From contig AP027133.1 in the NCBI GenBank assembly GCA_027925325.1, positions 240,001-272,000 on the forward strand: a stretch of DNA of 32,000 nt. Reading direction: 5' to 3'. The position numbers and the translations under genes were made by a program. Positions 1 to 32,000 of the stretch are shown here, piece by piece (within the stretch, counting starts at the first letter, position 1; the number at the start of each line of letters is the position of its first letter). The notes below the pieces were generated by a model, which was not told where the DNA came from, ran no database searches, and saw only the letters and a program-made list of their open reading frames with translations. Source of the stretch: Candidatus Saccharimonadota bacterium. GTDB lineage: Bacteria; Bacillota_I; Bacilli_A; Mycoplasmatales; Hepatoplasmataceae.

Positions 1-641
1 TTAATCCTGATTTAGAAGGTGGCTCTACACAGAGTGAAGTTAATCAAAATAATAAAAATTCTCTTGATGATTTAAATTCCGATGTAACTACAATAGATTC
101 TGATATTGATGATATTAATGAAAAAATAGATAGCATTGTTATTACTAAAACGACTCCAAATGTTATTACTGTTGATAGTAATTTAGAAGGTGGAAATACA
201 CAACAAATAGTTAATGAAACTATACAAAGCGATCTTCAAACTATAGTTTCTAATATCTCTGAAATTATTAATGGTTCAACAACAATAAATATTCAAACAT
301 CATCTGTTATTCCTGAGGATGTTAGTTTGGAAGGAGGAATAAATCAAGAAGAAATAAATAAAAATAATACTAGAAAAATTTATGATTTACGTTGTGCAAT
401 TGATGATATTGTACATGGTGTAATTATAATTCCTATTATTACATCAGATGTTAATACGGTTGATGCAATTTTGGAAAATGGTGAAACACAAAGAGAAATT
501 AATGAAAATAAAAGAAAAATGATAAATTTAATAAATGTTAAAATTAGTAATTTAATTATTACAATAAATACTCTTCAAACAAATATTTCATTTTTATCTT
601 CTTGTAGTGATTGTAGACTACCTCAAAAAACAATTGCTTAA
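1..641 (+). CDS. Fibre-like repeat protein, 3' part only (5' end lies left of the window). Paralog of 989..7312 that stops just after the CxxC junction.
   Basis: Frame 3 is open from nt 3 (NPDLEGGSTQSEVNQNNK...) to TAA 639..641. The tracked ORF 327..641 is only its tail, and its 'M' is an internal TTG. It has four LE(G/N)GxxQxE(V/I)N motifs collinear with the last four repeats of the 2107-aa protein. It ends ...FLSSCSDCRLPQKTIA. Confidence 0.8.
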   Translation, partial: NPDLEGGSTQSEVNQNNKNSLDDLNSDVTTIDSDIDDINEKIDSIVITKTTPNVITVDSNLEGGNTQQIVNETIQSDLQTIVSNISEIINGSTTINIQTSSVIPEDVSLEGGINQEEINKNNTRKIYDLRCAIDDIVHGVIIIPIITSDVNTVDAILENGETQREINENKRKMINLINVKISNLIITINTLQTNISFLSSCSDCRLPQKTIA

Positions 642-832
642 AACTTTTATTATAGAATGAATAATATATTTTTATTTTGAAGAATATTTTAGTAGATTAT
701 TTTTGAATTAACTTTAAAAAATAATAAATTGTATTTATTTATAAAAAATAAAAAATATTTTTTATTTTTTATTATAATTTGTTTAAGTTTTAATTATTTA
801 TTATTTAATTTAATTAAATAATTAAAATTAGG

Positions 833-879
833 AAATAGACTATTAAGATATCTTAGAATGATGCCTTGATAGTCTATTT
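833..879. other. Stem-loop candidate in the 347-bp intergenic region: an 11-bp perfect inverted repeat enclosing a 12-bp palindrome
   Basis: AAATAGACTAT (833..843) pairs with ATAGTCTATTT (869..879). The loop begins with the palindrome TAAGATATCTTA (844..855), and a T run follows the stem. It could be a terminator for the upstream gene or an operator for the giant gene. The function is not determinable from sequence. Confidence 0.35.
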
Positions 880-988
880 TTAGAATTAATTGATCATTTA
901 TTAAATTAAAGTAATTTTATTAAATGATTTAAATATAGATGTTGATTAAAAATTTTATTAAAAAATAATAAATGGGAAAAATTAAATT

Positions 989-3900
989 ATGGAAAAGCAA
1001 ACAAAAATAGATTTTGATAAATATAAAATTAATAGCGAAAATAATAAATATAGAATTAATATAAATAATTTAGAGCAAAAATTAAAAAGTTCAACATCTA
1101 TGACTGATTCTGCACACGTACAGACTATAAATCCTGTAACTGAAGGCGGAGGTTTTCAACAAGAAGTTAACGAAAATATTATAGAAGGTCTTTCTTCACT
1201 TATTGGCGGGGAAGTTCCTTTAGATATTAATACATCTGCTGTTAATACTGTTGATGAAACTAATGAAGGTGGATCAACACAAGAAAATGTTAATAAAAAT
1301 AATAAAACAATTATTGATAATTTAAATTCTGATATTACAACAATAAATTCTGATATTGATGATTTAAATGAAAAAATTGATAATTTTTCTATAGATGTAG
1401 TTAGTTCAGAAATTAGTTCTGTTAATTCTTCTTTAGAAGGTGGATCAACACAAGAAGCAGTTAATAAAAATAATAAACAAAATATTGATGATCTAAATAA
1501 TGATATTAATGATCTTATTAACGGAAATACACAAATAAAAATTAATTCTTCATCTATTGATACATTAACTCCTTCTTTAGAAAATGGTGCAACACAAGAA
1601 GAAGTAAATAAAAATAATAAGCAACTTATTGATTCAATTATCAATGGTGAAAATCCAGCAAAAACAATTTCCTCATCTATTGATACAGAAAATTCTTCAT
1701 TAGAAAATGGTACAACACAAGAAGAAGTAAATAAAAACACAAAAGAAACAATTGATAATATTAATGATCAATTAGATAGTTTTGATGAAAGAATCAACTC
1801 TCTTGATGCAGGAATAAATACATCAAAAGTAAATACAACAAATTATTCATTAGAAGGCGGATCAACACAACAAGAAATTAATATAAAAAATAAAATTGTT
1901 TTTGATTCAATAAATTCTGAAATAGAAGATATTAATAGCAAGATTGATTGTATAGATGAAGGAATCGATACTTCTATAATTAATTCTATTGATTCTGTAT
2001 TAGAAGGAGGAGTAACACAAAAAGACATCAATGAAATTAATAAACAAAATATTGATAATATCAATACTATAGTAAATGATATTGATTGCAAAATTGATGA
2101 TCTTGAAATAAAAACTACTACTTCAAATGTTAGTACAGTTGATGGTTTTTTTGAAGGAGGTCCAACACAAAAGGAAGTTAATGAATCTAATAGAGAAAGT
2201 ATCCGTGCATTAAATTCTGAAATTACAACAATAAATTCTGAAATCACCGAACTTAATGATAAAATGGATTGCCTTGATTGTGGATGTGGTTGTGATGACG
2301 GTTGTGGTTGTGATGATGGATGTGATGACGGATGTGGAAATGATACTTCTTCAATTAAAACTGTGGATTCTGCTTTAGAAAATGGTACAACACAAGAAGA
2401 AGTAAACAAAAATAACAAACAAGCAATCGACGATATTATAGATAATGGAATTTCTCCTGGAGATACTTCAACTGTTGGAACTGTTAATTCATCTTTAGAA
2501 AACGGGGTAACACAAGAAGAAGTTAATAAAAATAATAAAGAAGCAATCGATAATTTAAATGATCAAATTTCAGAACTTCCAACTGATATTATTACCTCGA
2601 TTGTTAAAACTGTTGATGAAACTTTAGAAAATGGTACAACACAAGAAGAAGTTAATAGAAAAAATAAACAAGCAATCGATGATTTAAATGATCAATTAGA
2701 TGGATTTTCAACAACAACAATTACCTCATCTGTTACAACTGTTGATGAAATTTTAGAAAATGGTACAACACAAGAAATAGTAAATAAAAACAACAAACAA
2801 GCAATCGATGATATTAATAATCAAATCGATAATTTTGAGTGTGATTCTAATACAGCATCTGTTTCAACTGTTGATGAAACTTTGGAAAATGGCACAACAC
2901 AAGAAGAAGTAAATAAAAACAACAAACAAGCAATTGATGATATTAATGATCAATTAGATGGACTTCCCACAACTGTAATTACTTCAGCTGTTACAGCTGT
3001 TGATGAAACTTTAGAAAATGGTGAAACACAAGATGCGATTAATAAAAACAACAAACAAGCAATTGATGATTTAAATGATCAATTAGAGAATTTTGAATGC
3101 AGTTCCATTACTTCAACTGTTATTACAGTTAATCAAACTTTAGAAAATGGTACAACACAAGAAGAAGTTAATAGAAAAAGCAAGCAGGCAATCGATGATT
3201 TAAACGAACAATTAGAGAATTTTGAATGTAGTTCCATTACTTCAACTGTTACTACAGTTAATTCAGCTTTAGAAAATGGTACAACACAAGATGAAGTTAA
3301 TAGAAAAAATAAACAAGCAATTGATGATATTAATGATCAATTAGATGATATTCCTGGAGAAGTTATAACTTCATCTGTTAAAACAATTGATATAACTTTA
3401 GAAAATGGTGCAACACAAGATGAGGTTAATAGAAACAACAAACAGGCAATCGATAATATTAATGATCAATTAGATGATATCCCAACTGATATTATTACTC
3501 CAATTATTTTTACAGCTAATGAAACTTTAGAAAATGGGGCAACACAAGATGAGGTTAATAGAAACAACAAACAAGCAATTGATGATATTAATGATCAATT
3601 AGATGGACTTCCAACAACTGTAATTACTTCATCTGTTACAGCTGTTGATGAAACTTTAGAAAATGGTCCAACACAAGATGAGATTAATAAAAATAATAAA
3701 CAAGCAATCGATGATTTAAATAACCAATTAGATTCTATTCCTGATGTTATTACTTCATCTGTTACAACAGTTGATCAAGATTTAGAAAATGGCACAACAC
3801 AAGAAGAAGTAAATAAAAACAACAAACAAGCAATCGATGATATTAATAATCAATTAGATGGACTCCCAACAACTGTAATTACTTCATCTGTTACAGCTGT

Positions 3901-6900
3901 TGATGAAGCTTTAGAAAATGGTCCAACACAAGATGAGATTAATAAAAACAATAAACAAGCAATCGATGATTTAAATAACCAATTAGATTCTATTCCTGAT
4001 GTTATTACCTCATCTGTTACAACAGTTGATCAAGATTTAGAAAATGGCACAACACAAGAAGAAGTAAATAAAAACAACAAACAAGCAATCGATAATATTA
4101 ATGATCAATTAGATGCTTTACCAGATGTTATTACTACTTCAATTGTTGATACTGTTGATGAAACTTTAGAAAATGGTGTAACACAAGAAATAGTAAATAA
4201 AAACAACAAACAAGCAATCGATGATATTAATGATCAATTGGATGCTTTACCAGATGTTATTACTACTTCAATTGTTGATACTGCTGATGAAACTTTAGAA
4301 AATGGTACAACACAAGAAATAGTAAATAAAAACAATAAACAAGCAATTGATGATTTAAATGATCAATTAAATGGACTTCCAACAACAACAATTACTTCAT
4401 CTGTTACAACAGTTGATCAAGATTTAGAAAATGGTACAACACAAGAAGAAGTAAATAAAAACACAAAAGAAGATATTGACAATATAAATACTGAAATTAA
4501 TGATATTAATGAAAAAATTGATAATTTTACTGTAAATGCCCTTACTTCAGATATTACAACAGTTGATGAAATTTTAGAAAATGGTACAACACAAGAAATA
4601 GTAAATAAAAACAACAAACAAGCAATCGATGATTTAAATAGTCAATTAGATGGACTTCCAACAACGATAATTACTTCATCTGTTATAACAATTGATCAAG
4701 ATTTAGAAAATGGTACAACACAAGATGAAGTAAATAAAAATACAAAGGAAGATATTGATAATCTAAATCAAGAAGTAAATAATCTTATTGATAATGGAAT
4801 TTCTCCTGGCGATACTTCATCTGTTACAACCGTTGATTCTACTTCAGAAAACGGCGGAACACAAGATGAAGTTAATAGAAATACTAAAAATAATATTGAT
4901 GATTTAAATTCTGGTGTAGATAATATAAATAATCAAATAAATGACATCATTGATGGAACAACTCCTGTAAAAGGCGATACTTCAAATGTTAATTCAATAG
5001 ATAGTAACGCTGAAGGTGGATCAACACAAAAAATAATAAATGAATCTAACAAGCAAAATATTGATAATTTAAATACTGAAATAAGCACTATTTATACTGA
5101 AATTGATGATATCAATGATATATTAGATGGTTTAGGTGGGGGAGTAATCACATCAGAGATTACCACAATTAATACAGCATTAGAAGGTGGAGATACGCAA
5201 CAAGTAGTTAATGAAAATAATCGAAATGATATAAACACAATAGCGTGTGGAATTATGGAAATTATCGATGGAACTACACAAATAAATGTAAAAACTTCAA
5301 CAGTTGTTCCACAAAGTGTTATTTTAGAAGGTGGAATGACTCAGGAATCGATAAATAAAAATAATATTCAAGAAATTTATAATTTAACTCAAGGTATTAA
5401 TGATATTGCAAGTGGAACAATATTAGTTTCAACTAACACTTTAAATATTAATACTATTAGTGCTAATTTAGAGGGTGGAGCAACACAATATGAAGTTAAT
5501 GAAAATAATAAAGAAGATATAAATTTTATAAATAGTATTCTTAGTAATTTAAATGCAACTGTTGCTTCTTTACAAGCAGATATTGAATCATTATCTGATT
5601 GCACAGGTTGCTCATTAACTCCTGCTCCGGTTGCTATTATTTTGAATGTTAATTCAACTAATGTTACAACAAATGGTGCAAGTGATGGTTCAATTTCTTT
5701 TGATGTAACTATTACTAATTTTGCTGGTACATCAACAGCAAGATTAAATCCAGCTGGTGATACAGAAAATATCATTTTAAGTGGAGGATCAAATACTAAT
5801 TTAAGTTTTGATTCATTACCTGCAGGAAATTATAGTATCGAGATTTATGATGATGAAAATTTAATAACTGAAGAAGATAATATCATAATTACTGAGCCTG
5901 CCCCAGCACCAGAAGCGGTATTTGGAACTGTTACTCCAACTGATGCAACAGTAAACGGTTTGAGTGATGGTTCAATCGCTTTTTCTGTAACTATTAGCAA
6001 TTTTGTTGGCGCACCGACAGCAAGATTAAGTCCTACTCTTGATACAGAAAATATCATTTTAAGTGATGGCGAAAACGCCGATTTAAGCTTTGATTCATTA
6101 CCTGCAGGAACTTATAGTATCGAAATTTATGATGATGAATCTTTAATTAATAGTGAAACTGAAATTACAATTAATGAGCCTGCTCCAGCACCAGAGGCGG
6201 TATTTGGAACTGTTACTCCAACCGATGTAACAGTAAATGGTTTGAGTGATGGTTCAATCGCTTTTGCTGTAACTATTAGCAACTTTGTTGGCGCACCGAC
6301 AGCAAGATTAAATCCAGTTGGTGATACAGAAAATATCATTTTAAGTGATGGCGAAAACGCCGATTTAAGCTTTGATTCACTACCTGCAGGAACTTATAGT
6401 ATCGAGATCTATGATGATGAATCTTTAATTAATAGTGAAACTGAAATTACAATTAATGAACCTGCCCCAGCACCAGAAGCGGTATTTGGAACTGTTACTC
6501 CAACTGATGCAACAATAAATGGTTTGAGTGATGGTTCAATCGCTTTTGCTGTAACTATTAGCAACTTTGTTGGCGCACCGACAGCAAGATTAAATCCAGC
6601 TGGTGATACAGAAAATATCATTTTAAGTGATGGTGAAAACGCCGATTTAAGCTTTGATTCACTACCTGCAGGAACTTATAGTATTGAGATCTATGATGAT
6701 GAATCCTTAATTAATAGTGAAACTGAAATTATAATTAATGAACCTATTCAAATAGCAATTATTGATAATATTTGGACATATGGTGTGATAACTGGTAAAG
6801 ATGGAGCATTCGGTTTTGATGTAACTATTAGCAATTTTTTTGGAGTAGGGAAAGCAGTGATAAAAGAACAAGTAGGTTATGTGCCAGATCATTATGATTT

Positions 6901-7312
6901 AATGGATGGATTAAACAGTGATCTAAGATTTTTTTCTTTACCAGTAGGGACTTATACTCTTCAGATTTATGATGATGAAATTTTGATTAATAAACAAGAG
7001 ATTACGGTTGATATATCTGACCCATTAACAACAATTTCAAATGTAAATACAACAGATGTAACAGTAAATGGAGCAAGCGATGGGTCAATAAGTTTTAATG
7101 TATCAATTTATAATTTTAGAGGAGTAGGAACAGCAAGATTAAATCCTGATGTTGGCACAGATAATATTACTTTACAAAATAATACTTTAAATTATAATTT
7201 AAAGTTTGATTTATTGCCAGCAGGAACTTATAGTATTGAGATTTACGATGATAATAATCTAATTGGCCAAGAGGATGGAATTATAATTAATGAACCACTT
7301 TTACTTTATTAG
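989..7312 (+). CDS. Giant (2107 aa) fibre-like repeat protein: conserved N-terminal head, about 32 short repeats, Cys/Asp/Gly knot, CxxC junction, six ~94-aa Ig-like modules
   Basis: Uninterrupted ORF from ATG 989 to TAG 7310..7312. There are no in-frame TGA codons and a single Trp (TGG). The N-terminus MEKQTKIDFDKYKINSENNKY... has no hydrophobic stretch, and the C-terminus ...IIINEPLLLY has no TM segment. Internal periodicity is strong at both protein and DNA level. Confidence 0.93.
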   Translation: MEKQTKIDFDKYKINSENNKYRININNLEQKLKSSTSMTDSAHVQTINPVTEGGGFQQEVNENIIEGLSSLIGGEVPLDINTSAVNTVDETNEGGSTQENVNKNNKTIIDNLNSDITTINSDIDDLNEKIDNFSIDVVSSEISSVNSSLEGGSTQEAVNKNNKQNIDDLNNDINDLINGNTQIKINSSSIDTLTPSLENGATQEEVNKNNKQLIDSIINGENPAKTISSSIDTENSSLENGTTQEEVNKNTKETIDNINDQLDSFDERINSLDAGINTSKVNTTNYSLEGGSTQQEINIKNKIVFDSINSEIEDINSKIDCIDEGIDTSIINSIDSVLEGGVTQKDINEINKQNIDNINTIVNDIDCKIDDLEIKTTTSNVSTVDGFFEGGPTQKEVNESNRESIRALNSEITTINSEITELNDKMDCLDCGCGCDDGCGCDDGCDDGCGNDTSSIKTVDSALENGTTQEEVNKNNKQAIDDIIDNGISPGDTSTVGTVNSSLENGVTQEEVNKNNKEAIDNLNDQISELPTDIITSIVKTVDETLENGTTQEEVNRKNKQAIDDLNDQLDGFSTTTITSSVTTVDEILENGTTQEIVNKNNKQAIDDINNQIDNFECDSNTASVSTVDETLENGTTQEEVNKNNKQAIDDINDQLDGLPTTVITSAVTAVDETLENGETQDAINKNNKQAIDDLNDQLENFECSSITSTVITVNQTLENGTTQEEVNRKSKQAIDDLNEQLENFECSSITSTVTTVNSALENGTTQDEVNRKNKQAIDDINDQLDDIPGEVITSSVKTIDITLENGATQDEVNRNNKQAIDNINDQLDDIPTDIITPIIFTANETLENGATQDEVNRNNKQAIDDINDQLDGLPTTVITSSVTAVDETLENGPTQDEINKNNKQAIDDLNNQLDSIPDVITSSVTTVDQDLENGTTQEEVNKNNKQAIDDINNQLDGLPTTVITSSVTAVDEALENGPTQDEINKNNKQAIDDLNNQLDSIPDVITSSVTTVDQDLENGTTQEEVNKNNKQAIDNINDQLDALPDVITTSIVDTVDETLENGVTQEIVNKNNKQAIDDINDQLDALPDVITTSIVDTADETLENGTTQEIVNKNNKQAIDDLNDQLNGLPTTTITSSVTTVDQDLENGTTQEEVNKNTKEDIDNINTEINDINEKIDNFTVNALTSDITTVDEILENGTTQEIVNKNNKQAIDDLNSQLDGLPTTIITSSVITIDQDLENGTTQDEVNKNTKEDIDNLNQEVNNLIDNGISPGDTSSVTTVDSTSENGGTQDEVNRNTKNNIDDLNSGVDNINNQINDIIDGTTPVKGDTSNVNSIDSNAEGGSTQKIINESNKQNIDNLNTEISTIYTEIDDINDILDGLGGGVITSEITTINTALEGGDTQQVVNENNRNDINTIACGIMEIIDGTTQINVKTSTVVPQSVILEGGMTQESINKNNIQEIYNLTQGINDIASGTILVSTNTLNINTISANLEGGATQYEVNENNKEDINFINSILSNLNATVASLQADIESLSDCTGCSLTPAPVAIILNVNSTNVTTNGASDGSISFDVTITNFAGTSTARLNPAGDTENIILSGGSNTNLSFDSLPAGNYSIEIYDDENLITEEDNIIITEPAPAPEAVFGTVTPTDATVNGLSDGSIAFSVTISNFVGAPTARLSPTLDTENIILSDGENADLSFDSLPAGTYSIEIYDDESLINSETEITINEPAPAPEAVFGTVTPTDVTVNGLSDGSIAFAVTISNFVGAPTARLNPVGDTENIILSDGENADLSFDSLPAGTYSIEIYDDESLINSETEITINEPAPAPEAVFGTVTPTDATINGLSDGSIAFAVTISNFVGAPTARLNPAGDTENIILSDGENADLSFDSLPAGTYSIEIYDDESLINSETEIIINEPIQIAIIDNIWTYGVITGKDGAFGFDVTISNFFGVGKAVIKEQVGYVPDHYDLMDGLNSDLRFFSLPVGTYTLQIYDDEILINKQEITVDISDPLTTISNVNTTDVTVNGASDGSISFNVSIYNFRGVGTARLNPDVGTDNITLQNNTLNYNLKFDLLPAGTYSIEIYDDNNLIGQEDGIIINEPLLLY
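2270..2335 (+). other. Cys/Asp/Gly micro-repeat encoding CLDCGCGCDDGCGCDDGCDDGC (8 Cys in 22 residues)
   Basis: The DNA reads tgc ctt gat tgt gga tgt ggt tgt gat gac ggt tgt ggt tgt gat gat gga tgt gat gac gga tgt. An 18-nt unit (tgtggttgtgatgaYggN) occurs twice, followed by a 12-nt partial unit. The homologous position in the 7366..9588 gene is CLECCC (8335..8352). Confidence 0.9.
3572..4081 (+). repeat. Near-identical 2 x 255-nt (85-aa, two-repeat unit) tandem duplication inside the giant gene
   Basis: 3572..3826 and 3827..4081 encode AIDDIN(D/N)QLDGLPTTVITSSVTAVDE(T/A)LENGPTQDEINKNNKQAIDDLNNQLDSIPDVITSSVTTVDQDLENGTTQEEVNKNNKQ. Only a handful of nucleotide differences are visible. Confidence 0.85.
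5894..6739 (+). repeat. Three near-identical 282-nt (94-aa) tandem units, the core of six Ig-like modules spanning about 5612..7309
   Basis: Units start at 5894, 6176 and 6458 (gagcctgc/gaacctgc...) and the next module starts at 6740. Each encodes EPAPAPEAVFGTVTPTD(A/V)T(V/I)NGLSDGSIAF(S/A)VTISNFVGAPTARL(S/N)P...DTENIILSDGENADLSFDSLPAGTYSIEIYDDESLINSETEI(T/I)IN. The flanking modules 1, 5 and 6 are more divergent. Confidence 0.9.
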
Positions 7313-7365
7313 AAATTAAGTTTTTAGTAAATAATTAATTATTAAAATATTTAGGAAAATTAAAC

Positions 7366-9588
7366 ATGGAAAAAAAAATAAATTTCAATAATAGAAAAAA
7401 TGATTATATAAATAATTTAAATCAATTAAAAACAAAAGTTTCAGTATCATTAACTGATTCGGCACATGTCCAAACTATAAATCCAGTATCTGAAGGAGGT
7501 GGATTTCAACAAGAAGTAAATGAAAATATTATAAAAAATCTTGATTCAATTATTGATGGCAATATTTCAATTACAACAAATACATCTTCTGTTAACACAA
7601 TTGATTATTCTTTGGAAGGTGGAACAACACAAGAAGAAGTTAACAAAACAAATAAACAAAATTTGAATAATTTATCAGATCAAATTGATGATCTTGTTGA
7701 GGGCAATAATCCAGTTAAGACAATTACATCTTTTATTAATACAATTGATTATTCTTTGGAAGGTGGAAAAACACAAGAAGAAATTAATAAAATTAATAAA
7801 GAAAAAATTGATAGTATAAATAATTTAATTGATGCAATTGATGATAAAATTAGTGATTCTAATTTAGAAATTAATACAAATAAAATTAATGCGACAAATA
7901 TTACTTTGGAAGGTGGAACAACACAACAAGAAATTAATATAAGAAATAAATCTAATTTTGAAACAATAAATTCTGAAATAACTGATCTTAATGATAAAAT
8001 TGATGATCTTGATTTTCTTGATGGTGATATTAATACTTCATCAGTAAAAGCAATTGATACTCTTTTAGAAGGAGGAGTATCACAAAAAGAAATAAATGAA
8101 ATCAATAAACAAAACATTGATAACATAAATATTACAATTAGTGATCTTGATTGCAAAATTGATGATATTGAATTAAAAACTGATACTTCTTTTGTTGATA
8201 CTGTAGATGGATTTTTTGAAGGTGGAACAACACAACAAGAAGTTAACGAATCTAATAAAGTAAGTATTCTTAAATTAGATTCTAAGATTATTTCAATAAA
8301 TTCTGAAATTACTGATCTTACTGAAAAAATTGAATGTCTCGAGTGTTGTTGTAATCAAGAGATTGATACTTCACTTGTTAGTACAACAAATTGTGATTTA
8401 GAAGATGGAAATACACAACAAGAAGTAAATCAAAATAATAAAAAAAGTATTGATAATTTAAATAATCAAATAGATACTATTGATGATTCAATTATAGATA
8501 TTAATAGTATTATTAATTTAAATAATCTTGATGATCCTATTCCTCAAACTGGAGTTGCTGATGCAATTAATTATATTTGAGAAAAAGGTCAAATTAATTT
8601 GAATAATTATTATACAAAAGAAGAAGTTGATTTATTATTAAATCAAAAAGAAAAAGATTATAATGATAAATTGAAAAATTTACAAATTCAAATTGATCAT
8701 TTGTTTATTTGTACAAAATGTAGAAGTTTAAATCCAATTGCAATGATTCAAAACATTGTTCCGATCAATGTTACAGCAAATGGTGGTGAAGATGGTTTAA
8801 TCTCTTTTGCTGTAACTATTAGTAATTTTAAAGGTTTACCAACAGCAAGATTAAATCCAGCCGTTAATAATACTAACATTACTTTAAGTGATGGTGAAAA
8901 CGCTGATTTAGTCTTTGATTTATTACCTGCAGGAAATTATAGTATTGAGATTTATGATGATGAAACTTTAATTAATAGTGAAAATGGTATCACAATTAGT
9001 GAACCGGCTCCGTTACCGGAGGCGGTATTTGAAAATGTTATTGCAACTGATGTAACAGAAAATGGCTTAAGTGATGGTTTAATTTCTTTTGATGTAACTA
9101 TTAGCAATTTTGTTGGCACACCGACAGCAAGATTAAATCCAGCTGGTGATACACAAAACATCACTCTAAATGATGGAACAAATATTGATTTATTTTTTTA
9201 TTCTTTACAAGCAGGAAATTATAGTATTGAGATCTATGATGATGAAACTTTCATTAATAGTGAAACTGGAATTACAATTAATGAACCGGCTCCAACAGCA
9301 AAAGTATCATTTGAAAGCATTACTCCAACTGATGTAACGATAAATGACTTAAGTGATGATTCAATCTCTTTTACTGTAAATATTAGTAATTTTGTTGATA
9401 CAGCAATAGCAAGATTAAATCGATCCAGTGATACAGAAAATATCATTTTAAGTGATGGCGAAAAAATTGATTTAAGCTTTGATTCATTACCTGCAGGAAC
9501 TTATAATATTGAGATTTATGATGATGATATTTTAATTAATAAAGAAGAAATAATTATTGATAAAGTGGAACCGCCTTTAATTTCTTAG
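7366..9588 (+). CDS. 740-aa fibre-like repeat protein with the same architecture as the giant gene but a short stalk and three Ig-like modules. It is a single gene under table 4.
   Basis: ORFs 7366..8580 and 8599..9588 are both in frame 1. They are separated only by TGA 8578..8580 (Trp) and gaa aaa ggt caa att aat, with no TAA or TAG between them. The joined sequence reads ...GVADAINYIWEKGQINLNNYYTKEEVDLLL... The N-terminal ~330 aa are collinear with the giant protein. CxxC lies at 8710..8721, followed by three ~94-aa modules. Confidence 0.85.
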
Positions 9589-9609
9589 AAAATATAATTT
9601 TTAATAGAT

Positions 9610-10025
9610 ATTTATTAATTAAAATATTTAGGTAAATTAAATTTTAATAAAAATAATTATAATGATTCAAATGAGTTAAAAATAAAGGCTTCAGTATTAT
9701 TAACTGATTCTTCGCATGTTCAAACTATAAATAAATTATCAGAGGAAGTGGATTTTTGAATAATTAAATGGAAATATTAAAAAATTTAAAAATTCAAATT
9801 GATTATTTATTTTTACAAAATGTGAAAGTTTAAGTCTAATTACAATAATCCAAAACATTTTTTAATGAATATTAAAATAAATTATGACAAATATAATTCA
9901 ATCTTTTTTGATGAAATATTAGTAATTTTAAGACTTACTTATAACAAATTAAATCTACGATGATGATACTTTAATTAATATTTAAAAAGCATCATAATTA
10001 TTTAGTCATTTCCAGCACAAGAATA
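9610..10025 (+). pseudogene. Decayed, internally deleted fossil of a further fibre-protein gene copy
   Basis: The region matches successive landmarks of the 7313..9588 unit in order. First comes the 5' leader (attaattaaaatatttaggtaaattaaa vs attaattattaaaatatttaggaaaattaaac). Next is the N-terminal motif (ttaactgattcttcgcatgttcaaactataaat = LTDSSHVQTIN). Then the CxxC junction (aaaaatttaaaaattcaaattgattatttatttttacaaaatgtgaaagttta vs 8674..8730). One Ig-like module remnant follows (attagtaattttaag..., gatgatgatactttaattaat, ccagcacaagaa). Multiple stops are present and all stalk repeats are lost. Confidence 0.75.
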
Positions 10026-10195
10026 AATATTTGAAAAACTTTAATTAAATTTATAAATAAATATAATAAATTTAAAAATAAAAATGATTTTAAAAGAGAA
10101 TAATTTTATAAATTTAATGAAATTATTTATAATTGAATTATCAATAAATTCTTTATATTAATTATAGGATTTAATTTTGCTATTTTAGTTCGAAT

Positions 10196-12862
<2,667 letters not shown>

Positions 12863-12881
12863 AAAATAAAAGGAAAGATTT

Positions 12882-14648
12882 ATGAGTTCGAAAACAACAA
12901 AGAAATCACAATCCAGTCCTAGTCAATACGGACTTCTTACTTTAATTGCAATTATTGTTGGAACGGTGATTGGATCAGGTATTTATGTAAAAAATGGTTC
13001 ATTAGTAGAGCAATCACAATCAATTATTTTATCAACAATCGGTTGAATAATTGGTGGTCTAATCGTTCTTTCGATGCTTATTGCATTTATTGAAATTATT
13101 TCAATTACTAATAAAAGAAAAGAGCAAGGAACTTTTACGGCTTGAAGTAGATATCTCTGAGGCGAAAAAACAGCAAAATTAATTGGAGGATATTTTTTAT
13201 TTATCTATTTTCCCTTAATAATTGCTTCTGAATCAATTTTTGTCGGAAATGAATTTTATCTTATTTTTTATCCTAATGGAACTGGAGGAAATGAATTAGG
13301 ATGATTTTTCATTATTTCAATTATTGCTTTGCTTGTAATTTTATTTGCTTTTTCAATTACCATTTTTACAACAAAATCCGGAGAAGTTATTCAATCATTT
13401 GGGACAATTACAAAAGTTTTACCATTGTTTTTTTTATTGGTATTATTATTTGTATCATTGGGTTTAAACGGTAATTATGATAATACACTTATAAATGATG
13501 GTGCATTTGATCCTAACTCGGATGTAAACACCGGACTTAGCCAAAATGGTTTTTATCATTTACTACTTATTTTACCGGCTATTTTATTTGCATTTGATGG
13601 ATTTTTATTTGCTGCTTCTCTTTCAACAGAAGCAAAGAGTCCTAAAACTTACAAAAGAGCTTTAATTATTGCAGTATTTTTTATTACCGCAATTTATCTT
13701 TTATTCTCAATTTCTTCTTTTTTATTAGGAGATGGGAATGGATCAGAAAGTAATTATGCAATCAATGGAATTATTGTTTCAATATTTACAAAATTTGGTC
13801 TAGAAACGTTAGGGAATGATTTACAAATAATAATAACTGTTGTTTTAATGATTTCGATTACAACAGCTGTATTTGGGTATTCTCTTTCATCGATGTGAAC
13901 TTTATCTGATAGTTCAAACCTTGATGAAATTGTCGATAAAGATGGTTTGATGATTAGAAGAAGTTATAAGGGAATTCCAACGATGGCAGGAACAAAAATG
14001 CTTATTTATTCTCTTATTGCTCTTCTTGTTATGCGCCTTCTTGATGGGATTTTTATTTTAGTTGTTGCTAATAATCCTTCAACAATAGGGATGACCGATT
14101 ATATGTCAAATTTATTTACATTAACAAATTTTGTTATGTATTCATTTATTATTATCGGTGCAATTTCGAATCGATTTATAAACAAAGTCGAAACAGAAAA
14201 GCAAAAAGGATTTATGATTTGTGCTTTCTTTGCTGTTATTATGATTTTATTATCTGTTTCATCTTTAATTTATTCTTTAATTGATGGTTTATTTATTTCT
14301 AAAGCTGAAGATGCTATTATTTTAAAGACAATATCTATTGTTATTTTTATTGTTGCTATTTTTGCTGTTTATTTATTTAATTATTGACATACTAGAAAAA
14401 AAGTTTCGCAAAATAAAAAATATAAAGAATTTTATAAATATGCTTATAATAATAAAATTCCCTTTTTAGAATATTTAAATGAGCAAAAAAAATCACAGAA
14501 GCAATTAATTAAATATAATAAGACAAAAGAAATGAGCTTTAATCAAAAGGTTTCTGGTCATTTAAAAAAACAGAAAAAATTATGAAAAGAGATGTGAATT
14601 GACTTTAAAAAATGAATTAAGAATATTTTTCATAAAAAAGGTAAATAA
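12882..14648 (+). CDS. Amino acid (APC-superfamily) permease
   Basis: The 588-aa frame-3 ORF joins 12882.., 13329..13898 and 13947..14387 through TGA codons. It has multiple hydrophobic helices, an N-terminal LLTLIAIIVGTVIGSGIY motif typical of APC transporters, and a basic C-terminal tail. GGAAAG lies upstream of the ATG. Confidence 0.8.
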
Positions 14649-14760
14649 AATAAATAATTTTTTAATTTTAAAAAAATAGTTTATTATATAAATTATTGTA
14701 TTAATTTTTTAAGACTGCAGATTAAAAATTGCATTAAATATATAAAATTTGGGGTTTTAA

Positions 14761-17103
14761 TTGATTAATTTGATGAAAAAATTTGTTTTTAATATTTTTT
14801 CTTTATTGATACTTGTATTGGGTCTTTCTATTGGCCAAATTGGGATAAATTTAAATCTAGATAATGATGAAAATTCATTTAAAACATATGATAATAATCA
14901 AAGTGATATTGATCAATTATTAGTTGGTTTAAATCAATCTTTTTATGTTGATCCTAATACTAAAACACTTTATCAAAATGATTATGATTTAACACTTTTG
15001 GCAAGTCCTGATAATTCTAATAATTGGGTTGAAAAAGACTTAAATTCCAATTTATTTATGCAAGATTTTAGCTATAATATAGATACAATTACCTATGATT
15101 TAAATTTTGAATTAGATACAAAAAATAATTGAAATACAAATTTTTATTTGCGTGCTGATGATTATTTATTTATTACTTATTTTACAAGTAAAAGTGATTA
15201 TGATTATCTTTATTTTAAACTTCCAGAGGAGATAAGCACAGTAGAAATTGCTGATTTTGGATATGTAAATAATCAATTTATTGTTTTATTTGCTAATGGC
15301 GATTTTACCTTGGGAGAATCTTTTTTTGAATATGATCAAGATAATAGTTTATATTCTGATTTTAAATATTTAAATGCTGGTAAAATGATTGATTTAGTGA
15401 TGACTGATACTTATTTATTTGCGTTATCAGATCAGGGGGCAATTTATCAATATGGAGTAGATATTTTTAATGTCTTAAGTTTTGAATCAAATTTAGATCA
15501 ACCATTAATTGTATATTCTTATGATCAAAATTTAGATCAAGGATATTATTATACTTATAAATCAAATCGTAATCAAGCACAAAATATTAGTCTAATTAAT
15601 GGTTATGCACTTGAACTATCAATCGAAGTTGACAGTAATTCTTCTAGTGATAATAATTTAATTATTAAAACAGATCGTAATTTTTATCAAATTTATTATT
15701 ATAGAAATTATTTTATTACAGTTGATCAATTTTTTAATGAAGATAACTATAATGTAAATTCTTATAGTATTAAAGAAAATCATTTTAATGATTCAAAACT
15801 TTATGCGATTAATACTTTAAATCCTGATAATTATCTTTATATTACAAGTATTAATGATTTTTCAGAAATTTCATTACAAATAATTGATTTTAATTTATTA
15901 ACTGATATTAAAAATACCTCAATTGATGGTTATTCATCTCCAATTTATCAAAAAGAAATTATTAATTTTGCAGAAACAGAATCACCAGATGTTTATTTAA
16001 TAAAAACAAATGATGATTTGGAATATTTGATTAAATTAATAATAGAAGATCAAAATATTATATATTATGAAGTTACAACTTATAATTGAATTGATAAATT
16101 AGAAGAAAGTAATTTTAGCGGAAAGATACGTTTAGTATCACAAAATCAAACATCAGTGGAATTTGAAGTTGTTGATACTAAAATAAATAGTGACAGATCT
16201 TTAGAAGATGCAAATTTTGCGATTAAAATTAATAATGTATTAGTTGATGATTCTTATTATACTTTAAAATTTGAAGGAATTTATTATGATCAAAATAATA
16301 CTTTAAGTTATCATTTTAAAGTCAATTTTGGATTAGCAAGTTCAAATTCCTTGATTTATTTTGATCAGGTTGAAATGTATAATCAAAGTAACCAATTAAT
16401 TTCAAAAAATACTAATTATATGTCTTATACTGAAATGCAATCAGCAATTATAAAACAAAATAATAGTTTTGAAATTATTGAAAATAGTCAAGATGATAGT
16501 GATACTAGTTTTTACTTTACAATTTCATTTTTAGTAACCGGTGATTATAATTTTGCAAATGATGATGTTGTTTCCTTGAATGCTTTAGAAGATGTGAATG
16601 GAGTTACAAAAAATGTTAATTTAGATACAACTTATGTTAAGTCAATTCAAAATGTAGATTCTCAAACTCCTTTTGGTGAAGTAAATAAGACTTACGAATA
16701 TGAAGTTAATAATTTAGATGAAGAAGCTGTTTATAGTAATTTTAATTTAATTGTATCTCAACCCAATGTTATCGGTGATGTCCAAACAGAAACATTTGCT
16801 TTAAATACAAGTGCTCAATTTATTAGTGGAGGAAATTCAGCTTTTCCAATTACAGCATATATTTTATTAGTGGTATTTATTTTATTATTTGTAGTTATCT
16901 TTGCTTTTTATTATTTAAATTATGTTTATAATAAAAAATCAGCAGAAAAAATTGAATATACTTTTGAAAATTGAAATAATCTTTCTGATCTTGAAATTAA
17001 TAAAAATGATAAGACAATTAAAACAGAAGAGTACAATCCCGGCACTATTCATAGAAAAAATGATCACGATCAAGATATAAAGCAAAAAAACAACAAAAAT
17101 TAA
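14761..17103 (+). CDS. Large (about 780 aa) secreted or tail-anchored surface protein: N-terminal signal-like helix, Tyr/Asn/Asp-rich ectodomain, C-terminal TM helix and a ~55-aa charged tail
   Basis: ORFs 14761..15132, 15148..16089 and 16156..16974 are all in frame 1 and joined by TGA codons. The frame continues to TAA 17101..17103. The N-terminus is (MINL)MKKFVFNIFSLLILVLGLSIGQ with no Cys. The TM helix is FPITAYILLVVFILLFVVIFAFYYL. The start is either TTG 14761 (GGGG 7 nt upstream) or ATG 14773. Confidence 0.8.
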
Positions 17104-17140
17104 AATAATTTATAATTTTATTAAATTTGAATAATAAATT

Positions 17141-17854
17141 ATGCACCGTTTTTTTATCGACCAACAATTTGAAAATAATATAATAAATCCATCAAAAGAA
17201 ATCCTTCATCAATTGATAAAAGTATTAAGAATCAAAAAAAATGAAGATTTTATTGTGATTCAAAATAAAAAGGAATACCTTTGCAATTTAATTAATAATC
17301 AAATAATTTTAAAAAAGAAGCTAATTAAACAAAATTATCAAAAAGAAAATGAATTAATCTTAGTTCAAGGAGTTCCCAAAAGTAATAAATTATCATTTAT
17401 TTTACAAAAATCAACAGAAATTGGTGTTAAAAAAATCTATCTCTGAAAAACAGATTATTCTAATATTTTATTTGCTGATATTTTAAAAAAAGATCAGAGA
17501 TTTAAAAAAATATTAAAAGAGGCAGCAGAGCAATCAAATAGAATTGATTTTCCTGATATTTCTTATATCGATAAATTAGAACAAATAGAATTTAAAGATG
17601 ATGATTTATTATTTGTTTTTTATGAAAAAGCCGATCCAATCAAGGAAAATTTTAAAAAATATTTTTTTAAATTATCTAATTCAAATAAATTTAAAAGAAT
17701 AATTATTTTTATCGGTCCAGAAGGTGGATGAAGCGAAAAAGAAATTAATTTACTAAAGTTAAAAGATGCTAAATTAGTTTCGATGGGAGAAAATATTTTG
17801 CGAACAGAAACAGCAGCTATTGTTGCACTTGCTTTAGTGAAATATTTAATTTAA
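17141..17854 (+). CDS. rsmE: 16S rRNA (uracil1498-N3)-methyltransferase RsmE
   Basis: 237 aa under table 4. It has the MHRFFI N-terminus, GPEGGWSEKE (W = TGA 17729..17731) and MGENILRTETAAIVAL, all typical of the RsmE family. Confidence 0.9.
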
Positions 17855-17859
17855 TAAAT

Positions 17860-19155
17860 ATGAAAAATATAACATTTATAGATGAAGCTAAAATTAAAAT
17901 AAAGGCTGGAAATGGTGGCGATGGAAAACTTGCATTTCATCGAGAAAAATATGTTGAACGAGGAGGCCCTTCGGGTGGCAATGGCGGAAATGGAGGCTCA
18001 ATATATTTTAAGGCAACAACAAATTTAAATACCCTTTTAGGTTTTCGGGGTAAATCAATTTATAAAGCTGAAAATGGACAAAATGGCGATATTAAAAATA
18101 TGACCGGAAGGAATGGAAAAGATTTTTTTATTTTAGTTCCGATTGGAACAGAAATAATTTTAAATGAGCAAAAATTAATTGATCTTACCTATAATAATCA
18201 GATAATTATTGTTGCAAAGGGTGGAAAAGGCGGAAGAGGAAATGCTTCTTTTAAATCTTCTAAAAATAATGCACCTACAATTTATGAAAAAGGCGAACAA
18301 ACAGAATTTATCGAAGTTATTCTAAATTTAAAATTACTCGCTGATGTCGGATTACTGGGATTGCCCAATGCGGGAAAATCAACTTTAATTTCGGTTATTT
18401 CAAATGCAAGACCAAAAATTGATAATTATCAATTTACAACATTAAAACCACAATTAGGTGTTGTAAATTATAAAAATAATAATTTTGTAATTACTGATTT
18501 ACCAGGTTTAATTGCCGGTGCGAGTCAAAATAAAGGGATGGGAATTGAATTTTTAAAACATCTTACAAGAACAAAAATTTTATTGCATTTAATTTCAGCT
18601 GAAGAAAAAGATTTATTAAAAAATTATCGATTAATTAGAAAGGAAATTTCGCTTTATTCAAAAAAATTAGCAAAAACTCCAGAAATTATCGTAATTACAA
18701 AAATGGATATTCTTAATAAACAACAAAAAGAAATAATTAAAAACGCTTTTTCAAACAAAAAAATATTTTTTATTAGCGCAATTAAGCATCAAGGTTTAAA
18801 TTTATTATTACAAGAAATTGTTGATAATCTTAATAATATAAATAAATTAAGACAAATTGAAAATGATAAATTTTTAAATAAGGAAACAGAAGAATTTATT
18901 TATCATAAATATCAAAAAGAATCAATTGAATTTGAGATTGTCAAAAAAGATAATACTTGAATTATTAGTGGTAAATATCCTAAATATTGAGCTAATAGAA
19001 TTCCACTTACAACATATGAAAATTATTTAAGAATTATTAAAAAATTTGAAAATAAAGGAATTATTGCAGAATTAAAAGCAAAAGGTTTAAAAGAGGGTGA
19101 TATTATTACCGTAAAAGATACTTATTTTACGGTTGAATATCAAAATAACTTTTAA
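17860..19155 (+). CDS. obg: GTPase Obg/CgtA
   Basis: 431 aa. It has the Gly-rich Obg fold (AGNGGDGKLAFHREKYVERGGPSGGNGGNGGSIYF), G1 GLPNAGKST, G3 DLPGLI, and a C-terminal extension read through TGA at 18958 and 18988. Confidence 0.95.
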
Positions 19156-19223
19156 ATTTAAAAAAAATATTTTATAATAATATTTATATTTGTATAATTT
19201 GGTAATATAAAATTTATTACATT

Positions 19224-19826
19224 ATGGCACAACAAAATAAAGTAAAAATTAAACAAGAAGATCGTATTTCAATTAAAAATATAATTGATGATTCTAATCC
19301 CAAATTACGTGAAATTTCATTTGATGTTCCTTATCCACTTTCAAAAGAAGATAAACTTATAATGCATCAAATGATTGATTATGTTCGTAGTTCTGTTGAT
19401 CCCAATCGTGATCAAAATGACAAAAGAGAGTTAAGACCAGCTTATGGAATTAGTGCTATTCAATTAGGATATCCTAAAAAAATGCTTTTTATCCATGTTC
19501 CAAATGAATTTGGAAAAGAACCAGAAGAATTTGCACTTGTAAATCCAAAAGTAATTCAATATACAGATAAAAAAGCATATCTTGCAGGTGGAGAAGGTTG
19601 TCTTTCTGTTAATGCCAGTCATCCTGGATATGTATTAAGAAGTTACGGTATTAAAATTGTCGCAATTGATTACTTTACTGATCGTGAAGTGGAGATTGAT
19701 GCAAAAGGATTAACGGCAGTTGTTTTACAACATGAAATAGATCATCTTTTAGGAATTTTATTTTATGATCGAATAAACAAATTACAACCATTTATTTTAA
19801 TTGACAAAAAAGCAATTAAATTGTAA
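19224..19826 (+). CDS. def: Peptide deformylase
   Basis: 200 aa with the three PDF motifs GISAIQLG, EGCLS and QHEIDHL. An extended -10-like tgtataat lies at 19191..19198. Confidence 0.95.
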   Translation: MAQQNKVKIKQEDRISIKNIIDDSNPKLREISFDVPYPLSKEDKLIMHQMIDYVRSSVDPNRDQNDKRELRPAYGISAIQLGYPKKMLFIHVPNEFGKEPEEFALVNPKVIQYTDKKAYLAGGEGCLSVNASHPGYVLRSYGIKIVAIDYFTDREVEIDAKGLTAVVLQHEIDHLLGILFYDRINKLQPFILIDKKAIKL

Positions 19827-19869
19827 AAAATGATATTTTTGTAAATTAACAAGATGAAGGAGTTTTAAA

Positions 19870-21576
19870 ATGAATGATGAGGATAAAAACGAATCATTCC
19901 AATTAGATATTAAAAAAATTCCACCGATGTATGTTTATGCATTAGGTGGATTAGGCGAAGTTGGAAAAAATATGTATATTGTCGAGCAAGGGAATGAACT
20001 TTGAATCGTCGATTCAGGGATTATGTTTGCGGCAGAAATTAGTGTTGAAGGTATCATTCCTTCCTTTGAATGATTAGAAAAAAATCAAAAGCGGATTAAA
20101 GGATTAATTATTACACATGGACATGAGGATCATATCGGTTCAATTCCTCACCTTTTAAGTTTGGTTTCAATTCCAAAAATTTATGCTGGAAGAATTGCAG
20201 CTAATCTTATATGATCAAAATTAAGTGAAAGACAGGTTCCAAGACAAAAGATTGATATTATCAATAATAAATCAGTCATAAAGACTTTAAATTTCAAGAT
20301 TGATTTTTTTAATGTTAATCACTCTATTCCAGATTGCTTCGGTGTTAGATTTAAATCAAGACATGGAACCGTTGTTACGACAGCTGATTTTAAATTTGAT
20401 TTTACTCCTGTTGGTGCAAAAGCCGATCTTTATAAAATGGCTTCATTTGGAAACGAAGGAGTAACTTTATTATTATCTGATTCAACAAATGCCCAATCAG
20501 AAAAATTTTCTGTTTCAGAAAAAGTTGTTGCCCAGAATATCGATAATATTGTGAGCAAAACAAAAGGAAGAGTTATCGCTGTTACCTTTGCTTCTAATGT
20601 ATTTCGTGTTCGAGAGTTAATTAAAATTGCGATGAAATATAAGCGTAAAATCGTTGTTTTTGGTTATTCAATGGATAAAATAATTAAGATTTCACGAAAA
20701 ATAAAATATATAAATCTCGATGAAAATATAATAATTGATACAAAAAATATGGACAAATATAAAGAAAATCAATTATTTATTATCTCAACTGGAACACAAG
20801 GAGAACCAACTGCTGCACTTACAAAGATGTCTGATGGAAGACACAAAGAAATTCATGTCAATGAACGAGACACGATTATTTTTGCCTCTAGTGAGATTCC
20901 AGGGAATTATTTAAATATTGAACATGTTATTAATAATTTAATCAAAAAAGGGGCTAAAATTATCACTAACCATAATTATCCTGGCGTTCATGCTTCTGGT
21001 CATGGAGGAATGCAAGAGCAATTACTAATGCTTAATCTTTTAAAACCTTTTTATTTTTTTCCTATTCACGGAGAAACGGTTATGCAGGTAAAGCATGCTA
21101 AAACAGCAATTGCTGCTGGAATTAAAAAAGAAAATATTTTTATTATTCCTAATGGTCGCAAGTTAAAAGTTTATCATGGTAAAGTGACTCTTGATGATTA
21201 TGTACCAACAGATAATATTTATATTGATGATACGAATTTAAAAGGTCAATCATCAAAAGTTATCACCGATCGTAATTCAATGAGTGAATTTGGAGTGGTT
21301 GCGATTACAGTTGGAATTAATTCAAAAGAAAATAAGATAATTATAAATCCTGAACTTACAAGTTATGGAACGATGAATCAACAAAAAAATCGTAATTTTA
21401 TTACACAAATTGAAAACAAAGTTAAAAACAATCTTGATCTTTATTATCGTAGTAAAGAACGGATAACATTTAATAATATTAAAGAAATTATCCGTAATTC
21501 AGTCCGCGATGAAATTTATCAAAAAAGAAAAACATCTCCGATCGTTATTCCGATTGTTTTAAATTGCAATTTTTAA
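19870..21576 (+). CDS. rnj: Ribonuclease J
   Basis: 568 aa in frame 1, starting at ATG 19870 after GAAGGAG. Motifs seen: [17 protein letters not shown], the metallo-beta-lactamase motif [13 protein letters not shown], and later HASGHG and the beta-CASP region. Several in-frame TGA codons are present. Confidence 0.92.
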
Positions 21577-21613
21577 AAAATATAAAATTATTAAAAAGGT
21601 AATATTATAATTT

Positions 21614-22624
21614 ATGGAAAAGAAAATTCTATTTTCTGGTTTAACATCAACTGGAAGATTAACTTTAGGGAATTATATCGGTTCTCTTAATAAACTTTTA
21701 AATTTGCAAGCAGAAAAAAATAATGAAATAGTTATTTTTGTGGCAAATTTACACGCTCTTACAATTCCGCTTAAAAGAGAACAATTGATTAGAAATGTTA
21801 AGGAAAATTTAAAATTATATCTAGCGATCGGAATTGATCCTAAAATAACAAAAATTTATTTACAATCACAGATAAAAGAAGTAAATGAGCTTTTTTATAT
21901 TTTATCGACACTGACAACGATGGGTCAACTACAAAGAATGACACAATATAAAGATAAGGCCAAAAAAGAGGCAAATTCTACTTTTAAAATCCCAACCGGA
22001 ATTTTACTTTATCCGATTTTGATGGCGGCTGATATTATTCTTTTTAATCCAGATTTTGTTATCGTTGGTGATGATCAAAAACAACATCTTGAATTTACAA
22101 GAGATTTAATTTTAAGATTGAATAATAATTATGATACGGATATTAAATTAGTAAAACCTAAAATCGCATCGATTGAAGAAGGATCAAGAATTATGGCTCT
22201 TAAAAATCCAACGCAAAAAATGTCTAAATCTGATCACAATAAAGATAATACAATTTTTTTATTGGATGATATTAAAGAAGCAAGAAGAAAAATCTTAGGA
22301 GCCTTAACAGATTCAGAAGATAAGATATATTATAATCTTTCTAAAAAACCAGGAATTTCAAATTTACTTGTAATTTATAGTGCGATTAAGAATATTCCTT
22401 TGAGTTTTGCAGAAAAAGAATTTAAAAATTTAAATGATTATCGTAAATTTAAAGAAATTGTCGCTGATACAGTTTGTGATTTGTTAACAAAAATTCAAAA
22501 AAACTATCATAATTTAGATGACGATAAATTGCAAAAAAATTTAGATTATAATCTAAAATATTTAAAAAATCGCGCAAATAAAAATTTAGATCAAATTAAA
22601 AATAAAATTGGTCTACTTTTTTAG
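21614..22624 (+). CDS. trpS: Tryptophan--tRNA ligase
   Basis: 336 aa, class I aaRS. It has an N-terminal SGLTSTGRLTLGNYIG, GDDQKQHLEFTRD and the KMSKS motif. Confidence 0.93.
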   Translation: MEKKILFSGLTSTGRLTLGNYIGSLNKLLNLQAEKNNEIVIFVANLHALTIPLKREQLIRNVKENLKLYLAIGIDPKITKIYLQSQIKEVNELFYILSTLTTMGQLQRMTQYKDKAKKEANSTFKIPTGILLYPILMAADIILFNPDFVIVGDDQKQHLEFTRDLILRLNNNYDTDIKLVKPKIASIEEGSRIMALKNPTQKMSKSDHNKDNTIFLLDDIKEARRKILGALTDSEDKIYYNLSKKPGISNLLVIYSAIKNIPLSFAEKEFKNLNDYRKFKEIVADTVCDLLTKIQKNYHNLDDDKLQKNLDYNLKYLKNRANKNLDQIKNKIGLLF

Positions 22625-22640
22625 AAAATAAAGGTGAATA

Positions 22641-23579
22641 ATGAGTAATAAAAATATCAATTATAAACAAGAGAAATATTTTATAAATCCAACAATTGTT
22701 CAAAGTCCATATTGATTAATTACGATCGATCTCGATGGAACTTTATTAAAAACACCTTCAAAAGATGATCTTTTGAAAAATATTCCTAATTATGAAATAA
22801 GTAAAAATAATCTTTCAATTTTGAAAAAATTGATCAATCAAGGACATAAAGTGGCAATCGTAACAGGGAGACCTTGAAGAGATACGGAAGAAATTTATAA
22901 AAAAATCGGTTTAAGAACCGTTGTGGCAAATTATAATGGGGCATCAATTCATAATCCAAATGATGAAGGATTTATTCCTTATACATCAGCGATGAATCGA
23001 AAATATTTTGATGGACTTTTGAATCGAACAAGTATCAAAAAATATTATAAAAATTTTGTTGTTGAATGTTATGATACAACATATATTTTAGATGCAACTG
23101 ATAAAGATTTTTTAAATAAATTTCATATCCATTATGGACCAAAAGTAATTGAAATTAGCAAAGATTTTGCTTTGCCGATAAATCCACAATCACTTATTTT
23201 TAAATTACAACCAAAGAAAAATTTTGATAAATATAGTTTACTTATTGAATTAAAAAGAAAATATGGAGAGACATTTTTATTTAGATATTGAGATACTTTA
23301 GATGGAAAGAATTTTCTTTATTTAGAAGTAAATACAAAATCTATTACAAAAGGAAGTGCATTGCAATTTATCGCTTCATATTATAATATTCCTATTTCAA
23401 ATACGATTGCTTTTGGTGATGGCGAAAATGATTTAGAAATGCTTGAAGCAGCAAGTGTCGGTGTAGCGATGAAAAATGCAAGTGATCTTGTAAAATCACA
23501 TGCAAAAGATGTGACAAATTTAACAAATGATGAAGGTGGAGTGGGAGATTATTTACAAAGTTTTTTTAAACTTAAATAA
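22641..23579 (+). CDS. Cof-type HAD-IIB family phosphatase
   Basis: 312 aa in frame 3, joined through TGA codons. It has the HAD motifs IDLDGTLL, VTGRPW and GDGENDLEM. AAAGGTG lies upstream of the ATG. Confidence 0.85.
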
Positions 23580-23590
23580 AAGGAGTTTAG

Positions 23591-24706
23591 ATGAAAAAAA
23601 ATACACAAAAAGAAATTAAAATAAAAATAAATAAAAATCTTATTAAGAATGCAATTAAATTATCAAATTTAAATGGAATTTCTTCTCGTGAAGAAGATAT
23701 TGCAACTTATCTTAAATCAGAATTAAAAAGTATTTCAAATTTAAAAATTGAGCGCGATGGATTAGGATCAATTGCTTTTATTAAAAAGGGGAAAAAAGAT
23801 GGTCCAATTATTTCATTTACAACACATATGGATGAAGTTGGATTCATGATTACTAATATTTCAAAAGATGGATTCATAAGTTTTTCACCAATAGGTGGTT
23901 GATGAAGTCATGTGATATTAGCGCAATTATTGCGAATAATCACAGAAGAAAATAAAAGTGTTATCGGTGTTGTCGGTTCAAAACCACCTCATTTATTGAC
24001 GAGAGAAGAAGCACAGAAGGTTTTATCAATAAAAAGCTTATTTATCGATGTCGGTGCTAAAAGTAAAGAAGAAGTTCTTAAATTAGGAATTAATATCGGT
24101 GATCAAGTTGTTCCCTATCAAAATGATGTCCATAAGATATTGAATAATCGTCTTATTGGGAAAGCTTTTGATAATCGTATTTCTGTTGCAACGGGAATTG
24201 AAATTATGCAACAAATTGCAACGAAAGAACTAGATGCAACGGTTATCTTTGTCTGCTCATCACAAGAAGAAGTTGGACTTAGAGGGGCAAAAACAAGTTC
24301 TTATAAATGAACCCCTGATATTGCTTTTGCAATCGATGTAACAATCGCAAATGATACTCCTGGACTTATTGCAAATGATACAAAATTAGGTTCAGGTCCG
24401 GCTTTATCTTTATTTGATAGTTCAATTTTAGCAAATCCTAATTTATTTAAAAAGATAAAACAAATTGCGGAAAAAAATAAAATTAATTATACGATTGATT
24501 CTCTTACAGGCGGAGGAACCGATGCCGGAACGATTCATCTTACTAAGAACGGAGTTGTTACGATGACAATTTCAATTCCTTCTCGCTACATGCATTCCCA
24601 TAATTCGATTATTGATTTAAAAGATGCACAATTAACAGCTAATTTAGTCGTTAAAATTTTAGATGAATTAAATACAGATTCAATAAATGAAATAAAATAT
24701 AAGTAG
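23591..24706 (+). CDS. M42 family (glutamyl/cellulase-like) aminopeptidase
   Basis: 371 aa in frame 2. Motifs seen: THMDEVGF, PIGGWW (two consecutive TGA codons), GKAFDNR, SQEEVGLRGA, GGGTDAG and SRYMHS. AAGGAG lies upstream. Confidence 0.88.
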
Positions 24707-24737
24707 TATTTACTAATAAAGCTAATTATAATAAATT

Positions 24738-24768
24738 AAAAAAAAGTCTTGTTTTAAGACTTTTTTAA
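24738..24768. terminator. Bidirectional rho-independent terminator between convergent genes
   Basis: AAAAGTCTT (24742..24750) and AAGACTTTT (24756..24764) form a 9-bp stem with a 5-nt loop. An A run flanks it upstream and a T run downstream. It sits between stop 24706 (+) and stop 24777 (-). Confidence 0.7.
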
Positions 24769-24776
24769 TATTATTT

Positions 24777-27701
24777 TTATTTTTTTTCAAATGCATTTGG
24801 ATCATCTAACATTTTAGATATTTCTTTTGTTTTCTTTTTCATTCTAAGATCAACAAATAATAAAACTAATATTAAAATAATTAATATTATCAATATTACC
24901 ATTATTAAATATATTATATTTTTCGTTGTATTATTATTATCAGTCTTTATTATTCCATTCTCAGAAATATCTAATGAATCATCTTCGATTGAATTGGTAA
25001 AACTTAAACTAGTAAAATTATAGGTAGTATTAGCTTTAAGATTATTAACTTCAAAACTAAATTGATATTGCATAGTTCCATTTTCTTGATTCTCACTTAA
25101 TTTAATAGCACTTCCTTCGATATAATTTGAATTATAACTATCGTTATCATTATCGATTAAATATAACCCATCTTCTAAATTGAAATTTTCAAATACTGGA
25201 TTTTGTTCATTATCATCTAATAAAATTAAATTATCGATTGCTACGGTATAAGTAAATGAATTTTTTGTAATTGAGGATTGATCAATAATGAAACTATCAT
25301 TCACAAAATTTTTATCAATTATAGTAGTTTCAATGATAAATGGATTAGAAAAATTAATAACATCATCATTTGAAATATTAGGATCAATAATACTTAAACC
25401 AATAAATTGATAAGTTTGTCCCGTTATAAGATTATCTTGTAAAAATGTTAATTGATAATTTTGTGTTCCGTTTATTGAACCATTTGAAATTATTTTTGCA
25501 TCAATAAATGTTGAATGATAGTAATTATTATCTTGATCAATAAGTCAAATTCCTTCATTTACATCATATTGTGTAAAATTTGTTTTATCAGAATTTGTTT
25601 TTAAATTATCAATTTCAAGTGTATATTGAAATTCACTTGTTTGTAAAGAATTATCAACTAATGAAATTGTATCTGCTTTTATTTCAGGTACGGCTGCTTC
25701 TGTTATAAATTTTGTTGGATCTTGATTAACTTCATATTTGTATTGATTATCATCATAAAAATATTGAACGATATCTATTTGATAATTTGTTTCTGCATTT
25801 AAATTTGTTAATTCAAATTGATAATTATCATCAATAAAAAATTCTTTAGAATTAGAAATATTATTATCAAGATCAGTGTAATTAATTTTTATTTTCCTTT
25901 GATCATTTGTGTAACCATTGATATCAAAATTATTGCTATTTTGATCTAAATTTAAAGCAAAAGTAGCTGTCTCTTCCGTAGCCGAAACAAAATTATAACT
26001 AGAAATTAAATAATCTATTGTAATTTCTTGTTGATTTAATTCAAATTCATTTCCATTAATTATTATTTTAGTAAAATCATAACTTTGACCATACATAATA
26101 TCATTTATTTGATAATAATATTGATCACTTTCAATATTTGATTTATCATTAATAAATGTTGTTGTATAATTGTCATTATTTTGATCAACTAATGTTATTA
26201 TTGGTTCTTGATTTAAAATATTTTTATAATCATTTAAAATAATATTAAATTCAATCTTATTTCCTTGTTGATAATAAAATTCTATTTCATTAATCAAAAA
26301 ATCAAAAGAAGAATCAATTATCGTTGGAACATGTTTATCAACTGTACTATTATCGCCAAGTTGTCCATCGGCATTATATCCTCACATATACAAGGTATCA
26401 GCATATCCATCTAAATCTTTATCAATTGTAACACCACTATGATATCCACCTAAACTTAAATCAATAATATCTGCATTTCAATCACTTTGCCCTTGTGGTA
26501 TTATTTTTATCGGAATATCCTTATTATTTGTACTATTATCGCCAATTTGACCATAATTATTTCTTCCTCACATATACAAGATATCGGCATATCCATCTAA
26601 ATCAATATCAATTGTAACTCCGCTATGATAGTATCCTAAACTTAAATCAATAATGTTTCCGTTTCAATCACTTTGATTTTGTGGTGTTATTTTTGTTGGA
26701 ATAAGTTTATTATTTGTACTATTATCACCAATTTGGCCACTACCATTATATCCTCACATATACAAGGTATCGGCATATCCATTTAAATCAGTATCAATTG
26801 TAGCGCCACTATGATCTGAACCTAAACTTAAATCAATAATGTTTCCGCCTCAATCACTTTGATTTTGTGGTGTTATTTTTGTTGGAATAAGTTTATTATT
26901 TGTACTATTATCACCAATTTCTCCACTACTATTAGCTCCTCACATATATAATGTATCGGCATATCCATCTAAATCTTCATCGATTGTTAAACCACTATGA
27001 TCTGTTCCTAAATTTAAATCAATAATGTTTCCGCCTCAGTTTGTTTGTTCAGAAGGAGTTATTTTTTTTGGGACATATCTAGGACTTCTAGTATTATCGC
27101 CTATTTGTCCATTACTATTATCACCTCACATATAAAGTGTATCAGCATATCCATCTAAATCCGTATCAATTGTAACTCCACTATGAGTTGAACCTAAATC
27201 TAAATCAATAATGTTTCCGCCTCAATCACTCTGTCCTTGTGGTGTTATTTTTGTTGGAATATATTTATGATCTGCTATACTGCCATCACCAATTTGGCCA
27301 AAAGTATCATTTCCTCACATATACAAGGTATCGGCATATCCATCTAAATCTGTATCAACTGTAGCACCACTACCATAATCGCCTAAACTTAAATCAATAA
27401 TGTTTCCGCCTCAATCTTCTTGCTCAGCAGGAATTATCTCTATTGGTACATATTTATCTTCTGTACTATTATCACCAATTCCTCCATAATCATTAGCTCC
27501 TCACATATAGAGACTATCAGCAGCTTTATCTGAATTAGTGTCAACTGTAGCACCACTAGCATTTCCACCTAAACTTAAATTAATAATATTATCATTTTGA
27601 TTTAAATTTAAATCTTTTTCTTTTTTATTAAAAAAAGAATTAAATGAATTAAATTCTATTAATATTAGTGGAATTAAAAATGCAATAAATAATTTTTTCA
27701 T
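24777..27701 (-). CDS. 974-aa surface protein: signal peptide, seven-bladed RCC1-like beta-propeller with DxDxDG loops, four FN3/Ig-like stalk modules, C-terminal TM anchor
   Basis: ORFs 27501..27701, 25545..26297 and 24777..25304 share one frame (2925 nt = 975 codons). The gaps translate cleanly when TGA = Trp. The sequence (Y)MWGxNxxGQIGDNS recurs 7 times. The TM helix is IIYLIMVILIILIILILVLLFV, followed by a basic tail. Confidence 0.88.
26320..27587 (-). repeat. Seven tandem units of about 186 nt (62 aa) encoding the RCC1-like blades
   Basis: Consensus: IIDLSLGxxHSG(V/A)TIDTDLDGYADTLYMWGxNxxGQIGDNSTxxKxIPTKITPQxQSDWGGN. Both Trp residues in each blade are TGA, seen as 'cctca' on the + strand about every 186 nt. 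Confidence 0.88.
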
Positions 27702-27763
27702 ATTACAAAAATTATATTAAAATTACCAAATTTAACATAAATATTAATTTTAAATAATAAAAT

Positions 27764-30698
27764 TTAATTATTTTTGCTCTCTTTTTTAAGTTGATTAGGA
27801 TCATCCAATATTTTAGATATTTTTTTTGTTTTCTTTTTCATTCTGATATCAAAAAATAATAAAGTTAATATTAATATTATTAATATTATTAAAATTATCA
27901 ATATTAAATAGACTATATTTTTTGTTGTATTATTATTATCAGTTTTTATCGTTCCATTTTCAGAAATATCTAATGAATCATCTTCGATTGAATCGGTAAA
28001 ACTTAAATTAGTAAAATTATAGGTAGTATTAGCTTTAAGATTATTAACTTCAAAACTAAATTGATATTGCATAGTTCCACTTTCTTGATTCTCACTTAAT
28101 TTAATAGCACTTCCTTCGATATAATTTGAATTATAAATATCATTATTATCAATTAGATATAATTCATCTTCTAAATTAAAATTTTCAAATATTGGATTTT
28201 TTTCATCTTCATTTACTAAAATTAAATTATCGATTGATACGGTGTAAATAAATGAATTTTTTGTAATAGAAGATTGATCAACAATAAAACTATCAGTAAC
28301 AAAATTTTTATCAATTGTAGTAGTTTCAATAATAAATGGATCAGAAAAATTAATAACATCATCTAATGATGTATTTGGATCAGTAATACTTATTCCAATA
28401 AATTGATAAGTTTGTCCACTCACAAGATCATCTTGCAAAAATGTTAATTGATAATTTCGTGTTCCATTTATCGTTCCATTTGAAATTATTTTTGCATCAA
28501 TAAAAGTTGAATGATAATAATTATTATCTTGATCAATAAGTCAAATTCCTTCATTTACATCATATTGTGTAAAATTTGTTCTATCAGAATTTGTTTTTAA
28601 ATTATCAATTTCAAGTGTATATTGAAATTCACTTGTTTGTAAAGAATTATCAACTAATGAAATTGTATCCGCTTTTATTTCAGGTACGGCTGCTTCTGTT
28701 TTAAAAACAACTATATTTTGCTCAATTGTGTATTTATAATTTCCATTTTCATAAAAATAATTAATAGAATCAATTTTATAATTTGTTTCTGCATTTAAAT
28801 TTGCTAATTCAACTTGATAATTATTATCAATAATAAATTGCTGAGAATCAGAAATATTATTGTCAATATTTGTATAATTTAATTCTATTTTTCTTTGATC
28901 ATCTGTGTAATTATTAATATCAAAATTATTACCATTTTGATCTAGATTTAAAGAAATGATAGCTGTTTCTTCGGTAGAGGAAACAAAATTATAACTAGAA
29001 ATTAAATAATCTGTTGTAATTTCTTGTTGATTTAATTCAAATTCATTTCCATTAATTATTATTTTAGTAAAATTATAACTTTGACCATGCATAATATCAT
29101 TTATTTGATAATAATATTGATCACTTTCAATATTTGATTTATCATTAATAAATGTTGTTGTATAACTATCATTATTTTGATCGATTAATGTTATTGTTGG
29201 TCCTTGATTTAAAATGTTTTGATAATCATCTAAAATAACACTAAATTCAATTTTATTTTCTTGTTGATAATAAAATTCTATTTCATCAATAAAAAAAGCA
29301 AATGAAGAATCAATCAATTTTGGAACATATTTGTTGATTGTACTATTATCACCAATTTGACCATGTTCATTATATCCTCACATATATAAAGTATCGGCAT
29401 ATCCATTTAAATCAGTATCAATTGTAGCGCCACTATGATCTGAACCTAAACTTAAATCAATAATGTTTCCGCCTCAATCTGCTTGTCCAATTAAAGTTAT
29501 CTCTGTTGGAACATTATCATTACTTATATTAATGGAACCAAGTTGTCCTTCACTATTGTCTCCTCACATATACAAAGTATTAGCATATCCATCCAAATCA
29601 GTATCAACAGTAACACCACTCACTATGATATTTGCCCAAGTTTAAATCAATAATACTACCAGCTCAATCATCTTGCTCAACAGGCTTTATTTCTATTGGG
29701 ATAATTTTTTCTTCTGTACTATTATCGCCAATTTGACCATAATTATTTCTTCCTCACATATACAAGATATCGGCATATCCATCTAAATCAGTATCAATTG
29801 TAACTCCGCTATGATAGTATCCTAAACTTAAATCAATAATGTTTCCTCCTCAATCATTTTTTCCTTCTGGAGTTATTTCTGTTGGCACATATTTATCTTC
29901 TGTACTATTATCACCAATTTGTCCATCACTATTATCCCCTCACATATATAATGTATCGGCATATCCATCTAAATTTTCATCGACTGTAATGCCGCTATGA
30001 TATTCACCTAAACTTAAATCGACAATATTTCCGCCTCAATCACTCTGATTTTGTGGTGTTATTTTAGTTGGAACATATTTATCTTCCTCACTATTATCAC
30101 CGATTTGGCCATAATAATTAGATCCTCACATATATAATGTATCGGCATATCCATCTAAATCCGTATCAATTTCAACTCCGCTATGATAGTATCCTAAATT
30201 CAAATTAATAATATTGCCACCTCAATCACTCTGTCCTTGTGGTGTTATTTTTGTTGGAACATATTTATCAATTGTACTATTATCACCAATCTGCCCACTA
30301 AAATTATTCCCTCAAATATACAAGGTATCGGCATATCCATCTAAATCAGTATCAATTGTAACTCCATTATCATTTCCACCCGAATCTAAATCAATAATTT
30401 TTCCGCCTCAATCATTTTGTCCTTCTGGAGTTATCTCTGTTGGTACATATTTATCTTCTGTACTATTATCACCAATTTGCCCATATTGATTATCTCCTCA
30501 CATATACAAGGTATCTGCATTTTTATCTGAATCTATGTCAATAATAGCGCCACTATCATCCCCACCTAAATCTAAATTAATAATATTATCATTTTGATTT
30601 AAATTTAAATTTTTTTCTTTCTTTATTAAAATGGAATCAAAAGTATTAAATTTTATTAACATTAATGGAATTAAAAAAACGATCAAGAATTTTTTCAT
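27764..30698 (-). pseudogene. Tandem paralog of 24777..27701, disrupted by a 4-bp duplication (frameshift) in blade 6
   Basis: The length of 2935 nt is not divisible by 3. The N-terminal ORF 30498..30698 is out of frame with 28541..29317 and 27764..28438. + strand 29617..29624 reads CACTCACT where every other blade has a single CACT (...aacaccactatgat...). Removing 4 nt restores HSGVTVDTDLDGYANTLYMWG and a 976-aa reading frame. Confidence 0.8.
29340..30584 (-). repeat. Seven ~186-nt RCC1-like blade repeats of the second paralog
   Basis: The period and consensus match those of 26320..27587. One blade has YIWG instead of YMWG (30312..30320). Confidence 0.85.
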
Positions 30699-30832
30699 AA
30701 TAGAAAAATTATATTCGAATTTATTTTTTTATTTAAACTATATTTTGTTTTTTCAAATTAAAAATAAATTTAATTTAAAAAATAAAATTAATGATATAAA
30801 TATATATAGGAGTTTAATTTTATTTAAATTTT

Positions 30833-31525
30833 ATGTTCAAAAGTAGGTTTTTTTCTTTATTTTTTAGCTTTGTGATCTTTTTTTCATTATTTGGATTTGT
30901 TGATACAAAGAAAATAAAAAATGATAGTTTTTTAAAATATCAAAATCAAGCTGAATTTTTGGTTAGCGCTAATGCTAAAGAAAATATTTATACAGCAAAT
31001 GTTAATAGTGTAGGTAGGGATAGTATTAAATTTACAGTTTATGATATTCCCAGTGAATTTATTCCAAGTGATTTAACAGGTGAAGTTATTTATGCTTTTT
31101 CATTAGATCAAAATGCTAGTGATTCTGCTGATTTTCCAAATAATACAAATATAAAAGTAGATGAGGTAATTTTAGATAGTAATGATCAAACATATGATTT
31201 TGTTTTTACTGTTTCTGATTTAGATTCAAGTACAACTTATGAAATTTATTCTATTTATGGATGATATGCAGATAGCAATAATCCAAATGATTGAATTCCA
31301 TTCAGTGATGGTGATGGAAATAATGAAATTCAACTTGTGAACGAAAGTGGTGAAGCAGGGATTAGCGGAACTACCAAAATAGGATCAGGATATTTTTACG
31401 GAATTATTGCAATTTCTATTGTTGTCTTTATTTTACTTATTTTAATTATTGTTTTATTCTTAGTAAGATTTAAGGATTATCGTAAAACAAAAGAAAAATA
31501 CGATTTATTAAATAAAGAGTTATAA
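30833..31525 (+). CDS. 230-aa tail-anchored surface protein: signal-like N-terminus, one FN3-like module, C-terminal TM helix
   Basis: ORFs 30833..31264 and 31337..31525 are in frame and joined through two TGA codons (...IYSIYGWYADSNNPNDWIPFSDG...). The N-terminus is MFKSRFFSLFFSFVIFFSLFGFV. The module motif YDFVFTVSDLDSSTTYEIYSI resembles the stalk modules of the propeller proteins. The TM helix is YFYGIIAISIVVFILLILIIVLFLV. Confidence 0.8.
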
Positions 31526-31570
31526 AAAAATTTAAATTAATCTTTTTTATTATTGAGTATAATCTATAAA

Positions 31571-32000
31571 ATGAAACAGCAACAATTAAATTTAAATTTA
31601 ATTACAAAGTCTTCTTTTAATTTTTTTACATCACTTTTGAAATTAGAAGATATTATTAATTTTTCTTTAGAAAATAATTATCAAAATGCTTGTTTAGTTG
31701 AAAAAGATACAATGTATCTTATTTATCCTTTTATTAAAGATTGCGTTAAAAATAATTTAAAACCAATAATAGGTCTTGAAGTAAGTTCATTAAATGTTAT
31801 TTTTTTCGCTAAAAATTTATCAGGATATTATAAATTAGTAAAAATTTCTTCTATTATTAATACTCAAAGTAATTTTGATATTAAAAAATATCTCAATGAA
31901 GATGATTTGATAATTTTATCGGATTATAATAATTTACCACAACATCTTTTTAAAAAAAATAATCAACTTGAATCATTAGAAATTTTTGCAAAAATAGGAA
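31571..32000 (+). CDS. dnaE: DNA polymerase III alpha subunit (DnaE-type), 5' part only; continues beyond the window
   Basis: The N-terminus MKQQQLNLNLITKSSFNFFTSLLKLEDIINFSLENNYQNACLVEKDTMYLIYPFIKDCVKNNLKPIIGLEV...FFAKNLSGYYKLVKISS follows the degenerate PHP-domain pattern of mollicute DnaE (L-x-x-x-S-x-(Y/F)-x-(F/L), ...KPIIGLE..., AKN..GY..L.K..S). Confidence 0.7.
   Translation, partial: MKQQQLNLNLITKSSFNFFTSLLKLEDIINFSLENNYQNACLVEKDTMYLIYPFIKDCVKNNLKPIIGLEVSSLNVIFFAKNLSGYYKLVKISSIINTQSNFDIKKYLNEDDLIILSDYNNLPQHLFKKNNQLESLEIFAKIG

What the first reader, a model, noticed from the sequence alone, without database searches (positions are those of the whole stretch)
1..10025. Tandem family of giant fibre-like proteins with no export signal
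Four same-strand copies of one gene type fill the first 10 kb: a partial gene, a 2107-aa giant, a 740-aa version and a decayed fossil. They share a conserved N-terminal head ((L/M)TDSAHVQTINPV(T/S)EGGGFQQEVNENII), a long repetitive stalk, Cys knots and C-terminal Ig-like modules. This layout looks like an adhesin or a phage-fibre-like filament. Yet neither complete protein has an N-terminal hydrophobic signal, a lipobox or any TM helix, whereas the other surface proteins in this window all have clear signal helices. The proteins are therefore either exported by an unknown route, released in some other way, or form an intracellular or cytoskeletal fibre. I do not recognise the repeat as any named family.
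Basis: partly seen in the sequence, partly recalled or inferred. Interest (0 to 1): 0.8.

Follow-up and report, generated by a model that had tools for sequence, protein, structure and literature searches.

The report
Chromosomal phage-fibre gene cluster in Hepatoplasma
A woodlouse gut symbiont with a tiny genome keeps a tandem set of giant fibre-protein genes related to the fibres of phages infecting the same bacteria, which explains the missing secretion signal; the cluster was already published, but its phage ancestry was not.

Summary
The window is from Candidatus Hepatoplasma scabrum (Mollicutes, genetic code 4). It holds a gene 3' end (3-641), a 2107-aa gene (989-7312), a 740-aa gene (7366-9588) and a decayed copy (9590-10022). 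None has a hydrophobic segment, a lipobox or room for an upstream extension.

The cluster and its Ig-like modules were already described (Kawato 2024, PMC10928387) as possible adhesins. That paper does not mention signal peptides or phages.

New here: every building block is shared with fibre proteins on code-4 phage contigs.
- The 38-43-aa stalk unit occurs in only 7 of 1.84 billion representative proteins. One is on a contig with a phi29-type connector (Pfam E=5.7e-12) and a protein-primed polymerase.
- The Ig module also sits at the end of a capsid-like ORF.
- In H. crinochetorum, the sister cluster carries tip domains 55-61% identical to phage fibre tips.

The chromosomal copies differ from the phage ones. 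They have a 27-aa head core under strong purifying selection that was found on no phage contig, and no phage genes flank them.

Best reading: domesticated phage fibres that assemble in the cytoplasm and are probably used outside the cell. The export route and the function are still inferred.

The parts
3..641 (+). Gene A, 3' end only (212 codons plus stop). It has at least 4 stalk units, then a CSDC knot (603-614), then the stop. It has no Ig module.
   Evidence: Translation; unit count; Cys positions.
989..7312 (+). Gene B, 2107 aa: variable leader (aa 1-38), head core, 32 stalk units, Cys clusters, 6 Ig-like modules. It stops right after the last module, so it has no tip domain.
   Evidence: The open frame has P of about 4e-67 by chance.
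1103..1183 (+). Head core of B (TDSAHVQTINPVTEGGGFQQEVNENII). It is a specialised first stalk unit under strong purifying selection.
   Evidence: B vs C: 1 aa difference in 27, but 11 nt differences in 81 (10 at third positions). Across species: 2-3 aa and 11-13 nt. Found only in chromosomal genes.
1106..5548 (+). Stalk of B: 32 units of TSxVxTVDxxLE(G/N)GxTQxEVNxxNKxxIDxLNxxL. The period is 40-57 aa, and a regular 43-aa core forms the 129-bp x17.5 DNA array at 2464-4740.
   Evidence: Predicted strand-loop-helix per unit (low confidence).
2267..2335 (+). Cys-rich cluster DCLDCGCGCDDGCGCDDGCDDGC inside the stalk of B.
5597..5611 (+). CxxC knot (DCTGC) at the junction of stalk and Ig modules in B. 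The same knot occurs in A, C, P0002 and P0003.
5621..7294 (+). Six Ig-like beta-sandwich modules of B (aa 1545-2102), including the 282-bp x3.9 DNA array.
   Evidence: AF2 pLDDT 94.8, all-beta. dN/dS 0.2-0.6. 44-49% identical to the C-terminal module of the capsid-like ORF of phage contig L002.
7366..9588 (+). Gene C, 740 aa, 100% identical to HPPSJP_2250. It has a leader, head core (7453-7533), 7 stalk units (7456-8478), an ECLECCC cluster (8332-8352), a phage-type linker, a CTKC knot (8710-8721) and 3 Ig modules. It has no tip domain.
8530..8640 (+). Segment DDPIPQTGVADAINYIWEKG...YYTKEEVDLLL of C. It includes the only TGA=Trp codon (8578-8580). The segment matches two separate pieces of the phage L002 fibres, which shows a mosaic structure.
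   Evidence: tblastn of C 381-455 hits L002 4277-4360 and 2843-3019; alignment.
8728..9567 (+). Three Ig-like modules of C (aa 455-734).
9590..10022 (+). Decayed fourth copy: upstream region plus head, then the Cys knot and Ig remnant. The stalk is deleted and the frames are broken.
   Evidence: blastn against genes C and B; three-frame translation.

Best explanation
These are chromosomal, domesticated descendants of phage fibre (receptor-binding) proteins.

Architecture of each protein:
- a short variable leader;
- a strongly conserved 27-aa head core;
- a long stalk of 38-43-aa strand-loop-helix units, inferred to form a three-stranded, segmented coiled-coil fibre roughly 150 nm long in B;
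- CxxC or Cys-rich knots, inferred to be metal or inter-chain clamps;
- C-terminal Ig-like binding modules.

How it works (inferred). Like virion fibres, these proteins fold and assemble in the cytoplasm, which is why they have no Sec signal, lipobox or TM helix. The head docks the fibre to a conserved cellular partner. The distal modules bind a target outside the cell, most likely the isopod brush border or other Hepatoplasma cells. In H. scabrum those modules are Ig arrays. In H. crinochetorum there are also phage-type tip domains. The fibres would leave the cell by a non-Sec route, such as lysis of a subpopulation or vesicles, as shown for the phage-encoded adhesins PblA/PblB of Streptococcus mitis.

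The family diversifies through tandem-repeat expansion, gene duplication and decay, and cassette exchange with phages.

Shown: homology to phage fibres, the chromosomal context, selection, and absence of export signals. Inferred: trimeric state, export route, binding target.
For: 1. Stalk unit. A profile of the unit finds only 7 of 1.84e9 representative proteins. They are Hepatoplasma giants (P0004 and P0006 are H. vulgare HPAVJP_3240 and HPAVJP_3220) and short fibres on code-4 contigs.
2. Phage contig L005. It carries such a fibre next to a 333-aa ORF matching Pfam Phage_connector GP10 (E=5.7e-12, 46 bits against a cutoff of 25.6). It also has a DNA_pol_B_2 fragment (E=4.5e-4).
3. Phage contig L002. 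It carries P0003 (5 units, E=2.5e-38). Its 381-aa ORF has a single PDB hit, the phi29 gp16 packaging ATPase 5HD9 (E=0.009). Its first ORF has a weak Phi29_MCP hit (E=0.004) followed by an Ig module 44-49% identical to all window modules (E down to 6e-22).
4. Phage-like contig L007. This is 23.8 kb with about 35 co-directional genes and SSAP_Sak. It carries P0011, which has Ig modules plus a tip.
5. Cassette exchange:
   - H. crinochetorum P0002 and phage P0003 share 84.5% DNA identity over the 3' 1081 nt, ending at the stop.
   - In the H. crinochetorum cluster L010, three genes share the window's head and 15-17 units but have different tips.
   - One of those tips is 61% identical over 415 aa to phage L007's P0011 (E=4e-173). 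Another is 55% identical to P0003 (E=6e-126).
6. Domestication:
   - No other phage gene has a remnant anywhere in the 32-kb window. The clusters in H. vulgare and H. crinochetorum are flanked by cellular genes.
   - GC3 is like the host's. The frames are intact (P about 4e-67). dN/dS is 0.2-0.6.
   - The head core is under strong purifying selection. It is absent from all phage loci, from 2.9 M viral contigs and from 241 M metagenome records (positive control).
7. No export signal.
8. Biology and precedent:
   - Hepatoplasma lives extracellularly, attached to microvilli (PMC5033963).
   - PblA/PblB reach the surface through phage holin and lysin and then re-bind the cell (PMC2920869).
Against: - No experiment shows expression, location or binding.
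- The trimeric coiled-coil fold is not demonstrated. The monomer AF2 model of six units has pLDDT 38.
- The PDB hits to a phage tailspike N-terminus (E=0.11) and to reovirus sigma-1 (E=0.066) are not significant.
- The phi29-type assignments for L002 rest on two sub-threshold hits. L004 and L007 have no hallmark structural hit.
- DNA upstream of the window could not be fetched, so a phage module upstream of gene A is not excluded.
- No holin or lysis gene was found near the cluster.
- B and C lack the tip domains that the phage fibres and the H. crinochetorum copies have, so their binding end is uncertain.
- The direction of transfer for the Ig and tip cassettes (phage to host, or host to phage) is not resolved.
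- Hepatoplasma phages are barely represented in the viral collections. The absence of the head from phages is therefore a weak negative.
Confidence: 0.5

Rival explanations
1. The genes still serve phage-host conflict, not host attachment. They could be a chromosomal store of receptor-binding cassettes used by infecting phages. They could also be host-encoded mimics of phage receptor-binding proteins that occupy or mask the phage receptor on Hepatoplasma cells, acting as a decoy or a superinfection barrier.
For: - The tips of the H. crinochetorum copies are the same domains as phage fibre tips. Those tips presumably bind the Hepatoplasma surface.
- P0002 lies next to AAA_15/AAA_21 and helicase genes of a kind common in defence islands.
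- The family turns over rapidly, with a fossil copy and species-specific sets.
Against: - B and C in this window have no tip domain.
- There is no PADLOC family hit beyond coiled-coil noise.
- The chromosomal head is not found on any phage fibre, which argues against use by phage virions.
- A decoy would still need to be exported.
Confidence: 0.2
2. Intracellular cytoskeletal fibre. The proteins would build or stiffen the stalk-like cytoplasmic appendage that Hepatoplasma inserts between microvilli. This would resemble HMW2 and other signal-less terminal-organelle proteins of Mycoplasma pneumoniae (that comparison is from my own knowledge).
For: - There is no export signal.
- The organism forms stalks (PMC4536667 and PMC5033963).
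- The stalk is long and rich in helices, with weak SMC/Rad50-type coiled-coil noise.
Against: - All modules are shared with phage virion fibres and a capsid-like ORF.
- Ig arrays and receptor-binding-type tips are features of outward-facing proteins.
- Copy number and architecture differ sharply between sister species, and copies decay. That is unusual for a core cytoskeleton.
Confidence: 0.12
3. Decaying remnant of a prophage with no function for the host.
For: - The genes have phage ancestry.
- There is one fossil copy and a frameshifted gene in H. crinochetorum.
- The upstream flank has not been seen.
Against: - Open frames of 2107 and 740 codons persist in a 25% GC genome (P about 4e-67).
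- dN/dS is below 1, and the head is strongly constrained across species.
- Clusters of 10-31 kb are retained in three genomes of only about 0.6 Mb.
- No other phage genes are nearby.
Confidence: 0.06
4. Ordinary Sec-exported or lipoprotein adhesins whose signal peptide was missed or mis-annotated.
For: The paper suggested adhesins. Ig arrays are common in adhesins.
Against: - No hydrophobic stretch exists anywhere (KD19 at most 1.2), and there is no early Cys.
- Stops lie 1 and 9 codons upstream of the ATGs.
- The same hydrophilic starts are seen in H. crinochetorum and H. vulgare.
- Neighbouring surface proteins have obvious signals.
Confidence: 0.02

Closest known systems
Giant repetitive tandem ORFs of Hepatoplasmataceae (Kawato et al. 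2024, PMC10928387, Fig. 5; HPPSJP_2240/2250)
   Same: These are the same genes. The paper reports the tandem cluster and the repeats, predicts an Ig-like fold by ColabFold, and suggests adhesins.
   Different: The paper does not mention the missing signal peptide, phages or viruses. New here: the link to phage fibres, the selected head core, the tip cassettes shared with phages, and the homology of the stalk unit to the H. vulgare giants.
Fibre proteins of code-4 phi29-like and related phage contigs (P0003 on L002, P0005 on L005, P0008 on L004, P0011 on L007)
   Same: - They share the stalk unit (E=2.5e-38 and 9.5e-26).
- They share the CxxC knot, the YYTKxEVD linker and the Ig module.
- In H. 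crinochetorum the tips are shared too.
   Different: - The phage proteins are short (240-713 aa) and sit among connector, ATPase or capsid-like genes.
- They have their own N-terminus (TDNEYIV.YNINNI.YLY).
- The window proteins are up to 2107 aa, lie in a chromosomal setting, carry a different selected head, and lack a tip.
PblA/PblB of Streptococcus mitis phage SM1 (PMC2920869)
   Same: These are phage structural proteins without a classical export route that act as bacterial adhesins. They are released when the cell is permeabilised and then re-bind the cell surface.
   Different: - No sequence relation was tested or seen.
- PblA/PblB are encoded in an intact prophage with its holin and lysin. 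No prophage or lysis genes are seen here.
- Mollicutes have no cell wall to re-bind.
phi29 gp12 neck appendage, gp8.5 head fibre, and gp8 capsid protein with a C-terminal Ig-like domain (my own knowledge of phi29)
   Same: - The fibres on L002 sit downstream of the connector-like ORF, as gp12 does.
- A capsid-like ORF ends in an Ig-like module, as gp8 does.
   Different: There is no detectable sequence or fold match of the window proteins to these phi29 proteins.
Segmented trimeric coiled-coil fibres (T4 fibritin, reovirus sigma-1, trimeric autotransporter stalks)
   Same: The resemblance is in how they would work: short helical segments with heptad-spaced core positions (N22, N25, I29, L32, L36) alternate with non-helical inserts. 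Sigma-1 is the best PDB hit of the family profile, but it is not significant.
   Different: No significant similarity was found. The oligomeric state is untested.
SprB repeat (PF13573) and other Ig-like beta-sandwich repeats
   Same: - The NG.SDGSI-type motif is similar.
- The distant hit P0013 carries PF13573.
- The top BFVD Foldseek hit is a phage 'SprB repeat' protein (TMq 0.58).
   Different: - There is no direct Pfam SprB hit at E up to 1.
- The Foldseek E-value of 0.02 is not significant.
- Pfam sees only partial matches to DUF2141, TcfC, Y_Y_Y and fn3_3.
HMW2-type terminal-organelle proteins of Mycoplasma pneumoniae (my own knowledge)
   Same: They are giant, signal-less, helix-rich proteins in a Mollicute that has a polar attachment structure.
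   Different: There is no sequence similarity. HMW2 has no Ig arrays and no relation to phages.

Membership tests
Fibre / receptor-binding proteins of code-4 (Mollicute) phages (unnamed LEGGxTQ-unit family) | Shares the stalk unit with proteins encoded beside phage hallmark genes | tested here: met
   Profile search; L005 connector at E=5.7e-12 and DNA_pol_B_2; L002 ATPase and MCP hints.
Fibre / receptor-binding proteins of code-4 (Mollicute) phages (unnamed LEGGxTQ-unit family) | Encoded within a phage structural gene module | tested here: not met
   No remnant of any other ORF from L002, L004, L005, L007 or L009 is found in the 32-kb window. Downstream lie IleRS and other housekeeping genes. 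DNA upstream of position 1 was not seen.
Fibre / receptor-binding proteins of code-4 (Mollicute) phages (unnamed LEGGxTQ-unit family) | N-terminal virion-attachment segment like that of P0003 and the L002 463-aa fibre | tested here: not met
   The chromosomal copies have a different leader and head. The head pattern is absent from all phage loci and from the viral collection.
Fibre / receptor-binding proteins of code-4 (Mollicute) phages (unnamed LEGGxTQ-unit family) | C-terminal tip (receptor-binding) domain | tested here: not met
   B and C stop right after the last Ig module. The tips are present in the H. crinochetorum paralogues.
Fibre / receptor-binding proteins of code-4 (Mollicute) phages (unnamed LEGGxTQ-unit family) | Homotrimeric fibre fold | not testable with these tools
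   Only monomer AF2 is available. The six-unit model has pLDDT 38.
Sec-exported or lipoprotein surface adhesins of Mollicutes | N-terminal signal peptide, lipobox Cys or TM anchor | tested here: not met
   KD profiles; Cys positions; upstream stops; contrast with neighbouring proteins. SignalP was not available.
Phage-encoded adhesins of the PblA/PblB type | Phage structural-protein ancestry and no classical export signal | tested here: met
Phage-encoded adhesins of the PblA/PblB type | Encoded in a prophage whose holin and lysin provide release | tested here: not met
   No prophage or lysis genes are in the window.
Phage-encoded adhesins of the PblA/PblB type | Demonstrated binding to host tissue | not testable with these tools
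   This needs experiments.
SprB repeat (Pfam PF13573) | Significant match of the module to the family model | tested here: inconclusive
   No Pfam hit at E up to 1. There is an indirect link through P0013 (E=2.6e-5) and a non-significant Foldseek hit.
Anti-phage defence systems (PADLOC) | Match to a known defence protein model | tested here: not met
   Only coiled-coil-type LmuB/ZorA noise, with no stretch passing threshold.
Mycoplasma terminal-organelle cytoskeleton (HMW2-like) | Sequence similarity or shared domains | tested here: not met
   No such hits in Pfam or NCBIfam. The exhaustive unit search returns only Hepatoplasma and phage-contig proteins.

The most novel reading that the evidence does not exclude
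A wall-less symbiont with a minimal genome has turned phage receptor-binding fibres into a cellular organelle of its own. A selected, chromosome-specific head docks giant fibres to a cellular partner. Interchangeable phage-derived distal cassettes then either coat the cell with mimics of phage receptor-binding proteins (a receptor-masking defence of a new kind) or tether it to the host brush border. Export would be by a route that needs no signal peptide. Either outcome would be a new mode of surface display or defence in Mollicutes.
Probability: 0.15. Interest if true: 0.85.

Novelty: new variant of a known kind. Interest (0 to 1): 0.55.

Why it matters
Hepatoplasma genomes are only about 0.6 Mb, yet they devote 10-31 kb to these genes. 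What the genes do is therefore central to how the symbiont lives on the isopod gut epithelium.

Recognising them as phage-fibre derivatives has three consequences:
- It explains the missing export signal.
- It turns a vague 'adhesin?' label into testable alternatives: attachment fibre, anti-phage decoy or stalk skeleton.
- It identifies the first candidate phages of this uncultured lineage, namely the code-4, phi29-like contigs.

The work also defines a previously unnamed fibre repeat family, and a 27-aa head motif that should mark the docking partner.

Tried and rejected
- Exact look-ups of B and of P0001 for flanking DNA found nothing on record. The region upstream of gene A therefore stays unseen.
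- tblastn of the L002 ATPase-like ORF against 50,697 phage records gave no match.
- PHROGs scans of L002 and L007 ORFs gave no hits. PHROGs hits on B (phrog_34320, a head-maturation protease family, an SbcC-like family) are repeat or coiled-coil noise and were not used.
- Family scans of viral contigs and metagenome contigs found no relatives. The genome-contig scan found only H. crinochetorum Ps.
- The AF2 model of six stalk units was too poor (pLDDT 38) for Foldseek, so only its secondary-structure pattern is used.
- Foldseek of the Ig module against PDB and BFVD gave only generic Ig/FN3 matches, best E=0.02. There was no specific match to the phi29 gp8 domain.
- The promoter/terminator scan was uninformative, with 78 sites found against 82 expected.
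- The last word-indexed protein search, using B's first 110 aa, returned nothing. It did not even return P0001, so that negative is void. It was replaced by DNA-pattern scans.
- The origin of the runs ERR14127550, SRR18465929, ERR14657232 and of JGI 3300037460 could not be found in the literature.
- I recalled a phage 'tail collar'-like C-terminus in the H. vulgare giants. Pfam does not support it, so I make no such claim.
- dN/dS pairs involving modules 1919 and 2011 were discarded because an indel puts them out of register.

Full report
IDENTITY OF THE WINDOW
The DNA has about 25% GC. It reads properly only with genetic code 4: ORFs of at least 100 aa sum to 13,250 aa under table 4 against 8,613 aa under table 11, and IleRS, a permease, Obg, RNase J and TrpRS become whole. 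Protein C is 100% identical to HPPSJP_2250 of Candidatus Hepatoplasma scabrum. This organism is an extracellular Mollicute symbiont of the woodlouse Porcellio scaber.

THE OBSERVATION
All four same-strand elements exist at the stated places.
- Gene A is a 3' end at 3-641.
- Gene B is 989-7312 (2107 aa).
- Gene C is 7366-9588 (740 aa, with one TGA=Trp at codon 405).
- A decayed copy lies at 9590-10022. It keeps C's upstream region and head (71% over 224 nt) and its Cys knot plus first Ig module (74% over 218 nt). It has lost the stalk and is frameshifted.

The stalk is made of a unit with the consensus TSxVxTVDxxLE(G/N)GxTQxEVNxxNKxxIDxLNxxL. B has 32 copies, C has 7 and the visible part of A has at least 4. 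Across 50 units, including those of the relatives, E13, Q18 and N22 never change. At DNA level there is a 129-bp x17.5 array and two 282-bp arrays. B has six Ig-like modules and C has three. A ends directly after its CSDC knot and has none, which corrects the finding.

No export signal is present. No segment approaches signal or TM hydrophobicity, since the highest 19-residue Kyte-Doolittle mean is 1.2. The first Cys is at residue 321 in B and 263 in C. Stop codons lie 1 and 9 codons upstream of the ATGs. Four other surface proteins in the window have clear signal helices and C-terminal anchors.

An open frame of 2107 codons has a probability of about 4e-67 at this composition, and the longest ORF in 300 shuffles was 152 codons. 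Correctly registered Ig-module pairs give dN/dS of 0.2-0.6. The genes are therefore real and under constraint.

WHAT WAS ALREADY KNOWN
Kawato et al. [quoted passage not shown] They predict Ig-like folds for HPPSJP_2240 and propose adhesins. They do not mention signal peptides, secretion of these proteins, phages or viruses.

NO NAMED FAMILY
Pfam sees only partial matches of the LPAGTYSIEIYDD end of the module to DUF2141, TcfC, Y_Y_Y and fn3_3. PHROGs, NCBIfam and PADLOC give only repeat or coiled-coil noise. PDB sequence searches find nothing significant.

The Ig module folds confidently (pLDDT 94.8), but it matches only generic Ig/FN3 sandwiches. The top viral hit is a phage 'SprB repeat' protein at a non-significant E of 0.02. 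A monomer model of six stalk units is poor (pLDDT 38). It does show a regular pattern per unit: a strand of about 9 residues, a loop holding LENGTTQ, and a helix of about 19 residues. The helix carries heptad-spaced core positions N22, N25, I29, L32 and L36. I infer a segmented, probably trimeric, coiled-coil fibre, but this is not shown.

THE PHAGE CONNECTION
A profile of the 38-aa unit, scored against all 1.84 billion representative proteins, returns only seven proteins. They are:
- P0001, which is protein C itself.
- The H. vulgare giants HPAVJP_3240 (4617 aa) and HPAVJP_3220 (2838 aa). They lie in a tandem cluster of three giants flanked by housekeeping genes.
- P0003, P0005 and P0008, and one 99-aa fragment.

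P0003, P0005 and P0008 lie on contigs of about 10 kb (L002, L005, L004). These contigs have 23-28% GC and need code 4.

L005 is a phi29-type podophage.
- Its 333-aa ORF matches Pfam Phage_connector (GP10) at E=5.7e-12, 46 bits against a cutoff of 25.6.
- Its last ORF starts like a protein-primed family-B polymerase (DNA_pol_B_2, E=4.5e-4).
- The fibre ORF lies just upstream of the connector.

L002 consists of tightly packed co-directional ORFs.
- The 381-aa ORF has exactly one PDB hit, the phi29 gp16 packaging ATPase 5HD9 (E=0.009).
- The truncated first ORF has a weak Phi29_MCP hit (E=0.004).
- That first ORF ends in an Ig module 44-49% identical to every module in the window (E down to 6e-22).
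- Two fibre genes (463 aa and P0003) follow a connector-sized ORF. This is where phi29 has its neck appendage gene (my own knowledge of phi29).

A search with B's Ig region adds P0011. It lies on L007, a 23.8-kb code-4 contig with about 35 co-directional genes and an SSAP_Sak recombinase. L007 shares a second fibre and a small TM protein with L002.

CASSETTE EXCHANGE
The lone chromosomal gene P0002 of H. crinochetorum Ps and phage P0003 share 84.5% DNA identity over the last 1081 nt. The match ends exactly at the stop codon. Amino-acid identity is about 92% in the tip but only 30-60% in the stalk.

The H. crinochetorum Tokyo2021 cluster (L010) holds three fibre genes. All have the window's head and 15-17 stalk units, but their tips differ.
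- One tip is 55% identical to P0003's tip (E=6e-126).
- One is 61% identical over 415 aa to the tip of phage L007's P0011 (E=4e-173), with 75.5% DNA identity over 969 nt running to the stop.
- The third tip is of a different type.

Protein C also contains a segment (DDPIP...AINYIWEKG...YYTKEEVDLLL) that matches two separate pieces of the L002 fibres. A conserved N-terminal part combined with swapped distal cassettes is the usual organisation of phage receptor-binding proteins (established knowledge).

WHAT SETS THE CHROMOSOMAL COPIES APART
- No other ORF of any of the phage-like contigs has a remnant anywhere in the 32-kb window.
- GC3 (0.06-0.10) is within the range of the housekeeping neighbours.
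- The 27-aa head core TDSAHVQT(I/V)NPVxEGGGFQQEVNENI is itself a modified stalk unit. It is almost invariant in five genes of two species. B and C differ at 11 of 81 nucleotides (10 at third positions) but at 1 of 27 residues. Across species there are 11-13 nucleotide changes and 2-3 residue changes. The next 60 residues differ at 31-39 positions. This is purifying selection and not recent gene conversion.
- A back-translated head pattern finds the two window genes and the three L010 genes. It finds nothing in the six phage-like loci, in 2.9 million viral contigs or in 241 million metagenome records. That is a weak negative, because these phages are barely sampled.
- The phage fibres carry a different N-terminus.
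- B and C stop right after their last Ig module and have no tip.

INTERPRETATION
The missing export signal is what one expects of proteins descended from virion fibres, which assemble in the cytoplasm. The following all point to domestication and not to a dying prophage:
- a selected, chromosome-specific head;
- the lack of neighbouring phage genes;
- host-like codon composition;
- intact giant frames;
- retention of 10-31 kb of such genes in three genomes of about 0.6 Mb.

Hepatoplasma lives outside host cells and attaches to the microvillar border through stalk-like appendages (PMC4536667 and PMC5033963). An extracellular binding role is therefore the most likely one. Release would be by a non-Sec route. 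The documented precedent is PblA/PblB of S. mitis phage SM1, which reach the surface only when phage holin and lysin permeabilise the cell and which then re-attach (PMC2920869).

This last step is inferred. Three rivals remain open:
- An anti-phage or phage-serving role, suggested by the shared tips and by the defence-like neighbours of P0002.
- An intracellular stalk skeleton.
- Much less likely, inert remnants.

A missed signal peptide is excluded by the sequence.

VERDICT
The phage-fibre ancestry, the selected head and the shared tip cassettes are new, and they account for the 'no export signal' puzzle. I classify this as a new variant of a known kind (domesticated phage fibre or adhesin genes). 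It involves a previously unnamed repeat family and an unresolved route to the cell surface.

Noticed in passing
window 24777-30728 (minus strand): There is a tandem pair of RCC1-like beta-propeller surface proteins. One is intact (974 aa, with signal and C-terminal TM). The second is split into two ORFs, 29580-30728 and 27764-29641, apparently by a frameshift near 29600. The paper already lists ten RCC1-like proteins in this genome.
   Followed up: partly
window 1843-5091 (minus strand): Under code 4, a 1082-codon open frame runs antisense to the stalk of gene B. That frame has only 21 TAA/TAG stops across the whole gene. It is most likely a by-product of the repetitive, codon-biased sense strand and not a gene.
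   Followed up: partly
L001 1250-9785 (H. crinochetorum Ps, upstream of P0002): The lone fibre gene P0002 sits next to an AAA_15/AAA_21 ATPase, a 1351-aa AAA_11/AAA_12 helicase with an MTES_1575 domain, and a 302-aa ORF. This set resembles a defence island.
   Followed up: no
L007 8382-11911: The 520-aa ORF ends halfway through an Ig module, and the module continues in the next ORF (P0011) in another frame. This could be an assembly error, a programmed frameshift or a recent disruption. It is unclear whether the 520-aa part is a capsid or a fibre protein.
   Followed up: no
L005 8127-9104: The phi29-like code-4 phage contig encodes a 309-aa protein. It has an N-terminal hydrophobic segment and a long collagen-like G-x-y / GTDGSD repeat.
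   Followed up: no
L006 (H. vulgare) 1-18517; proteins P0004 and P0006: The H. vulgare giants interleave the LEGGxxQ unit with a second repeat (TDDSETNPTEGINPWKTAIDENTDDI...FPQLSLNGEIITSWPSG). They also carry inserted 90-aa segments ending in AVPKLYVDN. The paper could not model these units.
   Followed up: no
L010 1-1091 (H. crinochetorum Tokyo2021): A Phage_integrase-type recombinase lies next to a type I restriction-modification specificity (Methylase_S) gene, about 5 kb upstream of the fibre cluster. This suggests a phase-variable type I RM system.
   Followed up: no
L010 9416-9516: The first fibre gene of the H. crinochetorum cluster is split by a frameshift inside its Ig array. It gives ORFs of 1100 and 866 codons that overlap by 100 nt. 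This is either a pseudogene in the making or a slippage site in the 282-bp repeat.
   Followed up: no
window 1-10025 vs 10026-32000: The fibre genes have higher overall GC (0.26-0.29) than their neighbours (0.21-0.26). The difference comes entirely from codon positions 1 and 2. GC3 is as low as elsewhere, so it reflects amino-acid composition and not foreign origin.
   Followed up: yes

What the first reader, a model, noticed from the sequence alone, without database searches (positions are those of the whole stretch)
1100..5595. About 32 copies of an unrecognised 40-46-aa repeat that looks like a segmented coiled coil
Each unit pairs a short Asn/Asp/Leu/Ile-rich heptad-like segment (EEVNKNNKQAIDDLNDQLD, roughly 2-3 heptads) with a Ser/Thr/Val-rich non-helical segment (GLPTTVITSSVTAVDETLENGTTQ). 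The L-E-(N/G)-G-x-T-Q core is nearly invariant. Alternating short coiled-coil segments and connector loops are the building plan of trimeric fibres such as T4 fibritin, trimeric autotransporter stalks and phage tail fibres. The sequence YYTKEEVDLLLNQK in the 740-aa paralog (about 8608..8649) also reminds me of a Y-(T/S)-K-x-E-x-D-x-x-L motif common in phage tail-fibre proteins. That resemblance is from memory only.
Basis: inference. Interest (0 to 1): 0.7.

Follow-up and report, generated by a model that had tools for sequence, protein, structure and literature searches.

The report
Giant phage-fibre-like coiled-coil protein

Summary
ORF 989..7312 (+) encodes 2,107 aa with 31 clear units and one degenerate unit. 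Unit length is 40-75 aa, most often 43, and each unit has an invariant E-G-Q-N core.

The window is Candidatus Hepatoplasma scabrum chromosome, read with genetic code 4. By its position next to HPPSJP_2250, the gene is the published "giant repetitive ORF" HPPSJP_2240.

The coiled-coil reading is supported:
- Hydrophobic residues fill eight successive a/d positions at 0.69-1.00.
- Q@d, N@a and N@d form conserved polar core layers.
- Unit lengths step by 7 residues. In the H. vulgare homologue the helices are exactly 18, 25, 32 or 39 residues, built from I-x-x-N-T-x-x heptads.
- A monomer AlphaFold model gives only isolated helices, with no globular or solenoid fold.

No family in the local Pfam, NCBIfam or PDB copies matches the repeat, and no PHROG of known function does.

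A profile search of 1.84 billion proteins found seven hits. They are Hepatoplasma proteins and proteins on small code-4 contigs. One contig is a phi29-like phage, with connector and packaging-ATPase hits, and carries the repeat next to its structural genes. A second phage-like contig shares the shaft, the Cys pair and the Ig-like domains.

All chromosomal copies lack a signal peptide or membrane anchor. Oligomer state, location and function remain inferred. I rate it a new variant of a known kind.

The parts
989..7312 (+). Giant fibre gene (2,107 aa). It is inferred to be HPPSJP_2240 of Candidatus Hepatoplasma scabrum, because it lies next to HPPSJP_2250.
   Evidence: ORF. The neighbouring paralog is an exact match to BDV03504.1 / HPPSJP_2250. 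The genome paper names HPPSJP_2240 as a giant repetitive ORF. It has no TM or signal segment.
989..1231 (+). N-terminal cap (MEKQTKIDFDKYK...) plus a degenerate first unit (SAHVQTINPVTEGGGFQQEVNEN).
   Evidence: Sequence. The first unit is nearly identical in the paralog and in the H. crinochetorum orthologue.
1232..5608 (+). 31 tandem units (aa 82-1540). Each has a Thr/Ser/Val connector, an L-E-(N/G)-G-x-T-Q turn and a heptad helix.
2270..2338 (+). Cys/Gly/Asp-rich insert CLDCGCGCDDGCGCDDGCDDGCG at the end of the long helix of unit 7.
   Evidence: TRF finds 18-nt and 30-nt repeats at 2278..2337. The paralog has CLECCC at the equivalent place.
5600..5611 (+). CTGC (a CxxC pair) directly after the last helix.
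   Evidence: The pair is also present as CSDC, CTKC and CTDC in relatives, and as CC in the phage-contig protein.
5612..7309 (+). Six Ig/FN3-like beta-sandwich domains of about 94 aa each.
   Evidence: Pfam DUF2141, TcfC and Y_Y_Y hits. TRF period of 282 nt. In the paralog model these domains reach pLDDT 80-93. Foldseek matches tandem Ig/FN3 arrays. The paper also reports an Ig-like fold.
7366..9588 (+). 740-aa paralog HPPSJP_2250. It has the same cap, 6 units plus a degenerate one, the ADAINYIW and YYTKEEVD helices, CTKC and three Ig-like domains.
8608..8721 (+). YYTKEEVDLLLNQK... helix (AlphaFold H418-450) ending in CTKC.
   Evidence: The motif is conserved in phage-contig protein P0004 and in its neighbouring ORF.
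3..641 (+). 3' end of a third paralog, cut by the window start. It has 4 units, ends just after CSDC and has no Ig-like domains.

Best explanation
Nt 1232..5608 encode the shaft of a giant fibrous protein. Each unit is a roughly 20-residue beta-prone Thr/Ser/Val connector that ends in an invariant L-E-(N/G)-G-x-T-Q turn. My reading is that T-Q-E-E acts as a helix N-cap. The turn is followed by a 3-5-heptad alpha-helix. Its first three core layers are polar (Q at d, N at a, N at d) and the remaining layers are Ile/Leu.

I infer that several chains, most likely three, run in parallel. On that reading the helices form 31 short coiled-coil segments joined by connector knots. A Cys pair clamps the end. 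Six Ig-like domains sit at the far (C-terminal) tip. The helices alone would span about 124 nm.

The shaft module is homologous to the shaft of fibre proteins of small phi29-like phages that use genetic code 4. The chromosomal gene family enlarged the module by tandem duplication in whole units and whole heptads. The most likely job is to act as a long spacer fibre that presents the Ig-like tip for binding to the isopod gut surface or to other cells.

What is shown: the repeat, the heptad design, the homology to phage proteins and the absence of export signals. What is inferred: the oligomer state, the structure of the connectors, the location of the protein and the binding function.
For: Heptad design:
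- VILMFYW occupancy is 1.00, 1.00, 0.95, 0.95, 0.72, 0.91, 0.69 and 0.90 at unit positions 28, 31, 35, 38, 42, 45, 49 and 52. It is below 0.25 at most positions in between.
- Q17 and N21 are invariant and N24 is 83% conserved.
- 23 of 38 unit lengths equal 43 plus a multiple of 7.
- Power at a 3.5-residue period is 14 SD above shuffles.

Independent homologue P0005 (H. vulgare): in all 23 units the helix is 18, 25, 32 or 39 residues long, with I at a, N at d and T at e. N at d followed by T at e is the commonest polar core motif of trimeric autotransporter stalks. N at a with Q at d binds Ca2+ in the trimeric P22 tail needle (PMC13580157).

AlphaFold: helices fall at unit positions 17-35 and nothing else folds. 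In the paralog the helix centres reach pLDDT about 55-80, the connectors fall below 50 and the Ig-like domains reach 80-93.

Phage link:
- The repeat profile hits P0006 at E=3e-23.
- Read with code 4, P0006 is part of a 657-aa ORF on contig L017 that lies two ORFs upstream of a connector gene (Pfam Phage_connector 5.7e-12, phrog_2038 2e-23). A packaging ATPase (phrog_2150 2e-22) lies two ORFs beyond the connector.
- That ORF aligns to the giant protein at E=4e-15.
- P0004 on contig L018 aligns to giant-protein aa 1323-1663 at E=3e-42. A neighbouring ORF on L018 is 49% identical to the Ig-like domains.
- The ATPase-like ORF of L018 has phi29 gp16 as its only PDB hit (E=0.009).

Selection: dN/dS among the 43-aa units is about 0.6, and the core positions do not vary.
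Against: - No multimer model or experiment was possible, so parallel trimer versus dimer or tetramer is open. N at a favours dimers in leucine zippers.
- The connectors have no predicted structure (pLDDT below 50).
- Every chromosomal family member in three species lacks a signal peptide or TM segment, while neighbouring surface proteins in the same window have both. An extracellular adhesin role therefore needs an unknown export route.
- No phage structural gene lies in the window or in the other Hepatoplasma loci examined.
- The phage identity of L018 and L001 rests on weak evidence.
Confidence: 0.65

Rival explanations
1. Phage-directed function. The leaderless chromosomal fibre homologues stay in the cytoplasm. 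There they either co-assemble with incoming phage fibre chains and poison virion assembly (a decoy), or they are loaded onto phage-like particles to change their targets.
For: The shaft, the Cys pair, the Ig-like domains and, for P0003, the whole distal head are shared with phage-contig fibres. P0003 is 56% identical to P0004 over 672 aa, and only the N-terminal ~87 aa differ. There are no export signals. P0003 sits beside an AAA_15/AAA_21 ATPase and a large helicase, a neighbourhood that resembles a defence island. Hepatoplasma genomes keep CRISPR and restriction-modification systems, which implies phage pressure.
Against: A 2,107-4,617-aa decoy is far larger than a decoy needs to be. Three to four tandem giant paralogs per genome in a 0.6-Mb genome suggest a structural role. 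No defence genes flank the window locus. The idea is speculation with no direct test.
Confidence: 0.12
2. Intracellular cytoskeletal fibre, for example a structural element of the stalk that gives this 'stalk-forming' mollicute lineage its name. This would be analogous to the leaderless coiled-coil protein HMW2 of the Mycoplasma pneumoniae terminal organelle.
For: The proteins are leaderless and very long, with coiled-coil periodicity. The lineage is described as stalk-forming in the title of Wang et al. 2004, cited.
Against: Homologues are phage virion-type proteins. Foldseek places the tandem Ig/FN3 array among extracellular or virion fibres such as SiiE, T5 pb4 and mastigonemes. The conserved Cys pair after the coil suggests inter-chain disulfides, which need an oxidising environment. 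The comparison with HMW2 comes from my own knowledge and no homology was found.
Confidence: 0.1
3. Not a coiled coil. The units are amphipathic helices and loops that stay monomeric, either disordered or as a helix-loop repeat. The heptad pattern would then reflect only amphipathicity in an Asn/Asp/Ile-rich proteome.
For: The monomer AlphaFold model has pLDDT 43. Power at a 3.67-residue period (0.80) is a little higher than at 3.5 (0.65) in these short segments. Three of about seven core layers per unit are polar.
Against: The a/d phase holds without drift over up to five heptads. Length changes come in exact sevens in two species. Polar-core coiled coils are typically predicted as disordered (PMC13580157). 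All weak PDB and NCBIfam hits fall on coiled-coil proteins.
Confidence: 0.08

Closest known systems
Fibre or appendage proteins of phi29-like podophages, here the undescribed code-4 contigs L017 and L018
   Same: These are true homologues. They share the same repeat unit (profile E=3e-23 and 1e-40; blastp 4e-15 and 3e-42), the YYTK helix, the Cys pair and the Ig-like domain. On L017 the repeat-bearing ORF lies two ORFs upstream of the connector gene.
   Different: The phage proteins have 1-5 units where the giant protein has 31. They have different N-terminal (virion-side) regions. Two of them end in a globular head instead of an Ig-like array. The window gene lies among housekeeping genes with no other phage gene nearby.
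Phage T4 fibritin (wac)
   Same: The building plan is the same: a parallel trimeric coiled coil broken into a dozen or so segments by short loops (from my own knowledge, not retrieved here).
   Different: No sequence similarity was found. There is no foldon. The connectors here are longer (about 20 aa) and strongly conserved. The polar Q/N/N layers recur in every unit.
Stalks of trimeric autotransporter adhesins (YadA, SadA, BadA)
   Same: Both have coiled-coil segments alternating with connector elements. Both have a high share of Asn at d, and the I-x-x-N-T-x-x heptads appear in the H. vulgare homologue (PMC13580157).
   Different: This protein has no signal peptide and no match to any autotransporter Pfam family (anchor, stalk or head). 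The organism is a mollicute and so has no outer membrane. The weak PDB hits to SadA fragments are not significant (E=0.4).
P22 tail needle gp26
   Same: It is a trimeric phage coiled coil with an N-at-a / Q-at-d polar layer that binds Ca2+ (PMC13580157). The units here have Q at d, N at a and N at d.
   Different: The motif order differs (Q-x-x-x-N-x-x-N against N-x-x-Q-D). No homology was detected.
Giant Ig-fold adhesins and fibres (SiiE, Bap, T5 pb4, GhpA)
   Same: The C-terminal tandem beta-sandwich array matches them by Foldseek, with E between 1e-7 and 1e-5.
   Different: The similarity is at fold level only, with 9-15% identity. Those proteins lack the coiled-coil shaft, and the cellular adhesins among them have export signals.

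Membership tests
Trimeric autotransporter adhesin | C-terminal YadA-type beta-barrel anchor | tested here: not met
   Pfam scans of aa 1-600 and aa 1517-2107 of the giant protein and of the whole paralog listed no YadA_anchor at E up to 1. The C-terminus consists of Ig-like domains.
Trimeric autotransporter adhesin | N-terminal signal peptide and a Gram-negative outer membrane | tested here: not met
   The maximum 19-residue Kyte-Doolittle hydropathy is 1.20, with no TM-like segment. The organism is a mollicute.
Trimeric autotransporter adhesin | Stalk or head motifs (YadA_stalk, Hep_Hag, HIM, necks) | tested here: not met
   None appeared in the Pfam output. The PDB hit to SadA is not significant at E=0.38.
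Phage fibre / receptor-binding protein | Homology to a protein encoded among phage virion genes | tested here: met
   The 657-aa ORF of L017 aligns at E=4e-15. It lies two ORFs upstream of a connector gene, and a packaging ATPase lies two ORFs beyond the connector.
Phage fibre / receptor-binding protein | Encoded in a phage or prophage | tested here: not met
   The window neighbours are IleRS, a permease, Obg, RNase J and TrpRS. tblastn with the phage-contig proteins finds only the fibre genes in the Hepatoplasma loci. The window has no tRNA gene.
Phage fibre / receptor-binding protein | N-terminal virion-attachment domain shared with phage homologues | tested here: not met
   The P0004 to P0003 alignment starts at P0004 aa 88. 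The chromosomal N-termini (MEK...) are a separate conserved type.
Phage fibre / receptor-binding protein | Homotrimer | not testable with these tools
   Only monomer AlphaFold2 was available.
Phage tail-fibre repeat families (Pfam or PHROG) for the Y-T-K-x-E-x-D motif | Significant profile match over the motif | tested here: not met
   Pfam gave no hit at E up to 10. The best PHROG hit has unknown function, E=0.023. tblastn against GenBank phages gave nothing relevant.
Heptad coiled coil | a/d hydrophobic periodicity kept in phase, with insertions or deletions in sevens | tested here: met
Heptad coiled coil | Knobs-into-holes packing in an oligomer | not testable with these tools
   This needs a multimer model or a solved structure.
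Any curated repeat family (Pfam-A, NCBIfam) | Match above the family's curated cut-off | tested here: not met
   A 'faint' precomputed hit to DUF8428 (PF28532) appears on P0001 and P0003. That model is not in the local Pfam copy. The hit is absent from P0005, which has 23 units but no Ig-like domain, so it probably reflects the Ig-like domain.
Alpha/beta coiled coil (beta-layer fibres, Hartmann 2016) | Nonad or hexad insertions with the motif [aliphatic]-A-T-K-[polar]-[DE] | tested here: not met
   The motif is absent from the units. The helices hold a pure heptad phase up to the connector (paper read).

The most novel reading that the evidence does not exclude
A minimal-genome symbiont keeps three or four giant, leaderless copies of its own phages' fibre shaft. 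One reading is that they interfere with phage assembly or attachment, as fibre mimics or decoys, or that they ride on phage-like particles. A second reading is that they form the internal scaffold of the Hepatoplasma stalk. Either would be a new use of a phage fibre module. In addition, the 31 repeated Q/N/N polar layers would make the rod's stiffness depend on bound ions.
Probability: 0.15. Interest if true: 0.8.

Novelty: new variant of a known kind. Interest (0 to 1): 0.55.

Why it matters
- It gives a structural reading and an evolutionary origin for the "giant repetitive ORFs". The Hepatoplasmataceae genome paper could describe these only as repeats plus Ig-like folds and suggest that they are adhesins.
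- It links these genes to small phi29-like phages that use code 4. I found no description of such phages for this lineage: the 2014 genome paper reported no detectable phage, IMG/VR holds no relatives, and I did not search the phage literature.
- It flags a problem for the adhesin idea, because none of the proteins has an export signal.
- For coiled-coil research, it offers a natural protein with three consecutive polar core layers repeated 31 times. That is the kind of sequence now being studied as polar-core coiled coils that are predicted to be disordered.

Tried and rejected
- Pfam, NCBIfam and PDB sequence searches on the repeat found nothing significant. PHROGs gave only two unknown-function families (E about 2e-6 to 3e-6) that I take to be compositional.
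I replaced it with a 51-nt degenerate DNA pattern.
  - IMG/VR gave 0 matches.
  - The genome collection gave multi-copy matches only in Hepatoplasma.
  - Single matches elsewhere were aldehyde dehydrogenases and other chance hits.
- The Y-T-K-x-E-x-D motif has no support from Pfam, PHROGs or tblastn.
- The L001 proteins have no PHROG, Pfam, PDB or GenBank-phage hit, so that contig stays unclassified.
- The C-terminal head of P0003 found no homologues.
- IMG/VR has no relatives of P0004 or of the L017 connector.
- The promoter and terminator scan was uninformative in this AT-rich DNA.
- Foldseek on the paralog model reports only generic tandem Ig/FN3 arrays.
- The four-unit model (pLDDT 43) was too poor for a fold search.
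- I considered a beta-layer (alpha/beta coiled coil) reading and dropped it, because the motif and the nonad/hexad spacing are absent.
- I take the antisense ORFs across the repeats (for example 1843..5091 on the minus strand under code 4) to be by-products of the repeat.
- The exact sequence of the giant protein is not in the protein collection, and contig look-up failed for P0001. I therefore could not read the DNA upstream of the window.


Full report
**What the window is.** GC content is 20-35%. Many long reading frames appear only when TGA is read as Trp, so genetic code 4 applies. The 740-aa product of 7366..9588 is an exact match to BDV03504.1, hypothetical protein HPPSJP_2250 of the metagenome-assembled genome Candidatus Hepatoplasma scabrum. 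The Obg protein encoded at 17860..19155 is an exact match to BDV03509.1. [quoted passage not shown] By its position next to HPPSJP_2250, the ORF under study (989..7312, +, 2,107 aa) is inferred to be HPPSJP_2240. [quoted passage not shown] It maps the repeats with MEME and predicts Ig-like folds for the C-terminal units. It suggests an adhesin role and does not mention coiled coils or phages (PMC10928387).

**The observation.** It is confirmed.
- There are 31 units with the core E-[GN]-G-x-[TS]-Q between aa 82 and 1540, plus a degenerate first unit.
- E12, G14, Q17 and N21 are invariant in 36 aligned units from the giant protein and its paralog.
- A degenerate DNA pattern for the core matches 29 times in the window and never in shuffles.
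- The 740-aa paralog has 6 units plus the degenerate one. A third paralog, cut by the window start (3..641), has 4 units and ends without Ig-like domains.
- Among the fourteen 43-aa units, nucleotide identity is 69-91% and dN/dS is about 0.6. Positions 11-14, 16-17, 21, 25, 27-29, 32 and 34 do not vary. Variation is concentrated at positions 3, 5, 9, 10 and 36-43.

**Anatomy of a unit.** Numbering starts at the conserved Thr:

T1-S-x-V4-x-T-V7-D-x-x-L11-E12-(N/G)-G14-x-T16-Q17-E-E-V20-N21-K-N-N24-K25-Q-A-I28-D-D-L31-N-D-Q-L35-D-x-L38-P...

- From Q17 onward the sequence follows a heptad pattern. The large hydrophobic residues VILMFYW fill positions 28, 31, 35, 38, 42, 45, 49 and 52 at 1.00, 1.00, 0.95, 0.95, 0.72, 0.91, 0.69 and 0.90. 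Most positions in between are below 0.25.
- With I28 as position a, the invariant Q17 falls on d, the invariant N21 on a, and N24 (83% conserved) on d. Each helix therefore opens with three polar core layers and continues with four or more Ile/Leu layers.
- 23 of 38 unit lengths are 43, 50 or 57, and the extra residues extend the helix by whole heptads.
- Power at a 3.5-residue period is 14 SD above shuffles. Power at 3.67 is slightly higher in these short segments.
- The best independent check is the H. vulgare homologue P0005 (4,617 aa). In all 23 of its units the helix runs exactly 18, 25, 32 or 39 residues from Q17 to a closing S/G-G. It has Ile at every a position, Asn at most d positions and Thr at e, which gives I-x-x-N-T-x-x heptads.
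- A 2026 paper from the Lupas and Hartmann groups provides context. N at d is by far the commonest polar core residue of trimeric autotransporter stalks and is followed by T at e in about half of cases. N at a with Q at d coordinates Ca2+ in the trimeric P22 tail needle. Such polar cores point at the axis in trimers and tetramers and are typically predicted as disordered (PMC13580157).

**Structure prediction.**
- AlphaFold2 on four units as a monomer, using a 25-row alignment of unit windows, gave pLDDT 43. Helices fall at unit positions 17-35 and nowhere else.
- On the whole paralog, the helices are 24-38 residues long and reach pLDDT about 55-80 at their centres. The connectors fall below 50. 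The three C-terminal beta-sandwich domains reach 80-93. YYTKEEVD... opens a 33-residue helix that ends at CTKC.
- No confident globular or solenoid fold appeared, which is what an obligate oligomer would give. The tools offered no multimer prediction, so the oligomer state is untested.
- Foldseek aligned only the Ig-like array, to generic tandem Ig/FN3 fibres and adhesins. Examples are mastigonemes, T5 pb4, SiiE, GhpA and a phage "SprB repeat" protein.

**Known families.**
- Pfam-A, NCBIfam and PDB sequence searches give nothing significant for the repeat. PHROGs gives only two unknown-function families, which I take to be compositional. The weak hits are coiled-coil proteins, among them trimeric ones: coronavirus spike HR, SadA fragments, HA2 and Tcar0761 from the PDB, and SMC and SlaB from NCBIfam.
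- A precomputed "faint" hit to DUF8428 (PF28532) appears on P0001 and P0003. That model is not in the local Pfam copy. The hit is absent from P0005, which has the repeat but no Ig-like domain, so it probably belongs to the Ig-like domain.

**Distribution.**
- The unit profile, searched against 1.84 billion representative proteins, hit seven proteins.
- The DNA pattern gave multi-copy matches only in the Hepatoplasma genomes in the collection (H. crinochetorum, H. vulgare). It gave none in IMG/VR, and only chance single matches elsewhere.

**The phage link.** Three of the seven hits lie on small contigs that use code 4.
- *L017* (10.7 kb, JGI 3300037460):
  - Its repeat protein is a 657-aa ORF with five unit cores when read with code 4.
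  - That ORF lies two ORFs upstream of a phi29-type connector gene (Pfam Phage_connector 5.7e-12, phrog_2038 2e-23).
  - A packaging ATPase lies two ORFs beyond the connector (phrog_2150 2e-22). Its nearest GenBank relatives are the encapsidation proteins of small Clostridium and Streptococcus podophages.
  - A protein-primed-type DNA polymerase N-terminus lies at the contig end.
  - The 657-aa ORF aligns to the giant protein at E=4e-15.
- *L018* (11.4 kb, Logan ERR14127550):
  - P0004 (713 aa) aligns to giant-protein aa 1323-1663, which covers the last units, the Cys pair and the first Ig-like domain, at E=3e-42.
  - An upstream ORF has an Ig-like domain 49% identical to those in the window.
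  - The adjacent 465-aa ORF shares P0004's N-terminus and carries several YYTKEEIDDLL-type motifs.
  - The only PDB hit of its ATPase-like ORF is phi29 gp16, E=0.009.
  - L018 is therefore probably a phage of the same kind, on weaker evidence.
- *L001* carries P0009, which has one unit. Its proteins match nothing known.
- P0003, a chromosomal gene of H. crinochetorum, is 56% identical to P0004 over 672 aa. It differs only in the first ~87 residues.
- tblastn with the proteins of the three small contigs (L001, L017, L018) finds only the fibre genes in the Hepatoplasma loci. No connector, ATPase or other virion gene turns up.

**Context and localisation.**
- The genes after the paralogs are housekeeping genes: IleRS, a permease, Obg, RNase J and TrpRS. 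The window has no tRNA gene.
- The giant protein and its relatives in three species have no hydrophobic segment that could serve as a signal peptide or anchor. The maximum 19-residue hydropathy is 0.47-1.28 in all but one relative, and 1.66 in the 2,883-aa H. vulgare ORF.
- By contrast, the other surface-type proteins in the same window have an N-terminal signal, a C-terminal TM helix, or both. These are 14773..17103, the RCC1-like proteins on the minus strand and 30833..31525.
- The chromosomal proteins share their own N-terminus (MEK...F..YK). Their first unit (SAHVQT[IV]NPVTEGGGFQQEVNEN) is almost unchanged between species.

**Interpretation.**
- Shown: a heptad-based helix-connector unit repeated 31 times. 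It is homologous to the shaft of phage fibre proteins and is followed by a conserved Cys pair and Ig-like domains.
- Inferred: a parallel, probably trimeric, segmented coiled-coil rod. Four points support a trimer.
  - Phage fibres are almost always trimers.
  - N-at-d / T-at-e heptads are known from trimers.
  - Ile is frequent at both a and d.
  - A Cys pair at the end of a coil recalls inter-chain disulfide rings.
- The helices alone would span about 124 nm.
- The most likely role is a long spacer that presents the Ig-like tip. The missing export signal is a real gap in that story.
- Three alternatives remain open: a phage-directed role (decoy or hijack), an internal stalk scaffold, or no coiled coil at all.

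**Verdict.** The protein is not a trimeric autotransporter and is not encoded in a phage. It is a lineage-restricted, greatly expanded variant of a phage-type segmented coiled-coil fibre. The gene itself is already published as a repetitive hypothetical ORF. The genome paper mentions neither the coiled-coil reading nor the phage homology.

Noticed in passing
window 27764..30698 (-): Two adjacent ORFs together match the intact 974-aa neighbour at 24777..27701. The first (372 aa) has a signal and RCC1-like blades and ends oddly in WCYCWYWFGWIC. The second (601 aa) starts in the middle of a blade and ends in a TM helix. This looks like a frameshifted copy, or a long-read assembly error near 29570..29640.
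   Followed up: partly
window 2270..2338 (+): A Cys/Gly/Asp-rich insert (CLDCGCGCDDGCGCDDGCDDGCG) ends the long helix of unit 7. It is built from 18-nt and 30-nt DNA repeats, and the paralog has CLECCC at the same spot. It could be a disulfide knot or a metal-binding site.
   Followed up: no
window 5600..5611 and 8710..8721; window 3..641: A Cys pair (CTGC, CTKC, CSDC, CTDC, or CC in the phage-contig protein) directly follows the last helix in every family member seen. The truncated third paralog ends just after this pair and has no Ig-like domains.
   Followed up: partly
L017 (JGI 3300037460, 10.7 kb), L018 (Logan ERR14127550, 11.4 kb), L001 (Logan ERR14657315, 9.9 kb): These are small contigs with 23-28% GC that use genetic code 4. 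L017 is a phi29-like podophage, with connector and packaging-ATPase hits, a weak hit to a protein-primed-type polymerase, and a collagen-like ORF at 8151..9104. IMG/VR holds no relatives. The 2014 Hepatoplasma genome paper reported no detectable phage.
   Followed up: partly
L002 10001..12190 (H. crinochetorum Ps, CWGI01000001.1): Chromosomal gene P0003 is 56% identical to phage-contig fibre P0004 apart from the first ~87 aa. It lies beside an AAA_15/AAA_21 ATPase and a 1,351-aa AAA_11/AAA_12 helicase, a neighbourhood that resembles a defence island.
   Followed up: no
window 14773..17103, 24777..27701, 30833..31525: Several predicted surface proteins carry an N-terminal signal and a C-terminal TM anchor. 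They contrast with the leaderless fibre proteins. The RCC1-like beta-propeller proteins are already discussed in the genome paper.
   Followed up: partly
window 9589..10195: A gap of about 600 nt, very AT-rich and without an ORF, separates the paralog from the IleRS gene. It was not examined further.
   Followed up: no
window 1843..5091 (-): Under code 4 a 1,082-codon antisense ORF runs through the repeats. I take it to be a by-product of the repetitive, stop-poor sense frame.
   Followed up: no

What the first reader, a model, noticed from the sequence alone, without database searches (positions are those of the whole stretch)
24777..27701. Seven-bladed RCC1-like propeller with DxDxDG loops on an FN3-like stalk, anchored by a C-terminal TM helix
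The blades carry the RCC1 hallmark (L-Y-M-W-G-x-N-x-x-G-Q-(I/L)-G-D and G-x-x-H-S-G). Between the His strand and the WG strand, each blade inserts T-I-D-T-D-L-D-G-Y-A-D, a DxDxDGxxD sequence of the type that binds Ca2+ in integrin FG-GAP repeats and thrombospondin type-3 repeats. Seven such loops would ring one face of the propeller, which would make a plausible Ca2+-dependent ligand-binding head. Four beta-sandwich modules hold this head away from the membrane, followed by a type-I TM anchor and a short basic tail. I know of no characterised mollicute surface protein with this domain combination.
Basis: partly seen in the sequence, partly recalled or inferred. Interest (0 to 1): 0.7.

Follow-up and report, generated by a model that had tools for sequence, protein, structure and literature searches.

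The report
Membrane-anchored RCC1 propeller with calcium-type loops
This gene, from a woodlouse gut-gland symbiont (Candidatus Hepatoplasma scabrum), encodes a cell-surface protein with a seven-bladed RCC1-type propeller on a four-module stalk; each blade carries an integrin-style calcium-binding-type loop, which makes it a candidate attachment protein, although its overall architecture has already been published from computer predictions.

Summary
Read with genetic code 4, 24777..27701 (minus strand) is one 974-aa ORF, identical to HPPSJP_2360 of Candidatus Hepatoplasma scabrum. Pfam, AlphaFold2 and Foldseek agree on the layout: N-terminal hydrophobic leader, seven-bladed RCC1 propeller, four FN3/Ig-like sandwiches, one TM helix and a basic tail. 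Each blade has a 9-residue Dx[DN]xDGxxD loop, about 6 residues longer than the UVR8 hairpin. Across 157 blades of 24 related proteins, loop positions 1, 3, 5 and 9 are 93-98% D/N, while positions 2, 4 and 7 vary. This is the "calcium blade" signature, known so far from integrin/FG-GAP-type propellers and not reported for RCC1. The loop is absent from about 95 generic bacterial RCC1 hits. It was found only in crustacean-associated mollicutes.

Two corrections apply. Kawato et al. 2024 already list this gene and describe the propeller plus four Ig-like folds for a relative, but without calcium or membrane anchor. Also, the loops sit on the face that carries both chain termini and are the most conserved loops. 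The opposite face evolves fastest. A structural, integrin-like Ca2+ role therefore fits better than a Ca2+ ligand site. Ca2+ binding and adhesion are untested.

The parts
24777..27701 (-). Complete CDS (974 aa plus stop), genetic code 4; identical to HPPSJP_2360 / BDV03515.1 of Candidatus Hepatoplasma scabrum Ps-JP
27621..27701 (-). N-terminal hydrophobic leader (aa 1-27, MKKLFIAFLIPLILIEFNSFNSFFNKK). It is a presumed Sec signal peptide; cleavage was not shown and there is no lipobox Cys
   Evidence: (helix 5-21, low pLDDT)
26319..27590 (-). Seven-bladed RCC1-type beta-propeller (aa 38-461; 28 strands, blades of 62-63 aa)
27516..27542 (-). Blade 1 B-C loop DTNSDKAAD (variant: Lys at position 6)
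27330..27356 (-). Blade 2 B-C loop DTDLDGYAD (Dx[DN]xDGxxD)
27141..27167 (-). Blade 3 B-C loop DTDLDGYAD
26955..26981 (-). Blade 4 B-C loop DEDLDGYAD
26769..26795 (-). Blade 5 B-C loop DTDLNGYAD
26583..26609 (-). Blade 6 B-C loop DIDLDGYAD
26397..26423 (-). Blade 7 B-C loop DKDLDGYAD
26013..26306 (-). Stalk module 1 (aa 466-563), a seven-strand beta-sandwich
25698..26012 (-). Stalk module 2 (aa 564-668), a beta-sandwich with a sub-threshold Pfam fn3 match
25320..25697 (-). Stalk module 3 (aa 669-794), a beta-sandwich homologous to module 4
24936..25319 (-). Stalk module 4 (aa 795-922), a beta-sandwich 35% identical to module 3 (E 2e-21)
24852..24917 (-). Transmembrane helix (aa 929-950, IIYLIMVILIILIILILVLLFV)
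24780..24851 (-). Short cytoplasmic tail (aa 951-974, DLRMKKKTKEISKMLDDPNAFEKK; basic next to the membrane)
27764..30698 (-). Tandem paralogue with the same architecture (76% aa identity once repaired). It is split into two ORFs (HPPSJP_2370/2380) by a 4-nt AGTG duplication at 29617-29624

Best explanation
HPPSJP_2360 is a type-I membrane-anchored surface protein of the isopod hepatopancreas ectosymbiont Candidatus Hepatoplasma scabrum. It is one member of a lineage-specific, multi-copy family. Shown or strongly predicted: an N-terminal leader, a seven-bladed RCC1-type propeller, four FN3/Ig-like modules, one TM helix and a short basic tail. Each blade's B-C hairpin is lengthened by about 6 residues into a Dx[DN]xDGxxD loop, the sequence signature of the integrin-type 'calcium blade'. 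Inferred: the seven loops each bind one extracellular Ca2+. They ring the face of the propeller that also carries both chain termini, which is the stalk- or membrane-proximal face. There they stiffen the propeller and its seating, as the Ca2+ hairpins on the underside of integrin alpha propellers do. Also inferred: the opposite, distal face, built from the fast-evolving A-B (G-x-x-H-S-G) and C-D (W-G-x-N-x-x-G-Q-I-G...) loops, is the surface that contacts a host ligand on the brush-border microvilli to which Hepatoplasma attaches. On this reading the protein is a Ca2+-stabilised adhesin or host-interaction protein. Its paralogues differ mainly in the distal loops and in stalk length (0-4 modules).
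For: Identity and code. RCC1 fold: Pfam 4.5e-63 and 5e-59, PDB sequence hits to UVR8 and HERC2, AF2 pLDDT 86.4 with 7x4 strands, Foldseek UVR8 E 1e-30 with target-normalised TM-score 0.92. Stalk: four sandwiches in AF2 and Foldseek matches to FN3/Ig arrays at E 1e-9 to 4e-10. Anchor: hydropathy up to 3.97 over aa 929-950, then a KKK-rich tail. Loop signature: 157 blades with D1 at 96%, D/N3 at 98% (D 56%, N 42%, the near-parity Rigden et al. 2011 describe), D/N5 at 96% and D9 at 93-96%, with positions 2, 4 and 7 free. Clade specificity: the loop occurs in 24 of the 120 best hits, all mollicute-type, and in none of about 95 generic RCC1 proteins. A DNA motif scan of 185,579 GTDB species genomes hit only Ca. 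H. crinochetorum and the Mycoplasmataceae MAG GLR43, plus two chance-level hits. A scan of 241 million metagenome records found one real Hepatoplasma-like fragment. Face assignment: the strand order A-B-C-D repeats seven times. In UVR8 the CGWRHT motif, which is the end of the first strand plus the A-B loop, lies at the dimer-interface face, so the B-C and D-A loops and the termini lie on the other face. Conservation: A-B 2.03, C-D 2.57 and B-C 3.18 bits; identity between orthologues is 29-38% for A-B and 64-82% for B-C. Stalk-less homologues P0257 and P0220 put the TM helix about 10-13 residues after the last strand. Biology: Hepatoplasma adheres to B-cell microvilli and the adhesion mechanism is unresolved. 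Kawato et al. suggest these proteins take part in host interaction.
Against: There are no experimental data for any family member, so Ca2+ binding, surface exposure and adhesion are all inferred. The face assignment rests on topology, not on measured distances. In the GLR43-type relatives position 3 is mostly Thr, and in several Hepatoplasma blades Gly6 is replaced by Q, N or K, which is unusual for canonical sites. The hairpin profile finds only non-significant EF-hand-like matches in the PDB (E 0.4-9) and no FG-GAP/VCBS match in Pfam. If the N-terminal leader is not cleaved, the protein would be tethered at both ends and the 'stalk' picture would change. With a flexible head-stalk linker (pLDDT about 65 at aa 461-470) the termini-bearing face might still be accessible to ligands.
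Confidence: 0.5

Rival explanations
1. One reading: the seven Ca2+ loops themselves form a multivalent, Ca2+-dependent (lectin-like) ligand-binding face that recognises host glycans or proteins.
For: There are seven equivalent sites on one face. A conserved Trp in the neighbouring D-A loop (P-Q-x-Q-S-D-W-G-G-N) lies on the same face in Hepatoplasma-type proteins, and Ca2+ combined with aromatic residues is typical of sugar sites (own knowledge: C-type lectins, LecB). Variable loop positions 2, 4 and 7 could tune specificity. The head-stalk linker has lower confidence and so could be flexible.
Against: This face also carries both chain termini and the stalk attachment (topology). In stalk-less homologues it must lie against the bacterial membrane. 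The loops are as conserved as the core strands across paralogues, while the other face diverges fastest, which is the opposite of what is expected for a specificity-determining surface in an expanded family. In integrins the equivalent Ca2+ hairpins are not the ligand site (own knowledge; Rigden 2011, lists their role as potentially regulatory).
Confidence: 0.17
2. The Asp-rich hairpins bind no metal. They are simply a lineage-specific, lengthened beta-hairpin whose Asp/Asn residues cap turns and keep a very acidic ectodomain soluble, in a genome whose AT bias favours Asp, Asn and Ile.
For: The genome is about 25% GC and the protein is 11% Asp and 12% Asn, with a net charge of about -105 outside the membrane. 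Thr occupies position 3 in GLR43-type proteins and Gly6 is lost in several blades. AF2 folds the loops confidently without ions. There is no significant similarity to any solved Ca2+ site.
Against: Composition bias does not explain conservation that is specific to positions 1, 3, 5 and 9, free variation at 2, 4 and 7, a fixed loop length of 9 in 157 blades, or the D/N near-parity at position 3 that is typical of real sites. Extracellular location is where such motifs are usually functional.
Confidence: 0.2
3. The propeller is not an adhesin but a surface-displayed binder or inhibitor of host or competitor proteins, in the manner of the RCC1-like beta-lactamase inhibitor BLIP-II. It could, for example, neutralise digestive enzymes or antimicrobial factors in the hepatopancreas lumen.
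For: RCC1/BLIP-II propellers are generic protein-binding scaffolds. The symbiont lives in a lumen rich in digestive enzymes (own knowledge). The rapidly diverging distal loops and the multi-copy family fit an arms-race target.
Against: There is no specific similarity to BLIP-II; the best structural matches are UVR8 and HERC2. A tall FN3-like stalk plus a TM anchor is the classical adhesin layout (and the references cited there). There is no direct evidence either way.
Confidence: 0.12

Closest known systems
RCC1-like proteins of Hepatoplasma described in silico by Kawato et al. 2024 (PMC10928387; model of HCTKY_2170/BDV02923.1)
   Same: It is the same family, and this very gene (HPPSJP_2360) is in their Table S5. 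The layout is the same: a seven-blade propeller plus four Ig-like folds. They also suggest a role in host-symbiont interaction.
   Different: The paper does not mention calcium, the Dx[DN]xDG loops, the signal peptide or the transmembrane anchor (0 occurrences). It calls the RCC1 similarity 'slight', whereas Pfam scores here are far above threshold.
RCC1/BLIP-II superfamily propellers (RCC1, UVR8, HERC2 RLDs; Pfam PF00415, PF25390)
   Same: Seven blades of 51-68 aa, the hallmark motifs (Y-x-W-G-x-N-x-x-G-Q-L-G and G-x-x-H-S), and a close match of the model to UVR8 with Foldseek target-normalised TM-score about 0.92.
   Different: This protein is extracellular and membrane-anchored rather than nuclear or cytosolic. 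Every B-C hairpin is about 6 residues longer and carries Dx[DN]xDGxxD, and the D-A loop is about 4 residues longer with a conserved Trp. No solved RCC1-like structure retrieved here shows such loops.
'Calcium blades' of integrin-type (FG-GAP/VCBS) propellers: integrin alpha, PilY1, Psathyrella lectin, rhamnogalacturonan lyase (Rigden et al. 2011, PMC3123361)
   Same: A Dx[DN]xDG motif plus an acidic residue two positions later, at the tip of a hairpin in a propeller blade, repeated in successive blades of an extracellular seven-bladed propeller that sits on Ig-like domains with a single C-terminal TM helix.
   Different: The blades are RCC1-type. There is no FG-GAP/VCBS match even on concatenated hairpins, so the motif most likely arose independently. 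All seven blades carry it, whereas integrins have 3-4 such blades. Metal binding is unproven here.
Bacterial cell-surface RCC1 proteins with beta-sandwich arrays (Patescibacteria, Bifidobacterium 'InlB B-repeat' proteins and others)
   Same: An RCC1 propeller combined with Ig/FN3-like modules in secreted or surface proteins; 28-36% identity over the propeller.
   Different: None of the roughly 95 examined has the calcium-type hairpin. They also have different accessory domains and anchors.

Membership tests
RCC1 / RCC1-like domain beta-propeller (PF00415, PF25390) | Profile match above the curated threshold | tested here: met
   PF25390 scores 214 bits against a cut-off of 150. PF00415 scores 197 bits against a cut-off of 21.7, with 7 stretches.
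RCC1 / RCC1-like domain beta-propeller (PF00415, PF25390) | Seven tandem repeats of about 51-68 residues that form a seven-bladed propeller of four-stranded blades | tested here: met
   There are seven units of 62-63 aa. AF2 predicts 28 strands with pLDDT mostly above 90. Foldseek gives UVR8 at E 1e-30, target-normalised TM-score 0.92 and rmsd 2.2 A.
RCC1 / RCC1-like domain beta-propeller (PF00415, PF25390) | Guanine-nucleotide-exchange or Ran/chromatin binding (function of the founding member) | not tested
   This is not expected for an extracellular bacterial protein, and it does not define the fold family.
Calcium blade (Dx[DN]xDG propeller motif, Rigden et al. 2011) | Dx[DN]xDG motif with an additional acidic ligand two residues after the motif | tested here: met
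   All seven blades keep D1, [DN]3, [DN]5 and D9, and six of seven keep G6. The same pattern holds in 157 blades of the family.
Calcium blade (Dx[DN]xDG propeller motif, Rigden et al. 2011) | Motif at the tip of a hairpin between adjacent strands of a propeller blade | tested here: met
   By DSSP on the AF2 model, strand B ends at D1 and strand C starts after D9 in all seven blades. This is a prediction, not a solved structure.
Calcium blade (Dx[DN]xDG propeller motif, Rigden et al. 2011) | Sequence relationship to FG-GAP/VCBS/integrin-type blades | tested here: not met
   There is no FG-GAP, VCBS or Int_alpha hit at E<=1 on the protein or at E<=10 on concatenated hairpins. The PDB profile search of the hairpin returns no integrin-type hit.
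Calcium blade (Dx[DN]xDG propeller motif, Rigden et al. 2011) | Bound Ca2+ with coordination by positions 1, 3, 5, 7 (carbonyl) and 9 | not testable with these tools
Biochemistry or a solved structure is needed.
Fibronectin type III / Ig-like beta-sandwich stalk | Profile match to fn3 above threshold | tested here: not met
   fn3 scores 13.8-19.7 bits against a cut-off of 25.
Fibronectin type III / Ig-like beta-sandwich stalk | Seven-strand beta-sandwich fold arranged in a tandem array | tested here: met
   AF2 predicts four sandwiches of 7-10 strands. Foldseek matches RPTP-sigma Ig/FN3 and fibronectin Fn7B89 arrays at E 4e-10 to 1e-9. Kawato et al. call them Ig-like.
Type-I single-pass membrane protein | N-terminal signal sequence, one C-terminal TM helix, and positive-inside tail | tested here: inconclusive
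   The TM helix (aa 929-950) and the KKK-rich tail are clear. The N-terminal hydrophobic leader is present, but its cleavage cannot be assessed here.

The most novel reading that the evidence does not exclude
An RCC1-lineage propeller independently evolved a full ring of seven functional integrin-type calcium blades. A sister clade evolved a second Dx[DN]xDG insertion in the D-A loop on the same face. The resulting Ca2+-dependent, integrin-like ectodomain (propeller head, Ig/FN3 legs, single TM helix) would be the long-sought adhesin that fixes Hepatoplasma to isopod hepatopancreas microvilli.
Probability: 0.3. Interest if true: 0.62.

Novelty: new variant of a known kind. Interest (0 to 1): 0.45.

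Why it matters
Three points make this worth following.

First, calcium blades have so far been described as a feature of the integrin/FG-GAP/VCBS propeller supercluster. A conserved, seven-fold Dx[DN]xDGxxD hairpin inside unmistakable RCC1 blades would be a clear case of convergent recruitment of the same metal-binding motif in another propeller lineage. It would also be the first RCC1-type propeller predicted to be metal-dependent.

Second, how Hepatoplasma attaches to isopod hepatopancreatic microvilli is explicitly unresolved (PMC13264560). This multi-copy, surface-anchored family, with fast-evolving distal loops and variable stalk length, is a concrete and testable candidate.

Third, the family offers a compact natural example of an integrin-like ectodomain layout in a minimal bacterium.

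The finding is tempered because the gene and its overall fold were already reported in silico, and nothing here has been tested experimentally.

Tried and rejected
1. A table-11 reading gives only fragments and was rejected in favour of code 4.
2. FG-GAP/VCBS/thrombospondin homology was tested and not found. There was no Pfam hit on the protein or on artificial concatenations of the hairpins.
3. A 22-column hairpin profile searched against PDB sequences gave only non-significant hits (E 0.4-9). Most were known EF-hand-type Ca2+ loops (polcalcins, sarcoplasmic Ca-binding protein). This is suggestive but is not evidence.
A 42-aa blade profile returned only 2 irrelevant 45-aa fragments from 28 candidates, so that search was wasted.
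5. The profile search of 1.84 billion representatives was dominated by giant multi-propeller RCC1 proteins. Only three further calcium-loop members could be picked out of the top 150, so more distant calcium-loop RCC1 families cannot be excluded.
6. The stalk-only homologue search returned just 4 hits, probably because low-complexity Asn-rich words saturated the candidate list. It does not prove that the stalk is confined to this family.
7. The promoter/terminator scan was uninformative in this AT-rich DNA.
8. NCBIfam gave no meaningful hit.
9. Neighbouring membrane proteins at 14761..17103 and 30818..31525 share only a short FN3-like E-F strand motif with the stalk, so no relationship was established.
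10. Model coordinates are not exposed. Loop geometry, Trp packing and head-stalk orientation could therefore not be measured.
11. The host species behind assemblies GCA_040777445.1 and GCA_040777365.1 could not be identified.
Full report
OBSERVATION. With the standard bacterial code the region 24777..27701 breaks into short ORFs. With genetic code 4 (TGA = Trp) it is a single minus-strand ORF of 974 aa. All 14 Trp codons are TGA and there is no TGG. The window is about 25% GC. The protein is 100% identical to HPPSJP_2360 of the complete metagenome-assembled genome of Candidatus Hepatoplasma scabrum, a mollicute from the woodlouse Porcellio scaber.

Pfam assigns the N-terminal half to the RCC1-like domain (PF25390, 4.5e-63) and to seven RCC1 repeats (PF00415, 5e-59). 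The best sequence matches among solved structures are UVR8 (8.6e-19) and the HERC2 RCC1-like domains. The seven repeat units are 62-63 aa long. They are 61-84% identical to one another in protein and 72-90% in DNA.

STRUCTURE PREDICTION. An AlphaFold2 model was built on an alignment of 26 family members (A1). It has mean pLDDT 86.4, and most of the propeller is above 90. It contains 28 strands in seven A-B-C-D sets (aa 38-461). These are followed by four beta-sandwich modules (about aa 466-563, 564-668, 669-794 and 795-922) and a long C-terminal helix from residue 924.

Foldseek against the PDB puts UVR8 first (E 1e-30, target-normalised TM-score 0.92, rmsd 2.2 A), followed by HERC2, RPGR, RCC1 and Kti13. 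The stalk matches tandem Ig/FN3 arrays such as RPTP-sigma and fibronectin Fn7B89 (E 4e-10 to 1e-9). Pfam fn3 stays below threshold (13.8-19.7 bits against 25). 'FN3/Ig-like' is therefore a fold-level statement. Modules 3 and 4 are clear duplicates (35% identity, E 2e-21).

Residues 929-950 (IIYLIMVILIILIILILVLLFV) are strongly hydrophobic and are followed by DLRMKKKTK. The N-terminus has a moderately hydrophobic leader and the protein has no Cys at all, so it is not a lipoprotein.

THE LOOPS. In each blade, between strand B (..H-S-G-V-T-I-D) and strand C (T-L-Y-M-W-G), lies a nine-residue loop: DTNSDKAAD, DTDLDGYAD (twice), DEDLDGYAD, DTDLNGYAD, DIDLDGYAD and DKDLDGYAD. Compared with UVR8, the hairpin is about 6 residues longer (alignment).

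I collected 157 such hairpins from 24 proteins: 19 Hepatoplasma-type and 5 from other mollicute-like sources. The loop length is fixed. In the Hepatoplasma group, position 1 is D in 96%, position 3 is D or N in 98% (D 56%, N 42%), position 5 is D/N in 96%, position 6 is G in 71% and position 9 is D in 96%. Positions 2, 4 and 7 vary freely. In the second group position 3 is mostly Thr, but positions 1, 5, 6 and 9 are kept.

This is exactly the pattern Rigden et al. (2011) defined for the Dx[DN]xDG motif in propellers, the 'calcium blade'. Their definition comprises the motif, an extra acidic ligand two residues later, Asn nearly as frequent as Asp at position 3, and a location at the tip of a blade hairpin in mostly extracellular proteins. 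AT-biased composition cannot explain a pattern that is this position-specific.

DISTRIBUTION OF THE LOOP. The loop is a clade-specific insertion. Among the 120 best database hits it occurs in all 19 Hepatoplasma proteins and in 5 other mollicute-type proteins. It occurs in none of about 95 generic bacterial RCC1 proteins.

- A degenerate DNA pattern for D-G-x-[AG]-D-x-[LIV]-Y-M-W-G was scanned over one genome for each of 185,579 GTDB species. It hit only Ca. H. crinochetorum (many sites) and the Mycoplasmataceae MAG GLR43. Two single hits in high-GC genomes match the roughly two expected by chance.
- The same scan over 241 million metagenome records found one genuine 22%-GC Hepatoplasma-like fragment.
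- P0033, P0090 and P0082 lie on mollicute-like contigs inside two very fragmented assemblies, GCA_040777445.1 and GCA_040777365.1. These are presumably host genome projects.
- A profile search of 1.84 billion representative proteins returned 117,847 RCC1-type hits. Its top 150 were dominated by giant multi-propeller proteins, and it added only three more calcium-loop members. Distant calcium-loop RCC1 families therefore cannot be excluded.

IS IT AN FG-GAP OR INTEGRIN BLADE? No. No FG-GAP, VCBS or thrombospondin model is hit on the protein or on artificial concatenations of the hairpins. A profile of the hairpin finds only non-significant EF-hand-type loops in the PDB. The blades are RCC1 blades, and the motif resemblance to integrins is best read as convergence. 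A literature search found no paper that links 'calcium blade' with RCC1.

WHICH FACE, AND WHAT ARE THE LOOPS FOR? Strands in a propeller blade alternate in direction. The A-B and C-D loops therefore lie on one face. The B-C loops, the D-A loops, the N-terminus (which enters strand A) and the C-terminus (which leaves strand D) lie on the other face. In UVR8 the CGWRHT motif, that is, the end of the first strand and the A-B loop, lies at the dimer-interface face, which fixes the correspondence. However, it is the face from which the stalk departs.

Three further observations argue that this is a structural face and not the ligand face.

1. Among 19 Hepatoplasma-type proteins the B-C loops carry 3.18 bits per column. 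That is as much as the core strands (A 2.89, B 3.06). The A-B loops carry 2.03 bits and the C-D loops 2.57 bits.
2. Between the target and its closest relatives (P0002, P0004, P0005), the A-B loops are 29-38% identical, the C-D loops 39-58% and the B-C loops 64-82%.
3. Two stalk-less homologues (P0257, and P0220 from a sister type) place the TM helix about 10-13 residues after the last strand. Their termini-bearing face must therefore sit on the bacterial membrane.

This mirrors integrin alpha subunits. There the Ca2+ hairpins are on the underside of the propeller, towards the thigh domain, and ligands bind the upper face (own knowledge; role summarised).

My preferred model is therefore as follows. 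Ca2+ from the hepatopancreas lumen is bound structurally by the loop ring. The fast-evolving distal face carries the specificity. The protein is an adhesin or host-interaction protein of an ectosymbiont known to attach to B-cell microvilli by an unresolved mechanism.

The steps that are shown are gene, code, fold, motif, conservation and topology. The steps that are inferred are Ca2+ occupancy, surface exposure, leader cleavage and ligand binding.

WHAT IS ALREADY KNOWN. Kawato et al. 2024 searched these genomes for eukaryote-like proteins. They reported seven (H. crinochetorum) and ten (H. scabrum) proteins with 'slight similarity' to RCC1. They showed a ColabFold model of a relative (HCTKY_2170, 991 aa) with a seven-blade propeller and four Ig-like folds, and suggested a role in host interaction. 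HPPSJP_2360, 2370 and 2380 are in their Table S5. The paper contains no mention of calcium, signal peptides or transmembrane segments. The architecture is thus already published in silico. The calcium-blade signature, its face assignment, the membrane anchor and the narrow distribution are what this analysis adds.

FAMILY CONTEXT. Immediately upstream on the same strand lies a tandem paralogue (27764..30698) with identical architecture. It is interrupted by a 4-nt AGTG duplication at 29617-29624, and removing one copy restores a 976-aa ORF that is 76% identical to the target. Elsewhere in the genome HPPSJP_2180 (propeller plus modules 1-2) and HPPSJP_2170 (modules 3-4 plus TM) look like a second split copy. 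Family members carry 0, 2, 3 or 4 stalk modules.

A sister type (P0082, P0084, P0220) lacks the B-C insertion. Instead it has D-[IV]-[DN]-G-[DN]-G-x-x-G-[ND]-E in the D-A loop, which is on the same face.

VERDICT. The novelty claim is overstated.

I rate this a new variant of a known kind, namely an RCC1 propeller with convergent calcium-blade loops on an integrin-like, membrane-anchored scaffold. Interest is moderate.

Noticed in passing
window 27764..30698 (minus strand); duplication at 29617-29624: A tandem paralogue of the target is annotated as two genes (HPPSJP_2370/2380). It is broken by a 4-nt AGTG tandem duplication in blade 6. Deleting one copy restores a 976-aa ORF that is 76% identical in protein (84.6% in DNA) to the target. 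It could be a pseudogene, a reservoir for gene conversion, or an error in an unpolished Illumina-only assembly.
   Followed up: yes
outside the window: HPPSJP_2180 (P0005) and HPPSJP_2170 (P0259): A second paralogue in the same genome appears split. P0005 ends abruptly after stalk module 2. The adjacent 356-aa P0259 is 78% identical to modules 3-4 plus TM of the target. At least two of the 'ten' RCC1-like proteins of H. scabrum are therefore fragments.
   Followed up: partly
window 3..641, 986..7312, 7339..9588 (plus strand): These are giant repetitive ORFs (one of 2108 aa and one of 749 aa, plus a fragment cut off by the window edge). They have about 45-aa 'LENGTTQEEVNKNNKQAIDDLN' repeats, a Cys-rich CGCDDGCGCDDGCDDGCG stretch and C-terminal beta-sandwich repeats of about 95 aa (...LPAGTYSIEIYDD...). 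Pfam gives only weak E-set/Big-like hits. They probably belong to the 'large repetitive ORFs' of Kawato et al. 2024.
   Followed up: partly
window 14761..17103 (+) and 30818..31525 (+): Two further predicted single-pass surface proteins (780 and 235 aa) have an N-terminal leader, a C-terminal TM helix and a basic tail, and no Pfam hit. They share only a short FN3-like 'YxFxFxVxxLxxxTxY' motif with the target's stalk (hhalign probability 50% and 90%).
   Followed up: partly
P0082, P0084, P0220; locus L012 5001..12580 (three tandem genes): A sister type of mollicute surface RCC1 proteins lacks the B-C calcium-type hairpin. It carries a different Dx[DN]xDG insertion (P-x-x-I-D-[IV]-D-G-D-G-x-x-G-N-E-K-I) in the D-A loop, on the same face of the propeller. 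This suggests a second, independent acquisition of the motif.
   Followed up: partly
P0257, P0220, P0033, P0090, P0014, P0001 (family comparison): The number of stalk modules between propeller and TM helix varies from 0 to 4 across the family. The head would therefore be displayed at very different heights above the membrane.
   Followed up: partly
window 24777..27701 and the whole window: Every Trp of the target (14 of 14) is encoded by TGA and none by TGG. Tools that translate with table 11 report 'translates_to_query: no' for all family loci.
   Followed up: yes
target aa 90-99, 153-162, 215-224 and so on (D-A loops): A conserved Trp in the lengthened D-A loop (T-P-Q-x-Q-S-D-W-G-G-N) forms a second ring on the same face as the calcium-type loops in Hepatoplasma-type proteins. 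It is absent from the GLR43-type relatives. Without model coordinates I could not tell whether it packs under the hairpin or is exposed.
   Followed up: no
window 10175..24706 (plus strand): A housekeeping block lies between the repetitive ORFs and the RCC1 genes. By sequence inspection it encodes IleRS, an amino-acid permease, RsmE-like, Obg, peptide deformylase, RNase J, TrpRS and a Cof-type HAD phosphatase. The M42 aminopeptidase was confirmed by Pfam (9.6e-102) and is convergent with the target.
   Followed up: partly
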